Shown one piece after another: positions 1 through 64,000 of a DNA stretch of 64,000 nucleotides. Source of the stretch: a virus. Lineage: Duplodnaviria; Heunggongvirae; Uroviricota; Caudoviricetes. The position numbers were made by a program, and so were the translations under genes. Each line of letters opens with the position of its first letter. The first letter of the stretch is position 1. The stretch spans positions 10,261-74,260 of the IMG/VR virus record IMGVR_UViG_3300005660_000003. One strand, given 5' to 3'. The notes beneath the pieces were generated by a model. That model searched no databases. It was not told the DNA's origin and saw only the letters and a list, made by a program, of their open reading frames with translations.

Positions 1-515
1 ATTTGATTTAAAAAATCCGCATTGTGCTCCTCTATATCCGAAATCAAAGATTTCGCATTTACTCCATCGCAGGCTTCCCAAATCCACGTCCTATATCTTG
101 CTTCACTTAAAAATTTGTCATCATAACTCACTTCTACGGAGTGATCTTTTAGAAAAAGCTCCTTCTTTTTAAAGTATCTGCCATATTGGGCAGATCTTAC
201 TAGATTTAGATTATGTTCATGGGCATTTTCTATAAAACAAGACTTAGAGCACCTATAATAAGACTTTTTAAAATCTTTGATTAAGCTTTCTTTGTACACT
301 TTGTGATGTATGAATAGATTGAAATCTTTCCCACTTTTTCTCTTTAATGGGAAATTTGTTAGGGCGTAATCTAACTTTATACGAAAAACATCATTCCACT
401 GAATACTTTCAAAACTTTTAGGAGATGACGCATAATTTACTATATTGCTTTCACAAGAAAGGATTCTAAAAGGTCCCTCTTTAACTTGTAGTATATCTTC
501 AAATTCGAAATGCAA
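1..515 (-). CDS. partial hypothetical protein (N-terminal part in window), third member of the local paralog family; probable TTG start preceded by AAGGAGG
   Basis: Hand translation gives an open frame from 515 to the window edge. It carries a G.YF...YDDK motif like the ORFs at 1125..2198 and 2195..3328. A strong RBS (aaggagg) lies 6 nt upstream of TTG. The frame has no ATG, so the start is uncertain. Confidence 0.4.
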   Translation of the reverse strand, partial: MHFEFEDILQVKEGPFRILSCESNIVNYASSPKSFESIQWNDVFRIKLDYALTNFPLKRKSGKDFNLFIHHKVYKESLIKDFKKSYYRCSKSCFIENAHEHNLNLVRSAQYGRYFKKKELFLKDHSVEVSYDDKFLSEARYRTWIWEACDGVNAKSLISDIEEHNADFLNQ

Positions 516-1128
516 GATTGTCCTCCTTATTGTTTTCAGGTAGGCTTATACTCACCTTTAGGTGACCTTTTGCAGCGGGTAAAATGTCGTACTCATTAAA
601 TACCATCTGTGAGAATTCCCAAAAAAGGGGCTTATTGTAGATTTTATTTAAGTTAATGTAATTTATTAAGGCTATAGAAGTTGCTGCTGTATAATACGGT
701 ATTGTTTGATTTACTAAATCAGACAATTTTTGAAACAAAGAATACATGGTAGAAAAAGAAGATTTTAAATTATGTTGAAGTATGCATGAGGTAAAATACT
801 GAACATCTATGTACTTACTAGCGTCTAAACCGTAAAGTATATCAATACCTAACTTACTACTTTTGTCATCCAGTGCTACGCATTGCTTAAAAACATTAAA
901 GATTTCACTTAAGGGAAGTTCCTTTTTACTGTGTAATGCCCGCCAAGCTTTTGTATATTGCAAATAATCCTTTTTCATATAGAAAGCATTATGTCCATTC
1001 TCACCAAATATGTGTTCAGGGTCACTAAGCACTTCAGTATGCCCGTTTACTTTCGCTAACTTTCTTATATCTTCAAAAACCCTTCTATTAAGTCCTTGTG
1101 CTGTTTCCTCAAATGCAAAGGTGCTCAT
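499..1128 (-). CDS. hypothetical protein
   Basis: 209-aa ORF in the minus-strand gene chain with a 4-nt overlap to the upstream gene. Confidence 0.5.
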   Translation of the reverse strand: MSTFAFEETAQGLNRRVFEDIRKLAKVNGHTEVLSDPEHIFGENGHNAFYMKKDYLQYTKAWRALHSKKELPLSEIFNVFKQCVALDDKSSKLGIDILYGLDASKYIDVQYFTSCILQHNLKSSFSTMYSLFQKLSDLVNQTIPYYTAATSIALINYINLNKIYNKPLFWEFSQMVFNEYDILPAAKGHLKVSISLPENNKEDNLAFRI

Positions 1129-2198
1129 ATCTTAAAATTCTCTATGTTTAACTCGCCACTACTTTTTGCGGTTGTAGTGGTGAGCACTTCAAACTTTATC
1201 TTAAATCTATTTGATTTTTTCATAAACAAGCCCTGAAAAGCATCACAGTTAATAATGCCCGCCACCATTTCAAGGTTTTTGCTTGAATATTTACCACTGT
1301 TAATTTTTTTAACCACATCATTTACAAAGCTAAAGATGGCGGTATTTCCATATTTACTATACCGAATAAGTTCCTCTGAATTAACTTTAACAAAATAACT
1401 CAACTTACTGGATTTCATTCTTGATCTTTGCCCGCACAAAGAGGCTATTATTAATTTTATTAACTTGTAGTCATCAGAATAGTTAAGAATAGTTTCCACG
1501 GCAGTTTTCTTAGTGGAAAGATTATTAGAAAGTGCCTGATTAACAAGAGTCAAACAAGTATCCATATCCATGTCGTTTATTATTAATTCTGATTCTTTTA
1601 AATTAATCAAGTCTTCAATTCTAATAAGTTTACCAGTTAGATTAGAAAAGTCTTTTATTTTGTACAATGTGAAATACTTGTGTTCAAGATTTGAACTAAT
1701 ATTTTTAAGATCTTTATCAATACAGTTCTTTAAAAAATCCACATCATCTCTATGGTTTAATACATATAAACACTTATCAAGCGTATAACAATAAGCCGCA
1801 ATATTTTTTATATCATACATTTTTTTCATAACGCCATAATCATCATAGATGACAAGATCGGCATTTTCAATTATTCTTGTATACACAAGGTCCGGATATA
1901 ATCTTTTAAAATACGCCCTATCAAACTTAGTTTGAGGGCAGAAATAATAGGTTTTAGCTTCTCCTATCTTTTTCTTGTTCAAGAATAACTTTTTATCAAG
2001 CTTTTTAATCTCATCTTTTAAACACCCAGAATTATAATAGTTGTTGTTTTTTTGTGTGTATCCGGTTATGTCAGTTTCTTTAAAAGTGAAGTCCGACCTA
2101 AGTATTGGGGTGCCTAATGTGAAAGTGGTTGCCGTGTTCCATCGTCCATAATTTTTTATACTATTTATTCCGGAATACTTAATTTCTATCATTTTCAT
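1125..2198 (-). CDS. hypothetical protein, tandem paralog (FDRAYFKRLYP...YDD motif)
   Basis: 357-aa ORF. It shares the FDR(A/S)YF(K/R)RLYP...(V/I)IYDD block with 2195..3328. Confidence 0.55.
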   Translation of the reverse strand: MKMIEIKYSGINSIKNYGRWNTATTFTLGTPILRSDFTFKETDITGYTQKNNNYYNSGCLKDEIKKLDKKLFLNKKKIGEAKTYYFCPQTKFDRAYFKRLYPDLVYTRIIENADLVIYDDYGVMKKMYDIKNIAAYCYTLDKCLYVLNHRDDVDFLKNCIDKDLKNISSNLEHKYFTLYKIKDFSNLTGKLIRIEDLINLKESELIINDMDMDTCLTLVNQALSNNLSTKKTAVETILNYSDDYKLIKLIIASLCGQRSRMKSSKLSYFVKVNSEELIRYSKYGNTAIFSFVNDVVKKINSGKYSSKNLEMVAGIINCDAFQGLFMKKSNRFKIKFEVLTTTTAKSSGELNIENFKI

Positions 2199-3328
2199 AA
2201 CATAAACTCCGAAGCGGCTGACGCCGTTGTAACAGGTGCTTGCACTTCCTTTAACTTAGGATGTTTGCAAGTAAAAGAAATGTGGTTAACATCAATATGC
2301 GGTATTATATAATGATTTAGTTTTTTAAATAGAGTGGGTTCGTTCATAAACTGTTTACAAATTTCCCAGTCTATATTATAATTTGATTTATCAAAATCAT
2401 CCACTATATTGACGAAAAGATTTAATACACTAATAAAGTCTGTTGGTAGTGTATACTTCTTAAACCCAAACACTTTAGTGCCCTCAACAGATTTTAAAAA
2501 GAGATCTAACTTAGTGGAATTCTTTTTTTGGTACATACAGGTATTTTTAGAAATGGTTAATAGATATAAAAAGTATTGTATTGGGGCAAATTTATCTGAA
2601 TTATACATGATTAATGAATCAAGGGCCGCACAAATTACAGAGTAATTCCCGCTTGTTAACTGCTCTATGTAAACTATTAAATCACTTATTGATAGATCGT
2701 CCTGCTTAGAGTTAGACGGTATTTTATTTAAAGCGTCATCACTTAGCATGTACGGCAATTTAGAAGATTCCAATTTGTCAAAGTAATCATTTTCCACTGA
2801 TAAATAGGCGTATTCTGATTCGATGGTTGGATCTAAAATTTGCCCAATAATTTTTGAATTATTCTTATCTAAGGATAAAAACTTATTATACACATTGTAT
2901 TCATAAGTACTGGGCCTAAAAGCCATTCTTAGTCTATTGAATTCATTGGGGTGAAAATAAATATCTGTGTTTTTAATCTTAAGACAACATGTGGGCTTTT
3001 TATCATTTTCAAATATGGCTTTATCGTCATAAATTATAACCTCTGCTAAATCTAAATTATTTCTAATATTTATGTTGGGGTACAATCTTCTAAAGTATGA
3101 TCTATCAAAATAGGTACCTTTTATAAAATGGACATTCTTAATTTTAGAAAAATCCCCGCTAAATCTATTGGATGTATTTAAGTTTTTTCCTTGTGGGGAT
3201 GCAATCTTTATGTTTTTTAAAGTGTTTTTTATTAAATGCCCATCTGATACTGCGGTTATTGGAATCGCAGCATTATATGGATTGGGCATTAAAAAGGTAG
3301 GGGATAGGCTGTAAAAATCAATATCCAA
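2195..3328 (-). CDS. hypothetical protein, tandem paralog
   Basis: 377-aa ORF paralogous to 1125..2198, with a 4-nt overlap. Confidence 0.55.
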   Translation of the reverse strand: MDIDFYSLSPTFLMPNPYNAAIPITAVSDGHLIKNTLKNIKIASPQGKNLNTSNRFSGDFSKIKNVHFIKGTYFDRSYFRRLYPNINIRNNLDLAEVIIYDDKAIFENDKKPTCCLKIKNTDIYFHPNEFNRLRMAFRPSTYEYNVYNKFLSLDKNNSKIIGQILDPTIESEYAYLSVENDYFDKLESSKLPYMLSDDALNKIPSNSKQDDLSISDLIVYIEQLTSGNYSVICAALDSLIMYNSDKFAPIQYFLYLLTISKNTCMYQKKNSTKLDLFLKSVEGTKVFGFKKYTLPTDFISVLNLFVNIVDDFDKSNYNIDWEICKQFMNEPTLFKKLNHYIIPHIDVNHISFTCKHPKLKEVQAPVTTASAASEFML

Positions 3329-3370
3329 GGTTCACCTCCGGTGGAAAGGAAAAGGGTGAGAAACAACACG

Positions 3371-3415
3371 GAATTTAGAAAAAGAAGCGAATATAGAGAA
3401 GTATAAGTAGAGTTT
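3371..3415 (+). promoter_or_regulatory. promoter-like cassette variant (tttagaaaaag...gagaagtataagtag) 26 nt upstream of HNH gene
   Basis: Shares the core with the motifs at 5431, 7757, 33407, 34213 and 16025 (minus). Confidence 0.45.
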
Positions 3416-3440
3416 AAATTTACATCTTGAAGGGAATAAC

Positions 3441-4250
3441 ATGGAAAAGAAGAATTGTACTAAGTGCGGTGAATTAAAAGAATTGGGATTATTTGATAAA
3501 CAGAAAGCTGGCAAATATGGTCGTACATCTAAGTGTAAGTCTTGTAAAAGTATTATTGCTAAAGAGTATGCAGCTAAGAATCCTGATAAAATCAAGGAGG
3601 CGACTTACAAACAGAGTATTATAAGAAAAGAAAGCGGATATTATAAGAAATATGAAGAAATCAATAAAGAAAAACTTAAAAAGTATAGAACTGAGTACGC
3701 CGAACAGAATAGGGCGTGGATCGTTGAAAAGAAAAGTGAACACTATTTTAAAAATAAAGAAAAACATTTAGAAATTAGTAAAAAGTTTGCACAAGAAAAC
3801 AAGGAAAAAGTTAATGGTTACAAAAAGAAATACAAACTTAATAACAAGGATAAATCAAATTTGCAAGTTAGAGAAAGACGAAAAGTAGATCATAATTTTA
3901 GAATAAAAAGTGCATTAAGATCTAGGGTTTATATAGCCTTAAAAGCACAAAATGCTAAAAAGGTAAAACACACTATGGAATTAATTGGGTGTTCCCCAAA
4001 GTTTCTTTATAAGTATATTGAATCAAAGTTTACACAGGGTATGACTTGGAAAAATCATAAGGTTGACGGATGGCACATAGACCATGTTATTCCCTGCTCA
4101 TCTTTTGATCTAACAGATCCTGCTCAACAACTTAAATGTTTTCACTACACAAATCTCCAACCACTCTGGTCCACGCGTGACATTGCTATGTCTTACGGCG
4201 AAGATCCAGAGTACGTTGGAAACCTTGAAAAGGCTGATAAAATTATTTAG
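3441..4250 (+). CDS. HNH homing endonuclease (N-terminal CxxC...CxxC zinc finger, Lys-rich NK(E/D)KI repeats, C-terminal HNH: GMTWKNH..GWHIDHV.PC...NLQPLW)
   Basis: The conserved C-terminal HNH module is shared with four other copies. It is a plus-strand insertion between minus-strand genes. Confidence 0.8.
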   Translation: MEKKNCTKCGELKELGLFDKQKAGKYGRTSKCKSCKSIIAKEYAAKNPDKIKEATYKQSIIRKESGYYKKYEEINKEKLKKYRTEYAEQNRAWIVEKKSEHYFKNKEKHLEISKKFAQENKEKVNGYKKKYKLNNKDKSNLQVRERRKVDHNFRIKSALRSRVYIALKAQNAKKVKHTMELIGCSPKFLYKYIESKFTQGMTWKNHKVDGWHIDHVIPCSSFDLTDPAQQLKCFHYTNLQPLWSTRDIAMSYGEDPEYVGNLEKADKII

Positions 4251-5412
4251 TGACAATACTAATTATTTCTTTATGTTCAATTAAAGCAGCAAATTGTTTC
4301 CTCATGTTAAGGCTCTTTATGAGATTATAGCTAATGTCACCAGAAAAGCATCCACTCTTAACAATTTCAGCAATTCTGTCAACATCCTTTTTCTTATTGA
4401 AGGTTTTTTCTTCAATTATTTTATCAGAATAGTTGATGAGTCTAGAAGATAAAACACTAGCAATATTCTGCTTGTAACCTGAGGTCTCTACTTTACCTAC
4501 TACGGCACTTATCTTGGCGATAGCAGCCTCATGGTCCTTAGCCTCAAAAATATCTTTTGGGGAAGGGACTCTATCTAACTTGTTATTAATGAATAAGGCA
4601 AAGCAGGCTGAGAATTCGGGGCCGACTGAACCCTCTCCTAAAAGCTGAATTAGGTTAAGGGTCTCTGGTGATCCGAAGTCTTCTAAGCTAGATATACTAT
4701 TAAAGTAGTCTGTGGCAAGTCTTGCGTTAGTTTTACCTTTAATCATTTCGGGATTTAACATGAGGAAGTTAATGCAGCGTGAATCTACTCCATCTCTTTC
4801 GGCCCAAGCCGCCCACTCATCAACCGCGAACTTCATTTCTAGTTTAATAAAGCGTGAGGATTGGGCGGAATCAAGATCACATACAATATACTCCCCATTG
4901 GATGGATTGCTAGTAAGGAATACGTGGCAGTCTGAAGGGAGTTTCCAACTGATGAACTCACCACGATCTATAAGCTCTAAGCAAGCCTGAATGACATGAG
5001 TGGCTCCGCGAGTCCAATCATCGAGCAAAAGAATCACTCCACTACCGTCTTTTGGAACCCAAGCTGGCGGTGAATATGAGGTTCTAGTGTTACCCGTCAA
5101 GGCAACAGTATTTTTATAACTATCTATTTGCTTACCTGATGCCCATGCAACACTGCTCCCTTCACTAGCAACATACTCATATTCTATGAAGGGAAACCCG
5201 CATAGATCACCAGCCTGTTCAATTTGGGCCAAGTTTATCTTAACCAAGCCTAATCCATTTTCCTTAGCTATCTGGCACATTAAGGAAGTTTTACCCAGTC
5301 CAGATTCACCCTCAATAAGAATAGAGTTCTTCTTTTTACCAACCTTTTCAAGGTGACGATTGTTATTAATCACGTGATTAAGCACACTTTTTACTTGAGA
5401 AATCTTAAGCAT
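4243..5412 (-). CDS. cobS: MoxR/CobS-like AAA+ ATPase
   Basis: Walker A GESGLGKTS and Walker B VILLLDDW. It has CbbQ/NorQ/CobS-like architecture and is paired with a VWA protein nearby. Confidence 0.7.
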   Translation of the reverse strand: MLKISQVKSVLNHVINNNRHLEKVGKKKNSILIEGESGLGKTSLMCQIAKENGLGLVKINLAQIEQAGDLCGFPFIEYEYVASEGSSVAWASGKQIDSYKNTVALTGNTRTSYSPPAWVPKDGSGVILLLDDWTRGATHVIQACLELIDRGEFISWKLPSDCHVFLTSNPSNGEYIVCDLDSAQSSRFIKLEMKFAVDEWAAWAERDGVDSRCINFLMLNPEMIKGKTNARLATDYFNSISSLEDFGSPETLNLIQLLGEGSVGPEFSACFALFINNKLDRVPSPKDIFEAKDHEAAIAKISAVVGKVETSGYKQNIASVLSSRLINYSDKIIEEKTFNKKKDVDRIAEIVKSGCFSGDISYNLIKSLNMRKQFAALIEHKEIISIVTK

Positions 5413-5430
5413 CTAAAAACTTTCTACGAA

Positions 5431-5473
5431 AAATAGAAAAAACATCAAATCTAGAGAAGTACTAGATAAGGGA
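5431..5473 (+). promoter_or_regulatory. promoter-like cassette aaatagaaaaaa-N8-tagagaagtactagataag, 28 nt upstream of HNH gene
   Basis: Conserved motif family (see findings). Confidence 0.5.
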
Positions 5474-5500
5474 TATGTAATTTACGCTAATTTAAACTGA

Positions 5501-6319
5501 ATGGGGAAATTTGTGAAAACTTGTAGAATTTGTAATATTATAAAGAGTTTTTCTGAATTTGATAAAAATAAAGACAGTAGGGATAAACTTAGGCACGAAT
5601 GTAAGATATGTCTTAAAAAACGCCGCTCAGAACGTTATTTTAAAAATAAAAAACCAAAAGATATTACAAATAAAAAGATTATTAGTGTTAATAAAAAATG
5701 TTGCAAGTGTAAAGAAACTAAGAACTTGGACATGTTTAGTAAAAATAAGAACAGATTTGATGGTGTAAACGGAATGTGTAAAAAGTGTTATGTTACATAT
5801 AAATCTCAATATCAAGTAGAAAATAAAGAAAAGATTAAGCAGTACAACGATATGTATACCGTTAAAAACAAAGTAGCTAGACAAAAATATAAAAAGAAAT
5901 ATAGTTTAGAAAATAAAGATAAAATAAATCAGACTAATAAAAAATATTATTCTAATAACCCGAGTGTTAAAATAGGTAGAAGTTTAAGTGGTAGAGTTAG
6001 AAGTGCTATAAAAAATTCTGGCGGGACAAAATCCCAATCTTCTTGCGAATTTCTTGGATGTACAAGAGATGAAGTCTGTAAGTATTTAGAATCTAAATTT
6101 ACAACAGGGATGACTTGGGAGAATCACGGATTATATGGTTGGCATATAGACCACATAAAGCCGTGCGATTCTTTTGATTTAACAAATCCTGAGCAGCAAA
6201 GAGTTTGCTTTCATTATACCAATCTCCAACCACTTTGGGCGACTCGTGACATAGCAATGAGTTACGGTGAAGGCCCGGATTATGTAGGTAATTTGGAAAA
6301 ACATAACAAGCTATTGTAA
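5501..6319 (+). CDS. HNH homing endonuclease (two CxxC zinc-finger modules plus Lys-rich repeats plus HNH)
   Basis: C-terminal 80 aa are about 80 percent identical to the copy at 7832..8524. Confidence 0.8.
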   Translation: MGKFVKTCRICNIIKSFSEFDKNKDSRDKLRHECKICLKKRRSERYFKNKKPKDITNKKIISVNKKCCKCKETKNLDMFSKNKNRFDGVNGMCKKCYVTYKSQYQVENKEKIKQYNDMYTVKNKVARQKYKKKYSLENKDKINQTNKKYYSNNPSVKIGRSLSGRVRSAIKNSGGTKSQSSCEFLGCTRDEVCKYLESKFTTGMTWENHGLYGWHIDHIKPCDSFDLTNPEQQRVCFHYTNLQPLWATRDIAMSYGEGPDYVGNLEKHNKLL

Positions 6320-6541
6320 TTCCCAAGCCCACGGGCTTTGTCTAAAATTAATGATGCTTTTGGCACTTATATCGTTTTCTTTGAAAAATTCTAATACCTC
6401 TTTTCTAACATCACCTAAGTAGTCTTCATTAAATGGTAAGCTTGTCCATATAATTTTGTGTCCATTATCTAGGGTAAAAATATCCAAGTAACAATAATCC
6501 TTATATAAATAGTCTTTTCTACAAGCAATATATCTTTTCAT
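6311..6541 (-). CDS. small hypothetical protein
   Basis: 76-aa ORF with a 4-nt overlap to the VWA gene. Confidence 0.35.
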   Translation of the reverse strand: MKRYIACRKDYLYKDYCYLDIFTLDNGHKIIWTSLPFNEDYLGDVRKEVLEFFKENDISAKSIINFRQSPWAWELQ

Positions 6542-7725
6542 TTTAGGCCCTCAGCTAGGATTTTTTTTCCGGGGAAATTAACCAATTTAGGGTCTCCCCC
6601 AGCGGTAACCACCCACAAAATTGGCCTAGATCTCATTAAGTACTTTCCCGAAACGTATCCATCGGTAAACATTATAAGGGCGTTATATTTATTGCCTTTA
6701 TTAAGTAACTGGATCACTTCAGTGGGGTCAGTACCGCCGCCGCCCTTTACCTGACTATTCTGCCATTTCTTTTTATTTGAAAAATCAAATTTATCTTGAA
6801 TTCCAAAGTCCCAAGTAACTATCTCTATTTCTACACCAGATTTATTCATATATGAAATTTGATTAAAGAATTCAGAGAGCTGACTAGGACTAATTGACCC
6901 GCTAACGTCTACCCCCACAAGCATTTTTCTTCTTTGGTTTAAGGTTATTGCTGCCTGATCTGGATACCTCTTATTGGGTTTATTTTGTGTAAACTTTATA
7001 ACCTGCTTATCACAAAAGGATTTAAACTGCCGCATAACCTGTCGCCAATCCAGTACTGGTGGAGTTTTAATGTAAAGATTTAGAATAAAATCCCTAAGGT
7101 GTCCGGGAACACTTCCGGGCTGTTTATTAAAGGTGTGCTCATACACCTCTTTCATTTGGTGTTCTATTTGGGCTTTTATAAGCTCCTTCATACCGTCAGG
7201 GATAGGCTCCCCATCTTCTGCTGAGTCCCACAATGGATGCCCGCACACAGTTTTGCCGCCCTGCTTCATGAAGTTGACTAAACCCTTCAACTTCGGGGAC
7301 TTATTGTTTTGATTAGCTTTACACAACTCGTCGTAGTAAAACTTAGTGTCTTTAAATGGTGGAAGATTTAATTCTGGGAAAGAGGTTGGAAGCATAGCGT
7401 TTGGCGGAAGGTAATCTGTTTCGATATATTGATTTATTACCATATCGGCAGCTATGTTATAAATCTCTTTCTCTGCGTAGTTATCCCAATAAATTAAATG
7501 AAACAAACATATATGACCTACTTCGTGTTCCATTAGTCCTATCTTTTGTTTGTCTGTAAGCTTATTAAAATATTCCTCATTAAACCACATATCGATCATC
7601 ATTCCATTAATTTGGCAGCAAGCAGTTGGAATATGATCTGAAAAAGCCTTTTGAATTCCAAGTGCGAGGTGCCCATAGTACGGTGACCGGTACAGAAGCC
7701 CTTTACTACATTGTACTAAATCCAA
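6538..7725 (-). CDS. VWA-domain protein with N-terminal HExxH metallopeptidase-like motif (CobT-like partner of the AAA ATPase)
   Basis: HEVGHICLFH zincin motif. MIDAS-type VGVDVSGSIS motif of the VWA fold. Confidence 0.65.
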   Translation of the reverse strand: MDLVQCSKGLLYRSPYYGHLALGIQKAFSDHIPTACCQINGMMIDMWFNEEYFNKLTDKQKIGLMEHEVGHICLFHLIYWDNYAEKEIYNIAADMVINQYIETDYLPPNAMLPTSFPELNLPPFKDTKFYYDELCKANQNNKSPKLKGLVNFMKQGGKTVCGHPLWDSAEDGEPIPDGMKELIKAQIEHQMKEVYEHTFNKQPGSVPGHLRDFILNLYIKTPPVLDWRQVMRQFKSFCDKQVIKFTQNKPNKRYPDQAAITLNQRRKMLVGVDVSGSISPSQLSEFFNQISYMNKSGVEIEIVTWDFGIQDKFDFSNKKKWQNSQVKGGGGTDPTEVIQLLNKGNKYNALIMFTDGYVSGKYLMRSRPILWVVTAGGDPKLVNFPGKKILAEGLK

Positions 7726-7756
7726 GGTGAACTCCTTTGTTTTAAATTAGGGGTGG

Positions 7757-7800
7757 AAAATAGAAAAAAAGAATAAAAAATGAGAAGTATACTATATGGG
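7757..7800 (+). promoter_or_regulatory. promoter-like cassette aaaatagaaaaaaag-N10-gagaagtatactatatggg, 32 nt upstream of HNH gene
   Basis: Conserved motif family. Confidence 0.5.
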
Positions 7801-7831
7801 CCGTATTTACTATAAATGAAATGAGAATTCA

Positions 7832-8524
7832 ATGGACAAAGACAAAATTAAACAATATAAAAGAGAACACTATCTAGCTAATAAGGAAAAATACCACGAA
7901 GATAATAAAAAATATAGGGAGGAAAACAAAGATAAAATCCGGGAATCAAAGAAACAGTATAATATAAACAATAAGGAAAAGATTAAAGAAAGACAGAAGA
8001 GGTACTACCTAAATAATCAAGATAAAATAAAAAGCTATAGATTCAACAACAAAGAGAAGATTAGTAGTGAAAATAAAGAATATTGTAGGGCAAATAGGGA
8101 TAAAATAAATGCTCAAATAAGACTTAGAAAAAAGACTAACCCTAAACCAATGTTATTAAATAATAGACTTAAGAATAATTTAAGAAGAAGAATTGTTCAT
8201 GTAATACGAGGTAATAATAAATCTGCGGTTACGATGAAACTAATTGGGTGTGATATAGATTTTCTTAAAACCCACTTATCTTCCAAGTTTACTACTGGAA
8301 TGACTTGGGAAAACTATGGTTTATACGGTTGGCACATTGATCATATTAAACCCTGTGCTTCCTTTGATCTTTCAAACCCTATCGAGCAGACTGCCTGCTT
8401 CCACTACACAAATCTCCAACCTTTATGGGCAACTAAAGAAATTGCTCTATCTTATGGAGAGGGACTGGACTACGTGGGAAACCTAGAGAAGGGTTCACTG
8501 AACTTTAGTTCAGCTTCAAGGTAG
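7832..8524 (+). CDS. HNH homing endonuclease (Lys-rich NK(E/D)KI repeats plus HNH, no obvious zinc finger)
   Basis: HNH block GMTWENYGLYGWHIDHIKPC...NLQPLWA. Confidence 0.8.
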   Translation: MDKDKIKQYKREHYLANKEKYHEDNKKYREENKDKIRESKKQYNINNKEKIKERQKRYYLNNQDKIKSYRFNNKEKISSENKEYCRANRDKINAQIRLRKKTNPKPMLLNNRLKNNLRRRIVHVIRGNNKSAVTMKLIGCDIDFLKTHLSSKFTTGMTWENYGLYGWHIDHIKPCASFDLSNPIEQTACFHYTNLQPLWATKEIALSYGEGLDYVGNLEKGSLNFSSASR

Positions 8525-8938
8525 GCTCTTTACGTGAAGAATCACGGCAACAATGAAAGGCACGCAAGCGTGATTATACATGGCTGCATTAAACCCCAGA
8601 AAGAGTGCTTTATGCGATAGCACATCCACTTTACCCAAAAGCTTCATACCTAGGGTCCTACTGGCTTCATCTTTTGAGTTTATCATCATTATAATGTTTT
8701 CTACTTGCTCAGTGGTGTACTCTACTTTGGGGATATACTTAAGGAAAAACTCAATGGGATTGACTATCGGAACCCCTTTCTCACCGTAAGGGCAGATTCT
8801 AGAGATCAACGTATTAGATACAATTACCTCTGCTTTATTTACGTCTTTAACTGTTTCAAAATAGCAAGCATAATCTCTTAGTAATTCCCAATAATAGTCA
8901 TAGCGGCTGTTCGTATAGAAGTGAATCTTAATGGGCAA
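8516..8938 (-). CDS. hypothetical protein (shares SKDEA..L...LLGK motif with 10042..10596)
   Basis: 140-aa ORF. Confidence 0.45.
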   Translation of the reverse strand: MPIKIHFYTNSRYDYYWELLRDYACYFETVKDVNKAEVIVSNTLISRICPYGEKGVPIVNPIEFFLKYIPKVEYTTEQVENIIMMINSKDEASRTLGMKLLGKVDVLSHKALFLGFNAAMYNHACVPFIVAVILHVKSLP

Positions 8939-8949
8939 AATCTTCTCCT

Positions 8950-10035
8950 TTATTCATAATTCCTAATACAAATCATAACTGGAAATCTTGGTATACCATC
9001 AGATGTCAATTCAAAATATCTTATGGTAGCATATAAACCAATTAGAGTATCTGCCTCTTCAAGATATCTAAGTCTTTCGTTATCTGTACCCTTAGGTACA
9101 GCTTCAAACGTTTTGCCATTATCCATTTCAAATTCAAATGTAGGAATTAATTCAAATCTTCCCTTGCCAACTTTCCACCCAATAATTTTGTATTCAAAAT
9201 CTGTGAAGTCTTTTAATTTTAAGAGATCACAACTTCTTTTATTGGGTTGATATAAAGAAGTAATATTTCTTATCATGGTTCCTTCGCTGCCAGAAGAAGC
9301 TAATTTCTTGTGCCAAGAGTATAGTTCTTCTTCTGTTTTTAATATTTTCCACGGTACAATTTTTGTATGCTTTAAACCAATAACAAGTAGATCTAGCTCT
9401 ACTACTCTTTCGTGGTAAGTTTTTTCATTAATAATATCAAAAGCATAGAAAAATATATCCTCCATTCGAGGGTCTGTTGATTTACTCTTGCGGACAATTG
9501 ATATGATCTCCTCAAAAGAATAGGTGTCACTATACAATTCCCCATCTAACACAACATCATCTTTATTAAGTCTAATCAATTCTTCTGTAATATGATTAAG
9601 GCCAACAAGCTCTTTTCCTGTTCGACTAACACATGTTGCAACTCCATCTTTAATGGTTATTATACAACGTATTCCGTCAATTTTAATAGATCCAATAGCT
9701 GGCCAAGAAATTTTATGAGTATAATCTTTATATTTATGGGCCAACATAGGCAGGTTAGGCTTCTCCTCTGGTATAACCTTACTATACCCTTTCCTATCTA
9801 TTTGTTTCTGATGTTTTGCATCAGCTTCCGCAATACACTGCTCCTCTGGGGTTGTCTCATTGCTTCTACCAATATTTTTCCCTTTTAATACATAAACCAC
9901 AGCTTCCTGCATAGCTCCACCCACGGAGCCGTGGGTGACTTTATAGAAGTGGCCCTTGGCATCTTTTCCGGTAGAAATTTCCCATTCTCTTATCTTATCT
10001 TTAGAATCTTTTTTATATAGTTTCAAGTTCTGCAA
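8950..10035 (-). CDS. ATP-dependent DNA ligase (T7-like size)
   Basis: Nucleotidyltransferase motif I KIDGIRC and motif DGELY. The 361-aa length is similar to minimal phage DNA ligases. Confidence 0.65.
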   Translation of the reverse strand: MQNLKLYKKDSKDKIREWEISTGKDAKGHFYKVTHGSVGGAMQEAVVYVLKGKNIGRSNETTPEEQCIAEADAKHQKQIDRKGYSKVIPEEKPNLPMLAHKYKDYTHKISWPAIGSIKIDGIRCIITIKDGVATCVSRTGKELVGLNHITEELIRLNKDDVVLDGELYSDTYSFEEIISIVRKSKSTDPRMEDIFFYAFDIINEKTYHERVVELDLLVIGLKHTKIVPWKILKTEEELYSWHKKLASSGSEGTMIRNITSLYQPNKRSCDLLKLKDFTDFEYKIIGWKVGKGRFELIPTFEFEMDNGKTFEAVPKGTDNERLRYLEEADTLIGLYATIRYFELTSDGIPRFPVMICIRNYE

Positions 10036-10041
10036 AGCTCC

Positions 10042-10596
10042 TTATGTATTTTTTTCCACTAATTTTTGAATATCCCCACAAGTGGAAATATTCTTCATAA
10101 TATATTTAAATCCTTTATACACTGAATCCTGATTTAAAATCTTCAACAATAAAAACTGCTCATATTTTGTAGCTAGCAGAAATACAAGTCCTGCCAATAT
10201 GGTGCGTTCTCTATTATGCACAGTAAATATATTATCTTCAAAATTCATTTTACCTAATAGGTCTTCTGCTAATTTTTTAGTAGCCTCATCTTTTGATATA
10301 AACATGTCCACAAGTGTTTTAGGATTTATTTCGTTAGAAAACGTAGTAAATTTTCTTTCATATGTACTTTTTATGCAGAAAAGATTTCCAACTGTAATTT
10401 TGGGATCATACTTTAGGGCGGTTGATATTAATGCGTTAGTAAAAGTTCTATCTACATAATATGTAAAACGCACATCAGGCTGATGATAATCAACTATCTT
10501 TATCTTTTCATTATATTTTTCTTCCATTAGATCTTCAATGTAAGTTTTTTCACCAGCACCCAAATTTATAAACGAACAAGCAAAGGCTTTACCCAA
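10042..10596 (-). CDS. hypothetical protein
   Basis: 184-aa ORF. Confidence 0.45.
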   Translation of the reverse strand: MGKAFACSFINLGAGEKTYIEDLMEEKYNEKIKIVDYHQPDVRFTYYVDRTFTNALISTALKYDPKITVGNLFCIKSTYERKFTTFSNEINPKTLVDMFISKDEATKKLAEDLLGKMNFEDNIFTVHNRERTILAGLVFLLATKYEQFLLLKILNQDSVYKGFKYIMKNISTCGDIQKLVEKNT

Positions 10597-11212
10597 GAAT
10601 TTTAACCTTTTTATAAAGTAGATTAGGGAAAAAGTGATCTAGTATCATTTGATAAAAGCCGTATTGTTCAGTGTTTTTAAATATTGGAAGAAAAGCACCT
10701 AGGAAATAGTGTTTTATATGCAAGAAGTGATAGATACTTACTAGATCAGAATCATTTTCATTATAACCATTAATAATTAAAAACTTTATAGCTGTAATAA
10801 ATTCTTTTATCATAGGTCCATTTGTATTAAAATATTGTGTAGCGTAGTAACCATTTGATAATACATACTGTGTTAACAGGTGTTTGCCCATTACAGCGGA
10901 AGAAATATCTTTACACAATGCCATTTTAAATACTTCAAACATTTGTTGTTTGTTAAATTTTTGACTAAAATTTTCATGTTTTCTATAAAGAATATGTTCT
11001 AAAGAATCAGAGTTTATATTCTTAAACTTATAGAGAGAGGTTGTGGCGGGATCAGCATCTAACGCTGTTAAGCAGATAAGCCCCTCCCACTCTCCTTCTT
11101 CCGCCCATCTATAATTATCTTCAATGTTTTCTTCAAAATAACGATATATCAACTCTTTTTTTGGCAGAAGAGACTCATCCAAATAGTAAATCTTGGTGCT
11201 TTCTATCCGCAT
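10589..11212 (-). CDS. hypothetical protein
   Basis: 207-aa ORF. Confidence 0.45.
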   Translation of the reverse strand: MRIESTKIYYLDESLLPKKELIYRYFEENIEDNYRWAEEGEWEGLICLTALDADPATTSLYKFKNINSDSLEHILYRKHENFSQKFNKQQMFEVFKMALCKDISSAVMGKHLLTQYVLSNGYYATQYFNTNGPMIKEFITAIKFLIINGYNENDSDLVSIYHFLHIKHYFLGAFLPIFKNTEQYGFYQMILDHFFPNLLYKKVKILG

Positions 11213-11216
11213 ATTA

Positions 11217-11426
11217 CTACGCCCTGATGGTTAGGTCCGTCAGAACCTCCTCTTTTATCTCTACAAAGTACGAAGAAGAGAGGGTAGTCCTTGGAACTAC
11301 GCTACCCTCTATAAAACTTTTATCATAAACATTTATGCGGTATCTGTCCACCCCTACTGAGGCGATTGTTACTTCAGAAGAATCTGAAATATTTAAAGAT
11401 TTCCTAACCATCTTTTTATGTTCCAA
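11217..11426 (-). CDS. small hypothetical protein
   Basis: 69-aa ORF. Confidence 0.3.
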   Translation of the reverse strand: MEHKKMVRKSLNISDSSEVTIASVGVDRYRINVYDKSFIEGSVVPRTTLSSSYFVEIKEEVLTDLTIRA

Positions 11427-11436
11427 AGGAATACTC

Positions 11437-11685
11437 CTAGTATTGTGGGCCTGTAGAAATGATTCGGTTTCCGAAGGGTCTAATGGTGGTGCGTTGACCA
11501 GTTGACCAACGTATTACCGTGTTCGTCCCGAAGGGACGCACTTGTCCAGTAACTGTACTATGCCCATTTTGTTTAACGGTTATTTTGCTACCATTTCCAA
11601 AACGTTGCGAACTACGAAAACCCCAACCTGCTAACGATGTTTCTGCAAAACATAACAAACAAATAATAAATACTAAAGTTTTCAA
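11437..11685 (-). CDS. small secreted protein (signal peptide, Gly/Thr/Arg-rich)
   Basis: N-terminal hydrophobic leader MKTLVFIICLLCFAETSLA. The locus is locally GC-richer. Confidence 0.4.
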   Translation of the reverse strand: MKTLVFIICLLCFAETSLAGWGFRSSQRFGNGSKITVKQNGHSTVTGQVRPFGTNTVIRWSTGQRTTIRPFGNRIISTGPQY

Positions 11686-11891
11686 ATTACCCTCCTAGGA
11701 TAAGGTGGCAATACCACCCTCAATTGATAAAACACCTTTCCGGCAATCACACAAAATGGTTGCCTTTTTCTATTTTTACTTTCTGTGGGAACTTTACAAA
11801 TAATCTTTTCCACGGAAGTACACTGCCCCATATAATGTAATGTTAATATGGGCTTCCCAGCGGCCTTAGACGCTGAACTTATTATACTTAC

Positions 11892-12335
11892 TCAAGGTTT
11901 TTTGCTTTCCAAAACAATATTATTATAAGTAAAAGGAATACTGCTAGCTATATACCCACTTGCACCAATATTTAAATTACTGTAATTGTACTGCCAATCC
12001 CAATAATCAACTGCGTTTTTAGCATTTATTGGTAAATCTGCCCGAACATATTTAACTAATATTTGCCTAATATGATCTAGAGTATTATAAATTTCTGAAC
12101 GTATTTGTAAAGCGGTCGGGCCTTTGTAGTCCGCTATTCCATGCAAAGTTAAAACTTTATCCACATCGTCTTCTGATAAGTAACTTACTAATGTAAGCCC
12201 CATAACAAAAGAACCAACATCGGCACTTGTAAGTAAAGTGTAGACTTCGTCTAGTCCTTTTTCTGTAAGACTTATACGATGTTTTAAGTTATGTTTTTTA
12301 TATTCTTCTATAAGAAAAACCTGTATTGAATTCAA
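11892..12335 (-). CDS. hypothetical protein
   Basis: 147-aa ORF. Confidence 0.45.
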   Translation of the reverse strand: MNSIQVFLIEEYKKHNLKHRISLTEKGLDEVYTLLTSADVGSFVMGLTLVSYLSEDDVDKVLTLHGIADYKGPTALQIRSEIYNTLDHIRQILVKYVRADLPINAKNAVDYWDWQYNYSNLNIGASGYIASSIPFTYNNIVLESKKP

Positions 12336-12338
12336 GTC

Positions 12339-13016
12339 TTATACTCCAAAAGCTTCTAGGGAATACTTAAAAGGGTTACCTTCTAGGGCTTTTACAAGAT
12401 CAAGCATTTCTTGAGCCACTTCTCTGGTTTCAGCTTGAGCGTCTGGCTTTAGTCTTAATCCCCACAAGTGAAGAAAAGACAATAGAGAGCCAGTCCAAAT
12501 AAAAGTAGTATTAAGACTTAAAGGTAAAACTGTGCGGGCCTGCTCTTTGGAAACCCCGAGATCAATTAGGTCCTGATAAGCTTGTTTGCAAAATTCTATT
12601 ACCTGTCGTTCAATAATAGAGCATGATTCTTGATATTCCACAAGACCCTCGCTACCCTGCTTAGAAGAAGTGGATTGTTTCCTCCACTCTTTAATAGTGG
12701 TGTAGGAATCACTAAAGTCTATATATCGCCCGGAAATGCTATTTATTGAACTGTTCGGCTCTGGAGAAGTTCCCACTTCCATTCCTATTTCATGTTTTCG
12801 AAGTTGCCTCTCTACATAAATCGGGCAAGAGATTCTAAACTGTAGCTGAGGATGTCTAAACACACTTATATGCTTATGTTCTTTTAGATACTTAAGTAAC
12901 TTCTCATCCCTTTGATCGAAGATGGACTTGTTCTTACCATAACTTACACGGGCGGCATTTACTACCATTAAATCATTACCAAAAACTTCTAAAAGTTCAA
13001 CCAAGTTACACCTCAC
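12339..13016 (-). CDS. thyX: flavin-dependent thymidylate synthase ThyX-like (diverged)
   Basis: SVFRHPQLQFRISCPIYVERQLRKH aligns to the ThyX block H.VF.F.I.G.SR....QLVRHR. The downstream ...S...RY is diverged and carries an insertion. Confidence 0.5.
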   Translation of the reverse strand: MRCNLVELLEVFGNDLMVVNAARVSYGKNKSIFDQRDEKLLKYLKEHKHISVFRHPQLQFRISCPIYVERQLRKHEIGMEVGTSPEPNSSINSISGRYIDFSDSYTTIKEWRKQSTSSKQGSEGLVEYQESCSIIERQVIEFCKQAYQDLIDLGVSKEQARTVLPLSLNTTFIWTGSLLSFLHLWGLRLKPDAQAETREVAQEMLDLVKALEGNPFKYSLEAFGV

Positions 13017-13175
13017 TCACGATTCTAATCTTATAACTATTCAAAACCCAAATGCCCTGCTTTTGTTTTCTAGTAATAACCATCCGTTCTGAAACCACCT
13101 CTTCTTTGATTTCATCAGTAGTTCTAAACTTTTCGGGCAGATTAAACTGTAATGTATCTTTAGACAAGTGGGACA

Positions 13176-14135
13176 TTAGAACTCCTCATCAGTCTGATTA
13201 CAGTCAAATACGAAAAGCCCTTCTTCTACCCACATGCGTTTTACACTTTTCCTATCATCGTAAACACCCACTACGTGGTACTTGGGTTTAATATATATTT
13301 CGTATAATTCTTTTTTAATAATGGTGTCTTTTCTATTATCTTTTAATTCCCGCATAAAGAATAAGTCATAAGAAATTCTATTAGTTTCTAACCAGTCAAG
13401 TGTTTCATCTTTGCAAATACCATCTCGCCCAGTCATTATAATAATTACATGACCGGCTGCTTTATGGGCCAGAAGAGCCTCTACAACTGGTTCATTAGAT
13501 AAGTCAGTGCCAACCTTATTCCAATTAAAGGGGCTGCGTCCGTTCATAAGGGCCAAAGTCCCGTCAATATCAAATATACAAGCAGCCTGTTTATTTTCAC
13601 ACTCAGCAACAGCTTCACGTTCAATGCTTGTTCTTTTGGGTATTACTTTATTCAGATCAAAAGTTGTCTTAACGGCAACAAGGCCCTTAGCCATTCTATT
13701 AATGATCTCGGGTCCCACCTTTTTATCTCGCACGGCATCCCTTTGGATGCAGGTTGCCGTAGGCACATCAAAGACTTGAAAAGTCACTTCATCAAAAGCT
13801 GTACAGAATTTAATGAGTTTTTTCAAGAACTCGACAGAGCAATTCGTCTGATCTATAACAAGATCCTTATCACCTTTATTGGCAATAGCCTGCTCTATCA
13901 TCTTTGTTACTATCTTTTCCCCACGAGGATCTAAGAATGGGGCGTTTCCTAGCATCGCTCGAAGATCATCCCGACATAATCGTAGAGTATTTGGATTCTT
14001 CTGAATCCAGCTTTTTGCCCACGTACTTTTCCCAGATCCGGGAACACCAACTGCTAGATATATCAAGTTTTTACTCCTGTTAATTCTGAGGTATCCTAGA
14101 TACCGAGGAACTTCTTCTTGTAGGTAATGGTCCAA
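13176..14135 (-). CDS. pnk: polynucleotide 5'-kinase/3'-phosphatase (T4 Pnk-like)
   Basis: N-terminal P-loop GVPGSGKST. C-terminal HAD phosphatase motif IFDIDGTLA. Confidence 0.8.
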   Translation of the reverse strand: MDHYLQEEVPRYLGYLRINRSKNLIYLAVGVPGSGKSTWAKSWIQKNPNTLRLCRDDLRAMLGNAPFLDPRGEKIVTKMIEQAIANKGDKDLVIDQTNCSVEFLKKLIKFCTAFDEVTFQVFDVPTATCIQRDAVRDKKVGPEIINRMAKGLVAVKTTFDLNKVIPKRTSIEREAVAECENKQAACIFDIDGTLALMNGRSPFNWNKVGTDLSNEPVVEALLAHKAAGHVIIIMTGRDGICKDETLDWLETNRISYDLFFMRELKDNRKDTIIKKELYEIYIKPKYHVVGVYDDRKSVKRMWVEEGLFVFDCNQTDEEF

Positions 14136-14593
14136 TCATATACAAAATTATATGCATATTCTAAAGCATCTCCTAGAACAAACCTTAAGATACTAATGGG
14201 CCAGCAAATGATACGGTCACAAAAAGTGTTGAAAGAAGGTTCAGTTCTATATATGTAGAGATGCTCACTATCTAAATTGTGTTTCTTAAAAGATTCGCCG
14301 GTTAAATTGTTGGCACGTAAGTATTTACGTAACTTCCAAAGCTTTAAGTTAAAGATAGAAAACCACCACACTATGCCAACTATTAGATAGTTAAGTACCC
14401 ACAACCAACTTAAGCTACTAACTACTGTAGGTACATTAGTAAAACTTACTAAGAAAATGGTCAAAATAATTAGTGGAATTGTGCCATAATAATCTTCTTC
14501 ACCAAGAAAATAATAGCACCAAAAAAGAAAAGGCAAACAAATTGCCCAAAAGATGATTGAATTGAAAAGGACTAGTTCAAAAAGCAAAGTCAT
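14096..14593 (-). CDS. membrane protein (multiple TM helices)
   Basis: Hydrophobic 165-aa ORF. Confidence 0.45.
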   Translation of the reverse strand: MTLLFELVLFNSIIFWAICLPFLFWCYYFLGEEDYYGTIPLIILTIFLVSFTNVPTVVSSLSWLWVLNYLIVGIVWWFSIFNLKLWKLRKYLRANNLTGESFKKHNLDSEHLYIYRTEPSFNTFCDRIICWPISILRFVLGDALEYAYNFVYDWTITYKKKFLGI

Positions 14594-14859
14594 TTCTCCA
14601 AGTAATTTTGATATTCTGGTGGTAATTTATCAACTGTGTAATACTTACTAATTCTACCTAATCTAAAGTTTAAGGTAAAAAATGGTATTTTTATATTTTT
14701 AGGTGGATTTATATGATATCCAATATTTATAAAATACTTTATCTGACCTAATGGTAAATTTCTTGATTTAGCTTTAGAATAAGCTAAGTGTTTTAAAAAT
14801 GCATAAAGTTCATCTTTATAATATCTATTAACTAAAATAGAATAGGTGTTTATCTTCAA
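14590..14859 (-). CDS. hypothetical protein
   Basis: 89-aa ORF with a 4-nt overlap. Confidence 0.4.
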   Translation of the reverse strand: MKINTYSILVNRYYKDELYAFLKHLAYSKAKSRNLPLGQIKYFINIGYHINPPKNIKIPFFTLNFRLGRISKYYTVDKLPPEYQNYLEK

Positions 14860-14862
14860 GTT

Positions 14863-15228
14863 TTAATCCTTCAGTTGTTTAAAAAAGGCCAAATATAAAG
14901 CATATTCCTCAAGAGAAAGAAGTTTAACATGCTTTTCAATAGTAGACTCATAAGGTGAATCAAAGCCATAACTGATAACATTTTCATAAACTTCAGTACC
15001 ATAAGATACCAATAACCAATCTGGATCGTCATCTTCTGGCAGGCATTCACATTCTATCTCTACATCAAATCCGGGGAAAAGTTTATCTAGGCCCACGCAG
15101 AAGTCCGCATCCCCAAGAACTATTAATATTTTATTTTCTGTGCGATGTATGTAAGACTGCCCATAGTCTCCTCCATGTTCTTGTAAATCGAGCTTATTTT
15201 TTATCATGAACAATGTATAGCGATTCAT
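14863..15228 (-). CDS. hypothetical protein
   Basis: 121-aa acidic ORF. Confidence 0.45.
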   Translation of the reverse strand: MNRYTLFMIKNKLDLQEHGGDYGQSYIHRTENKILIVLGDADFCVGLDKLFPGFDVEIECECLPEDDDPDWLLVSYGTEVYENVISYGFDSPYESTIEKHVKLLSLEEYALYLAFFKQLKD

Positions 15229-15313
15229 TTTATATCCTTTTCCTTATTTTGCCCAAGAAACTGTAATATTGCTTTTTTCATAGTTAAGGCCGTAAGGCCA
15301 TTTGTCTTTTATG

Positions 15314-15372
15314 GTTAGAGTTCTAAACTCCTTTCACAATGCTAATCGCATTGTTCATCCCGTTTAGAACTC
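15314..15372. other. nested hairpin element (11-bp outer stem gagttctaaac/gtttagaactc enclosing 7-bp inner stem caatgc/gcattg) in a 420-bp non-coding gap
   Basis: Inverted repeats read directly from the sequence. Possible ncRNA or terminator-like element. Confidence 0.4.
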
Positions 15373-15647
15373 ATTTTAACTCTTTATAGCAGAAGTCAGT
15401 GCATACCTTCCCCCTTTGAGCGGACCATGTAAATAAAAATTTACACAGATACATACTAAGGAAGGTTAATTAAAATCCTTCAAATGCTGGTAAGGGGAAT
15501 TACTACACCCAGCCGAAGCTCATATTTCATCCCATTATTTTTTCTGGGAAATAGTAGGTTGTATTAGGTTCGTATGCCGAATTGCTAATTTGTTTATGAA
15601 GCCCTACGTGCTCCATGATAGTTGTGACTATTAAATTATACAAAATA

Positions 15648-15923
15648 TTATTGTAGTATTTTGTTAGCTTTTTCTTTTAGTTTTTCTTTATTCTTCTTTT
15701 TGTATTTTTCTAAATATCCAGATTCTTTTTGTTTTTGGTATGACTTTTTAGATCTTATTTTAATCTTATCTTTATTTTCTAAACGGTATTTTTTATTAAT
15801 TAAACTCATACACAATTTGCATTTAACTCTATACCCACCCTTACACTTTTTATGTTTGGAGAAAAGATTAATATTTTTCATTTCTTTACAGTTTGGACAA
15901 ATCTTTTCCATTTTTTCTCTCAT
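15648..15923 (-). CDS. stand-alone N-terminal module of the HNH family (CxxC...CxxC zinc finger plus Lys-rich repeats, no HNH domain)
   Basis: CPNCKEMKNINLFSKHKKCKGGYRVKCKLC resembles the N-termini of the 3441 and 5501 HNH genes. It is preceded by the same promoter cassette in minus orientation. Confidence 0.55.
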   Translation of the reverse strand: MREKMEKICPNCKEMKNINLFSKHKKCKGGYRVKCKLCMSLINKKYRLENKDKIKIRSKKSYQKQKESGYLEKYKKKNKEKLKEKANKILQ

Positions 15924-16024
15924 TAAATTACATCAAATACCAGATAGAGGTTACGCTCCACTTGCCGACTACCTATCTTAATGCGGCACCCATTTTACAG
16001 ACGGGCGATAGGATTATCTGGTGC

Positions 16025-16066
16025 TTATATACTATACTTCTCTAGATTCTTCTTTTTTTCTAAAAA
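16025..16066 (-). promoter_or_regulatory. promoter-like cassette (minus orientation: tagaaaaaaagaagaatctagagaagtatagtatataag)
   Basis: Reverse complement of the plus sequence matches the cassette. It lies about 100 nt upstream of the 15923 start. Confidence 0.45.
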
Positions 16067-16193
16067 ACGTACTCAAATTATTCACTTTATTTTTTTTCTC
16101 AATGTTTTGAAGGGGATTGCCAACAAAATTACACTCCCCTTATCAAATCCCGCTTTTTCAATCCGAGGCCCGCACAGGGCCTCCTGTGCGATT

Positions 16194-16862
16194 CTAGGGT
16201 ACTTCCAGCTCACAACTCTCTAACTCTGCTAAGCACCTAAAGTTGACTCCGTCAATGTTTGTTGTGAAGCTCTTATGCATATGTCCGCAGTACCAAGCTT
16301 TGGGTTTGTGGATTTTAAGAAGTTGATCCCCCAAGCGGGCTGTATTTTCCTTAAATCCTACATGGAATTTGTATTTCTGCAAAATGGAGTGTTTTCCACA
16401 TACTATTTTATCCCCAAAAGAAGCTGGTGGAACATGGGAAATTACTATCTCAGGCAAAGCCTGAGCGTACAGCCGCATACATTCCATCATTTCATCAAGG
16501 TTTAATTCCTCTTGGGACCAGTAAGTTTTGGGAGATCCTCCCAGTTCGTCACCTATTCTGTAGACTCTATCTATAGAGAGACCACCTCTAATAAAAAAGA
16601 AGTTGGCTCCGCCAAGCGTGGCTTCGCCAAAATCTCCCAATGAGTGGGCTTTGTGCGGACTTTCGTATGAACAATGATTCCCCTTGAGCACTTTATGTTT
16701 CTTTGGATCTAAGTCACTATAATGAAGCTTATTGTAAGCTGAGCCAAATCCAAAATCTCCAACCTGTACTGTGTATTCAGATTTTGATGCTATTTCGTAA
16801 TATTCGTTGTATTTTCCGTGGCAGTCTCCTATTAGGGTAATTGACATAATAATTTTGTCCAA
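16194..16862 (-). CDS. calcineurin-like metallophosphoesterase
   Basis: GDCHG...GDFGFG...GNHC/GHMH motif series. Confidence 0.7.
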   Translation of the reverse strand: MDKIIMSITLIGDCHGKYNEYYEIASKSEYTVQVGDFGFGSAYNKLHYSDLDPKKHKVLKGNHCSYESPHKAHSLGDFGEATLGGANFFFIRGGLSIDRVYRIGDELGGSPKTYWSQEELNLDEMMECMRLYAQALPEIVISHVPPASFGDKIVCGKHSILQKYKFHVGFKENTARLGDQLLKIHKPKAWYCGHMHKSFTTNIDGVNFRCLAELESCELEVP

Positions 16863-16950
16863 ATTAAAGTAATGAAAAAAGTAAATTTAAAGAAACCTGA
16901 TGCCTTTTGCGGACAAGTGTTTTACCATACTCAACATTTGGTCTAGTTAC

Positions 16951-17151
16951 TTATTCGGGGCTATCATTTTGTCCTTCTTCCCTTAGCTTCTTATTAAAAA
17001 ACATCATCTTGTCTTCAATTGCCCCAAGTAATTCATATTTACAAACAGTGGTCACAGTTGTATCTTCATTAATAGAAAAATCATAAGATCTACAGTCTAG
17101 TATAATCTCTTTTAATAGTTTTAAAATTTCTACCTTAGCGTCATTGTTCAA
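16951..17151 (-). CDS. small hypothetical protein
   Basis: 66-aa ORF. Confidence 0.35.
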   Translation of the reverse strand: MNNDAKVEILKLLKEIILDCRSYDFSINEDTTVTTVCKYELLGAIEDKMMFFNKKLREEGQNDSPE

Positions 17152-17301
17152 GAGTCTTTTCCTTTACATGAGTGGTAATTTGTTAGTAATTCCAATGAAT
17201 TTTCTATTTAGGCGATATATTTTATAAATATAAACTAATTGGATCCTCCCAGATTAAGGGTATAAATTAGAAAAATTATAAGAAAAAGAGAAGAATATAA
17301 T

Positions 17302-17613
17302 ATGAAGTTATCTGGTGTTAAAAAATCTAATTCGTGTTCAATTTTATTAGGTTGCTCTCCAGATTTTTTTAAATCTTACATAGAAGAAAAGTTTACAACC
17401 GGGATGACTTGGGAAAATCATGGGGTATATGGATGGCACCTAGATCATATAAAACCTTGTAATTCTTTCGATTTATCAAATCCAGAACAACAAAAAGAGT
17501 GTTTTCATTATACTAATATACGTCCCTTGTGGGCTACAACCGATATAGCGATGAGCTACGGAGAAGGCCCGGACTACATTGGGAATTTAGAGAAAGGAAA
17601 GACTGTCACATAA
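17302..17613 (+). pseudogene. 5'-truncated HNH endonuclease copy (HNH domain only, 103 aa)
   Basis: Retains GMTWENHGVYGWHLDHIKPC...NIRPLWA but lacks the zinc-finger/repeat N-terminus. The promoter cassette abuts the ATG. Confidence 0.6.
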
Positions 17614-17980
17614 GTTTTAAATGATCTGTTATACCAATAAATTTTTCTGAAAAATCTGGTCCTATAGCTACCACTGTATTCGTTGGTATATTTTTAAATT
17701 CAGTTTTTCCAGAATCTGTAATTAAATTAGTTATTAATCCTGCTTTTTTTGCTTTATTATAAACTTCCAATAGTTCTTTCTCTGTGTCAACGTACACTAC
17801 TACTTTTGTAGTACCTGTATTAAGCCACTCTAATTCGCTTTCCGAAAAACGTAAACTGTCTAGTTTTTTTAGTAAAAAGGCCATACTTCCGTGGCAAATT
17901 TGCGCGGCCATCTTGCCGGTTCTTATAGTCTTTGTTTCCACCCCTTCTTCATCGGGAAAATATCTGCGCATCACTATCAC
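17606..17980 (-). CDS. PTH2-family peptidyl-tRNA hydrolase-like protein
   Basis: GKMAAQICHGSMAF matches the PTH2 signature GK.AAQ..HA. Confidence 0.6.
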   Translation of the reverse strand: MIVMRRYFPDEEGVETKTIRTGKMAAQICHGSMAFLLKKLDSLRFSESELEWLNTGTTKVVVYVDTEKELLEVYNKAKKAGLITNLITDSGKTEFKNIPTNTVVAIGPDFSEKFIGITDHLKLM

Positions 17981-18182
17981 TTGTTTTGTTGAAATTGCTG
18001 TTTCTCCCTTGCTTTATTGTCTTCTATTTTTTTTGCAACACCATATGCACCTATACCACCTATTAAAATGCCAGTGATAAAAATTATTATTACAATTTTA
18101 AAAATAGAAGATAATAAGTCTTCACCCATTTTATGTACCGCATCACTATCCAAGATTATCTCCTTTGTTAACTACAAAATAA

Positions 18183-18431
18183 TCAACATTCTATATTAAC
18201 GCAATCAACAGTAACCATAATTCCAAAGTTCCAATTACAGCGACCCGCAACCTTGTCAATCATCTCTTCTGTATCTTTGAATAGGCGTTTGGGGTTTCTT
18301 ATATTATAATTTAAAATGATTTGATCCATCTTACGATCTGCTGAATCGCGGTCACGATAGAAAAATTCGCTCCATGTTTTTCCAATCATACCACCATCAC
18401 AGCTAAGTGTACGGCATCTCCAAATAATCAT
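18183..18431 (-). CDS. hypothetical protein
   Basis: 82-aa ORF. Confidence 0.35.
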   Translation of the reverse strand: MIIWRCRTLSCDGGMIGKTWSEFFYRDRDSADRKMDQIILNYNIRNPKRLFKDTEEMIDKVAGRCNWNFGIMVTVDCVNIEC

Positions 18432-18465
18432 TATAAATATCCCATAAGTAGTTTAAAATAAAGAT

Positions 18466-18538
18466 TGCGGCACACGGGATTTGAACCCGCAACCTCCGGT
18501 TTGGAAAACCAGTACTCTGCCAATTGAGTTAATGTCGC
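18466..18538 (-). tRNA. tRNA, probable Gly (anticodon UCC)
   Basis: Hand-folded cloverleaf: acceptor 7 bp with one A-C mismatch; D arm actc/aattggcag/gagt; anticodon stem ctggt/accgg; loop tttccaa; T arm gcggg-ttcaaat-cccgt. No encoded CCA. Confidence 0.55.
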
Positions 18539-18649
18539 ATAAATAGTTAGATGGTTCCTTAAGTGGACTTGTCTCGAATGATCTAGGCCGGTATCCAGAT
18601 CACCGTCTATATCTAACTAAGTATAAACCTCAGAATCATTCTTCGGTTT

Positions 18650-18958
18650 TTATCCGATAGGCACTAATTTTCGCCCGCCATTTACATCTTCTTCCACTTT
18701 AATACCGGGGACATAAGTGATGGCCTCTGCAACATGATCACCCTGCTGTGTAGTCACTTGAACCACACACCCGCCGACAACCTCCATAGCCTTACAAGAC
18801 TTCATCCACCTTTGTTCTTTGGAAGATGCTTTACAAAGGAGCTGGAACATGTTGCTGTTGCCGACAACTACAACGTCTGATACTTTTGCTTTTGTGTCTT
18901 CGACACTAATTACGTCCAATGACTTTTCCATTTGTTTATCTTTCTTTTTAAAATACAC
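18650..18958 (-). CDS. hypothetical protein
   Basis: 102-aa ORF between tRNA genes. Confidence 0.4.
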   Translation of the reverse strand: MYFKKKDKQMEKSLDVISVEDTKAKVSDVVVVGNSNMFQLLCKASSKEQRWMKSCKAMEVVGGCVVQVTTQQGDHVAEAITYVPGIKVEEDVNGGRKLVPIG

Positions 18959-18985
18959 ATATTTATCTTTACCGCGTCAGCGGAT

Positions 18986-19096
18986 TGAGTCCGGCAGGAT
19001 TCGAACCTACAATCTACTAATCCCCGAGCACTTCTTGTTTACGGGAAAATTCGAAGCACAGTATAGTGTGCCGCGTTTGCATTTCGCCACAGACTC
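18986..19096 (-). ncRNA. tRNA-like element of atypical length (111 nt): good acceptor stem and T arm (gtagg-ttcgaat-cctgc) but oversized interior with extra hairpins
   Basis: Acceptor gagtctg/cggactc pairs over 7 bp. The interior contains hairpins gcaca-ctatac-tgtgc and cccg-N15-cggg. It cannot be folded by hand into a canonical cloverleaf. Confidence 0.3.
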
Positions 19097-19100
19097 ATTT

Positions 19101-19319
19101 TCACCAATATTTTTCTACTGACTCTTTTAATGTTTTGCAACCTCCGGGGAGAGTAGAAAGTACGCACTCTTGGACAATCCACTTATTAACTTTTTCAGCA
19201 TATCTAAATTCTTCAATAGTTTCACATTCAAGCTCGTATGCCGCCGCCTCGATAGAGTCAGCCATACATATTACATTATCCCAACCATTTTGGGGTTGAA
19301 TTACTTTAATAATTTTCAT
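19101..19319 (-). CDS. hypothetical protein
   Basis: 72-aa ORF. Confidence 0.35.
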   Translation of the reverse strand: MKIIKVIQPQNGWDNVICMADSIEAAAYELECETIEEFRYAEKVNKWIVQECVLSTLPGGCKTLKESVEKYW

Positions 19320-19752
19320 TTACCTCTTTCCTTCCGTGTGTAAGAGTTACAATTACTGGGCCATTCTCAGAGGGCCTAGCTTCTTGCCAAGTAGCGGACC
19401 AAGGACCGCGAAAAGTTAAAGCCCAAGAATCTCCTTTGGAGGTTACTTTATGAAAGCAGTCTCGTTTAGTAATTTTAGGTACTAATGAAGGCCAAAAGTA
19501 TTTGATGTTACGTAATGGATAGTGTTGCTCTATAATAAAACCTCGTAACCACCAAGTGCATGCCCAAAAGGCATGACTGTGGTAACTTTCACGAGAACCA
19601 TTTTTAAAATGAAGTAATCCAATTGAGAATAGAGGCTTAAACTCTATAAGCATGTATCCTGTTACTCCAGAAGTTGGCCCACCATCACACTTCTTAAAGA
19701 AGAATCTTGGACACCAAGGATGAAGATAAATCTTTTTAAACCACTTCAACAT
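19306..19752 (-). CDS. hypothetical protein
   Basis: 148-aa ORF overlapping the dCMP deaminase gene by 17 nt. Confidence 0.45.
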   Translation of the reverse strand: MLKWFKKIYLHPWCPRFFFKKCDGGPTSGVTGYMLIEFKPLFSIGLLHFKNGSRESYHSHAFWACTWWLRGFIIEQHYPLRNIKYFWPSLVPKITKRDCFHKVTSKGDSWALTFRGPWSATWQEARPSENGPVIVTLTHGRKEVNENY

Positions 19753-20203
19753 ACTCTATTCCCGCTTCTTTTAATAATTCTTCTGATAGTCTTAAACTTT
19801 CCGCCCATTTGGTTGGTATACTTTTCTTTGGATAACTTATAATTTTCTTTATACCCGATTGTATAATGTGTTTGCAACATTGGTCACATGGTGCCCCGCC
19901 CCAAATTTTCCCTGAAGAATCTGTTGCACAAATATACATTGTATAGCCATCTATTTTAATTCCTATTCGGGCAGCGAACAACATAGAGTTAAGCTCTGCG
20001 TGAACAACAAGCCTAAGTTTTTCCTCCCTATTATTCAGTCTCTCTTTAGTATCTTCAATCCCCCGTGGAAATCCATTAAAACCAGTAGAAACAAGTTGGT
20101 TATCAGGAGTTACTATAACAGAGCCCACGCCCGTCGAAGGATCTTTTGATAAACCCGCTGTAAGCAAAGCTACGTCTAGGAAGTATTTATCCCATTTATT
20201 CAA
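19736..20203 (-). CDS. cd: dCMP deaminase
   Basis: Zinc-binding HAE...PCDQC cytidine/dCMP deaminase motifs. Confidence 0.8.
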   Translation of the reverse strand: MNKWDKYFLDVALLTAGLSKDPSTGVGSVIVTPDNQLVSTGFNGFPRGIEDTKERLNNREEKLRLVVHAELNSMLFAARIGIKIDGYTMYICATDSSGKIWGGAPCDQCCKHIIQSGIKKIISYPKKSIPTKWAESLRLSEELLKEAGIEYVEVV

Positions 20204-20478
20204 GAGCTTCGCTCCTTATTGATTCTTACTAGGATACACATACCGTTGTATTGTGATACCTTTATTACATGTTCTGACTTTTTTAATTTGTTAATAATTA
20301 GGTCTATCATATCTTGTCTTAGGCTACAAAATGGGTTATATAAATAATTATCTTCACCTCTTAATATAGCCTTAATAATTTTTTTCTTAATGTATTCAAT
20401 GTGTTCATCAACCTCTGAATTGATTGTAAGCACTCTTTTTTCTTTGGCTTTACTTATTTTTTTATCGAATTCACTCAT
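20200..20478 (-). CDS. hypothetical protein
   Basis: 92-aa ORF. Confidence 0.4.
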   Translation of the reverse strand: MSEFDKKISKAKEKRVLTINSEVDEHIEYIKKKIIKAILRGEDNYLYNPFCSLRQDMIDLIINKLKKSEHVIKVSQYNGMCILVRINKERSS

Positions 20479-20484
20479 CTAACC

Positions 20485-20937
20485 TCACTTCTGTGCTATT
20501 CCATAACAACTAAAAAAATGACACCTAAGGTTTTTATTGTAACAAGCATTCTTGTTTTCTTTACAAAATTCAGTAGCGTTAATCCACTTATCTAGTTCGT
20601 CTTCATATTCGACAATTATTAAATTCACCTTATGGTATCTCTTTAGTAAGCCCCACAAATTCCATATGGTACGCGGAGCCTTATCATCCTGTAGGTAAAT
20701 ATATAAAATAACTGTATCATTTCCCCACCCAAAATAATAGTTATATGGTTCTTTTACTTTGTAATTTTCACATAGATTATTTATAAGTTCTCTGTGATCT
20801 GACGTAGTCAGCACAAAATCCCAATCGGAAGAGGGGCGTTCCACGCCTATTGCCCTAGAACCAGTGAAGTGTGGGTTGACACCAAAAGAAGCTAGATCCG
20901 CTAGGAGCTTTTGTATGACAATAGGGAAAGTATCCAA
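20485..20937 (-). CDS. minimal nucleotidyltransferase (Pol-beta superfamily) -like protein
   Basis: GS...DxD signature: TGSRAIGVERPSSDWDFVL. Confidence 0.45.
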   Translation of the reverse strand: MDTFPIVIQKLLADLASFGVNPHFTGSRAIGVERPSSDWDFVLTTSDHRELINNLCENYKVKEPYNYYFGWGNDTVILYIYLQDDKAPRTIWNLWGLLKRYHKVNLIIVEYEDELDKWINATEFCKENKNACYNKNLRCHFFSCYGIAQK

Positions 20938-20944
20938 GTTTTAT

Positions 20945-21022
20945 TACCCCTCCGTGGATTTGAACCACGACTATGATAATGACAATCAAAGTGTCATGCA
21001 CTAAAAAGACCAGTAGCCTATC
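20945..21022 (-). tRNA. tRNA-like, Gln (UUG) anticodon arm and canonical T arm; acceptor stem not convincingly foldable (possible pseudo-tRNA)
   Basis: Anticodon arm tgaca-ctTTGat-tgtca and T arm cgtgg-ttcaaat-ccacg read on the minus strand. Confidence 0.3.
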
Positions 21023-21405
21023 ACGGTTTTGGGCGGGCTACTCCGCTTTCGTTATACGCTCATTCCACGGGTTAATGCCCGGATTTCCAACCGCCCCATT
21101 ATTTCTAATATCTGCCCAACTCCAAGATTCCGCCCCGTCAACATGAAGTAGGAAATTTATCTCCCCCTTGGGTAGTTCCGGGTGATCAGTATCTCTTAAG
21201 ATTTGCTGTACGGCGGCTGATATTGCTCTTTTTTGTTCTAGTGAAAAGATGGTATTCTCCTACTTGTTAAACTTTTTCCAAAGACTTTTTGTGTCTTCTT
21301 TTATAATTTTAAAAATTTCTACCGGGAGTATAAAGATACAAAAGAGTATAGCTAAGATGAGTGTTCTAAAGAATTTATTCAGGTTCGTGATCGATATAGC
21401 CATAA

Positions 21406-21639
21406 TTAATCTAACCCATTTCCGTCTGAGCAATCTCCACATTCCTCTTCGTCCATCCTAAAGTCTTCAAGAATATTTAGCACATCATGATAATCTGTAT
21501 ATTCGCCCTCTTGGTTAATCTCCATACGTGTATCATATTTTTCGTAAGAGTATCTAGTCAGATTACACTTCATTGCTACCCTAATCTCATCCAGCAACTC
21601 ATTAATTATTTGGTTTGCTTCTATTTCTTTCAAGTTCAT
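21406..21639 (-). CDS. small acidic hypothetical protein
   Basis: 77-aa ORF. Confidence 0.35.
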   Translation of the reverse strand: MNLKEIEANQIINELLDEIRVAMKCNLTRYSYEKYDTRMEINQEGEYTDYHDVLNILEDFRMDEEECGDCSDGNGLD

Positions 21640-21847
21640 TTCTCCATACTTTTACCAATAAATACCAATAAAACGTTTGCTATAGAATAGCACAAAAAGA
21701 GAAGGGCTACAAGATAGTTACCCTTCTTAAATTCATATATGGTTGCGGCCGTTTGAACAATAGCTTGTATTATCATAAATGGATTCAAGTTTTCTACCCC
21801 TTTAATTCCTGCTGAGCTTATCCGAGTTTCTAGAATTTAATCTATTC

Positions 21848-21925
21848 AGGGGTACAGGATTTGAACCTTATAAGATTAGTATATATCACTCGCTTAATAT
21901 ACCTGTTCGACCATTAAGAATAAAA
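21848..21925 (-). tRNA. tRNA-like fragment (T-loop/3' acceptor-like ggttcaaatcctgtacccct) without a foldable full cloverleaf
   Basis: Only the 3' third resembles a tRNA. Confidence 0.2.
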
Positions 21926-21986
21926 TCTGCATACGTTACAGATAAGATTATGCCGCTCATTTAAATCTTATAATAGCTCCGAAAAA

Positions 21987-22070
21987 TCCGCAAGACAGGA
22001 GTCGAACCTGCACGGGTTGTTAACCCAATAGCTTCTAACGCTACCGTGACTACCATTTCACCACTCGCGG
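21987..22070 (-). tRNA. tRNA-Leu (anticodon UAG), type II with long variable arm
   Basis: Hand fold: acceptor ccgcgag/cttgcgg; D arm gtga-aatggtag-tcac; anticodon stem gtagc/gctat with loop gtTAGaa; variable arm gggtt-aac-aaccc; T arm gcagg-ttcgact-cctgt. Length 84 nt. Confidence 0.6.
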
Positions 22071-22236
22071 GATAACGAACACACCTGCTAAGGCCAATCC
22101 CACTAAGTCTGGGTTGTTGTGTATTTTAGGACTCGGTTCATCCTGTTACTTTATACGAAAGTAACCAAACGAATAGATCATAGCTGCAGCTAAACCATCT
22201 ATTAGGGTAATGGCGGGATAAACCACTACCATGTTT

Positions 22237-22464
22237 TCAAATAAGAGCTCTACGAGACAGAGCTTTTCGGGCCACATCTCTAGCTCTATCAGATCCATCT
22301 GACGTAACTAGAGTACGAAAAGTTCCCGCGTGTTTTGTATTTTTTAGAATACTTTCTATTCCACGCCTGCTAAGTTCTCCTTTAACAAACTTAATGTAGG
22401 CAGCTTGCACGGTGGGGTTATCCAATTCTTTAGACCATTCAATTCTCGTTCTTTTGCTTTTCAA
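22237..22464 (-). CDS. hypothetical protein
   Basis: 75-aa basic ORF. Confidence 0.35.
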   Translation of the reverse strand: MKSKRTRIEWSKELDNPTVQAAYIKFVKGELSRRGIESILKNTKHAGTFRTLVTSDGSDRARDVARKALSRRALI

Positions 22465-22699
22465 GTTTCTTTTCCTTTAAAATATTACACTTCGTAATTC
22501 TTTTCAATATCACACCACTTTTGGACCCAACTATCTTTTAGGTTAGGTTCCCCATTTTCTTCATTACAAACCACAACAGAAGGCTCTGTTACTTCATAAG
22601 AGATCCGGCCATCTAAAGTATCCAATACCACAGTTCCTTCTGTTACTTCTTTAAGTATATAGATGGGATATTTATCAAAAGATCCACTCTTTGAAGAAG

Positions 22700-23250
22700 G
22701 AACCCAGCCGACTGGAGCGGTTTTATCATCGTTTGGCTGTACTAGATGACTTACGCCTTTTGGCGTTACCTTTTAAAAAGCTCCATTCGGAGCACTCTGA
22801 AAATTATCTTCAGCCCCGCCCCAAGATGCTCGTTTGTCTATTGTTATTTGCGATCTTCCTGCCCGTTTACATAGTTCATCGCCGAGTGCAGACTGTTCCT
22901 TGTAGCCTGCACTCGCATCAGCACTGTCGAACAAAACTTGACGAGACTTTCTTCTCCGAATTCTTTGTCGAATTCCGCCGGAGTGGAGAAATTCATCGCT
23001 CCGGAAATCCTCCACAGCATCGACTGCTCTTGCTTCGATAGATCGCAAATCAACACGCCACACCTCGCAAATAACAAAAAAATGCACAAGAGCCGCGATG
23101 GTCAGTTTTCACACATGGACGCTGGGCTCGTCGCGGCCATGTGATTTTTGGCGTTATTGGGTCTTCACACCAAATGAAGGGAACATTACGTTGTTTGCTT
23201 AATACTTTCTTCAAGATTCTTCTCCTAATACCAAAAATATTTAGAAGCAT
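22700..23250. other. GC-rich compositional island (about 50 percent GC in a one-third-GC genome) with only short, mutually overlapping ORFs on both strands
   Basis: Visible base-composition shift. No ORF product has recognisable motifs. One minus-strand frame is open from 23087 to about 22487 except for a single TAA at 22771-22773. Confidence 0.4.
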
Positions 23251-23437
23251 CATCTACAGACGATAGTTCTTCGGGCTCAAACACATGGGCGTCCTGCATA
23301 TTGCACTCACCATGTTTATATACAAGACATTTACCTGATCTGGTATAGTAACCAAATTCAAACAAAAAAGAGAAAGGCTTTTTAATAACTTTGTTAAAGC
23401 CATATGTAGCTAACACCGCTTGTTCTCTTTTAAACAT
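23225..23437 (-). CDS. small hypothetical protein
   Basis: 70-aa ORF downstream of nrdB. Confidence 0.35.
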   Translation of the reverse strand: MFKREQAVLATYGFNKVIKKPFSFLFEFGYYTRSGKCLVYKHGECNMQDAHVFEPEELSSVDDASKYFWY

Positions 23438-23444
23438 ATGACCC

Positions 23445-24503
23445 TCAATTCAAAAAGTCAAAATTCATAGTATCAACATCATTTACAGAAGCCCCAATTT
23501 TATAGGCATTATCAAGTTCTGTTTCTTGAGGGGCTTGTTGCGTAGAACTTGGGTTCATCCAATTGTTTACCCAACCACCTATAGGATTTTTAGTATTAAA
23601 CTCTTTCTCAAATCCAATATTCGTTAATCTGCTGTCTGTCAGCCACTCAATATACCCATGAAGAATGTGCTCATTTAGTCCAATAATCGCCCCATTTTTA
23701 AATAAGTGGGTCGCCCAATCCTTTTCTTGTTGGGCCGCCTCAATAAACATTAGTCTAGATTCCCCAGCTAGATCTTTAGCCACTTCTACAAAGCCCTCGT
23801 CTTTTTCTTTTTGTAGAATATCTATAATAGACTTTGTAATGGTTAAGTGAATAGCCTCATCTGCCCGAATCTTACTAATAATCTTAGCATTACCGATCAT
23901 CTTTTTGTTTTCAGCAAACGCAAAAGAACAAACAAAAGACACATAAAACCTAAGGGCTTCTAAAACATTAACACTTATTAGGGTCAAGTATATTTGTTCT
24001 TTTATATCTCTTGTGCCAAACTTAAGATTATCATACTGTTGAGACGCTACTTCTGCCCTTTTCATAATCTCTACATTTTGTAATATCCCGTCAAAAATTT
24101 CACTTGAACTCGGATAAACAGCCTGTATTACGGTTGAATATGATTTTGAGTGTATATTTTCATAAAATGCCCACGCACTCATACAGGTTTCTAGTTCGGT
24201 ATTTGTAACATGGTCCATTAGAATAGGAACACCCCTACTAATTACAGAGTCTAGTAAAGTTTGATATTGTAAGTTAGATGTAAAAATAAACCGTTCATTT
24301 TCATTCATATTCTTAAAATCTGTTTTATCTTGGGCCAAATTAAATTCATTCGGGGTCCAAAATAAGTCGGTTTGTTTGTCGAATAGGGATACGAATATTG
24401 GGTACTTGGGATCGTCATATCTTTGAATTGATAGATCTTCCCCTAGGAAAAGTGGCTGTGTTTTATTGTCTACTAAATTTCTATTTAAAATAGTTTTTTT
24501 CAT
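23445..24503 (-). CDS. nrdB: ribonucleotide reductase class Ia beta subunit
   Basis: Di-iron ligand pattern (E..H twice) and 352 aa. Immediately downstream of nrdA. Confidence 0.8.
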   Translation of the reverse strand: MKKTILNRNLVDNKTQPLFLGEDLSIQRYDDPKYPIFVSLFDKQTDLFWTPNEFNLAQDKTDFKNMNENERFIFTSNLQYQTLLDSVISRGVPILMDHVTNTELETCMSAWAFYENIHSKSYSTVIQAVYPSSSEIFDGILQNVEIMKRAEVASQQYDNLKFGTRDIKEQIYLTLISVNVLEALRFYVSFVCSFAFAENKKMIGNAKIISKIRADEAIHLTITKSIIDILQKEKDEGFVEVAKDLAGESRLMFIEAAQQEKDWATHLFKNGAIIGLNEHILHGYIEWLTDSRLTNIGFEKEFNTKNPIGGWVNNWMNPSSTQQAPQETELDNAYKIGASVNDVDTMNFDFLN

Positions 24504-24512
24504 TTGTTTTTT

Positions 24513-27500
24513 CTAAATTGAACAGGCCCCACCAGAACACCCTGACTCAACAGTCATATCGTCGGTGCCGTCTGGGGTTACTAAGTAATACAGGTTTTTA
24601 ATACCCAATTTGTGTGAGTATATCATTTGTTTAATTATTTCAGATAGTGGAATTTTACCATTAGGATAATTATTATAATCCATAAAAAGATTTAGAGATA
24701 TACTCATACATATCCATCTTTGCATTGATGCATAGATTTTAATATGATGGAGCTGATCTACCATTTCAAATGCTGTTGTGTAATAATTCTTATTTTTAGG
24801 CCAAGACGGAGGAATAACCTTAATTGCCCCAGAGCCAGATTTTTTAGTAGTCAAAAAACTACGTATTGCATCTACCCCATTTGTAGAATTTTGCACAACC
24901 GAAGACGATTCTACCGGCATTTCTGCAAGTAATGTAGAATTCATAAGACCGAACTCTAATATTCTTCCACGTAATTTTTCCCAATCCATTTTAGGTTTAT
25001 CTAAAAACTTTAACTCTTTAGCTGTGTCAATTGGTAAAATTCCATCTGCCCATTTAGTTTTTTCAAACCAAGGCATTCTTTCACCCAACTCTTCTGCTAT
25101 TTTACAAGAGGCACTTATCATATAATAGGAAACTTTTTCAAAAATATCAGAGGTTTCCTGCAGTACTTCTTGAGATGTAAGCTTTATCTTTTTGCTAGCC
25201 ATATAGGCCGCATAATTAGTGATTCCTATCCCTAGCGACCTATAGTTCTTACAAAAGTTTTCTGCTGCCGGGAATCTATACTCTTGAGAATCTATGACTT
25301 CGTGCAATATTCTAGATATAATATAGCACACACTTTCATACTCTTCTTCTTTTGTTGTAAGAACATTAACAGCAGATAGCACGCACACACCAATTAATCC
25401 ATCAGGGTCCTGTAGGTGTTGTACTGGTTTAAGTGGGTGAACGACCTCTTGGCAATTTCCAGTTAAAATCCCATTAAATACAGCTTTATGTTCTAACGGC
25501 TCATTTAAACAATACGTATCATCTTTTCTACCGTCGTCCGTTATATTGGCTACCGTAATAAATTGAGATGCCTCTCTCTGTGGTAATCTTTGATTAAATT
25601 TTAATCTATTTGTTTTAAACCCCATCAATGAAAGCTTATATAAATCATTTGAATTTATTAATAGTCTTTTTGTTTCCTTGCATGAGAATAATTTATACCC
25701 GCCACGACCATCTGGTAAAAGTCTGTCTCCAGTTTCTACTCCATTTACAATTTTACTATTTATACCAAGGGTTTGAAGCATTAATTGTAATTCATAAATA
25801 AATTCTTGCTCTATAGAAGAAACCTGTATTGACTCATTTGTTCCATTTCTAGCTATAGTTCCATCTCCATCTAAATAACCAGCTAACCAAGCGAGTTTTA
25901 TTTTAACCGAAGAGTTAGTTGGTATTTTAAATTTCATAGGCATATCTTCATGCATTACAACATTTCTTCTACCAGAGGTGTCTTCTCCTCTATCTTTTTT
26001 AATATCTAGAAACTTAACAAGATTTTTCTTTTCTCCATATAGAGATATTCTTCTTGCCGATCCAGTCTCATGTGTTCCGTCAGCACAAAATAGTCCGTGG
26101 GTATATGGATATTTAAAATCTTCTGATCCATCTACAATAGGTAGATCAAATTTACATAGCTTGTCACCCACCTTAAGATCTTTAGTTTCTTTAATGGTTA
26201 ACTTACCCTTAACTTGATCTGCATATGACTCAACAATATACCACTTGTGGTATGGTGTGCATTCTAAATATTTACCATCTGAAAGTATAACTTTAACAAG
26301 TTTTTTATTAACCCCAGTTTTTACAACTTGCGTTTTTGACCATTGTTTACCATTCCAAACAGATACAATTTCATTTTCTAGTTCACGTATTGGAATGTGA
26401 CCATCTTTCGTTAGTAACAATGTCTCTGGAGCAACACACAAATTACTAGTAGTAACTCTTTCTTTAAAAGTACTGTGCTCATTCACATTATCTATGTGCA
26501 TAATATATATACGGCCAGTTTCAAGTCTTTCTTTTGCTATTTGGTTTAATAACTCAGATGCCTTTATTCTCTTTGAGAACTTTCCCCCTTTTTCTTCTGC
26601 TCTTGTGTAGATCTCATCAAATTCGGGTAGTCCAAAACTATTATAAACCTCGGGAAATTCATGATAACTCATTAAGGTAACGTCCTCACCCTTCATAAAT
26701 CTATTATAAAGAATTCCACTAATCTGTATACAATAATCCATCCATCTTACCTTATTTTCATCCGCCCCCTTATTATTCTTATAAGTGAGAATATCCTCTA
26801 TCTCTGGATGAAAGAATGGGAAATTTATTGTAGCAGAACCTTTTCTAATTCCTCCTTGTGAGGTTGAATTAACAGAACTTTCAAGTAGCTTTGCAAACGG
26901 GCGAATACCTGTATGTTTAACTTCCCCGTTTCTAATAGGGGCATTTCTAGCCCGGATAGATCCCATGTCTAAGCCAATTCCAGACCTATCTGCTACATAC
27001 TGCCCGACTATATGACTAGACGAAAAGATGGAGTTTAATGTATCATCAATTTTAATTAATATACAGCTTGAGTAATTCTTTAGTTTAGTTCTTACGCCAG
27101 CTAAAATGGGGGTAGGGAGATTTATTTTAAACAAAGAAAGATAATCATAAGTTTTCTTTATTAAGTCTAATCTATTCTCGTAACTCTTAAATAAAACCAT
27201 TGGAATTAATATAAAAGCGAATTGGGGAGTTTCATATATTTTCCCCGTTGATCTATCCTTAATTAGATACTTATCACACATTTGCTGAATACCAGCGTGG
27301 GTAAACATAAAGTCTCTATCATGTTTAACCATTTTATTTATTTTGTGTATTTCAGACTCTGAGTATTCCTTTAGTATGTCCTCATTGTAAATAGTCTTAT
27401 TTTTTCTAAGATGGTCATACAACCTAGGTGGGTCACTTTCTCCCCAGACTTGTTTTCTTAGGGCGTATGTCCGCAGCCTCCCGGCAACATATTGATAATT

Positions 27501-27719
27501 AGGATTATCTAATGTTATTAGGTCATACGCCGATCTTACTAATATCTCTTGTATATCAGAGGTTTTCATCTTATTTGATATTGAAATCTTAGCGTTCATG
27601 GCTACATCACTAGCTGATACGTCACTTAAATCGCTACATGCCCACTCAAGGACTTTGTTAATTTTTTCAGCATTAAATTCTTCTAATTTACCATTTCTCT
27701 TTTTTATTTGTAAAGTCAC
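24513..27719 (-). CDS. nrdA: ribonucleotide reductase class Ia alpha subunit containing an intein
   Basis: N-terminal ATP-cone, then SNL-C...N-CQEV. The extein is about 740 aa. The 328-aa insert has Hint blocks and LAGLIDADG motifs. Confidence 0.9.
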   Translation of the reverse strand: MTLQIKKRNGKLEEFNAEKINKVLEWACSDLSDVSASDVAMNAKISISNKMKTSDIQEILVRSAYDLITLDNPNYQYVAGRLRTYALRKQVWGESDPPRLYDHLRKNKTIYNEDILKEYSESEIHKINKMVKHDRDFMFTHAGIQQMCDKYLIKDRSTGKIYETPQFAFILIPMVLFKSYENRLDLIKKTYDYLSLFKINLPTPILAGVRTKLKNYSSCILIKIDDTLNSIFSSSHIVGQYVADRSGIGLDMGSIRARNAPIRNGEVKHTGIRPFAKLLESSVNSTSQGGIRKGSATINFPFFHPEIEDILTYKNNKGADENKVRWMDYCIQISGILYNRFMKGEDVTLMSYHEFPEVYNSFGLPEFDEIYTRAEEKGGKFSKRIKASELLNQIAKERLETGRIYIMHIDNVNEHSTFKERVTTSNLCVAPETLLLTKDGHIPIRELENEIVSVWNGKQWSKTQVVKTGVNKKLVKVILSDGKYLECTPYHKWYIVESYADQVKGKLTIKETKDLKVGDKLCKFDLPIVDGSEDFKYPYTHGLFCADGTHETGSARRISLYGEKKNLVKFLDIKKDRGEDTSGRRNVVMHEDMPMKFKIPTNSSVKIKLAWLAGYLDGDGTIARNGTNESIQVSSIEQEFIYELQLMLQTLGINSKIVNGVETGDRLLPDGRGGYKLFSCKETKRLLINSNDLYKLSLMGFKTNRLKFNQRLPQREASQFITVANITDDGRKDDTYCLNEPLEHKAVFNGILTGNCQEVVHPLKPVQHLQDPDGLIGVCVLSAVNVLTTKEEEYESVCYIISRILHEVIDSQEYRFPAAENFCKNYRSLGIGITNYAAYMASKKIKLTSQEVLQETSDIFEKVSYYMISASCKIAEELGERMPWFEKTKWADGILPIDTAKELKFLDKPKMDWEKLRGRILEFGLMNSTLLAEMPVESSSVVQNSTNGVDAIRSFLTTKKSGSGAIKVIPPSWPKNKNYYTTAFEMVDQLHHIKIYASMQRWICMSISLNLFMDYNNYPNGKIPLSEIIKQMIYSHKLGIKNLYYLVTPDGTDDMTVESGCSGGACSI
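25455..26438 (-). mobile_element. intein (residues 428-755 of NrdA) with LAGLIDADG homing-endonuclease domain, inserted at the thiyl-radical Cys (SNL|C)
   Basis: Starts CVAPETLLLTKDG (block A). TPYH (block B). HGLFCADGT and LAGYLDGDGT motifs. Ends ...TGN followed by +1 Cys. Confidence 0.8.
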
Positions 27720-27819
27720 TATCGTTCTTTCATGTACTAAATTCTCCTGTAATTAAAAGTTAAAACCGAAAATATTACTTAAAAATCTTTGTGGGCAACA
27801 AGCCCGTACTACATATGTC

Positions 27820-28173
27820 TCACCAGTCGTAGGTAAAGCTCCATATAAACTTATCTAATATTTCTTCTTTAAGCTGGTCAATATTTATTTTGGGATAAGT
27901 TTCCCCATTATCAAGCTCTATGCTATTGATAACATTTATTAATTTTACTGTTTCGTACCTACTCACTGAATAATCCCCGTCGTATGATATAAAGTTTTTG
28001 GGTAATGATTTAAATTTTTCTACATAAACTTTATTTACACCAACTAGATGTCCGCACATTTCAAATATTTCCCACCGTAATTTTAGTGGTATATTCTTGT
28101 CCTGACAATAAGACTTAACTGTATCACCAAGGCCCGCTAATGTTTTTAGTATAGCCTCTATTGTTTCTTTCAA
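27820..28173 (-). CDS. hypothetical protein
   Basis: 117-aa ORF. Confidence 0.4.
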   Translation of the reverse strand: MKETIEAILKTLAGLGDTVKSYCQDKNIPLKLRWEIFEMCGHLVGVNKVYVEKFKSLPKNFISYDGDYSVSRYETVKLINVINSIELDNGETYPKINIDQLKEEILDKFIWSFTYDW

Positions 28174-28350
28174 GTTATAATCTCCTGCCTAATTCATTTA
28201 GCCTAATGGCAACTTCATACTGTTTTATTTCATCGTCTACATTGAGCTTTAGAGATGGGTGACAATGCTCATCTATTTCTTTTTGATCGCACCCTAATAT
28301 CTTCATCCATTCTGCCCTAATTTCGTGGGCGGTTTTACCGATCACGCTTT

Positions 28351-28623
28351 TCAAGATCTTGGCTCCTTCTTTATGTATTCTTCAACATTCATCTCTTTTA
28401 ATTGATAAAACCTAAAGCCTCGTTCATCGCCCCAAAAGCCATTCCCTTTAATATAAAATACAAAAGAGGTTCGACCTAAGAACAATTGCTCAAATTCTTC
28501 ACCCTTATATTTAGTTTTTAAGTCTCTAAACTGTGGGAAGATATCTTCAAAGGTTCCGCAGTCAATCACAACCCTATCAATGTTATCAAAATCTTCAACA
28601 AAGAGCTCTAGTACCCAATTCAT
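28351..28623 (-). CDS. hypothetical protein
   Basis: 90-aa ORF. Confidence 0.4.
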   Translation of the reverse strand: MNWVLELFVEDFDNIDRVVIDCGTFEDIFPQFRDLKTKYKGEEFEQLFLGRTSFVFYIKGNGFWGDERGFRFYQLKEMNVEEYIKKEPRS

Positions 28624-28641
28624 AAGGACAGCCTTTCAAAG

Positions 28642-28860
28642 TTACATCTTTCTTCCAGTTGGTTCAGTTAGTGGGGTATTACCCCACTCACACTCTTGGA
28701 GATACGTAGATTTTAAATTATGTGTTTCATTTTCCTCATTTATGTCTACGAGTAGTGTTTTACCAGAGTAATATATTTTAACTATCTCTGTTACTTCATT
28801 ATTCCATTTAACCCAATAATATCCGGGTCTGCTTGGCTTTGTTTTGGTCCAGTATTGCAA
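28642..28860 (-). CDS. hypothetical protein
   Basis: 72-aa ORF. Confidence 0.35.
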   Translation of the reverse strand: MQYWTKTKPSRPGYYWVKWNNEVTEIVKIYYSGKTLLVDINEENETHNLKSTYLQECEWGNTPLTEPTGRKM

Positions 28861-28872
28861 GATTATGATCCT

Positions 28873-30102
28873 TTAAGAACGTAAAATTTTTGCTTGTAAA
28901 TCAGATTGTGATACAGGAAAGGTTAAGGTATCAAGTAAATATAACTTAGATACATCTATGAACTCTATCATTGCTTTAGCCATACATTTGTCCGCAGCCC
29001 CCATCTCTACCCTTATATCAAAACGCCCAGATCTAGTAAGAGCCTCATCTAGAATTTCTAAATTGTTAGTAGTGGCAAATACGACGGAACCCTCGGGAAG
29101 ATCAACACCGTCTAACATGCGTAGAATAAGAGATAGATCGGAAGACTTTTCATTTTCTTCTGTTCTTTTATGTAAACATTTATGACAATCTATATCTTCT
29201 AGTACAATAAATGGGCAATCTTTTAATTTTGCCAAATTTTTAAGGACCGAAGTTAGGTTTTTATTATTTTCACTAAAATCAACGTACAAAATGTTCTTGT
29301 TGTATTTGGTCGCTAATGCTTGTATAAGCGAACTTTTTCCGGTACCGGGTGGCCCATGAAGCAATATTCCTAAATTTTTATTTTGCCCAAGCTTTGTAAA
29401 TCTTACATCTTCGTGAAAAGAAGACTCTATGGCGTGGTCTATGGTCAACAGGTCTACCTTATCCATAAAAATAGAGTCAATAGATCTTGGTTTTATTTCT
29501 CTTATTTTGTATTCATCACCGTAATCGCCCATTTTATAATAACTTGGCTTTTTGGTATTTAGTTCATGAAAAGAAGTGAATTCTTCGTAAAAATTGTTAC
29601 GGTTCTGCCTAGGAGAAACCCCCATAAAGTATACACTAATAGTTTCTGTTTTGTCTTGTGTGTGGTTAGAAGAATCTTGAGAGACAGCAACTTTAACTAC
29701 CGTGTGCCAGTTATAAATAAACCAATGGGCCCCAAAACCTATTTGGTGTAGTGAGTTTAATCTATTGGGTCTTTTGGGCGTTATATTTTTATGTGTTCTT
29801 GTCCCATCTAAACTAAAATTTACACGGTACGCTTCACTTTTTTTACCAACATACTCTTCTGTTATTTTAATGCTTTTAGGGTTTTTAATAAATCGTGAAA
29901 TAAAAGAACTAAAGCTATTATAGTAGTCAACTTCTCTATGGGAAGATATTGTAATTTCTCTAATAAAGAAACTTCTAAAGATACTCCAAGCAAACATAAA
30001 CCAATTTTTGGCATATGCTAAAATAGTAAAGCTAAGACTACCACCTATGGCTCCAGATAAGAATTGATTTGTTTTAACTTGGTCTAAGATCCAATCGTAC
30101 AT
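28873..30102 (-). CDS. AAA ATPase, BCS1-like (N-terminal membrane anchor)
   Basis: Walker A GPPGTGKSS. Walker B FIVLEDID. SRH ...TTNNLEILDEALTRSGRFD. Confidence 0.65.
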   Translation of the reverse strand: MYDWILDQVKTNQFLSGAIGGSLSFTILAYAKNWFMFAWSIFRSFFIREITISSHREVDYYNSFSSFISRFIKNPKSIKITEEYVGKKSEAYRVNFSLDGTRTHKNITPKRPNRLNSLHQIGFGAHWFIYNWHTVVKVAVSQDSSNHTQDKTETISVYFMGVSPRQNRNNFYEEFTSFHELNTKKPSYYKMGDYGDEYKIREIKPRSIDSIFMDKVDLLTIDHAIESSFHEDVRFTKLGQNKNLGILLHGPPGTGKSSLIQALATKYNKNILYVDFSENNKNLTSVLKNLAKLKDCPFIVLEDIDCHKCLHKRTEENEKSSDLSLILRMLDGVDLPEGSVVFATTNNLEILDEALTRSGRFDIRVEMGAADKCMAKAMIEFIDVSKLYLLDTLTFPVSQSDLQAKILRS

Positions 30103-30116
30103 AATAATACTTATCC

Positions 30117-30332
30117 TTATTTGGTTCTAAAACTTCTTGTAAACAAATGTGTTAAAATACAACCATCTCTTACGTCACGCCCCTCTGCGTCTAAATCTCT
30201 GGGAGATTCGACTCTAGTGCTCATTGGAACATAATTCATACACTCCATGTATTTATCATATTCCCACTCTGTAACACTCTTTTCTATTTCTAGGGCTAAG
30301 TCTATATCTTCTTGCGGCGTTTCAAATTTCAC
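30117..30332 (-). CDS. small hypothetical protein
   Basis: 71-aa ORF. Confidence 0.3.
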   Translation of the reverse strand: MKFETPQEDIDLALEIEKSVTEWEYDKYMECMNYVPMSTRVESPRDLDAEGRDVRDGCILTHLFTRSFRTK

Positions 30333-30337
30333 AATTA

Positions 30338-30955
30338 TTAATCCTTTAGAAATTCCACTATATATTTAGCTGGCACGAAATGTGCTTCATTTTCCCCATT
30401 AATTCTAGAAGATAAAACCCCCACAAGTTTTCCGTTCCTAATCAGTGGACCTCCGCTCATTCCAAGTTCAACAGATCCTCGTGTAACCATGAATTGGGCC
30501 TTCGTACTACCAACAAACATATTATAGCTTTCTACTACCACATATCTGCTATCATAGTTACCGCCCAAAGGAAAACCGCAAGATAAACATCTAGTGCCCG
30601 GTTCTACAAATTTAGGATCAACAACAAAGGGTCGGCAAATTATATGAGTGTTTTCTGCTGAAAGCAGCATTAAGTCTTGGTCTCTGTTAATTGTTTTAAC
30701 CATCATAGGTAAGGTTGCGGACACTTGCGTAGTATTGAAGATACGAAATTCGGCATCCACAACATCTCCCTCACCACCTTCACCTATACCGTGAGCACAA
30801 GTTAGAATTAATATTTCTTCTTTACATTTAATTATAGTGCCAGAAAATTTTTCTTTGGAGTTATAAATAAGCTTGACATGGGGGCTGTAGCTGTATTCTT
30901 GAGCATGGATTGTGGTTGAAAAGAGTAAAAATATAAAGGTAAAGATTTTTAACAC
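30338..30955 (-). CDS. secreted trypsin-like (S1) serine protease
   Basis: Signal peptide. TCAHG (His) and GMSGGP (Ser) catalytic motifs. Confidence 0.7.
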   Translation of the reverse strand: MLKIFTFIFLLFSTTIHAQEYSYSPHVKLIYNSKEKFSGTIIKCKEEILILTCAHGIGEGGEGDVVDAEFRIFNTTQVSATLPMMVKTINRDQDLMLLSAENTHIICRPFVVDPKFVEPGTRCLSCGFPLGGNYDSRYVVVESYNMFVGSTKAQFMVTRGSVELGMSGGPLIRNGKLVGVLSSRINGENEAHFVPAKYIVEFLKD

Positions 30956-31125
30956 GTTAATCCTTCAGGTTCTGATAATGGTTCATTACTATACAAGTAT
31001 ATTCCATAAGAAGGGTTTTTATTAAATGGGCGGAAATCCCCATCTTCATATAGAAATCCCAACACTTCGTCTTCCTCAACCAATATCCCGGCCTATTAGG
31101 AAAATCATACGTCCAATGTAAAGGT

Positions 31126-31716
31126 TTATTCATTTAGATCACCAAACTGCTTATAATACTCGGGCAAATCGTGTCCTTTACGGACACTCAATATTCCGTT
31201 AATCTCTTCTTCTGAAAAGATTCCGAATTCTCCGAAATGCTTCTTATAGGATTCGGGGCTAACATCTAGGCTTCTCATTTCTGGCTCTAACTGATTCATG
31301 TAATCTGTACGCTGGGAGTGCACATGTCCGAAAAGGTGGTAAGATCCGTGGTGTGACTTATTCCAGTACAAGATTGGATAGTGAAAAAGAATAGTTGGAA
31401 CGCCGCACACTTTTGTTTCGTAAGTTATGCGAAACCTGTATCCAAAAACTTCTTGGCAAATGGAAATTGCTGGTTCATGATTGCCGACGATTAACCATAC
31501 ATCCTTAATCTGTATTAATTGTCGATATTTCATGAACTCTTTTCTTTGCCCAAAAGCAAAATCTCCCAAAATATATAATCTATCATGTTTAGTTAATTTC
31601 TCATTTATTATACTTGATGTATGATCAATCCAACTTTGTACAGTAAAACCTTTTCTTCCCGGAAAATTTATAGCTCTTTCGTGACCCCAATGAAGATCGG
31701 CTGTAAAATAATTCAA
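31126..31716 (-). CDS. metallophosphoesterase (phage Ser/Thr phosphatase-like)
   Basis: DLHWGH...GDFAFG...GNHE motifs. Confidence 0.7.
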   Translation of the reverse strand: MNYFTADLHWGHERAINFPGRKGFTVQSWIDHTSSIINEKLTKHDRLYILGDFAFGQRKEFMKYRQLIQIKDVWLIVGNHEPAISICQEVFGYRFRITYETKVCGVPTILFHYPILYWNKSHHGSYHLFGHVHSQRTDYMNQLEPEMRSLDVSPESYKKHFGEFGIFSEEEINGILSVRKGHDLPEYYKQFGDLNE

Positions 31717-31726
31717 GTTTAAACCT

Positions 31727-32257
31727 TTATTTTTCTGTGTTACTAAGTAAGCTTATTGCTGTTGTTTTTATAAAGCTATTAAGGCGAATATACTCTGTTT
31801 CAATTCCTAGAAATTCCGCATCTACAGTTATTAATTCAGTAAGCTCATTGTCTATAGTTTCAGAGTGTTGAATTTCTTCAAACGTCATACCTCTAAGTTT
31901 TTTACATAAAACCGCCGAAATTAATTCAGCTAATGCTAAATCTGAATCATAATTTTCAACAAGATACGCTATTGGGTCTGTTATATAATATGTTATAGAA
32001 CAATCTACCGCACAACTTATTCCGTCTTTTGTTGTTAATTGTATTGTAGAAATATCTAATGGTTGTCTAACCTTTGTTAAGATTACTATTTCAGTCAAGA
32101 ATGGGTAATGCCAACGAAGGCCAGAGCCAACTTCTAAAACAGATCCGTCGTATTTAAATTTTACCATACAATCAGTTGCTTTAACAATTGTACGTCTTGG
32201 TATAAAGAGACCCAATGTCTCCATTACCTCTTTGATCCAACTAAATGCTGATTCCAA
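31727..32257 (-). CDS. hypothetical protein
   Basis: 176-aa ORF. Confidence 0.4.
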   Translation of the reverse strand: MESAFSWIKEVMETLGLFIPRRTIVKATDCMVKFKYDGSVLEVGSGLRWHYPFLTEIVILTKVRQPLDISTIQLTTKDGISCAVDCSITYYITDPIAYLVENYDSDLALAELISAVLCKKLRGMTFEEIQHSETIDNELTELITVDAEFLGIETEYIRLNSFIKTTAISLLSNTEK

Positions 32258-32272
32258 GATAATGCTCCAATT

Positions 32273-32557
32273 TTATAAAAAGATACATTTGGTCCCATAT
32301 AGATCAATGGTGTTAATCTCTATTCCGTCTTTTGTGTATTTCCCATTTTTTAATCTATATTCAACATACACACCTCTTCCTTTATCAAGATACTGCGTTA
32401 TTTGTTCCGCAAGTTTTCCAGAATAAAAGACATCAACATATAGGGTCTCATCGCTGGTCTCGTTTTCCGCCACACGAATTTTTGTCCAAGGCCCATTGGC
32501 CCCCTTGTTTAAAATGGGCTTTTTAACAAGATTTCCAATTATAGAATTATTTTGCAA
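32273..32557 (-). CDS. hypothetical protein
   Basis: 94-aa ORF. Confidence 0.35.
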   Translation of the reverse strand: MQNNSIIGNLVKKPILNKGANGPWTKIRVAENETSDETLYVDVFYSGKLAEQITQYLDKGRGVYVEYRLKNGKYTKDGIEINTIDLYGTKCIFL

Positions 32558-32603
32558 TATTACACTCCCGATAAAGGTACTTCTCTATTTTTTGATTTTA
32601 AAT

Positions 32604-32864
32604 TTATAAGCGAACTACGTTCGAAGCATAAAGAATTGGATTCTTTGAATAAGCACGGCGTCTATTGGTTTTTTGTACACAAATTTCGACTTTGTCTGGA
32701 TCAAAATATATCTTACATTGTTTAGATTTAAGAATTTTAACTATTTCCCCGACTGAATATTCTGTGCCCGCCCCTGTCTTTATGCTAAAAAGAACCATAT
32801 CTCCTACTGAGATTGGGCATTTAAATGCGTCTCTAGTCATGTAGTTTCTACTTCTTCTAACCAA
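32604..32864 (-). CDS. hypothetical protein
   Basis: 86-aa ORF. Confidence 0.35.
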   Translation of the reverse strand: MVRRSRNYMTRDAFKCPISVGDMVLFSIKTGAGTEYSVGEIVKILKSKQCKIYFDPDKVEICVQKTNRRRAYSKNPILYASNVVRL

Positions 32865-33083
32865 CTTATGGCGTGGGCAATTGTCCGCAAATAATCCTCT
32901 TCACTAAAGTCCTTTAGGTTTTTCCCCACTGGGTAATACCTATCATCTAAACTTGCCCCGTTTGTCCAGCCAATATTGTTTAATTGCATGCCAAATAACC
33001 CAGTAGATTGCCCAAACAAGTAAGTTAGGTCTTAAGTTATATATTGCAATCTAGCTAATTCTGTATCTTTCAAGAGGTGTTCC

Positions 33084-33380
33084 TTATAACTGCTTTATTT
33101 TAGTTTTGATGTATTTTTGCCATCTGTCTTCTAAATCTCCATAAGTAAATAACCACAATCTTTCATCTTCTTTGTCTACCAAAAGGTAAGCATTTTCTCC
33201 ACCATTAGTACTTCTACCAGCTTTAAAATAATCGAACTGATATCCACGATATTCGTAAGAATCTGTGGATTCAATATATTTAATTTCTGGATACATTTTA
33301 CATAGCACTATTTGAGCTTCTTGCTTATCGCTTGGTAAAGATGAACCGGGTATTGTTAATTCTTGTGTTTTATTAGCCAT
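33084..33380 (-). CDS. hypothetical protein
   Basis: 98-aa ORF. Confidence 0.4.
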   Translation of the reverse strand: MANKTQELTIPGSSLPSDKQEAQIVLCKMYPEIKYIESTDSYEYRGYQFDYFKAGRSTNGGENAYLLVDKEDERLWLFTYGDLEDRWQKYIKTKIKQL

Positions 33381-33406
33381 ATTTTATGCCTCATCTAGCG
33401 TAGATA

Positions 33407-33446
33407 AATAGAAAAAAAGAAGAAAAAAGAGAAGTATTATATAGGA
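33407..33446 (+). promoter_or_regulatory. promoter-like cassette aaatagaaaaaaagaagaaaaaagagaagtattatatagg
   Basis: It lies 34 nt upstream of the Met at 33480 (signal-peptide start). This implies that 33480 is the real start rather than the ORF-track start at 33450. Confidence 0.5.
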
Positions 33447-33479
33447 AAGATGAATCTTTTAATTATTGGAGAAAGAAAT

Positions 33480-34172
33480 ATGGGAAAAATCCTAAGAATA
33501 TTTATCATTTTATTGTTATTTTGTTCAGTTTCTGTGGGCGACCTAATACCACGTTACCTAAACATTCCACCTTACGGAAGGATAGATTTACAAACATACT
33601 CTAGACAATACAGAGACGGATCAGCTTGTCAGTGTGACATGTGCCTTTCAATATATCCTTATCAAAACACTTATTTCGCACAACAGAATCAGCCTCAAAT
33701 TAAAGCTTCTGAGGAATTACCACTTAACGTGGGGCAAGAAGCCACACCTATGGAGCTAGTTAATGCTGGAATTAAAGTCGCCAGACTAAAGTCTAGCGAT
33801 ACCTTTTGTGACATTGGTGCTGGGGATGCCCGTTGGGTAATAGCTGCAGTAAAAAGTTCTGGGTGTACAGGTATAGGTGTAGAATACGATAAAAGATTAG
33901 TAAAATTAGCCCGTAAAAATGTGGAAGATGCTGGCTTATCTGGTAAGATCACCATTATTGAAGGAGATGCTCGCAAATACGATTACTCAAAAATTACTGT
34001 AATATCCGTGCATTTATATGATGATCTACTCAATGAACTAAAAAACTTAGGGGCTTTTAATTATGCACAAACCATTATAGCTCCATACCATGACATACAA
34101 GGATTAGACATGAAGCAGGTTGATGGTATCTGGATTTATAATCGGCCAACAAAGGCAAATGCCCGCATATAA
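33480..34172 (+). CDS. secreted class I SAM-dependent methyltransferase
   Basis: Signal peptide MGKILRIFIILLLFCSVSVG. SAM-binding DIGAGDARW...GIGVEYD...IEGDARK. Confidence 0.6.
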   Translation: MGKILRIFIILLLFCSVSVGDLIPRYLNIPPYGRIDLQTYSRQYRDGSACQCDMCLSIYPYQNTYFAQQNQPQIKASEELPLNVGQEATPMELVNAGIKVARLKSSDTFCDIGAGDARWVIAAVKSSGCTGIGVEYDKRLVKLARKNVEDAGLSGKITIIEGDARKYDYSKITVISVHLYDDLLNELKNLGAFNYAQTIIAPYHDIQGLDMKQVDGIWIYNRPTKANARI

Positions 34173-34212
34173 ATGCGGGCAAAAGTCCGAGAAAAAAATA
34201 AAAATGATATGA

Positions 34213-34254
34213 AAAATAGAAAAAAACAAGAAAAAAGAGAAGTATATAATAGGG
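34213..34254 (+). promoter_or_regulatory. promoter-like cassette aaaatagaaaaaaacaagaaaaaagagaagtatataataggg (contains TATAAT)
   Basis: 40 nt upstream of the 34295 ATG. Confidence 0.5.
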
Positions 34255-34294
34255 CGATATTCTTTTTAACACTTAAATAAAGGTAATTATAATA

Positions 34295-34813
34295 ATGGCA
34301 ACATTTTCTCGTGGTACGTACGGAACATCCGATAATGGTGGTGGTGGAGTAACTCTTGGTAATGGTACAGTAAGTGCAATACAAGGGCAGTCAGCAATTG
34401 CTGGAGAAGCTGGCACTTCTGTTTTACCTTCTGGGAGCACGAACAAAACCTATTCTTCTGGTACACTTGATTACAATAGAACCGGTGGCTTTGTTCAGCA
34501 TTCAGTTTTGGTCGAAGACGTAAACGGAGTTGCTGCTAATGATTTCTATATGACTAACAATGGGTCAATTGCTGATGAACAACACTCAAGTAAGTATGCT
34601 GTCAAACGATCTATTACTAGCTATGATCAGTACGGGCGACCAACTTATGGTGCTACTGACGGTACGCGTTATGGTCTTTACACAACTAGCGGAACCCCAG
34701 TAGATAAGCCAATTGACGCCGCAAAAGATCCATATGGAACACCGGCGACATTTGTTACCCTTGATGGATTAGCACCAGTGGTTCATTCATTTTCAGCACT
34801 AACTTCTTACTAG
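34295..34813 (+). CDS. Gly/Thr/Ser-rich hypothetical protein (possible structural or surface protein)
   Basis: 172-aa ORF of low-complexity composition. Confidence 0.45.
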   Translation: MATFSRGTYGTSDNGGGGVTLGNGTVSAIQGQSAIAGEAGTSVLPSGSTNKTYSSGTLDYNRTGGFVQHSVLVEDVNGVAANDFYMTNNGSIADEQHSSKYAVKRSITSYDQYGRPTYGATDGTRYGLYTTSGTPVDKPIDAAKDPYGTPATFVTLDGLAPVVHSFSALTSY

Positions 34814-34822
34814 GATAAGACT

Positions 34823-35071
34823 ATGAACTTTTTAACAAAACTTACAAGTGTATTTACAAAAAATGTACCAGATACTTCGGATTCTGGCAAAGTAGACACA
34901 ACGGATGTAGCAAAAGTATTGCGGACATCTGTCTTCATTGCTCTATCTTCTGGTCTAGCTTACTTATTAAACGCTATAGACCCAACCGTTTTTGGAAGCT
35001 ACAGTCCACTTGTTGTTGTAGCTGGAACAGCATTAATGGAATTTTTCACAAAATTGTCAAAGGGAAACTAA
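34823..35071 (+). CDS. small membrane protein
   Basis: 82 aa with a C-terminal TM segment. Confidence 0.4.
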   Translation: MNFLTKLTSVFTKNVPDTSDSGKVDTTDVAKVLRTSVFIALSSGLAYLLNAIDPTVFGSYSPLVVVAGTALMEFFTKLSKGN

Positions 35072-35395
35072 ATGTTAGAACCGCTTAGTCAGTATTGGAT
35101 TATACCAATTGGAATAGTAATATTGCTTGGGCCGAAAGTTTATAGCTATTTTAAAGATAGTGTATCAAATATTAAACTACCTTCTTTTGCAAAGGGTAAA
35201 GTGGAAAGCGTGGATCAAGTTGGTGTAGTTAATAAAGATGTTGAAGCCGTACAATGGTTGGCAAATCGTGCCGTAGACGTTGGTGATAAAGACCTAATTT
35301 TGGAGTTAGAAAATGTTAATAAGAAATTTTTTCATATTCACTGCGATATGCGTAAGCCAAATATTAGTAATAGCTCAAACGAGCCCGCAAAGTAA
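35072..35395 (+). CDS. small membrane protein
   Basis: 107 aa with an N-terminal TM segment. Confidence 0.4.
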   Translation: MLEPLSQYWIIPIGIVILLGPKVYSYFKDSVSNIKLPSFAKGKVESVDQVGVVNKDVEAVQWLANRAVDVGDKDLILELENVNKKFFHIHCDMRKPNISNSSNEPAK

Positions 35396-35741
35396 CATAG
35401 CTGACTCTATAAAAAATGTTGCTAACACTGAGAATATAAGTAATATTGAGCTTGAAAAGGCTTACATTGCTTACATGGGTGCGTATCAATATGGAAAACT
35501 ACTTGACTTTGAAGGCTGTGAAGACTTCGCTGAATTATTTGACAAGATGCGGCTCGTTACCACTCGCCTACAATATGTTAGGAATGCTAAACTGAGTGAT
35601 GCGGCCTATGCAGAATTAAAAGAATTCGAAAAAGATGATAAGGGAAACCCCATTCCTTTTGATTCCGAGCATCAGGCTGCCTTTATGGAGAAGGCTTATC
35701 AAGTAGCGGAAGGTCTAAAGGCAGCAATTGAACGTGAATAA
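35313..35741 (+). CDS. secreted hypothetical protein (start uncertain, overlaps upstream ORF)
   Basis: Signal-peptide-like N-terminus. 142 aa. Confidence 0.35.
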   Translation: MLIRNFFIFTAICVSQILVIAQTSPQSNIADSIKNVANTENISNIELEKAYIAYMGAYQYGKLLDFEGCEDFAELFDKMRLVTTRLQYVRNAKLSDAAYAELKEFEKDDKGNPIPFDSEHQAAFMEKAYQVAEGLKAAIERE

Positions 35742-36798
35742 AACAAGGCATTATGTTTATAAAATAACAAATAAGATTAATGGTAAGTTTTATATTGGTA
35801 TTAAATCTTCTAGGCTTAACTTTTTAGATACTAATTATTATGGAAGTGGGAGGTTAATTAAAGCTTCTATTAAAAAACACGGTAAAGAAAATTTCTTAAG
35901 AGAAGTTCTTTTTGAATTTAGAACTCGTGAAGAAGTCTTAAGTAAAGAAAAAGAATTGGTTACCAAAGATTTAGTTAGTAGCCATAATTGTTACAATATA
36001 ACAGTTGGTGGTGGAGGATTTACCAATCTCAATTATCGTTCACTTCCTATAAAGAGTCTTGATTTTATGGGTAAAATAACTTACTATAAGTCTATGCTTG
36101 ATGCCTCACTTTTAGTTAAGGGATGTAATAGAACTGGCGTGCGTAATGCTATTATTGGTAAAGCAAATACCCATAATAATTTATATTGGTCTAAAGCTGA
36201 TAAAGACTTTTTAATCAAGAAAAATAGAAACTCTATTACCCCGTGCTTTTCACTAGATGAAAATAGTAGTAAAATTTACTATAATTCATTTTCAGAAGCC
36301 TCAAAGGCTACAGGGGTAGCTTGTAGTATAATCAGGAGATGTGTGGTTTCTGGTAAGGGCACTGGTGGCGGATTTAATTGGTATAAAACTACATCAAAAT
36401 TAGACTCATCTAGTTTCCGTGGAAAAAATTATTTAACTAGAAAACCTTGTATTTCTATAGATAAGACTGGTGCAAAGAAATATTATTCTTCTATTACTGA
36501 AGCTAGTAAGCAAACTGGTATTTGTAATACAAATATTTGTTTATGCTTAAAATTAAAAGCACGTTCTGCTGGTGGATTATCTTGGTATTATACCGATTCT
36601 GAAACAAATAAATTTAATGGAGTCGGTCCCCGCACCAAGTGTTACGAAAGTACAGATTCTAGAGGAAATAAAAAACGTTATAAATCCTTAAAAGAAGCTG
36701 CAAAAAGCAACAATTACAGTGTAGATTATATCTCTAAAGCTGCTAAAAATAATTTATTAGTTGCTGGATTAAAATGGGAGAGAATAAATGCTAAATAA
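35728..36798 (+). CDS. GIY-YIG homing endonuclease with C-terminal repeated helix-turn-helix (NUMOD/IENR-like) DNA-binding modules
   Basis: HYVYKITNKINGKFYIGIKS is GIY-(10)-YIG. Repeats YY(N/S)S(F/I)(S/T)EASK.TG. Overlaps the intein-containing gene start by 11 nt. Confidence 0.8.
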   Translation: MNVNKTRHYVYKITNKINGKFYIGIKSSRLNFLDTNYYGSGRLIKASIKKHGKENFLREVLFEFRTREEVLSKEKELVTKDLVSSHNCYNITVGGGGFTNLNYRSLPIKSLDFMGKITYYKSMLDASLLVKGCNRTGVRNAIIGKANTHNNLYWSKADKDFLIKKNRNSITPCFSLDENSSKIYYNSFSEASKATGVACSIIRRCVVSGKGTGGGFNWYKTTSKLDSSSFRGKNYLTRKPCISIDKTGAKKYYSSITEASKQTGICNTNICLCLKLKARSAGGLSWYYTDSETNKFNGVGPRTKCYESTDSRGNKKRYKSLKEAAKSNNYSVDYISKAAKNNLLVAGLKWERINAK

Positions 36799-38773
36799 TA
36801 CTGAGGGGTGGATTCACGACCCACGAGCCATAGAAGAGGTGATGTCTTCTCTTGAGCAACCATTCTTTTTTCAAGCGGCTGACGTTTTACAAGCTACTGG
36901 TAAGGGTAAATCAGCTTACCTTTATGAGAATTTTAAAAAGTTAAATATTCCATATCCCAAGCCACTCCAAGCTGGCGAAGGAGACTGTTTTAATCCGTCT
37001 TCATTAGTTACTATGGCTGACGGCTCTAAGAAATCTATCATTGATATTAAGGTTGGTGATTTAGTAATTTCTGCAATTGGTAATATTAAAAAGGTTTTAT
37101 CGGTATTTAATAAACCGTTTACTGGTAAAATGATTAAAATAACTACTCAGAGTTACCATAAACCATTGATTTGCACACCTGACCATAAATTAGTTCAATG
37201 TGTTAGTAAAAATACCACTAGATGGAATCGAGCGGATCTATTAGATCTTAAAGATTATATTCTAGTTTCAAAAATGCCTAACATAAATAATGAAAAAATA
37301 TACGATTTATCACAAATTTGTCCGAAGTCTGAGAACGTAGGTACTGATCAAATTAAAGCAATTAGATCTAATAAATTAGCTAACAGATTTATTAAGAATT
37401 CAGAAAAATTATTTTGGTTATTCGGTATGTATTTAGCTGAGGGAAGTTGTGACTTAGGTGGTGACAAATTACCAAAAAGAATTACATTTAACCTATCTAA
37501 TGATGAAATTTTAATAGCTGAAAAAATTAAACAATACATTAAAGATGTTTTTAATCTTGATGCTATTATTTGTAGTGTCCCATCGAAACCAAGTGTTTTG
37601 TACGTAAGAATTGGTAGTTATTTATTTGCTAATTTTGTTAAACATTTTTGTACCGGAAACGTTTATTCTAAATCATTTAGTGATGACTTTAAAATAGAAT
37701 CATTTTCTAATAAGTTAGCATTGCTTGAGGGATGGATGGATGGTGATGGATGGGAAGATAGAAAAGGCGTAACCGTAAGTGAAAATTTAGCTTATAATTT
37801 TTTTGATATAGCTAATTCTTTGGGCATGAATGTTAGAATTGATCATCGTAAAGCATACAAACAAAGTAAAAAAAGTTATTCGGTCGATATTAATTGTAGT
37901 GTTAAAACTTATGAAAAAGCTAAAGTTTTTACGAAAACTAGACTAAGTTATAATTTTATCACTAAGGTAGGTAAAGCTGCTAAAATAAAAAATGTAGAAT
38001 ATATTGAGCCAGAAACTGACAAGGTTTATTGTATTGAGGTAGAGGGTGATAACTCATTTATCTGTGACGGTTATGGTGTTCATAACTGCGTCTCTCACGC
38101 CACATCTTTGGCACTCGACACTTTATCTGTTACTGAAATTGTAAATGGCGATAGAGAAGTTTGGGTTGCAAGATCCGCTAGCGAATACGTTTATCATGTT
38201 TCTAGGATGGTAATCGGTAAAGGTAGATTTGGCTCCGGCGGAGGGTCCGTGAATGCTTATGCCGCTAAGGGTCTTCAGGAATATGGTAGTTTACGACGAA
38301 CCCAATATAACTCTGTAGATTTAACTAAATACTCTGAGAAAAGAGCGTATTCTTGGGGTCGTGGTTCTATTCCTAAAGATCTTTATGACATAGCTAAGGC
38401 CCAGAATATTGGTAAATTTGCAGCTATTAAAAATTTTAGTGATGCGTGCGACAGTCTTTATAATGGATATCCAATTGTTGTTGCGTCAAGCCAAGGGTTT
38501 TCTTCTACGAGAGATAAGGATGGTTTTTGTAGACCTCAGGGTAGCTGGATGCATTCCATGAGTGTACTTGGATATAAAGACGGTAGTCGTCCCGGTGTTG
38601 CAATTTGTAATTCTTGGCCCAGCTTTTTACCCGGAGAAAATGAGTTTGGGTTACCACCATCGTGTTTCTTCTGCGATGCTTCTGTCTTTGATAATATGTG
38701 TAAAATGGGTGACACTTTTTCATTAGCCGGATTTAACGGTTTTAAACCACGTGCCGACGCTCGTGTAATTTAA
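36788..38773 (+). CDS. papain-like (C1 family) cysteine peptidase interrupted by an intein
   Basis: The 294-aa extein has Q-x5-C (QAGEGD|C), ...HSMSVLGYKDGS... and NSWP...GENEFG, matching papain Q19/C25/H159/N175 plus NSWG...GENGY. Confidence 0.7.
   Translation: MLNNTEGWIHDPRAIEEVMSSLEQPFFFQAADVLQATGKGKSAYLYENFKKLNIPYPKPLQAGEGDCFNPSSLVTMADGSKKSIIDIKVGDLVISAIGNIKKVLSVFNKPFTGKMIKITTQSYHKPLICTPDHKLVQCVSKNTTRWNRADLLDLKDYILVSKMPNINNEKIYDLSQICPKSENVGTDQIKAIRSNKLANRFIKNSEKLFWLFGMYLAEGSCDLGGDKLPKRITFNLSNDEILIAEKIKQYIKDVFNLDAIICSVPSKPSVLYVRIGSYLFANFVKHFCTGNVYSKSFSDDFKIESFSNKLALLEGWMDGDGWEDRKGVTVSENLAYNFFDIANSLGMNVRIDHRKAYKQSKKSYSVDINCSVKTYEKAKVFTKTRLSYNFITKVGKAAKIKNVEYIEPETDKVYCIEVEGDNSFICDGYGVHNCVSHATSLALDTLSVTEIVNGDREVWVARSASEYVYHVSRMVIGKGRFGSGGGSVNAYAAKGLQEYGSLRRTQYNSVDLTKYSEKRAYSWGRGSIPKDLYDIAKAQNIGKFAAIKNFSDACDSLYNGYPIVVASSQGFSSTRDKDGFCRPQGSWMHSMSVLGYKDGSRPGVAICNSWPSFLPGENEFGLPPSCFFCDASVFDNMCKMGDTFSLAGFNGFKPRADARVI
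36986..38086 (+). mobile_element. intein (367 aa) with LAGLIDADG endonuclease domain, inserted immediately before the catalytic Cys of the peptidase
   Basis: CFNPSSLVTMADG (block A). CTPDH (block B). LFGMYLAEGS and LLEGWMDGDGW. Ends GVHN|C. Confidence 0.8.
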
Positions 38774-38785
38774 GGATAAATCTTC

Positions 38786-39379
38786 ATGAAGTATAGAATT
38801 GTAATCTTGTTAGTTCTTTTTTTTGTTTGGCAAAATATGGGTGGCCTTGGACCTCTAAGTCCCCCATTTATTGCTGATCTATCCGCCCAAGAATTAGAAG
38901 CTAAAGTTATAGCTGCTCTTTTGGTTTTATCTGATGATGGGCCTACGCCCATCCCCGTAGTTATACCAGAAGTTAAAATTATTACACCTCTGGAAGAGCC
39001 TAGAGAGGTAGTCGAGATCGAAGATCTCGCCACTATTCCCGGTCGCAGGCCAAGGGTAATTTTACTTACAGACACTAAGCGTTGTTCTCCATGTGTGCTT
39101 ATGGATAGAACAATAGTTAATGTCCTTAAGCAAGATAACTTTAAATCCGCTGGGTGGACAGTTGGCAGGGATAATATTAACACTTTAGAAGTAGTAGACA
39201 TAAATAAAGACAAAGAAAAGTTTTGGGAGTATTCTACCCTACTCTCTAATAGTAATTTGAACTATAACTCTACTATTCCAGTTTTTGTTAGAGTAAATAA
39301 AAAGGGAGTTATAGATAAGATTAGCGGACCCATGACACTAGAACAATTTATCACCTTTAGTACAAAGTTTGAAGAGTAA
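38786..39379 (+). CDS. secreted thioredoxin-fold protein (CSPC motif)
   Basis: Signal peptide. C-x-x-C and a thioredoxin-like beta-alpha-beta context. Confidence 0.5.
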   Translation: MKYRIVILLVLFFVWQNMGGLGPLSPPFIADLSAQELEAKVIAALLVLSDDGPTPIPVVIPEVKIITPLEEPREVVEIEDLATIPGRRPRVILLTDTKRCSPCVLMDRTIVNVLKQDNFKSAGWTVGRDNINTLEVVDINKDKEKFWEYSTLLSNSNLNYNSTIPVFVRVNKKGVIDKISGPMTLEQFITFSTKFEE

Positions 39380-39671
39380 CATGGAATTTGGAATAAATTC
39401 AATCACCGAACTAATAATAAAAAAAGAACTTATAATTGAAGACGGTGTCAAAATTATTTGTGGCGATAAGGTGCGGCCAATATTCTTTTCAGATGGGGAG
39501 AATATAGTTATTGATTTTGAGGCCCCTTTTGTCTACTTGATTATCAGCAAGTTGGGCCCAGTTACTATATTTGAAATTAAAAGAAAAATTAATAAGATTA
39601 TAATCGGGCCCAAAACCTACACGATAGATATCGCAGACTTCCCTAATATAACTAGGAATATAAAAACATGA
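39369..39671 (+). CDS. hypothetical protein
   Basis: 100-aa ORF. Confidence 0.4.
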   Translation: MKSNMEFGINSITELIIKKELIIEDGVKIICGDKVRPIFFSDGENIVIDFEAPFVYLIISKLGPVTIFEIKRKINKIIIGPKTYTIDIADFPNITRNIKT

Positions 39672-39958
39672 TGGGCGAACTATTATATTCTGAATATACT
39701 CAAGAAAACCCGACTATTGTTGGTGCTAAGGGTGAAATTAAAAGAAGATTGCGACCCGGTCTAAGGCGTGAAAAATTCATAAGTATCGGCAACACCGCCT
39801 ATGGCGAAGGGCTACCCATTTCTAAGGGTAGAGATGCTTGTGAGCGAGAGATGCTTAATCGCGTTAGTGGGTCTCTTGGGTTCATTGAGTATTTCTTACT
39901 AAAGGCAATAATCATGTGGATTATTCGTAAGATACTTGACTGGAAGTTTCCAACGTAA
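39668..39958 (+). CDS. hypothetical protein
   Basis: 96-aa ORF. Confidence 0.4.
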   Translation: MMGELLYSEYTQENPTIVGAKGEIKRRLRPGLRREKFISIGNTAYGEGLPISKGRDACEREMLNRVSGSLGFIEYFLLKAIIMWIIRKILDWKFPT

Positions 39959-40283
39959 ACATAATTGCTTCGTCATTTTCATCTAAATCGGCCATCTCTA
40001 GATGGCTTTTTTTCGTATATGACACATTGTCAATGATCTGAAACTCAAAAGAACGCTTAGCTTTAATAGCAAAAATTTTTCTACTAAAATTAGAGTATAT
40101 AGATTTATAAAGATATGAATTGAAATTCCCTCGATCTTTATCAAAATTCTTATTGCACACTAATGCCGTGTAGCAAATATCAGACAAGATCTCATCTTCT
40201 TCAATATTCAGGCCCTTTAGGGCTTGCACTTGTTTAGAGAATCTTTTCATCAGTGATTCGGTCTCTATTTTACCAATCTTCAT
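39921..40283 (-). CDS. hypothetical protein
   Basis: 120-aa ORF. Confidence 0.4.
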   Translation of the reverse strand: MKIGKIETESLMKRFSKQVQALKGLNIEEDEILSDICYTALVCNKNFDKDRGNFNSYLYKSIYSNFSRKIFAIKAKRSFEFQIIDNVSYTKKSHLEMADLDENDEAIMFTLETSSQVSYE

Positions 40284-40963
40284 TTTACAACTCCATTTTC
40301 TATAACAATAGAATCTTTAATCTTGCTTTGAATATCAGCCATTTCTATAATTTTTTCAGCATAGTCGGGGTCTGTGGGTAGTGTTATTGCTGTTTTCCCA
40401 TTGGGGAATATTATAGCAACATAATTATTGATATTTTTTTCATTAACCTCTTGTATAAATTTCTCTACCGCGACATTTACAGTGGGGGATTTTTCGACTT
40501 CTTCCTGAATAAGTAATTTATCGTCTATATTTTTTGCTACTTCTTCCCAAGTATATAATCTAGCCTTACCTACAATAAAGCAATATGGATCGAGAGCCTT
40601 CCATAGAGCAACGCCCTCTACACCATCCATTACATCAACAAATTTTGGTATTGTAAATGAAGAGAATCCCCGGAAGTGGGCAATCTTAAGACTGTAAAAA
40701 TTAAATGGGGCAAATTTATTATCTATTTGGAACTGACCCCAAGGGGTAGATACTAATTCTCCGGTAAACATAGTTTGGGGCATACCGATAATCATTTTAC
40801 CCATTCTAATCGTATCTATCTCTTGCATTTCATCTTCGTCAAAATCCTCAAAGTCATCTTCTTCTATTTCATTATTTACCTCTGACTTTTCATAATCTTT
40901 ATCAACATAATTAGCCTTATAATCCTCCCAAAGAATTGATCTATTCATTAGAGTAAACCTCAC
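40280..40963 (-). CDS. hypothetical protein (acidic N-terminal region)
   Basis: 227-aa ORF. Confidence 0.45.
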   Translation of the reverse strand: MRFTLMNRSILWEDYKANYVDKDYEKSEVNNEIEEDDFEDFDEDEMQEIDTIRMGKMIIGMPQTMFTGELVSTPWGQFQIDNKFAPFNFYSLKIAHFRGFSSFTIPKFVDVMDGVEGVALWKALDPYCFIVGKARLYTWEEVAKNIDDKLLIQEEVEKSPTVNVAVEKFIQEVNEKNINNYVAIIFPNGKTAITLPTDPDYAEKIIEMADIQSKIKDSIVIENGVVK

Positions 40964-41237
40964 TAGCTTTTATTAAGCGATTAACTTTATTATTGTCTTT
41001 TAACGTTATTATACCTTTGACTACCTCTTCATATCCGTCTTCAATTAGAATTTCGTTTAGTATATCAAAGAGTTGATCATCTGTAGACATTAGGCTTATT
41101 GTGGCGATATATTGAACATCGGAGTATATTATTTCATCAGAACTAATAAGGATATAATCGTAAAGAGGATTGAATCTCTTGTACAATTTCAAAAGGAAGG
41201 TCGCTAGTTTGATTAATATACTTGATAGTATTTTCAT
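40941..41237 (-). CDS. hypothetical protein
   Basis: 98-aa ORF. Confidence 0.35.
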   Translation of the reverse strand: MKILSSILIKLATFLLKLYKRFNPLYDYILISSDEIIYSDVQYIATISLMSTDDQLFDILNEILIEDGYEEVVKGIITLKDNNKVNRLIKASEVYSNE

Positions 41238-41452
41238 TTATAAATCCTAAAGGGACAAAAGAAGAATAAAATATCGCAAGTTCCCCATCAATTATAGTAG
41301 TAGATACATGGCGGATATCAAGCCATTGATATACTAAATTATAATAGTCTTTTAAATAATTTGTTGTCTGTGTTATCAATGAAGAAGTGGAGTGTGCCAA
41401 AAAGTTTGGTAAAGTATTTTCTACATCATTATGACATATCATTTTAATTGAT

Positions 41453-42244
41453 TTATTCGTCATTACTTTTAACACTAAGTAAATTCGCACATTCATTTTT
41501 AAAGTACCCCTCTTTAAAAGAGTCTAAAAAATTACCCAATAATTCTAGTGGTTTTTTTCTAAATTGTTTGGGGGTTCTTGATATATTTGTTGCGTGCCAT
41601 AAGTATTTACACACTGGTAAGTTAATATATTTAAAATTTCCATAATCAGCAAAAGAAGAATATAATTCCCAGTCACATGCATTAATGGAAAAGTTTGGTT
41701 TTACATGATCGTACACTTCTGCTTTATATAAAAATTGCCCATTATCTATACCAACACTCTTTTTATGAGACTCATACTGAGGGCAGCTTACTGTTCGGTA
41801 ATAATGAAAATCTCCATTTGTATCTGCTGAATATTCTTCACGATCCCCATAAACTAATATGGTGCTGGCCTCTTTTAGCTCCTCTGAAATAATGAACTTC
41901 CTTTTCTTTGGCAAGCAGTCGTCGTCTGTATGGGATAGTATTGCCCCATTGGCGTAGGATATTCCTATATTCCTTGGTATCGTTACTGTGCCCGAATTAA
42001 TGTTTAACCTAACATACTGTATATTTGCCCAGTTTTTAGACAAAGAATTAAGTAAAGATACATTACTTGAGCTTGTAAATTCGTCTGAACCATCTTCTAC
42101 AACTATAATTTCTAGTTTTTTACCCAACTCACACTTAGCAAGTGAGTGCAGTGCTGCAGATAAAAAATTATGTCTATTATAAGTTGGAATTATCACGGTG
42201 ATAATATCCCTATCCAGTGATTCTATCCAAGTTTTTATTTCCAT
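41453..42244 (-). CDS. glycosyltransferase family 2
   Basis: N-terminal ITVIIPTYNRHNFL...VVEDGSDE (GT-A DxD). Confidence 0.7.
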   Translation of the reverse strand: MEIKTWIESLDRDIITVIIPTYNRHNFLSAALHSLAKCELGKKLEIIVVEDGSDEFTSSSNVSLLNSLSKNWANIQYVRLNINSGTVTIPRNIGISYANGAILSHTDDDCLPKKRKFIISEELKEASTILVYGDREEYSADTNGDFHYYRTVSCPQYESHKKSVGIDNGQFLYKAEVYDHVKPNFSINACDWELYSSFADYGNFKYINLPVCKYLWHATNISRTPKQFRKKPLELLGNFLDSFKEGYFKNECANLLSVKSNDE

Positions 42245-42247
42245 TTA

Positions 42248-42505
42248 TTAATTGCTCTCCCTAATTCTTTTTTCGTATTTTTCTTTTAGTATAACGCACA
42301 TTAAAATTACTGAGTGTCTCAAAAGACTATCTATTAACACTGGTGCGTCTGGTTCACCTAAAACTTGTACAGGGGTCAAATTACTTGATGACATCAAAAG
42401 CTCCTCCAAGTTTTCAATACTCATTTCATTAATTTTATTAAACAATTTACTTGAACACAACTCTTGTTTTATGTTGTCATAATTAATTATATTATGCATA
42501 TTCAT
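42248..42505 (-). CDS. hypothetical protein
   Basis: 85-aa ORF. Confidence 0.35.
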   Translation of the reverse strand: MNMHNIINYDNIKQELCSSKLFNKINEMSIENLEELLMSSSNLTPVQVLGEPDAPVLIDSLLRHSVILMCVILKEKYEKRIRESN

Positions 42506-43190
42506 CTATCCTTAGAAAGGTAAGAGTGTTACCCTCAACAAAGTTGCAAATTTTATCAAATTGATCGTAAATACTATTACCACAACTTAAGGAAGGGATC
42601 TGGGATGTGTGGCCATGCGACACTAGCGTGTCACTCTGAAGGGGATTTTCTAAGACGCCATAGGTATCCTTTAGGTTCCAATTGTAGTATACTACCGTAA
42701 TCTTATCTTTGTAAACCTCATTAAGTTTTTTAAAGTTAGTGTGTGAATAAATATGGGTGTAGCCCAAGTCACAAAGTGCGTCCATATTATGTTGGTTAAT
42801 GGTCCACTGAGGGGCCCTAAAAACCCTAACAAAAGGGAGCTTGGCAGCTCTAAAAATATTCTCAGAAAGTTTAATTTTATCAACGCTTTGTGTATAGTTG
42901 TAATATTTGTACTCTTCAGAAGAGTGATATGTGCCGTGTACACCTAAGCATACGTTTCCTGCGGAAATTAATGATCGTAACTTATCACACCAAGTTTTAT
43001 TAGCATAAAGAGGAACGTTGTTGTAGCACGGTGGAACAAAGAAATTAATGATTAAGTTTGGGAAAGTTTTAATTAATTCTTCAGCTACTGGTAGACAGTC
43101 TACATCTGGGTTGTGGTGTAGGTCATCAAACTCTAGTATTACCTTCAAGTGTTTTCTCCGTGTGCATATAAGTTTGAAAATTGCCCGCAA
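42492..43190 (-). CDS. hypothetical protein (possible carbohydrate esterase/deacetylase-like)
   Basis: 232-aa ORF with His-rich motifs. Assignment is weak. Confidence 0.3.
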   Translation of the reverse strand: MRAIFKLICTRRKHLKVILEFDDLHHNPDVDCLPVAEELIKTFPNLIINFFVPPCYNNVPLYANKTWCDKLRSLISAGNVCLGVHGTYHSSEEYKYYNYTQSVDKIKLSENIFRAAKLPFVRVFRAPQWTINQHNMDALCDLGYTHIYSHTNFKKLNEVYKDKITVVYYNWNLKDTYGVLENPLQSDTLVSHGHTSQIPSLSCGNSIYDQFDKICNFVEGNTLTFLRIDEYA

Positions 43191-43405
43191 GGAGAAAAGA
43201 TTTCAAAAAGTGTAACTTTGTTACACTTCCACCCTTTAGTTTCCTTGAGCAATGCTTCTTTGGATCGCTGATTATCTTTTGTGTCCAATGGAATAGTGTT
43301 AAATGACCAAGGAAATTTAGCAAATGATGTGAATAACTAACAGCACTTTGTGCCAGAATCTAAAAATTTAAATTTTTCATATGTTATAACTTTGTCTTTT
43401 CTTAA

Positions 43406-44149
43406 TTAAATCTTTATAAAAGGGTCTTCACCTTTTGGTAAGAGGTAGGAACCTAGTGGTATTGCATAAAACTTCTTCTTAACATATTCAAATCCTTCTA
43501 TTGTCCATTGTAAATAAGCTTCGTGATCATCACTGTAGTGTCCACAAGCGTAGGGATCATGACTCTCCACTAGAGCTATTACTCCAGTGTCCAATCTACC
43601 GAAGTCTACAGCTCCGCAGAAATCTTCTGGCCACGCAATATCCAGCTCTGGAGCTGGCTCCTCCTCGTCATCCCCATCATACCACCCAGTAGTTAAAACC
43701 TTACCATTGGAAACGTAATATCTCCATTCTTGGGTAAAGCTTACAGGGTCTACATAATAATTTATACCGTTTGGGCGTTTTTCACCCACTTTATAAATCC
43801 TAGAAACATTATGCTTGTAAGAGGTTGAATCTTTGATAAATACGTCGGTTGATATTGGTTTATCTTTTAACTCTGAAAAACCCTTACGATTTAAGTCAAT
43901 AATGTAAAAATGTCTAAACATTAGATGGCATAAAAATTCTGGGTAAAAATCTGGCACTGGCTTACTTATTCCCAGCCCGAGCAGGGCTGCTTCACAGTAT
44001 TCCACATCACCTATTGGTATACAGTTTTCTGTAAAGTCTTTCGGGTGCTTAACGCGCCACTCAAGATTCAAGGTTCTACAGGCTTGGGCGGCTTTAATTA
44101 CCTCTCGGCCATTGTAACCGGGCTGAAAACAAACAACGTAGTCGTTCAC
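43406..44149 (-). CDS. hypothetical protein
   Basis: 247-aa ORF. Confidence 0.45.
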   Translation of the reverse strand: MNDYVVCFQPGYNGREVIKAAQACRTLNLEWRVKHPKDFTENCIPIGDVEYCEAALLGLGISKPVPDFYPEFLCHLMFRHFYIIDLNRKGFSELKDKPISTDVFIKDSTSYKHNVSRIYKVGEKRPNGINYYVDPVSFTQEWRYYVSNGKVLTTGWYDGDDEEEPAPELDIAWPEDFCGAVDFGRLDTGVIALVESHDPYACGHYSDDHEAYLQWTIEGFEYVKKKFYAIPLGSYLLPKGEDPFIKI

Positions 44150-44613
44150 TTAAATTCCTTATAAAGTGCAGATACGGTAGCAAAGCCACCGCTCCAATCC
44201 CAAACATCTCTTACAAAACATTGAAACTCAGCGTGGGTTAGCTCTATAGTATCTCTTATATCCCAACTCATCATGTCGATTGCCGCATCATAATCATCTG
44301 AAAAATTATGAGGTACTTCAAGTTTAATACCAATTTGATCTACTAAGACTATATAACCACTAGTATTTTCTGGGGCGGCAGGATCAAAGGTTTCAATCTT
44401 TTTCATTGCTGCTTCGGCTCTCTCATCTAATCTAATGCTAGCTTTTTCATAAGCGTCCTTTAATCTTCCTTGAGCTACAACTTTATACCCCGTAAGGGCT
44501 TCTTCATATTCTGCAATATGCTTTACTTTATTAGCCTTAAGTTTTTCTAATAAGTCTTCTCGTTTTACTTCTACTACTCTTTTCTTTTGGTCATTCATTG
44601 CTTGTTGGGCCAA
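44146..44613 (-). CDS. hypothetical protein
   Basis: 155-aa ORF. Confidence 0.45.
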   Translation of the reverse strand: MAQQAMNDQKKRVVEVKREDLLEKLKANKVKHIAEYEEALTGYKVVAQGRLKDAYEKASIRLDERAEAAMKKIETFDPAAPENTSGYIVLVDQIGIKLEVPHNFSDDYDAAIDMMSWDIRDTIELTHAEFQCFVRDVWDWSGGFATVSALYKEFK

Positions 44614-44797
44614 GTGTGTGCTCCTTTTGCGGACTATTGTGTGGAATTAGTAAAATGTTTTTCTTCAGCCAATGCTAATAAATACGCTGCTTGAGCTACA
44701 TCTTTTGCAGCTTTAGCATAATGAGCAGAATTTTCTGCGGTAGATGCATTTCTAGACAAAGTAATTAATTTGTTTATTGCTTCATTGTATTCTTGGT

Positions 44798-45097
44798 TCA
44801 TTTATTTTCTCTATTATCTTTAAGTGATTCATACATTAAGAATTCTTCATATTCTTTTAATTCTCTTATGGTTTTCTTAAATTCTTTATACGATATTATT
44901 CCATCTGCCATGAGACTATTAATACGAAGTGCCATAAACTCAGGATATTTAATCTTATTTTCATTGAGTATTGATAATTCTGCTAGTGATATTTTCTGGT
45001 TTTCAACTATTGTTGGTAATTCAACAGTTGAATAATATAGTACGTAAATACTAAAAGAGGCAAGTAAAATACATGAAATTTTTTCTATAGTTTTCAA
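44798..45097 (-). CDS. membrane-anchored hypothetical protein
   Basis: 99 aa with an N-terminal TM segment. Confidence 0.4.
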   Translation of the reverse strand: MKTIEKISCILLASFSIYVLYYSTVELPTIVENQKISLAELSILNENKIKYPEFMALRINSLMADGIISYKEFKKTIRELKEYEEFLMYESLKDNRENK

Positions 45098-45339
45098 GTT
45101 ATTTTCTCCAATATATTAAAGTCACTTACGTTAAAATAAGTGGGGTCATAAAACCAATTTGCTTCTATAGTTTCTAGGCGGAAGTTGTTATACTTAAAAA
45201 CTATTCTATATTTTCCTGCGGCCTTTTTACGTAATATTTCATCTGGAATATTGTCAGCGGCAGATATGTAAACACCTACTATATCCCCCTCAAAAAGAGG
45301 TTCACCATTTCTATCTTTGCAATACGTATCTCTGTTCAT
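45094..45339 (-). CDS. hypothetical protein
   Basis: 81-aa ORF. Confidence 0.35.
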   Translation of the reverse strand: MNRDTYCKDRNGEPLFEGDIVGVYISAADNIPDEILRKKAAGKYRIVFKYNNFRLETIEANWFYDPTYFNVSDFNILEKIT

Positions 45340-45538
45340 TAAAGTCTTCTAAAGATACCATCTCAAAGAAACAGCCCTTAACGCTGCCCATCCTATCAAA
45401 ATCATTCATAATAAAACCAGTTAATACAAGTGGGAACTTAAGTGGTTTAATTAAATCTGCAAATTTAATATCGCTCTTAATTATATCTCTATCTTCATCT
45501 TCCCATTTCTCAAGCTCTTCTTCTAATTCTAGGCCCAT
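45311..45538 (-). CDS. hypothetical protein
   Basis: 75-aa ORF. Confidence 0.3.
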   Translation of the reverse strand: MGLELEEELEKWEDEDRDIIKSDIKFADLIKPLKFPLVLTGFIMNDFDRMGSVKGCFFEMVSLEDFNEQRYVLQR

Positions 45539-45802
45539 CCCTTCAAATATATCATGGATATTATTACCATAAAGAGCATCTCTTAATTCGATATATTTAT
45601 CTGCATAATTTTTCCTACATTCCTGATAAAAATCAAATGAAACCTTTACTTCTTCTGGCCATGTATCATATCTATTTATATTTTTAGACCATTGAAACCA
45701 CGGCTCTAATTGGGCCCTATCCTCTTCTTTCTTCTAAAACTAAAGGTTAAAGTCGCATTTCATGCGAGTAATTCATTCAATCTTCTTCTTCGCTCAATCT
45801 TT

Positions 45803-46384
45803 TTAGTTGAGTTCATACACCACATCCTCTGGGCCAAAATAGGTACGTTTATATCCTATTTCTTCCAATTTGCTAACCACTGCCGCAAATTCTTCAGGGC
45901 TTATATGGATGTGCTCAAATTGTATCTTCTTTATTGTTAGTCCAGTAAAATCACACCCCAATAAAACCTTAGCGTCATAACCTTCAGTGTCAATTTGTAA
46001 TATGTCCACTACTGACTCGTGGAAAAACTCATGGAGCGGATAACAAGTGACTCGGCGAGTCGATATTACTTGATCAGAATGACCGAGCTTATGTAGGTGG
46101 GACCTGTTCATAGATGCGTGTTGAGATCCTTCGTTTCCGGGAACGTCATTATCAATGAAAAGATCTAACTCTTCATGCGTGTCAGATATGCCGCAACAAA
46201 AAACAACAACATTAGTGAATCCAGCAACTCTGTAATTTTCTCTACAGATTTCTACAGCTTTTGGATTTGGTTCAATTAGATCAATTTTCCAATCTAAAGA
46301 GGCAGGCATGTTTTCTTGACATAGTTTCCAAACGGGATCATTGTCTGTATTACCTTTATTTGCACCAACTTGTATAATATGCAC
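45803..46384 (-). CDS. FkbM-family-like methyltransferase
   Basis: HIIQVGANKGNTDNDP...IDLIEPNP resembles the FkbM MTase N-terminal motif. Confidence 0.45.
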   Translation of the reverse strand: MHIIQVGANKGNTDNDPVWKLCQENMPASLDWKIDLIEPNPKAVEICRENYRVAGFTNVVVFCCGISDTHEELDLFIDNDVPGNEGSQHASMNRSHLHKLGHSDQVISTRRVTCYPLHEFFHESVVDILQIDTEGYDAKVLLGCDFTGLTIKKIQFEHIHISPEEFAAVVSKLEEIGYKRTYFGPEDVVYELN

Positions 46385-46396
46385 TGCGTGGCTCCC

Positions 46397-46606
46397 TTAA
46401 TTTTTTGTAAATTTTTTACTAATCCATTCTATCGTATCGTATAAAATTAGACCATACCTAATATTGTATCCATAATATATTAACATCCATAGTAAAAGTC
46501 CCGGCCAAAACCAAGGTAAAATTAATGTTGTACTTGCATCATTGATGTCAAAAAATATTAACACAAGAAACACAATAATAGCCATGTAAATTAGTACGTA
46601 TATCAT
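46397..46606 (-). CDS. small membrane protein
   Basis: 69 aa with two TM segments. Confidence 0.4.
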   Translation of the reverse strand: MIYVLIYMAIIVFLVLIFFDINDASTTLILPWFWPGLLLWMLIYYGYNIRYGLILYDTIEWISKKFTKN

Positions 46607-46616
46607 TATATATTTT

Positions 46617-47303
46617 CTAAACTAAAAAATCACCAAGTAATTTGCCGGGTATTAAAAATTTGGTGTGGGACTCTTTGTTTTTATCATTTAGATAAGACAA
46701 ATGATCTATGCCAGTTCCATAATGCATGGCAAAAAAGTCCCTTTTCTTTACTGCTGGGTAAAAATATTCCATTTCTTGCCACTCGGTGTCTTTCCTAGAT
46801 AATGGGCGTGGCCAATCATCTAATACTAATTCTTTTCTTATGCAAAAGTAAGAAGATTTTATAACAAAGGTATACTTCTTACCAAAGCCAATGTGCGGGC
46901 AAATTAATCCAATGGACTTATTCCCCTGAAACATATCGTTATATTCTTTTAGCCAGCCACCTCTTTTAGAAACCGCCATTTCTGCTATGAAAAAATAATA
47001 TTGATAATCACTCTTTAATACTTCTAAGTAACCTGCTCTATATGCTCCAATATCTTCACCGACATTTTGTCTTTCAAAGTATTTTATATTACTATATCTT
47101 TTGTCTAGGGCAATTCCCATTTTAGAAATGGTGTCAATTTCTTCCCGACTTCTTGATCTTCTATTTTGTATGTTTGTTTCAAACTTATTGTGAATTATAA
47201 ATATGTCGTGATCAAAACCTAAGTCAAAACTAAGTAAAGATTTAAGACATCGAGATACTCTATTGTAGTGAAAAGCTGGAACTATTAAACAAAATTTATT
47301 CAA
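46617..47303 (-). CDS. putative glycosyltransferase (GT-A-like)
   Basis: N-terminus CLIVPAFHYNRVSRCLKSL resembles the GT2 start. Confidence 0.4.
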   Translation of the reverse strand: MNKFCLIVPAFHYNRVSRCLKSLLSFDLGFDHDIFIIHNKFETNIQNRRSRSREEIDTISKMGIALDKRYSNIKYFERQNVGEDIGAYRAGYLEVLKSDYQYYFFIAEMAVSKRGGWLKEYNDMFQGNKSIGLICPHIGFGKKYTFVIKSSYFCIRKELVLDDWPRPLSRKDTEWQEMEYFYPAVKKRDFFAMHYGTGIDHLSYLNDKNKESHTKFLIPGKLLGDFLV

Positions 47304-47310
47304 GGTGATC

Positions 47311-47856
47311 TCATTTTTTTCTTAGTAAGCAGGAAGTATTTGCGTCTGTAGAAATGATTTTAACAATTTCGAAATCGAATCCAAATAAGTAAGTGAAAGC
47401 ATCCTTACTTAATCTCCAGTAGTCTCCAAAGCTTCCTGCTTCCCCATGATAATCTGGTGCCTTGGGACCCCAAGGTGAATCGACTATAACATATCCACCC
47501 CTATTTAATAAAGCATCAAAAGCTTCTGATAGCTCAGTAATGTGTGGTATATGTTCTATTACTTGAGTGATGTGGATTAGGTCGTAAGTAATTCCATTAG
47601 ACCAGTCGGTTGGTTCTACAATATTCCCAACAATATCTGGCTCCCATTTTTTATCAAAATCTAAAGTGGTTAGTGTATACCTACTAAATAGACGGGGATT
47701 GTCTAAGCCCGGCTTACCTTTATGGGTTCGCGGATTACCAGCGGTCCCTACCATTAACATGGTAGGATTTAATAAAGTTACATTGTTTAGATTGATAATA
47801 GCGGCAAAATCCGCTTCAGCGGCTTCGCAGTCTTGTCTCGTTTGGCTTTTACTCAT
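47311..47856 (-). CDS. putative methyltransferase-like protein
   Basis: 181-aa ORF. Weak class I MTase-like features. Confidence 0.35.
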   Translation of the reverse strand: MSKSQTRQDCEAAEADFAAIINLNNVTLLNPTMLMVGTAGNPRTHKGKPGLDNPRLFSRYTLTTLDFDKKWEPDIVGNIVEPTDWSNGITYDLIHITQVIEHIPHITELSEAFDALLNRGGYVIVDSPWGPKAPDYHGEAGSFGDYWRLSKDAFTYLFGFDFEIVKIISTDANTSCLLRKK

Positions 47857-48425
47857 TTATATATTTTTCCCCAGATTTCTGAACAATGTCTATATTTTTC
47901 TATTAGGCAATATTTATATCCAATGTTATCTAGTATTTTAATCAATTGTTCTTTATCTTTTATTGGTGATGTGTGGGAAGGGTTATATTTTTCAACCTCT
48001 TCTTTTGTTTCACCAATTGGCACAATAAAGAATAAGACTTTACGAACAACATTAATAAGAGTTTTCAGGGCCACTTCTAGGTCTAGGGCGTGTTCTAAAG
48101 TATGAGAACAAAATATATAATCAATGGATCCTTCTTCAAATTCACACAGTGTATGAAAATCTGAATTCAAAACTATGTGTCCACGCTCCTTAGCCTTGGC
48201 CAACTTTTCATCTGATAAATCTACACCAATTATATTGATAAATCCCATATCTTTGAGAGCATCTAAACCTCTACCTTCACCACATCCCACGTCTAATACG
48301 TGGGCTTCACGATCTATATCTTTGAAGGTTTCTCGTATTGCGGCTTCTATTGAGTCTCCCCAAGGTGATCCATATGACCAAGCAGATCCAGACACTTGGA
48401 TATCTATGTATTCTTTATCTAACAA
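47853..48425 (-). CDS. class I SAM-dependent methyltransferase
   Basis: [11 protein letters not shown]...GVDLS...[10 protein letters not shown] (Methyltransf_11-like). Confidence 0.7.
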
Positions 48426-48711
48426 GGTGATTCCTTATTCCATTGAGGGTATTAAAATTAACAAGGAAAATAGAAAATTTAAGAGAAAAGGTATGACTTG
48501 GGAAAACCGTGGAAAGGGCGGCTGGCATATTGATCATGTTCTTCCGTATGCAAGTTTCGATCTTTCAGACCCTGAACAACAGAAGATTTGTTTCCATTAC
48601 ACAAACCTACAACCATTATGGGCTACTACCGCGATTGCAATGAGCTACGGGGAAGGGTCAGAATATGTTGGAAACATTGAAAATCTGATAAACCCTATCC
48701 TCTTAATTTAA
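48406..48711 (+). pseudogene. HNH endonuclease remnant (HNH domain only)
   Basis: [46 protein letters not shown] with no N-terminal DNA-binding modules. The ORF-track frame overlaps the opposite-strand MTase. Confidence 0.5.
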
Positions 48712-49504
48712 AATAATCTTTATACCTTAAAGTTTGCGAAAGCGTGCCCTCGTTATGCTCAACGTAAATAGCTGTATCTAAATAATACATAGGGATGCTA
48801 TTATGTTGAGCGTACGTAGACAAATCCCCATCCTCTGTGCCAGAAATTCTACCACTTTTATCTAGATCGTTTGGAAATGTAAACCCTTCATAAATTTCTC
48901 TACGGGCAAATCTACATATTCCACCGACATGATGTACCCTGCGTAACTGGTAATATGAATCATTTTCTTCGTCATGTATAGAGGAGTGAGCATACCCCTT
49001 AACACCACAAAGATTATTCTGTAAGCCCCCAACCATTGGTGCCCAAATACTTTTACCCAACACGCTATCAAGAAACATACAATGACTAAAGAAATCCTTG
49101 CTAATAATCTTGCAGTCATCGTCAAACTTAAGGGTTAATTTTCCGGACAAATGCGGGACAATATAATTTATTCCCGCCCCTATGCCAATATTTTGTGGTA
49201 ATTCGTGGGCAATTACGTCAAAGTTCTTAAGCCCTAGGTCATATAGATTATTTTTGCAACCTTGGAAAATGACGTGATGTTCAATTGTAATGGGGTTTTC
49301 AGTGTGGATTGACAACATTTCTGCTTCATAGGTGGCTTGCCCAACCGAAGACACGCAGTCTCGTAAGTACTTATCCCGCCCGCCCAAAGTCATTGTAAAG
49401 ATAGATATATCCAAATTACCTTTTCCTTTTTCCAAGTTTCTCGTATGGGATTGTATGATGACATTCTCTACTATGTTGATAACAGTGGTCTCCACAAGAA
49501 TCAT
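48695..49504 (-). CDS. hypothetical protein (possibly glycan-modifying)
   Basis: 269-aa ORF in the glycosyltransferase island. Confidence 0.4.
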
Positions 49505-49751
49505 TCCAGTACCTTATACTAGAAGATCCGCAGTATAAACAAAGTCTACCAACAACCTTATATAGATTTGCAAATATAATTTCATCTAACTCTTGTTGGG
49601 TAAATAAAGAGTATGATTTTGCCCGCACATCTGATGCCGTTATCATCTCAAAAACCGCAGAAGTCATGTCGTCAGATTTGGGTGAATTTGGATATAAATA
49701 TTTACTATTCAAGTCTTTATCCCTTATCCAAAACCTTATCACACGCAACAC
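49416..49751 (-). CDS. Cys/His-rich hypothetical protein
   Basis: 111 aa. CxxC...C..HC...H..ECHH. Confidence 0.35.
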   Translation of the reverse strand: MLRVIRFWIRDKDLNSKYLYPNSPKSDDMTSAVFEMITASDVRAKSYSLFTQQELDEIIFANLYKVVGRLCLYCGSSSIRYWNDSCGDHCYQHSRECHHTIPYEKLGKRKR

Positions 49752-49877
49752 AAAACTCTACCCAATCACCATTTATCCCAAAAATCAACTCTTTATCTTT
49801 TTCTATATACTGGTAGGATGCCAGCCTAATGATTTGTTTTATTTGAGCACACCTTCTAGCTATGCTCACTTCGTGAT

Positions 49878-50117
49878 TCAAGATTGTATCCTTTTTGTTG
49901 ATTTATCAACAGCTTCAAAACAATCTGCCTCGTGGAGTTCTCCAGTAATACTAACTAACCATCGATTAGTTAAAGCTGACCATACTATGTTATCTATCGT
50001 ATAATTATGACCAGCGATACACTTACAATTCCCATTTTCTATTCCATTTATGCATACTTCTATCGCATCCTTTATACAAAATATCTTTTCACCTATACCA
50101 AAGGGCTGAGATTGCAT
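49878..50117 (-). CDS. hypothetical protein
   Basis: 79-aa ORF. Confidence 0.3.
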   Translation of the reverse strand: MQSQPFGIGEKIFCIKDAIEVCINGIENGNCKCIAGHNYTIDNIVWSALTNRWLVSITGELHEADCFEAVDKSTKRIQS

Positions 50118-50422
50118 TAAAACACCACCCCTAATTTTTCTAATTCTTCCTTATTCTCTTTGACTTTTTCGTTATTTATTCTTCTTTTCTGGTTGATTAT
50201 GGTAACTATTGTTGGGCACCCAATTTGTATTAGAGCGGGACAAATAAAGGATATGGACGAAACCTGAAGAAATGATTTACTGATAATACATGAAATAAAG
50301 AAAAAACAAATTTGTAAAAGGGTTATATTAAACCACGCTTCATATAAATCTATTTCTAATTTAGGCTTTGGCAAGCTGTAAGAATAGCATTTTAATGGAA
50401 GTGGATGGTAAGGATTATGCAT
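50117..50422 (-). CDS. hypothetical membrane protein
   Basis: 101-aa ORF. Confidence 0.3.
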   Translation of the reverse strand: MHNPYHPLPLKCYSYSLPKPKLEIDLYEAWFNITLLQICFFFISCIISKSFLQVSSISFICPALIQIGCPTIVTIINQKRRINNEKVKENKEELEKLGVVF

Positions 50423-50611
50423 ACAATATGATCTCTATAAAACACACTGGAACATTTTTAGAAAAAGGTGTAGCTGAAGCCACATAGATCACTTCTATCG
50501 AAGAATCTTGTTCACAAGTATCAGTAGAAATGTATACAAAATATTTATTCTCTTGTAGCCAAACCCCATAAATTGACACGGTCAGCATCAAATTTCGTGC
50601 AAGTGCGGGGT

Positions 50612-51319
50612 TCATACCCCGCTCCAATCAACAAAAGGAGATAGGAAGGGCTCATGGCAATGTGTTGAGGCACCCAACATGGGAGTAAAAAGCACTACGT
50701 GATTCTTACGAAGAAAACGAAACAATTCCCTATCTTGTAGCCCAAAAGACTTCGCTAACTTATACACCTTATCTAGATACAACCCTTGGGAAATTGCCCA
50801 CGTACAAGTGGTGCTTTCGGCAGTTCTCCAATATTTAAGATTTCCAAGTCTAATTAAAGTTTGGTGAAAATCTATGTCGTCGGTTCTTAGTAGTCTATCT
50901 AAATGATCATAAAGACTTATAACATTATCTTTATTTATGGCGTCAGCCACCTCAAATCCCTCTTTAAGTACTGCAAATGCGTCGTCAGTATGTAGGTAAT
51001 CATCTTCAACAAAATAAATAACATCTGTTTGTGGCAATTTTGCGGCAAAGTCTAAGCAATACTGAAGAGATCCGGCGTTAGAATTCAAATTTATTTTTTC
51101 AATATTAATGTCACAAAAATCTAGATGGGTATGCAGTTGTCCTTTTTCACCGTCGTGAACAGCAGTAAGAATAATTTCATCTTCTTTTGTAATTCCTTGT
51201 GGGTCATATTTAAAAACACCCAGTAAATTATCTAAACACTTTAGCTTAGAGAACCACCTTGGTCTAGCGTCCAGCTTTGTATCTAGTTCGCAACACCTGT
51301 AAATTACGTGTAGTTTCAT
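50612..51319 (-). CDS. hypothetical protein (possible GT-A glycosyltransferase, EDDY motif)
   Basis: 235-aa ORF. Confidence 0.35.
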   Translation of the reverse strand: MKLHVIYRCCELDTKLDARPRWFSKLKCLDNLLGVFKYDPQGITKEDEIILTAVHDGEKGQLHTHLDFCDINIEKINLNSNAGSLQYCLDFAAKLPQTDVIYFVEDDYLHTDDAFAVLKEGFEVADAINKDNVISLYDHLDRLLRTDDIDFHQTLIRLGNLKYWRTAESTTCTWAISQGLYLDKVYKLAKSFGLQDRELFRFLRKNHVVLFTPMLGASTHCHEPFLSPFVDWSGV

Positions 51320-51634
51320 ATAAATGTTTTACTTTTTTCCTGTGTTAAGTTCATTAATAAACAAAATTAAGATAAAACCGAAAATAAATAAATTTAAAAA
51401 TGGTATTAAACACCAAATTGATCCCCAGAAAGCGTTTGATACTGACGGATAATCTTTTATAAATGAATTATATATTTCGCCCAAAGACAATGCTGCGAAC
51501 GAGATAAGTAATGATACAAATTTCTATACTCATATTGGTAGCCCTACAGTTATTTTTTTAAATCATTCAAGCCATTCCTTAAACTTTGGTATGTAGTGGG
51601 CGGGTACATTGATATTGTAGGTGATCTACTACGT

Positions 51635-51979
51635 TCATTTTAATTCCAACTTAATCTTTACTTTTGCCTTAATCTTTTTAACAAAAATGTGATTATTAAA
51701 AGATTCTAGGTCATTTCCGCTCTCAACTGACATTCTATATGTAGAATTCTCTTCATCATACCACAAAGATACAGGAAACTCATTACAGCCACACCCAATA
51801 AAGTACGTAGGATTCGGGTCGTCTTCTCTTTGTGTATTAACCATTTGGAAAATAGTTCCCTGTTTTGCCCCATACATTTGCATTGGGCGAAGCAACTTTA
51901 TCTTTTTATCACTATCTTCTTTTTTTACTATTTTAATTTTCAAAATTATTTCTCCTAAGGTGTGTAAGCTCTTGCCCAC
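51635..51979 (-). CDS. hypothetical protein
   Basis: 114-aa ORF. Confidence 0.4.
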   Translation of the reverse strand: MGKSLHTLGEIILKIKIVKKEDSDKKIKLLRPMQMYGAKQGTIFQMVNTQREDDPNPTYFIGCGCNEFPVSLWYDEENSTYRMSVESGNDLESFNNHIFVKKIKAKVKIKLELK

Positions 51980-52081
51980 TTAATAAGTTCTCGTCCAGAA
52001 ACTTCTTTCTCTTTCATGTGTGAAAAAGTGGGGTAGGTTATTACAAATTTCTTTCTACTCAACTTTTCTACTTTACAACCT

Positions 52082-52333
52082 CTATCCTGTAGTATCTTCA
52101 TAGCTTTCTTGGTTTTCAAAGTCTGCACTCCCTACGTAGTGGGCACCAACAATTTCCGTTAAAGCTTCTATGCTGTAATTTATACTGGCGTTTGCACAAA
52201 GTAACACCTCCATATCTTTATTAAAATCTCTAAACACAGCGATATCTAGCCTAGACTTATTAAGGCTATCTTGTATTTGTTGGATTTCTTTGTTTGAATA
52301 ATCGGCAGTGTCTACAATGATTGAACGCCTCAT
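52082..52333 (-). CDS. hypothetical protein
   Basis: 83-aa ORF with a 4-nt overlap. Confidence 0.35.
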   Translation of the reverse strand: MRRSIIVDTADYSNKEIQQIQDSLNKSRLDIAVFRDFNKDMEVLLCANASINYSIEALTEIVGAHYVGSADFENQESYEDTTG

Positions 52334-53040
52334 GAAAATAGCTCCTTGTGCTTTTCGTCTATATATGCCATTGCTGAAAAATTAAAACTACCGTGGAACA
52401 TAAAAGATTTATAAGTACTTAGATCCCCATATTCATGAGGATCTTCTTTAATTGGACGCTCCACACTAAATCTACGGGCTAATTCAATACTAGGAAATTT
52501 AATACCCTTATTATTTTCTAAAAACTTTCTTGCTGTGACAGAAATAAACCAGTCTTCATTACTTATTATAAATCCACTCTGAGGTATTAAATCAGCCATT
52601 TGGGATGAGGCTTCTAGTAGCTTTTTTGATCGCAGACAAGCACCACCGTTAAAACCCGTGTGTTCATTATCCCAACAGGCCCCAATGTAATCATACAACA
52701 AGAACTCCTCAATCCAAAGATCTGGATTTATTATACAAGAATCCCATTGTTGAACTAGGCAAAAATCCGTATCAATAAAGTTAACAAGGTGTTTTAAAAT
52801 CCAATAAGAATAGGTCCCGTCGGCTTTGTATTCTGCCCATTTAATTACGGGATGGGTAAACTCTTGCGGACATATGATGAGGGCTTTTTCAAAAGAAAAG
52901 GACGCGAGCGACACCTCCATAGCCTTTATGGTTTGCTCTAAAAAATCTTGCGTATGGATTATTGATACTAGTGTTATTAATTTAGAAGGCATTCTACTCC
53001 TCCTCCTCGTCGTTGTCCTCTTCCTCTTCTTCGGTCTCAA
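52330..53040 (-). CDS. hypothetical protein
   Basis: 236-aa ORF. Confidence 0.45.
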   Translation of the reverse strand: MRPKKRKRTTTRRRSRMPSKLITLVSIIHTQDFLEQTIKAMEVSLASFSFEKALIICPQEFTHPVIKWAEYKADGTYSYWILKHLVNFIDTDFCLVQQWDSCIINPDLWIEEFLLYDYIGACWDNEHTGFNGGACLRSKKLLEASSQMADLIPQSGFIISNEDWFISVTARKFLENNKGIKFPSIELARRFSVERPIKEDPHEYGDLSTYKSFMFHGSFNFSAMAYIDEKHKELFS

Positions 53041-53347
53041 AATTATCTAGATCGCATACAAAATTGAGATTTGTCATACGAACAAACTCCTGCAATAAAT
53101 CATACATCTTATTGTGCTTATCGCTAGTGTAAAAATTAAGGCGTCCATTATAATTTGTTAAGGATTGCTGACTTAGACCTCTTTCACCATTAATAAGTTC
53201 TTGGAAAATAAAAGGTGAGTTACTTATATCATTTATTATTTCAATAGCTATTTGAAATGCTTCTAGTAGTGACTCCTTAGTATTCATGGTCACTAATTCG
53301 GCAAATCTTTTTGATAAATCTACAGTTTCTTTGTTTGCTATGATCAA
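52994..53347 (-). CDS. hypothetical protein with poly-Glu/Asp C-terminal tail
   Basis: 117 aa ending EEEEEDNDEEEE. Confidence 0.4.
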   Translation of the reverse strand: MIIANKETVDLSKRFAELVTMNTKESLLEAFQIAIEIINDISNSPFIFQELINGERGLSQQSLTNYNGRLNFYTSDKHNKMYDLLQEFVRMTNLNFVCDLDNFETEEEEEDNDEEEE

Positions 53348-54366
53348 GAGAGTAATTCCTTAAAAATGCGTGCTGTATTTTCCCAAGAGAACATCTTTGA
53401 AATTTGTATTCCTGTAATATTAACCTTATAGCCATTCTTATAGGAGGCTCTAAGGGCTTCAACAAGGTGATTTATGTCGAAGACGCCCCAATTTCCTTGT
53501 CCGAAAAACCACTTGTCATCAAATGCAGGTGTAAGACTAGTAACAGGAATAAGCGTCGAGTTATGTCCATTACAAAATTCTGTGTGCCCAGCATAGTCAG
53601 TAACAATTACTTCCTTGCCACACGCCATCATTTCTAAGGTTTCTAATCCCCACCCCTCAGCTTTAGAAGGGAAAACGCCGCAACTAACAGTGTTCATTAT
53701 TCGGGCTAAATCTTGCTGGGTTTTAAATGGGCCAACAAACTTTATCTTTTTAGCCTTACCCATTGGGGTATTCATGTATTTGTATCTAATACGGCCCATG
53801 AATTCTGTATCATGGAAAATGTTATTCATAGACATCCATAGCTCAACATTGTCCGTAGGTTTAAACGCAAGATTAAAAGCTTCTACTATTTCATCCTGAG
53901 ATTTTCTTATTTCCCACTTACCAGCAGAAAAGAAGATGTGTACATTTGGTGTGTGTTCTACCTCGTGAAATATATCGCGATCAACACCAAGTGGAACCAC
54001 TTTAACAGGAGTAGTAATACCGTTGTTTTTTACAACCCCTTTTGCCCACTCAGTACACACCCATATCTCATCAACACTAGATAGGTGGGCTTTTTCAATA
54101 TTGTTAAACGTATCTAATTCAAAAATGGTATAACCTATACGTTTATTTTTGCCCACCATCATAAGGTCAAACTGATGGAATAATCTAACTGTTGGTAAAG
54201 ATAGATCGTAAGGTTTGCTTCCTATGAATTTGTTAGTAATAGATTGCGGCAATCCGAAGGATGGTTGCCCTATTGGTATAATATTACAATCTAAATGTTT
54301 TGCAATATTTAGGGCAACCAATCCATATGAAGTTATATTACTTATAGGAGCGTTAAAATTAAACAA
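53344..54366 (-). CDS. glycosyltransferase family 1 (GT-B)
   Basis: EGWGLETLEMMACGKEVIVTD matches the GT1/GT4 E-x7-E motif. Confidence 0.7.
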   Translation of the reverse strand: MFNFNAPISNITSYGLVALNIAKHLDCNIIPIGQPSFGLPQSITNKFIGSKPYDLSLPTVRLFHQFDLMMVGKNKRIGYTIFELDTFNNIEKAHLSSVDEIWVCTEWAKGVVKNNGITTPVKVVPLGVDRDIFHEVEHTPNVHIFFSAGKWEIRKSQDEIVEAFNLAFKPTDNVELWMSMNNIFHDTEFMGRIRYKYMNTPMGKAKKIKFVGPFKTQQDLARIMNTVSCGVFPSKAEGWGLETLEMMACGKEVIVTDYAGHTEFCNGHNSTLIPVTSLTPAFDDKWFFGQGNWGVFDINHLVEALRASYKNGYKVNITGIQISKMFSWENTARIFKELLS

Positions 54367-54754
54367 GGTCTAAACTTGCTAGACGACTTTGCAGGTCGTT
54401 AATTTTTCTTGCTCTAGCTGGCAACATAGCATTAATAACCTCTCTTATTTTTATTGCCTCTGGAGATTTACCGCCTTCTTGTGACCAAATTTCTTTTGTT
54501 CTAGCATCGGTTGTGCTAAATTTTTGTTTGGTAAGGTGATTCCTTAATGGATGAAGTACGTCGTTTCTAAATTTTTGTGACGCAACAAGATCCTTCTTTT
54601 CATCTTCATCGGTGTATCCTAAATACTTCCTGCAGTCTAATAGAGTACCCGCTGAACTCTTTGCCACTTCTCTTACAAACTTAATCTTTCGAAGATCTGC
54701 GTCTGTAACAGATACACAAACAGTTTCAAAAATTTCTTTCAATTTGTCATTCAT
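54359..54754 (-). CDS. hypothetical protein
   Basis: 131-aa ORF. Confidence 0.4.
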   Translation of the reverse strand: MNDKLKEIFETVCVSVTDADLRKIKFVREVAKSSAGTLLDCRKYLGYTDEDEKKDLVASQKFRNDVLHPLRNHLTKQKFSTTDARTKEIWSQEGGKSPEAIKIREVINAMLPARARKINDLQSRLASLDLV

Positions 54755-55355
54755 CTTTTAATTTTCCTTTATAAACAAAAGAGTTTTTATTGTATGACCA
54801 GACACAATTTTCTGGATCATATAAATAATCTGCTTCAAGATAATACCCATTTTTATCTACTATTGGGCAACAACAACCGTTTTCTAATTTGTAGTTTGGG
54901 GTCATTTTTTTACACAACACACAAGGCTTAAGATCAGTTTCTTCATCTTCTGGGTGCCAATATCCACTATCACTATACTCAGATATTACACTATGCAGTA
55001 TTTGGGGAAAGATGGGAAGTGTTTTACTGTTGTGTAATGTACTGTATAAACCCCCTGTGCAAAATTTATTGTAGCACTCACCACTAAATCTAACTGAACA
55101 ACCAATATCAACATTGGGGTGGTGATAATTAAAGTAAAGACGTAACTCGTGTGAAGGTTCTACTAACATTCTTGGTTTTTCAAAACTGAAAAAACGATCA
55201 CAACTTGACTCACCATCTTCATCTTCATCTTTTGTGGCTACACAGGTTATTGGTTTAAATTCATATAGAGTGTAATTATTATTACTCTGCTTAATCTTCC
55301 TAGGTTTTTTTAACAATACATCCAACATAAAATTCCCCAAAAGGTATATTAACAC
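54747..55355 (-). CDS. Cys-rich hypothetical protein immediately downstream of the E1-like gene
   Basis: 202 aa with multiple Cys clusters (CVLCKK...GCCCP). Confidence 0.4.
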   Translation of the reverse strand: MLIYLLGNFMLDVLLKKPRKIKQSNNNYTLYEFKPITCVATKDEDEDGESSCDRFFSFEKPRMLVEPSHELRLYFNYHHPNVDIGCSVRFSGECYNKFCTGGLYSTLHNSKTLPIFPQILHSVISEYSDSGYWHPEDEETDLKPCVLCKKMTPNYKLENGCCCPIVDKNGYYLEADYLYDPENCVWSYNKNSFVYKGKLKDE

Positions 55356-55441
55356 CGTAGTAATTTTGTAATATATGTGTGTCCCTTGCAGTACAAGTCT
55401 TTAAGAAATCTAGTAGATCTTTGTCCGCACACACATTTATA

Positions 55442-56164
55442 TTACTTCTGTTCGTTGTTATTGTTACAGTTACCAAAGTACTCATCTGGGTTCTCCGGAG
55501 ATAAAACAGAATTAATAGAACAAAAACTCAACATCCTGTGAACGGGCCAACCTTTTCCACCCATCAAATTGGCGAATTGATTAACGCTGGTCCCAGCTGC
55601 AATGTTGGCTATATAGTTACTCATTGGTTGAACGCACCCAAAACTTGCTGATTCACTTGATGGGAAAATGGTTTTGAGATACCAATCATTAGTAGTCTCC
55701 ATGTCTTTTACAGTAAGAATTTGAGCAACAGAAGCCCCGATTCTAACATCAAAGAAATATTTGCACTTATCCCTGTAGTAGTTATACAGGAGTTTCCTTA
55801 TATCAATGTTGTCTACGGTACTCCATACTGCGTCATAGGTGGTGTTTTTCCCCACTATTCTAGGGGCCCATTTATTAGGGTAAGCACTTACTTTAATGGC
55901 TTCGCCCATTTGGGAAACAATTTCTTCAGCTAGAACTTCTACCTTTGTCTTGCCACAATCACCCTGTGACCAATTCTGAGGAATTATATTGTGCGCTTCT
56001 ACAATGTCATTATCAACTAAATCAATAGACTTGACTCCAAGTCTAGCTACACAACTCGCTACGTTTCTACCTATAGCCCCACATCCGACAATTAAGACCC
56101 GTACTTCTTCTAGGTTTTTAGCAGGGCAGAAGTACTCTTGGCGAGAATAGAAAGCCGCGCTCAT
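55442..56164 (-). CDS. E1-like (ThiF/MoeB/UBA superfamily) adenylating enzyme
   Basis: Rossmann motif VLIVGCGAIGRNVASCVARLGVKSIDLVDNDIVE. 4-nt overlap with the JAB gene. Confidence 0.7.
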   Translation of the reverse strand: MSAAFYSRQEYFCPAKNLEEVRVLIVGCGAIGRNVASCVARLGVKSIDLVDNDIVEAHNIIPQNWSQGDCGKTKVEVLAEEIVSQMGEAIKVSAYPNKWAPRIVGKNTTYDAVWSTVDNIDIRKLLYNYYRDKCKYFFDVRIGASVAQILTVKDMETTNDWYLKTIFPSSESASFGCVQPMSNYIANIAAGTSVNQFANLMGGKGWPVHRMLSFCSINSVLSPENPDEYFGNCNNNNEQK

Positions 56165-57285
56165 TTGAAATCTCCTGTATTAATTTTACTTGCTGTATCT
56201 TTAAATTGTGGATACTTTAATCCCGCTGTATTAATGGCTTTTACTCTGTCAAGTTTATTATTACTTTTATAGGCTATCTGGAAATCTTTTTCTAACAAAT
56301 CCCCGTGTATAGCTCCGAGAATAACAGATATTCCATCCATTGGATTATAAGGGTTGTCAAACTCAAATATTCTTTCCATGCTCTGCAAGGATGTAATATC
56401 CTCTATGTCTGCGAATGCAGCTTTCATTCTTTGTAGCTCGTTGTCAGTCATCACCCTAAATGATTCTCGGTGCTCTCCTAACTCGAGTAGCATTTCTGGG
56501 ATTATTTCCGGGGACGCACTTTTTTTAAAACTATTTTTAGCGGGTTGGTAATGACTATGGTTTCCACCATATCCTTGATACCCGCTTCTTATTACTGTGT
56601 AAGTATCTGGGCTAACTAATTTGTCATATTCAGTAATCAGTTCGTTAAATTCTGGGAAAATTTCAATTAGTGAAACATGTGGGAGGAGTGACTTCTTAGC
56701 TTTTTCCATACCCAATTTATCTACAGCCCTTTCCCCAAAAATATTTTTTAAACCTGTTAAAATTTTAGCATCGTATCCTTCATCTTTAATAATTTCAACA
56801 GGTATCTCTTTTTCTACTTCATACGGATGATCTAGCCCGTTTACTGATGTGCTAAGATTACCTCTAACTCTCAGTTTACAGGTAATTTGTCCTGTCTTTG
56901 ACAGGATCATCATTACCATAAAATTTTTCATAGCGTTATCTTGGTCGTTCCAAGTGCTCATATCTTTACCAGAGGGATTAGCTGAACTATCTCCAGTCAT
57001 TGGGTGAGTATGACACCAAACTCTTTCACAGTTAATAGGTGGTATTCCCGCCATAGCGTTAGTTTCTATATATTCCGCCATATACTCGGGGCAACAATCG
57101 GAACTAGTTGAATTTACTTTTTGTTTTACGATCCTGAAATCATAAACATGAAGTGGGTTTTCTTTGTGGGTGATTCCAAACATTGTAATTTCTGAGTCTT
57201 TGTGGTCTCTCATAAATACAAACTTATCAAATGCATACGCATCAATTTTAAGTGTAAGTTCTTTTTTGGGTGTAGTTGTGTTCAT
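56161..57285 (-). CDS. JAB/JAMM (MPN+) metallopeptidase with C-terminal extension (deconjugating/processing enzyme)
   Basis: E...HTHPMTGDSSANPSGKD fits E-x(n)-H-x-H-x(10)-S-x2-D. Confidence 0.65.
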   Translation of the reverse strand: MNTTTPKKELTLKIDAYAFDKFVFMRDHKDSEITMFGITHKENPLHVYDFRIVKQKVNSTSSDCCPEYMAEYIETNAMAGIPPINCERVWCHTHPMTGDSSANPSGKDMSTWNDQDNAMKNFMVMMILSKTGQITCKLRVRGNLSTSVNGLDHPYEVEKEIPVEIIKDEGYDAKILTGLKNIFGERAVDKLGMEKAKKSLLPHVSLIEIFPEFNELITEYDKLVSPDTYTVIRSGYQGYGGNHSHYQPAKNSFKKSASPEIIPEMLLELGEHRESFRVMTDNELQRMKAAFADIEDITSLQSMERIFEFDNPYNPMDGISVILGAIHGDLLEKDFQIAYKSNNKLDRVKAINTAGLKYPQFKDTASKINTGDFK

Positions 57286-58196
57286 ACTTTAATCTCTTCC
57301 TTTTCTTGACAAACTTCACAGATTGCCTTGTTGTTTATGGTAAAGTAATACGGGGTGGTTTTTTCACAAACTGAACACTTTTTAATGCAATTTAGGGAAT
57401 AAAATTTCCCATCAATTTCTTCAGAACAATCCTTGTGTATAATTGCTTTTGTTTTTTCACAACTAATTTGTTCTCCGTCAAATTGGTAGCAAACAGAGCA
57501 CTTTTGTCCTACCCAATTATCTATGTACGCCCCGCTCCAATTAAGTGAGTTAGCATTATACCTACATAGTAATCCACAGACATTGTACAAAATTGACATT
57601 ATATCAAATTTTTGGGTATCTGCTCCCGATAGACGCGGATTTAGATATCCTCCTAGGCACAGCCCTCCATTTGGTCCTATGTGTGGGTGAAAACAACTTT
57701 TACCCCCAATGTTTCGCGGGTTATTTTCTCCACTTGGAGTACTTACTGCAGATAGACCTACTGAACGTGGAGAACTACTAACGTAATCGTCGAAATATAA
57801 TCTTGTTTTAAATAGTCCTAGGTCTACTGTTAGGTTAGTATTTGTTTGGTGGTTTTTTTCTGATATTACGGCTCTAGATTCAAACATAATTGTTGATACA
57901 TACTCATCCATTTCTAGCATTGTAAAATCGTGCTTTTTAACTAATCCATCATAAAGGCTATCGAAGCCTTCTCTACTTACAGCCTTTAAGGGTTCGCGAT
58001 AGTATGTATCGCCATAGTTGGCCAATGTATTTACCGCAGAAGAAAGTTCTCGGATTGTTCTACTTCTAGCTTTTTCTAGTGTTTTGTAGCTTGTGTCTAT
58101 TACTGGAAGATGTTCATTCTCCCATTTTTTTCTTCTCGAACACCCAATAGTGTATTGTCCATAGAATTTTTCTTTAGTTAACATCACACGCTCCAC
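57282..58196 (-). CDS. E2-like (UBC-fold) conjugating enzyme with C-terminal Cys-rich zinc-ribbon domain
   Basis: CFHPHIGPNGGLCLGGYL matches the UBC active-site motif FHPNI...G.ICLDIL, with a candidate catalytic Cys. Confidence 0.65.
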   Translation of the reverse strand: MERVMLTKEKFYGQYTIGCSRRKKWENEHLPVIDTSYKTLEKARSRTIRELSSAVNTLANYGDTYYREPLKAVSREGFDSLYDGLVKKHDFTMLEMDEYVSTIMFESRAVISEKNHQTNTNLTVDLGLFKTRLYFDDYVSSSPRSVGLSAVSTPSGENNPRNIGGKSCFHPHIGPNGGLCLGGYLNPRLSGADTQKFDIMSILYNVCGLLCRYNANSLNWSGAYIDNWVGQKCSVCYQFDGEQISCEKTKAIIHKDCSEEIDGKFYSLNCIKKCSVCEKTTPYYFTINNKAICEVCQEKEEIKV

Positions 58197-59061
58197 ATAT
58201 TACTACATCAGATTTAATAATCCAATCCACTTTATCTTTTTTGCACACATAGCATTCTTTAACCATTGCTGGATTGTAAATAGTCCCATTTATTACCTTA
58301 CCACAGTTTGCGTGTAGGATCATGCCGGTTTTAGGGCAGGTAATCATGTTCTTCTTGGAGTATTCCTCGCATACGCAACATTTTCTACCAATAAAATTTT
58401 CCATTGAACTAGCAATGTATGACGAATTAAACACCGATAACTGTTTTATAATGTTATCAATTATATCATAAAAGAACTTGTTTGTATCAAATGCTTTTGT
58501 AAAAATGGCATAATGTATGAACTCTCCGTATATATCAAAATATGGATGTTTTATTTTTCCATCAGTTTTTAATTTAATTATTCTTGGATGTAAAATATTT
58601 TCTTTACTAGTAAAAGTAACATGAATTGGGAAATTTTCAAATTGTAGGGTCCAAAACTCACCTGTCTTTATATTTTTATTATGTAAATTTAAATCAACAC
58701 TAAAATATAAACTTTGGTTACCGGAATGTTTTATAAATTTTATGCTTGGGTACTTTTCTTCTAGTTCTTTTATTTGAGAATCTAGTGTGGCAGGGTTGAA
58801 TTCTTCAAAAGAATTTAAGTAATCCAAATCTATGTCTGAATATTTCGACATATTATCTCGTATCTCTGGATACTTTCTTTTTTCAATATATTCGTCAATT
58901 TTGTTTTTTTCTTTATGTAATCTGATTATCTTTGAAAGTAGGAGGTCGTATACATGTTGTAAGGCATGGTTTTCTTTAAGCGTATTTATTTGCTCAAGAA
59001 AAGCCTCTGTGTATACACTCTTATCTAGTGCGGGTTTTTTTGTTGGCATTGCTGTTACCAA
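58174..59061 (-). CDS. E2-like paralog lacking the catalytic Cys (UEV-like?), same C-terminal Cys-rich zinc-ribbon domain
   Basis: Same two-domain architecture as 57282..58196. The HP-containing loop ILHPRIIKLKTDGKIKHP has no Cys. Confidence 0.45.
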   Translation of the reverse strand: MVTAMPTKKPALDKSVYTEAFLEQINTLKENHALQHVYDLLLSKIIRLHKEKNKIDEYIEKRKYPEIRDNMSKYSDIDLDYLNSFEEFNPATLDSQIKELEEKYPSIKFIKHSGNQSLYFSVDLNLHNKNIKTGEFWTLQFENFPIHVTFTSKENILHPRIIKLKTDGKIKHPYFDIYGEFIHYAIFTKAFDTNKFFYDIIDNIIKQLSVFNSSYIASSMENFIGRKCCVCEEYSKKNMITCPKTGMILHANCGKVINGTIYNPAMVKECYVCKKDKVDWIIKSDVVICGACDVN

Positions 59062-59221
59062 GAGATTACTCCGTAAGAAAATTTTTAAATAATTAAAGTA
59101 GGTGGAGCGTTTCCACGAAGATGGTTATTGTTCCGAGTATAAAGTTTGCGCAAGTATTACAAACAAAGTAAAAGGGGTGGAATTAAATTCCACCCCTTTA
59201 TCCTTAAGCGGTCAGACTATT

Positions 59222-59437
59222 TTAGCCTGCATCGACCTTGCCCAAGCTCACAGTCAAAATATCGCCGTCACCAAGAGGCGTTTCTGTGTTTGCCTGCATT
59301 CCGTTCACGCGATATACAGATCCGCTTGGAGCCCCAACTCGTGAGCCAGCAGCCCCCGCAGTAGAGCCGTGAGACAGGGTTACTGATACCTGATTGCCGT
59401 CTGAAAAAGCCTTGATAACGTTTACTGTAATGTTCAA
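59222..59437 (-). CDS. ubiquitin-like beta-grasp protein (ThiS/MoaD-like), C-terminus ...GKVDAG
   Basis: 71 aa. PLGDGDILTVSLGKVDAG resembles the ThiS/MoaD C-terminal ...DGD.I....V.GG. First gene of the E2-E2-JAB-E1 chain. Confidence 0.6.
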   Translation of the reverse strand: MNITVNVIKAFSDGNQVSVTLSHGSTAGAAGSRVGAPSGSVYRVNGMQANTETPLGDGDILTVSLGKVDAG

Positions 59438-59528
59438 GTGATTACTCCAACTAAAAAACCAAAAAGATGTGGGTGGCCAACATTAACCACCCACTGAAAA
59501 CTAATCTCGGACTTTCGTCCTTCAAATA

Positions 59529-59942
59529 CTACTCAGCTTTTGGAGCTGGCACTGACCAAATCAGGTCGTCGTTTGTTGGAACAAGCAATCCCGCACACTG
59601 TGCGAACTGAATAGCAGACTGCTTAGCTCCAACCGCAGCAGCCAAGCAGAATATGTTCTGCGTTGACTGAGCGTGCGCAGCGGCCACATTGATTCTGTCA
59701 ATTTCTTTATGCACACTTGCCAACTCATCCTCAAGGTTCTTCTTGGCCCGAGCCAACGCTGTGGAACGGTTTTGAGCTGATGTAAGAACACCAACAGTAA
59801 ACCCTTCCAATTTTTCAAGAGCAGCAGCCTGCTTCTTTGCCAAAGCCTTACCAATTACGTCTGAACCAAACGTAGATGGGGCAATAACATCCGCAACAGT
59901 CAAAGTTGACAACGGATTCACAACACTCGTACTTTCACTCAT
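59529..59942 (-). CDS. Ala-rich hypothetical protein (start assigned to the internal Met with RBS; ORF-track start at 60011 is less likely)
   Basis: agggaag lies 8 nt upstream of the ATG at 59942. Coiled-coil-like Ala/Lys/Glu-rich sequence. GC-rich. Confidence 0.4.
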   Translation of the reverse strand: MSESTSVVNPLSTLTVADVIAPSTFGSDVIGKALAKKQAAALEKLEGFTVGVLTSAQNRSTALARAKKNLEDELASVHKEIDRINVAAAHAQSTQNIFCLAAAVGAKQSAIQFAQCAGLLVPTNDDLIWSVPAPKAE

Positions 59943-60010
59943 AAAACTTCCCTTTGCAAAGGAAACTATAAAATGGGAGCAACTACATATTACCCCCGGT
60001 AAACTACACA

Positions 60011-60583
60011 CTAATCACCAAAGCCATCATTAAGTAAAAATGGCCTTTGTGGACTCGAATCAGAAATTGTCCAACTAATTTCTGGACTTCTTAATTGATT
60101 TTTGTTTTTAACTACACCTATAATCTTCCTGTCGAAATTAGGTAAAAGCATTTCTATCTTATTGTTATTATTTATCGACAATTCAAAATCTTGGAAAGCG
60201 AAACTTTTTGAGTCTTTATCATACGGTATGTTTTTCGTATAATATAGAAATGAAAAGTTTGTTTTGTCTTCGGTTTCTTTTAACCCTGTAATCACGCAGG
60301 AGAATATATGGTCGCACGCCAATGAAATCGCATATGGAAAACCATCTATCGTACGTTGGAATTTAGTGTGCCCAGTAAATCTTACTGAAGATCCATCGTA
60401 AATATTAATTACCTCGGCGTATCCTTCTGGGGTAATTTGTACGTATACCCTTCTACCATCTGGATTTTTCTTATTCGTAAAGAAATGTAGATCATTGCTA
60501 TATGTTTTTCCAACATATGTATGGTCAAACATTCTTCCCCATTTATGAAGTAGTGGGTGACTTTTATACTGTAATTGCGTCAT
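60011..60583 (-). CDS. hypothetical protein
   Basis: 190-aa ORF. Confidence 0.45.
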   Translation of the reverse strand: MTQLQYKSHPLLHKWGRMFDHTYVGKTYSNDLHFFTNKKNPDGRRVYVQITPEGYAEVINIYDGSSVRFTGHTKFQRTIDGFPYAISLACDHIFSCVITGLKETEDKTNFSFLYYTKNIPYDKDSKSFAFQDFELSINNNNKIEMLLPNFDRKIIGVVKNKNQLRSPEISWTISDSSPQRPFLLNDGFGD

Positions 60584-60606
60584 AAAAACTTTCTAAGAAA
60601 AGGGTG

Positions 60607-61029
60607 TTATGTTTGAAGAGACAATCTCTTCTTTATTTCACTAAAAGTAGAAGAGTTGCAGGATGCTCCGTTAAGAAAGATGGAGGTCAACTCTCCCTCT
60701 TTTTCCTGCTCCGGTGAACAATCATTAAGTAACACAAGGACTCCATTGTCTCTTTTGATTACTGAAAGTAATCCTTTTGCGGACTTCTTCATGCCATCGC
60801 CAGTTTTTGGATCTTTAAAGATGCTCTTGGCTACGCCAGAGATTTGGACCCAAGTAGCCTTGCAGGCAATAGAATATGTATCACGGGTAACATATTGGTA
60901 TGTGTAAGACCCAATACCAAACACTACATTAGTGGAAGCAAAACCCTTGTCGGCTAGTAATTTGCAAATTTGTTCACACCTATAGATGATTGGTGTGAAT
61001 AAATAAGCATTCAGGGATACCAGAAGCAT
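60607..61029 (-). pseudogene. nadV: C-terminal remnant (about 140 aa) of nicotinamide phosphoribosyltransferase NadV/NAMPT
   Basis: GIGS...QYVTRDTYSIACKATWVQISGVAKSIFKDPKTGDGMKKSAKGLLSV...TFSEIKKRL aligns by eye to the NAMPT C-terminus (GSGGG...LTRDLLNCSFK......VFKDP...KRSKKGRLSL...SFDEIRKN). The N-terminal ~350 aa are absent. Confidence 0.5.
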
Positions 61030-61357
61030 CCATTTCTACATCATCTAATATTAAGATCTTACCACTAACTGGGTTGCTTGCGATCCAGCTCTTGATCTCA
61101 TCTATTCTCCAACTACCCTCTATATCTGTACAGGGCAATATTGGCGTATGATCAAAGATAGTAAGCCCCGCCCACAATAACTCACTTCTTACGCGGGTTA
61201 TTGAGGCTGGGTGTCTACGCTAATCAGAAGAAAGAACTATCTTAGAACTGGTGCTCTCTACGAGAAATTTCAACAGTAGCAACTTGTCATTCTCAAAAGG
61301 TGTTTCGCTTATTGAGCGATTAAGAACACCATCCACGTCTAAGAAAATAATGTTCAC
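60980..61357 (-). pseudogene. small HAD-superfamily phosphatase with an in-frame TAG at codon 46 (probable TGG to TAG in the conserved SSDWR motif); GTG start overlapping upstream stop (GTGA)
   Basis: Hand translation: VNIIFLDVDGVLN...KIVLSSD*RRH...KILILDD.... HAD motifs I (DxDGxL) and IV (DD) are present. The ORF track shows only the post-stop part (60980..61177). Confidence 0.5.
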
Positions 61358-61602
61358 GCCGTTTTCCCACCAATTCCAAATTTTCTAACATCTTCTCTTG
61401 GGTTTACTACCCTAATCTTTTCGACTAGAATATTATCAATACTATCTATCAATTCTTCCGTTAGTTTTCCCAAATTTTTCCTTTCGGCAACGCTTGGGAT
61501 TCCCTCAACGGTAATTGAAAAATCTGTATTTTGATAACTACCAGAAGATATTTTAACTGATCTTGTTACAGTTACACTTTTGATTATCATGAAAATGCCC
61601 AA
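61354..61602 (-). CDS. hypothetical protein
   Basis: 82-aa ORF. Confidence 0.4.
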   Translation of the reverse strand: MGIFMIIKSVTVTRSVKISSGSYQNTDFSITVEGIPSVAERKNLGKLTEELIDSIDNILVEKIRVVNPREDVRKFGIGGKTA

Positions 61603-62696
61603 TGTTTAGTTTGGATTTCGTTTACAAACACATCAGCTTTTATGTGTTTCTCTGGAGCTGGATTTGATTTAATCCATTCTTCATAAATTACTTCTGTGTC
61701 TTTGTTATTAACTTCATCCCAAGCTTCATCCCAAGCTTTATATGCAGGATTTACCATAGTAACCATGAAGGTTTTTTCACCAGTTATACTAATTAAACAT
61801 ATAACATGGTTGCCGCCCTTATCATAAATCCAAGATCCGGGTGGTGAAAACCTTGTAAATGGTTCACATAGTTCAAGTTTTTCATGATATATTGTACCAT
61901 CTTTTGCATCTACTATTTGGTAGTTATATGAATATTTTTTGCCAACGCTTCTATTGCAGTTTAAAATACTAATAAATGCAGATGGCTTTTCATCATATAA
62001 ATTTGATTCATCTATTATTTCTATCACCGAATCTATAGAAATAGTATCCATTTTTGAAATTACTTCAATTGTGTCATCAGTAAATGCCACATTTTTAAGT
62101 CTATCTTGTACGATCTCTGTGATGGTGTCCTTGGTTAGATCTCCGTATTCTTTAACATATCTAATTCTACTTAGTCTATTAAGCAGATTTTCATTAACAA
62201 ACATGTGATTTGTTGTCAGAAGATACAAACACTTTTGCTTAGGAACTTGTACTCCATCCATACAGGATAGCAACACACCCCTAGTGTCCTGAGTGAAAAC
62301 CTTTTCATATTCATCAACAAGAATTACACAATCGAAATCTATCGTGTTAATGAATTCTGGTATTCCGGGTAGATTTTCACTAATCATAATTACGGGCAAT
62401 TTTAGCTCATTACATATAATTTTTGCCGTAAATGTTTTACCAGAACCCTTCATTCCATTTAGTAAAACGCCCAAATTTCTTTTTGATTGATTAAAGCTTT
62501 TTACAATCCTATCAATTAAGGTTTTGTCCACATCGTAGATCTTTTCTGGAAGCTTAAAAGACTCTCCTACGTGACTTAAATATAAGCCAATGCGTGGACT
62601 AAGACATAGTTGATACATTCCAGCTTCAATTTTTACTGGAACGTGTGGATCTGTAGAGTAAATACACCCGCTACTATTAACCCAAATTTTAGACAA
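61587..62696 (-). CDS. AAA ATPase
   Basis: Walker A GMKGSGKT. Walker B ILVDEYEK. LLSCMDGV (sensor region). Confidence 0.65.
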   Translation of the reverse strand: MSKIWVNSSGCIYSTDPHVPVKIEAGMYQLCLSPRIGLYLSHVGESFKLPEKIYDVDKTLIDRIVKSFNQSKRNLGVLLNGMKGSGKTFTAKIICNELKLPVIMISENLPGIPEFINTIDFDCVILVDEYEKVFTQDTRGVLLSCMDGVQVPKQKCLYLLTTNHMFVNENLLNRLSRIRYVKEYGDLTKDTITEIVQDRLKNVAFTDDTIEVISKMDTISIDSVIEIIDESNLYDEKPSAFISILNCNRSVGKKYSYNYQIVDAKDGTIYHEKLELCEPFTRFSPPGSWIYDKGGNHVICLISITGEKTFMVTMVNPAYKAWDEAWDEVNNKDTEVIYEEWIKSNPAPEKHIKADVFVNEIQTKHWAFS

Positions 62697-63011
62697 GGTT
62701 TTCTCCGTAAGTAAAAGATGAAAAGCTAGACTCTGAAGAAGGCTTCAGCTTCTGAAAGTGAAAGAGGGATAATTGACCCTTTGGGGCTGGTCAGAGTAAC
62801 ACTCTTAGTGCTAATATTTATTACGGTATAACCGTCTTTAGTGGTGCCAATTCCAATAGTAGGTGTTTGTTGTGTTTCGCTCAAGAGTCTTCTCCTAAAA
62901 GGTTTTTAACTTTTTCAAGTATTTCCGAAGTGGTTTCGCCGCCATCTATGTGACTTGCTTCATCTGTGATACTATGATAAAGGTCGTTTAGAGTACCACA
63001 TAGATCATCAA

Positions 63012-63620
63012 TTAAACATTTTTCCAAATCTTAATTCTATTTTTAGGACTCCACACATCGTCATCCTCATAATCTACATCTGGCTCAACCCCTTTAATAC
63101 CAAGAGGGACACAGCATTCCATTGTGATTAAATGTCTTACAGGTGCCTTTATGTAGGGCAGAGTATTTTCTATTCTAGCGTGAGAGTGTACGCACACAAT
63201 AACACAAGGTTTATTAAAGCTAAGCCAACAGTCTTCTATTTTGAATCTGTGTGTTGTAAGCCTTTCAATATTCCACTCCTTGTCCCTCATTTTGGGATCT
63301 ACTGAGTGACACTCCCATTTTGACATAAAGGCAAACGAGGCGGCTGTTCTTGGAGCGTGTCCATCGCCCACACAAACCACAGTAATATCCTCATTCCATT
63401 CTACTGGTAGGTGTCTGCAGGCTTCTACGGCTGCAAAACTTTCAGTGATTTCCTTAGCGTTTGGAAATAGGCCGCGTATGAGTAGGTCAGAGGCGGCCTT
63501 CATACCCATGAAGCGGTTAATATAACGGCCAGCATACCTTTTGTTATTGCCTTTTAGTTTGGAGTTTTTGAATTCAGTTGTCAATATTCTGCTCCTCTTC
63601 GCAATCTGAATAATTTTCAT
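63012..63620 (-). CDS. hypothetical protein
   Basis: 202-aa ORF. Confidence 0.45.
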   Translation of the reverse strand: MKIIQIAKRSRILTTEFKNSKLKGNNKRYAGRYINRFMGMKAASDLLIRGLFPNAKEITESFAAVEACRHLPVEWNEDITVVCVGDGHAPRTAASFAFMSKWECHSVDPKMRDKEWNIERLTTHRFKIEDCWLSFNKPCVIVCVHSHARIENTLPYIKAPVRHLITMECCVPLGIKGVEPDVDYEDDDVWSPKNRIKIWKNV

Positions 63621-63816
63621 CCTCTTTAGCGATTCCGGCCAAAATTTTGTACAACCAGCTCTTGTTTTTAAAGCATCGCCACCTGCTTCCGTTAATTCTT
63701 AAGCAGGTGCCTTCCATAGGGTGGCGTTTATCTATTGGGTCCGGACCATCGAAGGAGTCTACTCTCTTAAGTAAAGCATCGTAATCTCCATCAAATACGA
63801 ATCTATCTAATTCCAA
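63574..63816 (-). CDS. hypothetical acidic protein
   Basis: 80-aa ORF overlapping the downstream gene. Confidence 0.35.
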   Translation of the reverse strand: MELDRFVFDGDYDALLKRVDSFDGPDPIDKRHPMEGTCLRINGSRWRCFKNKSWLYKILAGIAKEDENYSDCEEEQNIDN

Positions 63817-64000
63817 GACATGTGGTATAGAGTGTAATATGCACCAATCTTTGACTTCATCCCAAGTTAGGTCTAACTCCTTACCGGAGGGTAATACATA
63901 AGAAATTCTGTAAACATATACTCCGAAATCCCCGTCGGCATGCCCATAAGAATAAGTGATAGTTTCGGGGTATAGTTTCTTATATTCCTTTTCTTTTACT

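What the first reader, a model, noticed from the sequence alone, without database searches (positions are those of the whole stretch)
60980..61357. In-frame amber codon in a small HAD phosphatase gene (TGG to TAG in SSDWR)
Hand translation gives a coherent 125-aa HAD phosphatase: IIFLDVDGVLN ... KIVLSSD*RRH ... KILILDD ... . It has a GTG start overlapping the upstream stop (GTGA). The frame is broken only by a TAG at 61220-61222, where homologs would carry Trp. This could be a recent nonsense mutation (pseudogene), a sequencing error, or a site of amber suppression. The phage carries its own tRNA cluster, and several phages encode suppressor tRNAs.
Basis: partly seen in the sequence, partly recalled or inferred. 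Interest (0 to 1): 0.55.

Follow-up and report, generated by a model that had tools for sequence, protein, structure and literature searches.

The report
Broken phosphatase gene remnant in phage
A small phage phosphatase gene really does carry a premature stop codon where its relatives have tryptophan, but it has also lost its tail end in a rearrangement, so it is most likely an ordinary dead gene and not a case of stop-codon suppression.

Summary
Window 61357..60980 is one reading frame for a HAD_SAK_2 (PF18143) phosphatase, broken only by TAG at 61222..61220. All 14 closest homologs have Trp there (SSDWRR), so one G-to-A change explains it.

It is not a sequencing error. Nine contigs assembled separately from ENA, JGI and Logan samples are 100% identical over 2.3 kb, TAG included.

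It lacks the last ~20-25 codons, which in homologs hold the conserved G-x-T motif and the C-terminal helix. Its final stop codon is supplied out of frame by the adjacent 5'-truncated NAMPT/NAPRTase remnant, at a junction mapped to the base against a related phage contig. That relative has no HAD gene at all.

Nothing supports amber suppression:
- No credible tRNA with a CUA anticodon in about 84 kb of this genome.
- No other conserved gene interrupted by TAG.
- TAG ends 17-21% of ORFs.
- RNR alpha ends in TAG and is in frame with RNR beta.

Verdict: a nonsense-mutated, 3'-truncated pseudogene in a decaying, mosaic accessory slot of an uncultured phage. Low interest.

The parts
61223..61357 (-). 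5' part of the HAD_SAK_2 phosphatase pseudogene (codons 1-45). GTG start in a GTGA overlap with the upstream ORF. Holds motif I (DVDGV) and motif II (LSS).
   Evidence: Translation. Pfam PF18143 profile 1-52/139, 31.4 bits, on this half alone. Gene callers call it as a 45-aa ORF in L092 and L094.
61220..61222 (-). In-frame amber codon TAG replacing the family-conserved Trp of SSDWRR (TGG to TAG, one G-to-A transition).
   Evidence: W in 14/14 homologs and 152/163 loci. Identical in 9 independent assemblies.
60983..61219 (-). 3' part of the HAD pseudogene (79 codons), with the invariant R, the R-x-x-E-I motif, motif IV ILDD and the T of F-x-x-T. It ends prematurely at ...HTNHL.
   Evidence: Pfam profile 58-128/139. 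Alignment A1. The AF2 model of homolog P0001 shows that the missing part is the G-x-T turn plus the C-terminal helix 130-148.
60980..60984 (-). Rearrangement junction and terminal stop. The last HAD-specific base is 60984. From 60983 onward the sequence (ATAGGTGTGAAC...) is NAMPT-derived, and the HAD frame stops at once on TAG 60982..60980, which is GAT AGG (Asp-Arg) in the NAMPT frame of the relative L085.
   Evidence: BLASTN of window against L085: 100% identity begins at window 60983. Three-frame translations.
60607..61029 (-). 5'-truncated NAMPT/NAPRTase remnant (140-aa ORF). Real NAMPT homology runs from about 60990 down. Only the C-terminal part of the catalytic domain is present.
   Evidence: Pfam PF04095 profile 155-221/239 only. 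L085 keeps a longer but still truncated copy, profile 63-221/239.
61354..61590 (-). 78-aa ORF (82 aa from an upstream TTG), function unknown, coupled to the AAA gene by ATGA and to HAD by GTGA. Together with the HAD fragment it forms the 609-bp block that the relative L085 lacks.
   Evidence: No Pfam or PHROG hit.
61587..62696 (-). AAA+ ATPase gene (369 aa). Left flank of the variable slot; 79% DNA identity to L085, against 99.6% on the right flank.
   Evidence: Pfam PF00004, phrog_2376, BLASTN.

Best explanation
This is a pseudogene: the remnant of a small capless HAD phosphatase of the HAD_SAK_2 family. That family is related to the 3'-phosphatase domains of RNA-repair enzymes such as T4 Pnkp. 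The copy carries two independent lesions. (1) A G-to-A transition turned the conserved Trp codon 46 (TGG) into amber, so translation should stop after 45 residues. That product has motifs I and II but lacks motifs III and IV, so it should be catalytically dead. (2) An illegitimate recombination or deletion removed the last ~20-25 codons (conserved G-x-T and the C-terminal helix) and joined the gene out of frame to the middle of a NAMPT gene, which is itself reduced to a C-terminal stub. The slot between the AAA ATPase gene and the 190-aa gene is a variable, decaying accessory locus. In a close relative it holds a different set of gene fragments and no HAD at all. Shown here: the TAG is real and fixed in the sampled population; the junction position; Trp in homologs; the missing C-terminus; no suppressor tRNA in the sequence available; normal use of TAG as a stop. 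Inferred: that no functional protein is made, and the order of the two lesions.
For: The TAG is real: 9 contigs from different ENA, JGI and Logan samples are 100.0% identical to window 62800..60501. Homologs are single 137-166 aa proteins with W at the site. The halves match consecutive parts of one Pfam profile, and intact homologs cover 1-139/139 while this copy stops at about 128. PHROG 1818 is likewise covered only 5-135/161. The AF2 model of the nearest intact homolog (pLDDT 93.7) places conserved G127/T129 and helix 130-148 in the missing part. Identity to L085 starts exactly at 60983, and the HAD stop codon is made of NAMPT codons GAT AGG. L085 lacks the 78-aa ORF and HAD, so the gene is dispensable in this phage group. 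The adjacent NAMPT is truncated in both lineages. No intact allele closer than 51% identity exists among 5.8 billion protein clusters, IMG/VR or the metagenome set. The code is standard: 91% coding density, with TAG ending 24 of 115 (or 13 of 76 long) ORFs.
Against: After the TAG, the 79 remaining codons stay open and keep every residue that is invariant in the family within the retained part (R47, L60, T71, R84, E87, I88, D105, D106, T122). Either the nonsense mutation is young or the downstream part is still translated. All assemblies are identical, so there is no polymorphism with which to test for relaxed selection. Only about 84 kb of a probably larger genome could be searched for tRNAs, and the host's tRNAs are unknown. 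The gene keeps translational coupling (GTGA) to the upstream ORF.
Confidence: 0.85

Rival explanations
1. The amber codon is decoded in vivo by a phage- or host-encoded suppressor tRNA, or by high natural read-through of UAG-C, and yields a 125-aa HAD phosphatase, possibly as conditional or low-level expression.
For: The downstream frame is intact and keeps all family-invariant residues. The phage carries tRNA genes, some odd: a 111-nt tRNA-like gene at 18986..19096 with a 6-nt anticodon loop CUAUAC, and in the relative L095 a tRNA with an 8-nt anticodon loop. The base after the TAG is C, generally a weak termination context in E. coli (general knowledge, not tested here).
Against: No canonical tRNA-CUA in the window or in about 20 kb of flanking genome, with ARAGORN, relaxed ARAGORN or Rfam. 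The HAD is the only homology-supported gene interrupted by TAG. The one other candidate (TAG 21262..21260) is simply the stop of one gene inside the Shine-Dalgarno sequence of the next. TAG ends 17-21% of ORFs. RNR alpha ends in TAG and is in frame with RNR beta with no other stop between them, so efficient suppression would fuse them. Even if read through, the product lacks the conserved C-terminal G-x-T and helix, and near-cognate read-through of UAG would usually not insert Trp (general knowledge).
Confidence: 0.08
2. The TAG is a sequencing or assembly error, and the real genome has TGG.
For: It is a single-base difference from the expected codon.
Against: Nine contigs assembled independently from different projects and samples (ERZ27275376, ERZ795076, ERZ795397, ERZ27275110, JGI 3300027802, 3300027959, 3300005657, 3300005131, SRR6266368) are identical over the whole 2.3 kb or their full overlap, including the TAG. 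No TGG allele is on record.
Confidence: 0.01
3. The two halves are separate functional small genes: a 45-aa N-terminal peptide, and a C-terminal protein restarted internally, for example at TTG 61177.
For: A 65-aa TTG ORF exists at 61177..60980.
Against: All homologs are single-domain proteins of 137-166 aa. The catalytic motifs are split between the halves (I and II upstream, III and IV downstream), so neither half can form a HAD active site. I saw no obvious ribosome-binding site before the TTG in the sequence, though I ran no dedicated scan. No family member is known as split genes.
Confidence: 0.02

Closest known systems
[quoted passage not shown]
   Same: Significant profile match (72.4 bits). 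Motifs DVDGV, LSS(D)W, R-x-x-E-I and ILDD are conserved. Size and N-terminus match phage homologs. The family is common in large phages (176 IMG/VR and 220 metagenome hits).
   Different: Interrupted by TAG at the conserved Trp. Lacks profile positions about 129-139 and the C-terminal helix. The nearest intact relative is only 51% identical. There is no synteny with the relatives' neighbourhoods.
T4 polynucleotide kinase/phosphatase (Pnkp) 3'-phosphatase domain, and other capless HAD phosphatases (MDP-1, HisB-N, GmhB)
   Same: The AF2 model of the intact homolog P0001 gives its best Foldseek PDB matches to these capless HAD folds: MDP-1 1u7p TM about 0.6, HisB-N 2fpr, GmhB 3l8e, T4 Pnkp 2ia5 TM about 0.45. 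A phage Pnk annotated with this CDD domain and T4 5UJ0 is reported in PMC7765460. An RNA ligase gene (PF09414) lies about 2.2 kb upstream in this phage.
   Different: No kinase domain is attached. Sequence identity to the solved structures is only 9-16%, and Foldseek E-values are only about 4e-3 to 3e-2. No sequence-level PDB hit. The substrate is unknown. This copy is broken.
Phage stop-codon recoding and suppressor-tRNA systems (TAG-recoded Lak and crAss-like phages; suppressor tRNAs of some phages)
   Same: Only the superficial feature: an in-frame TAG in a phage that carries tRNA genes.
   Different: Those systems, as I recall them from the literature (not re-read here), have a tRNA-CUA, many in-frame TAGs concentrated in late genes, and depletion of TAG as a terminator. 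None of the three is found here.
Ordinary phage pseudogenes and gene remnants in hyperplastic accessory regions
   Same: Nonsense mutation plus truncation. Adjacent remnants of other genes (a NAMPT stub here; an HD-like fragment fused to NAMPT in L085). Presence or absence varies between close relatives. Identity jumps sharply at the junctions, 79% against 99.6%.
   Different: Nothing notable.

Membership tests
HAD_SAK_2 / HAD superfamily phosphatase | Sequence match to PF18143 above the curated cut-off | tested here: met
   72.4 bits against a cut-off of 27.5 with W substituted. The N-half alone scores 31.4 bits; the C-half alone scores 23 bits, below the cut-off.
HAD_SAK_2 / HAD superfamily phosphatase | Catalytic motifs I (DxDG), II (S/T) and IV (DD) present | tested here: met
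   DVDGV, LSS and ILDD align with columns that are invariant in 14 homologs.
HAD_SAK_2 / HAD superfamily phosphatase | Uninterrupted ORF covering the whole domain | tested here: not met
   TAG at codon 46. The profile is covered only to about 128/139. The conserved G-x-T and the C-terminal helix are missing. It is therefore a remnant of a family member, not a functional member.
HAD_SAK_2 / HAD superfamily phosphatase | Mg-dependent phosphatase activity | not testable with these tools
   Needs a biochemical assay.
Amber suppression / TAG recoding in phages | A tRNA gene with anticodon CUA | tested here: not met
   ARAGORN and Rfam on the window and on flanking loci L085-L104, about 84 kb in all, found Gly-UCC, Leu-UAG, Leu-UAA, Arg-UCU and Met-CAU. 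Relaxed ARAGORN gave only obvious false positives. The rest of the genome and the host were not available.
Amber suppression / TAG recoding in phages | Several conserved genes interrupted by in-frame TAG | tested here: not met
   A scan for same-frame ORF pairs split by one stop, with inspection of each TAG case, left only the HAD gene.
Amber suppression / TAG recoding in phages | TAG depleted as a terminator; poor gene models under the standard code | tested here: not met
   TAG ends 13/76 long ORFs and 24/115 ORFs of a greedy gene set. Coding density under code 11 is 91%.
Pseudogene (decaying gene remnant) | Premature stop at a codon that is sense in all close homologs | tested here: met
Pseudogene (decaying gene remnant) | A further independent disabling lesion | tested here: met
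   The 3' truncation at the junction with NAMPT-derived sequence, mapped to the base.
Pseudogene (decaying gene remnant) | Gene dispensable in close relatives | tested here: met
   L085/L095 (SRR28148161) lacks it, while the flanking genes are 79-99.6% identical.
Pseudogene (decaying gene remnant) | No functional product; relaxed selection | not testable with these tools
   All available copies are identical, so dN/dS cannot be computed. No expression data.

The most novel reading that the evidence does not exclude
The amber codon is a deliberate conditional switch. It would be read by an unconventional phage-encoded decoder, for instance the 111-nt tRNA-like gene at 18986..19096, whose 6-nt anticodon loop contains CUA, or a suppressor tRNA in the unseen part of the genome. 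The RNA-repair-type phosphatase would then be made only when that decoder is active. The retained translational coupling, and the fact that every family-invariant residue downstream of the TAG is preserved, are the only hints.
Probability: 0.03. Interest if true: 0.7.

Novelty: new member of a known kind. Interest (0 to 1): 0.12.

Why it matters
It matters little in itself. It is an example of accessory-gene decay in an uncultured, apparently widespread phage: the same clone was assembled from many samples. It is useful mainly for annotation. The locus should be marked as a HAD_SAK_2 pseudogene followed by a NAMPT remnant, and should not be used as evidence for amber suppression or an alternative genetic code. 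It also shows that an in-frame stop at a conserved codon needs a check of the gene's ends and of close relatives before recoding is invoked.

Tried and rejected
- **Public phage records.** Megablast of 59500-62800 and tblastn of the HAD against INPHARED phages found nothing. The RNR large subunit is at most about 42% identical to any deposited phage, so the phage is not in that collection.
- **Exact pattern search.** A 29-mer spanning the TAG/TGG site found nothing in IMG/VR, metagenome contigs or genome contigs. The identical contigs came only through the exact-protein look-up.
- **Closer or intact relatives of this HAD.** None is above 51% identity.
- **Synteny with the closest HAD homologs** (contexts of P0001 and P0003): none.
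- **A second possible TAG read-through at 21262..21260.** Rejected: the downstream 70-aa protein family always starts with its own Met at that point.
- **Sequence search of the PDB with the family profile.** No meaningful hit.
- **Exact look-up of the 60-aa ORF 21442..21260.** Not on record.
- **Relatives of the odd tRNA-like gene in IMG/VR.** None.
- **ARAGORN with lowered thresholds or intron mode.** It yields dozens of spurious calls, including one 'cta' call with a 102-nt intron, and is not informative.

Full report
**1. The observation**

The feature lies on the minus strand; the plus-strand translation of 60980-61357 is full of stops. Read on the reverse strand, 61357..60980 gives VNIIFLDVDGVLNRSISETPFENDKLLLLKFLVESTSSKIVLSSD*RRHPASITRVRSELLWAGLTIFDHTPILPCTDIEGSWRIDEIKSWIASNPVSGKILILDDVEMDASGIPECLFIHTNHL*. 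That is 125 codons with one internal TAG at 61222..61220. The GTG start at 61357..61355 overlaps the TGA of the upstream 78/82-aa ORF (GTGA). That ORF in turn overlaps the stop of a 369-aa AAA+ ATPase gene.

With W in place of the stop, the protein matches Pfam HAD_SAK_2 (PF18143) at 72.4 bits, E=6e-20, and PHROG 1818. The two halves separately match consecutive parts of the same profile: 1-52/139 and 58-128/139.

**2. What homologs have at the site**

A search of 5.8 billion protein clusters returned 14 homologs of 137-166 aa at 33-51% identity. In the alignment SSDWRR is conserved and all 14 have W at the stop position. Across 163 family loci from IMG/VR and metagenomes, 152 have W and none has a stop. 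One of the two search patterns required W, so that count is biased upwards. TGG to TAG needs a single G-to-A transition.

**3. Not a sequencing error**

An exact look-up of the neighbouring 190-aa protein found the same phage in many public assemblies. Nine contigs are 100.0% identical to window 62800..60501 over the full 2300 bp or their full overlap, TAG included:
- ENA: ERZ27275376, ERZ795076, ERZ795397, ERZ27275110
- JGI: 3300027802, 3300027959, 3300005657, 3300005131
- Logan: SRR6266368

The amber codon is therefore fixed in the sampled population. No TGG allele is on record. An intact 125-aa or longer allele would have been the top hit, whose best hit is 51% identical.

**4. A second lesion and the local history**

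Homologs continue for about 20-28 residues beyond the window protein's end, through a conserved L-G-L-T-E-x-D segment. They cover the Pfam profile 1-139/139. An AlphaFold model of the nearest intact homolog P0001 (pLDDT 93.7) shows the missing part to be the G127-x-T129 turn and the C-terminal helix 130-148.

The ORF immediately downstream (61029..60607, 140 aa) is only the C-terminal piece of a NAMPT/NAPRTase domain, PF04095 profile 155-221/239.

One contig of a related lineage (L085/L095, SRR28148161) settles the anatomy:
- Its AAA gene is 79% identical at DNA level.
- It has no 78-aa ORF and no HAD.
- It carries a 306-aa ORF holding a longer but still N-terminally truncated NAMPT (profile 63-221/239), preceded by what looks like an HD-domain fragment.
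- From window 60983 downstream it is 99.6-100% identical to the window.

The shared sequence begins ATAGGTGTGAAC. In L085 this reads GAT AGG TGT (D R C) in the NAMPT frame. In the window the HAD frame runs into it and stops at once on TAG 60982..60980. So the HAD gene's 3' end is an illegitimate junction, and its stop codon is borrowed from NAMPT-derived DNA. The left boundary of the lineage-specific 609-bp block is at about 61593, the end of the AAA gene.

The slot between the AAA gene and the 190-aa gene is thus a mosaic, decaying accessory locus that holds different gene fragments in different close relatives.

**5. Test of the suppression idea**

*tRNAs.* ARAGORN and Rfam find Gly-UCC (18465-18539) and Leu-UAG (21987-22070) in the window. 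They also find a 111-nt tRNA-like gene (18986-19096) with a 6-nt anticodon loop CUAUAC and a 41-nt extra arm, and a sub-threshold D-arm-less Gln-like element. Flanking loci extend the visible genome to about 84 kb. They add Leu-UAA and Arg-UCU, and in the relative Met-CAU plus a tRNA with an 8-nt anticodon loop. No CUA anticodon appears. Relaxed ARAGORN settings give only noise.

*Other in-frame TAGs.* I scanned all six frames for pairs of open segments of at least 40 codons split by one stop and inspected every TAG case on the coding strand. The only one that looked suggestive was TAG 21262..21260, followed by a start-less 73-codon segment. That segment belongs to a very common 65-75-aa protein family whose members all start with Met exactly three codons after the TAG. 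That TAG is therefore a normal stop, and part of the next gene's Shine-Dalgarno sequence TAGGAG.

*Stop usage.* TAG ends 13 of 76 ORFs of at least 100 aa, and 24 of 115 ORFs in a greedy gene set that covers 91% of the window under the standard code. The RNR alpha gene ends in TAG (24515..24513) and RNR beta follows in the same frame with no other stop between them, so efficient suppression would fuse the two subunits.

None of the hallmarks of phage TAG recoding or suppression is present.

**6. Most likely explanation**

This is a pseudogene. Translation should end after 45 residues. That product carries motifs I and II but not III and IV, so it cannot form a HAD active site. Even if the stop were read through, the product would lack the conserved C-terminal element.

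The parent gene was a small capless HAD phosphatase. Foldseek places the model of the intact homolog nearest MDP-1, HisB-N, GmhB and the T4 Pnkp phosphatase domain (TM 0.45-0.6, 9-16% identity, E-values only about 4e-3 to 3e-2). The Pfam family is named for RNA-repair proteins, and a phage Pnk carrying this domain is tabulated in PMC7765460. An RNA ligase gene (PF09414) and a PP-loop ATPase lie 2-5 kb upstream. An ancestral role as an RNA-end 3'-phosphatase is plausible but only inferred.

The relative L085 has lost the gene completely and keeps the ligase, which fits dispensability.

Confidence is about 0.85. The main caveat is that the 79 codons after the TAG are intact and keep all family-invariant residues. 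That means either a young mutation or continued translation. Because all copies are identical, selection cannot be measured.

**7. Rivals**

- Suppression or read-through giving a functional protein: about 0.08.
- Separate functional half-genes: about 0.02.
- Sequencing error: about 0.01.

**8. Novelty and score**

The phage itself is not in INPHARED, and the HAD is a divergent member of a known family. A nonsense-mutated, truncated accessory gene next to another gene stub is an ordinary thing. I score interest at 0.12 and file it as a new (defunct) member of a known kind. The most novel reading not excluded is a conditional amber switch read by an unconventional decoder; I give it about 3%.

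Noticed in passing
window 21041..21250 (-), start position 21250..21248: A ~70-aa gene of a very widespread, highly conserved small-protein family (more than 1600 clusters, 75-82% identity; all 14 aligned homologs start MFS-x-x-QKR) has ATC (Ile) exactly where the homologs have their ATG start. A good Shine-Dalgarno sequence (TAGGAG) lies 6 nt upstream, and no ATG/GTG/TTG follows in frame until late. This is either ATC initiation or a start-codon knock-out. The ATC context is present in all six related assemblies that reach it.
   Followed up: partly
window 18986..19096 (-): A tRNA-like gene scores above the Rfam gathering threshold (39.2 bits) but is missed by ARAGORN. It is 111 nt long, with normal acceptor, D and T arms, a 6-nt anticodon loop CUAUAC on a 5-6 bp stem, and a 41-nt extra arm at the variable-arm position. 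ARAGORN intron mode calls it Leu-CAA with a 27-nt intron. The exact sequence is present in the five related assemblies that span it. No relatives in IMG/VR.
   Followed up: partly
L095 8101..8173 (related lineage, outside the window; corresponds to just beyond the window end): A tRNA with an 8-nt anticodon loop CUGCAACG (ARAGORN reports a 4-base anticodon 'gcaa'; Rfam 52 bits). This is the architecture of +1 frameshift-suppressor tRNAs. It was not found in the window lineage, where a 372-aa ORF of unknown function follows the same upstream gene.
   Followed up: no
window 20945..21010 (-): A sub-threshold tRNA-like element (23 bits) lacking the D arm, with anticodon loop CUUUGAU (UUG, Gln) and a weak G-U-rich acceptor stem. 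Probably a decayed tRNA.
   Followed up: no
window 24513..27719 (-) and 36788..38773 (+): The RNR large subunit (1068 aa) carries an intein with a LAGLIDADG endonuclease domain. A second 661-aa protein also contains an intein/Hint plus LAGLIDADG module; I did not identify its host protein.
   Followed up: no
window 60607..61029 (-); L085 9057..9977: NAMPT/NAPRTase survives only as remnants of different length in two close lineages. In L085 it is fused to an HD-domain-like fragment (PYTYHLEQVANIV...LHDVIEDT) that is preceded by an in-frame stop. The HD resemblance rests on my recollection of the motif; Pfam gave no hit.
   Followed up: partly
window ~63574 to the window end, and beyond (L096 4628..9266); window 17606..17980 (-): An RNA/tRNA-related neighbourhood: an RNA ligase (PF09414, cut by the window end), a PP-loop ATPase (PF01171), tRNA genes Leu-UAA and Arg-UCU about 6 kb beyond the window end, and a PTH2-type peptidyl-tRNA hydrolase (PF01981) at about 17.6-18.0 kb.
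   Followed up: no
whole window and loci L085-L104, L185-L192: The phage genome is almost clonal, at 99.9-100% identity over the stretches compared (2.3 kb and 3.3 kb), in assemblies from many different samples and projects. One sample (SRR28148161) holds a mosaic relative in which identity switches abruptly between 79% and over 99% at gene boundaries.
   Followed up: partly

Follow-up and report, generated by a model that had tools for sequence, protein, structure and literature searches.

The 140-codon open reading frame (ORF) at 60607–61029 on the minus strand of the window (the whole 64,000-nucleotide stretch of phage DNA analysed here) is very probably a relic without function, derived from a phage NAD+-reconstitution gene that was most likely the namat gene of NARP1. 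By illegitimate recombination, a HAD phosphatase gene, cut 11–20 codons before its end, was joined out of frame to the interior of a namat gene, and the 140-codon ORF exists only through an out-of-frame ATG in the HAD-derived sequence, which opens the namat frame. The relic product, as predicted from its sequence, cannot make NAD+ or NMN, because little of the barrel is left and the N-terminal domain, the clamp loop, and the catalytic residues are gone.

The ORF is chimeric and ends at the native TAA stop codon (60607–60609). Comparisons with Pfam, the PDB, and two contigs of related phages, L102 and L184, delimited the Namat/Nampt-family 3' remnant to 60607–60983 (minus strand), that is, 124 codons (ORF residues 17–140) and the TAA. 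Residues 1–16, including the ATG, form a 5' extension (60984–61029, minus strand) that does not belong to the enzyme and derives, in a different reading frame, from the 3' part of the HAD gene. These bases aligned in the HAD frame to the HAD protein of a further contig, L100, and to the Pfam profile PF18143, and no similarity to Namat relatives was found in them 5' of the junction. A stretch reading SLNAYLF...IIY was considered as leftover namat homology 5' of the junction and was rejected as a chance likeness, because the identity with L184 stops at 60983.

The Pfam profile PF04095 (NAPRTase family) matched ORF residues 17–87 with its positions 155–221 of 239 (E = 3.8e-11; 43.6 bits at a cut-off of 20.8). 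In phmmer searches against the PDB, ORF residues 14–135 aligned with positions 364–488 of the 491-residue chain 9W5X_A, the Namat of phage SpbetaL1 (E = 1.3e-31; 112.6 bits), and residues 19–138 aligned with positions 362–482 of human NAMPT (E = 1.9e-11; about 46–47 bits). A tblastn search with the ORF against phage records matched 1854 records, and the function-annotated ones among the matches listed were nicotinamide or nicotinate phosphoribosyltransferases. The remnant was also 66.9% identical to residues 413–532 encoded by the intact 533-aa gene of L102. A preliminary description had assigned the ORF by eye to the last approximately 140 residues of NAMPT/NadV. All of the motifs on which it relied were present (GIGS, VTRD, FKDP, MKKSAKG, and TFSEIKK), and the NAMPT-family similarity of the 140-aa product was significant, with the PF04095 and 9W5X E-values stated above. 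The reading as a C-terminal remnant was thus borne out by Pfam, phmmer, and tblastn, but only residues 17–140 are derived from the enzyme.

A six-frame tblastn search of the window with a 521-aa phage homologue as the query matched only query residues 394–516 (60981–60613), and all other matches had E > 2; the search, in which frameshifts were allowed for, therefore revealed no full-length gene. A complete enzyme has an N-terminal domain and a barrel carrying the catalytic residues R306 and the catalytic histidine (Namat numbering), and only the equivalents of positions 364–488 of 491 were found. The conserved GLIYGDS motif, located just 5' of the breakpoint, was gone from the remnant. On these comparisons, the ORF is a C-terminal remnant of a Nampt-family enzyme, and no full-length gene is concealed in the window. 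The G+C content of the remnant (0.39–0.41 versus 0.35 genome-wide) was unremarkable, and a promoter scan around the relic detected promoter-like sites no more commonly than expected from shuffled sequences.

Phages restore NAD+ to overcome bacterial immunity. In NARP1, Adps converts ADP-ribose to ADPR-PP, which Namat then couples with nicotinamide to form NAD+ (bioRxiv 10.1101/2024.02.11.579819; PMC12774641). The entries 9W5X and 9W5W are structures of the phage SpbetaL1 Namat, a nicotinamide ADP-ribose transferase; the helix of its selectivity clamp carries the aromatic residues F392 and Y396, which were mutated to G and K, and the loop half of the clamp is the beta1–beta2 loop with R40 in the N-terminal part (PMC12774641). 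R306 is essential in both Namat reactions (bioRxiv 10.1101/2024.02.11.579819; PMC12774641). According to the NARP1 paper, 97% of the Adps-clade genes have a Namat homologue nearby (bioRxiv 10.1101/2024.02.11.579819).

The fragment was closer to Namat than to Nampt (112.6 bits for 9W5X versus about 46–47 for human Nampt), and so was the syntenic full-length orthologue in L102 (561 bits for Namat versus 247 for Nampt). The relic segment includes the clamp helix, which contacts the adenine of ADPR-PP or NAD+, and in the phmmer alignment Tyr42 and Tyr46 of the ORF (GIGSYTYQY) correspond to F392 and Y396 of the SpbetaL1 Namat; thus, both clamp-helix positions are aromatic. In L102, a PRPS-like 257-aa gene is located two genes 5' of the intact Namat gene. 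Because of the Namat bit scores, the two clamp-helix aromatics, the PRPS-like neighbour in L102, and the 97% association of Adps with Namat, the parent gene is most likely namat of NARP1, with adps as its partner, rather than a classical nadV/Nampt gene; the support for this assignment consists of sequence similarity and a pair of signature residues, and the relic has lost both the catalytic core and the clamp's loop half. The name NadV given in the preliminary description is correct at the level of the Nampt/NAPRTase family (PF04095), whereas Namat is preferred as the specific parent.

Comparison with the known systems shows both likeness and difference. The SpbetaL1 Namat was the best solved relative of both the fragment and the L102 orthologue and has the clamp-helix aromatics in common with the relic; however, only the last 124 of about 500–530 residues are left here, and the clamp loop and the catalytic core with R306 and the catalytic histidine are gone. 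The arrangement in L102, with the gene two genes from a PRPS-like gene, resembles the NARP1 operon, whereas the present phage lacks adps in the 80.5 kb that were read, where no match to the PRPS-like proteins of L102 or SJSY21 was found. The Nampt/NadV enzymes of NARP2 (in Vibrio phage KVP40, NadV together with the Nmnat NatV) and cellular NAMPT share PF04095 with the relic, and the human enzyme aligns over the segment given above; however, that match is far weaker than the match to Namat, and the clamp-helix positions of the relic are aromatic. In addition, no Nmnat, Nudix, or Prs Pfam domains were detected among the 46 window ORFs scanned, which also sets the phage apart from NARP2 as far as the Nmnat-type and Nudix domains are concerned.

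The junction lies between positions 60983 (namat side) and 60984 (HAD side), and both genes are cut there. It reads ...CACCAATCATCT followed directly by ATAGGTGTGAACAA, and a base-level comparison showed that identity between the window and L184 sets in at ATAGGTGTGAACAA, with unrelated sequence preceding it. From 60983 to 51586, L184 was 99.8% identical to the window (16 differences over 9398 bp), whereas from 64000 to 61593 the identity was 89.3%. Between these two blocks, 609 bp in the window (60984–61592, carrying p82 and the HAD pseudogene) are replaced by 614 unrelated bp in L184. There, a 306-aa ORF comes immediately after the AAA ATPase gene, and p190 comes next. Residues 51–303 of the 306-aa ORF correspond to Namat residues 273–532, and approximately the first 50 residues are unrelated to Namat; an AWLHDVIEDT stretch among them matched a putative HD-type protein of contig L024 over 18 residues. 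Two of the 16 differences fall in a single codon of the relic (60640–60642), which is AGT (Ser) in the window and GGC (Gly) in L184; this is the sole coding difference in the relic, and Ser is usual in the family at this codon.

Since namat homology continues 5' past the junction in L184 and HAD homology continues past it in L100, the arrangement in the window is, on this comparison, the derived, recombinant state, with the breakpoint fixed between 60983 and 60984. The unequal relatedness on the two sides of the junction points to a mosaic junction and not to a simple internal deletion. The event would be very recent, because L184 is 99.8% identical from the junction on and the relic has lost no conserved residues and displays no decay. 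In addition, namat was probably already dead before this event on grounds of parsimony, since the copy in L184, though longer, is truncated as well; a second step of erosion would then have produced the relic.

Gene fragments at mosaic junctions produced by illegitimate recombination are part of the general model of phage mosaicism. The present locus agrees with this model in two respects: relatedness shifts sharply at a single base, from 99.8% on one side to unrelated and then 89% on the other, and two genes are truncated at an out-of-frame junction with essentially no homology across it. Nothing in it is unusual in comparison with phage mosaicism in general; here, a recent date can be assigned to the junction, and related phages provide four other states of the locus.

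The gene on the other side of the junction is a HAD_SAK_2-type phosphatase pseudogene (60980–61357, minus strand) with a GTG start at 61355–61357. The ORFs at 61220–61357 and 60980–61177 belong to one HAD_SAK_2 gene in a single frame, and PF18143 matched both halves. The read-through product scored 72.4 bits over profile positions 1–118 of 139, whereas the L100 homologue covers positions 2–139; it was 40% identical to the 139-aa HAD protein of L100, aligned to residues 4–119. The preliminary description had noted an amber-interrupted HAD gene beside the relic, and the TAG is located at 61220–61222 (minus strand), at the position of a conserved tryptophan (SSD*RR versus SSDWRR in L100). It differs from TGG by one G-to-A change, and as the L100 homologue has Trp there, the codon was read as a TGG-to-TAG mutation. 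The same amber was present in all 10 other contigs compared. Instead of a full-length domain in one open frame, the gene thus has an internal TAG and a short 3' end from which the last 11–20 codons are missing. Its terminal TAG (60980–60982) consists of namat-derived bases read out of frame, which in L184 form part of GAT AGG (Asp-Arg). On these features, the HAD gene is plainly dead.

Recoding or suppression of TAG was considered as an explanation for the HAD amber and was rejected. TAG ends 14 of the 95 long open frames in the window, among them the ribonucleotide reductase (RNR) alpha gene, which ends with ...CSGGACSI and TAG at the normal C-terminus and is followed by the beta gene. The only tRNA genes in the window were those for tRNA-Gly and tRNA-Leu, and no suppressor tRNA was found there.

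The remaining neighbours, all on the minus strand, include p82 (61354–61602), an 82-codon ORF without a significant Pfam match, which is part of the 609-bp segment missing from L184. The next gene encodes a backbone AAA ATPase (61587–62696; PF00004), and the replaced segment has its other edge at the stop codon of this gene; AAA ATPase homologues precede the intact Adps–Namat pair in L102. Thus, the space upstream of the relic is occupied by unrelated genes (the HAD pseudogene, the 82-aa ORF, and the AAA ATPase), as had been stated. On the 3' side, a gap of 23 nt separates the relic from p190 (60011–60583), a 190-aa backbone gene that also follows the relic in L184 and has a homologue (28% identity) 3' of the intact gene in L102. 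The segment had been described as a decaying accessory region. This fits the HAD gene, with its nonsense codon at a conserved Trp and its missing 3' end, but not the relic itself, which reflects an abrupt and recent recombination and not slow decay in place.

Four informative contigs (L102, L181, L100, and L184) were gathered by searches with the fragment and the flanking AAA ATPase, and protein comparisons showed that they share backbone genes in the order of the window. In L102, the order is p80, the AAA ATPase, Adps (257 aa), a 71-aa zinc-ribbon ORF, Namat (533 aa), genes for proteins of 458 and 66 aa, and p190. In L181 and L180, an in-frame fusion links Adps residues 1–54 with a C-terminal portion of Namat, and homologues of p160, p71, p304, p374, and ThiF come next. 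The resulting 191-aa fusion of Adps with the C-terminal third of Namat (P0005; L181 5841–6416) was present in three contigs and is, from its structure, a deletion that destroyed both NARP1 genes at once. L100 carries an intact HAD gene approximately 4 kb 5' of a namat relic that begins near residue 365 and whose first 78 codons include no start codon. Accordingly, the adps–namat locus just 3' of the AAA ATPase gene is intact in L102 and differently broken elsewhere on the same backbone. The past possession of the gene suggested in the preliminary description is supported by L102, which has the full 533-aa gene at the syntenic place.

Two other contigs carry free-standing pieces of the gene. 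The relic of L012 encodes 133 aa, and its stop and start codons overlap both neighbours; the C-terminal piece of L024 has no start codon until far inside the fragment. The starts of the relics differ (about residues 273, 365, 397, and 412 in L102 numbering). Six relics hold the C-terminal segment free of stops and frameshifts, and none of them has lost conserved residues; in five (the present one, L184, L181, L012, and L100), the whole frame is open to the native stop. In a survey of 160 other loci from viral and metagenome collections, about 127 genes were contiguous and full-length, about 21 were cut by a contig end, and a few were interrupted or truncated. A clustering of the relic breakpoints near GLIYGDSIT, suggested by the early cases only, was rejected, as the implied starts of 120 short homologues spanned residues 243–432; this set includes one frameshift product (P0006) and many proteins on contigs under 2.5 kb and is apparently limited to proteins of at most 245 aa. 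Searches with the flanking proteins found no close relatives in IMG/VR, and the phage record collection contained no near match to this phage.

In two further viral contigs, the Namat genes themselves (L014 6037–8360 and L076 6151–8351) are interrupted by about 620–670 nt near residues 246–283. The insert of L014 is an HNH-like ORF (6842–7396) that splits the gene, with residues 241–283 encoded on both sides. It is a homologue of at least five paralogous ORFs of the window (3441–4250, 5501–6319, 7832–8524, 17302–17613, and 48175–48711), all on the plus strand and thus opposite to most of their neighbours. They share a C-terminal block with an HNH nuclease-like motif, have no Pfam match, and are probably free-standing homing endonucleases. 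Other selfish elements are also abundant in this genome. The RNR alpha gene (24513–27719, minus strand) contains an intein with a LAGLIDADG-type motif recognized by eye, a 661-aa protein (36788–38773, plus strand) has Pfam matches to intein splicing, Hint, and LAGLIDADG domains, and a GIY-YIG/NUMOD endonuclease gene lies at 35728–36798.

The sequence read amounts to 80.5 kb, namely the window, 7.0 kb past its end (contig L002), and 9.5 kb preceding it (L095). Taken together, the contig extents give a genome of at least 83 kb, so that at least 2.6 kb lie outside the sequence read; a 117.8-kb contig also carries the protein. A search for sequence past window coordinate 71029 yielded no longer contig. 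No N-terminal namat segment and no adps were found in the 80.5 kb read of this genome of at least 83 kb, and the search for an intact copy elsewhere that the preliminary description had called for was negative to the same extent. No capsid or terminase gene was recognized in the sequence read. The phage was nearly clonal across samples, with 0–7 mismatches in 8–20 kb between the window and contigs L002–L011, L094–L099, and L183. A number of contigs share two end points, at about 65,485–65,491 and about -3,286 in window coordinates, which suggests strain-variable or repeated sequence at these sites.

The exact 140-aa protein was found in 17 contigs, and 10 contigs other than the window showed no difference from it over 1101 bp that include the HAD amber. 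At least part of the region is covered, with a base-for-base match, by 13 assemblies from 12 samples (from ENA, JGI, and Logan, together with one NCBI assembly binned as a Chitinophagaceae MAG). This agreement rules out an assembly chimera or a sequencing error as the source of the truncation and the amber. It is also highly improbable that the gene is split or rearranged, with the N-terminal approximately 410 residues encoded elsewhere and the parts assembling or being joined. Part of the genome does lie outside the 80.5 kb read; however, no N-terminal similarity occurs within them, about 127 of the 160 related loci, the syntenic L102 among them, have the gene in one piece, the conserved motif just 5' of the breakpoint has been lost, and the partner at the junction is an unrelated, truncated gene. 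A loss in one step deserves somewhat more weight, although we regard it as unlikely. An ancestor with complete adps–namat would have lost everything from the HAD 3' end to about codon 411 of namat in a single event, and L184 would have been truncated independently. One junction would then explain both truncations, the relic shows no decay, and independent truncations do occur in the clade (L181 and L100). However, L184, which is 99.8% identical on the namat side, is already truncated (Namat 273–532 plus about 50 unrelated residues), and two independent truncations within such a short divergence are less parsimonious than an inherited truncation followed by a second cut.

A different reading is that the C-terminal approximately 125 residues are kept as a stand-alone small protein, acting as a nucleotide-ligand binder, a poison of host Nampt-family dimers, or a decoy. 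The frame is open, the conserved residues are intact, an ATG is available, the same protein occurs in all 17 contigs, and free-standing C-terminal pieces of similar size exist in other phages (L012, 133 aa, and L024). In a profile of 134 homologues, mostly intact, the relic ranked at the 19th percentile, within the range of intact genes; of 46 strongly conserved columns, it deviated from the consensus at 4, with two of these deviations common to related relics. Such conservation would fit a very young relic or continued selection alike, and the two cannot be separated by it because every available copy of the phage is identical in this region. However, the junction produced the ATG and the first 16 codons by accident, the relics of L100 and L024 lack start codons (for 78 codons and until far inside the fragment, respectively), and the starts vary both among the relics and among the 120 short homologues, which are spread over residues 243–432. 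The adjoining HAD gene is plainly dead, and the sole coding difference from L184 alters two bases of a single codon (Ser/Gly), where the family usually has Ser. In NAMPT structures, the equivalent C-terminal segment packs on the N-terminal domain, which makes an independent fold doubtful. Taken together, a retained small protein is quite improbable in this phage, and slightly more so is the broader proposal that the 3' third of namat has been retained repeatedly in the phage group for its own use, as a ligand-binding or dominant-negative mini-protein. The preferred reading remains a young, non-functional relic.

Several further features were observed around the locus. The segment 59050–60000, which spans the 71-aa and 160-aa ORFs 3' of p190, has a G+C content of 44–49% in a genome of 35% G+C. 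A cluster at 55442–59437 (minus strand) includes a ThiF-type E1-like gene (240 aa), its only member with a Pfam match, and a protein of 374 aa whose H-x-H...S-x-x-D stretch (HTHPMTGDSSANPSGKD) resembles JAB/MPN metalloproteases. Two paralogous proteins of 295 and 304 aa, whose C-termini are rich in Cys, and a 71-aa Gly/Ala-rich ORF are also encoded there. L181 and L184 conserve the cluster, and L100 conserves part of it; judging from its gene content, the cluster may represent a ubiquitin-like conjugation set. RNA-repair-type genes are scattered over the genome and include a polynucleotide kinase-phosphatase (AAA_33 and HAD_PNKP; window 13176–14135, minus strand) and, in L002 (2818–3381 and 6173–7456), a gene for an RNA-ligase-like protein of 427 aa and a PP-loop ATPase (ATP_bind_3); the dead HAD_SAK_2 phosphatase was counted among them.

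In conclusion, the relic is a pseudogene of an ordinary kind, situated where two mosaic segments meet; it is of little import for mechanism and of modest evolutionary value. It calls for caution in surveys that count matches to "NadV" or "Namat" as working anti-defence, since a 140-aa match with a good E-value does not equal a working pathway. Its value lies in the comparison it allows at one locus, 3' of the AAA ATPase gene in an uncultivated phage group, where one member has an intact NARP1 module and others have four broken versions. As this single locus shows the intact and four differently broken states, it gives direct evidence that the loss of NAD+-reconstitution genes occurs as readily as their gain, presumably in hosts without NAD+-depleting defences.
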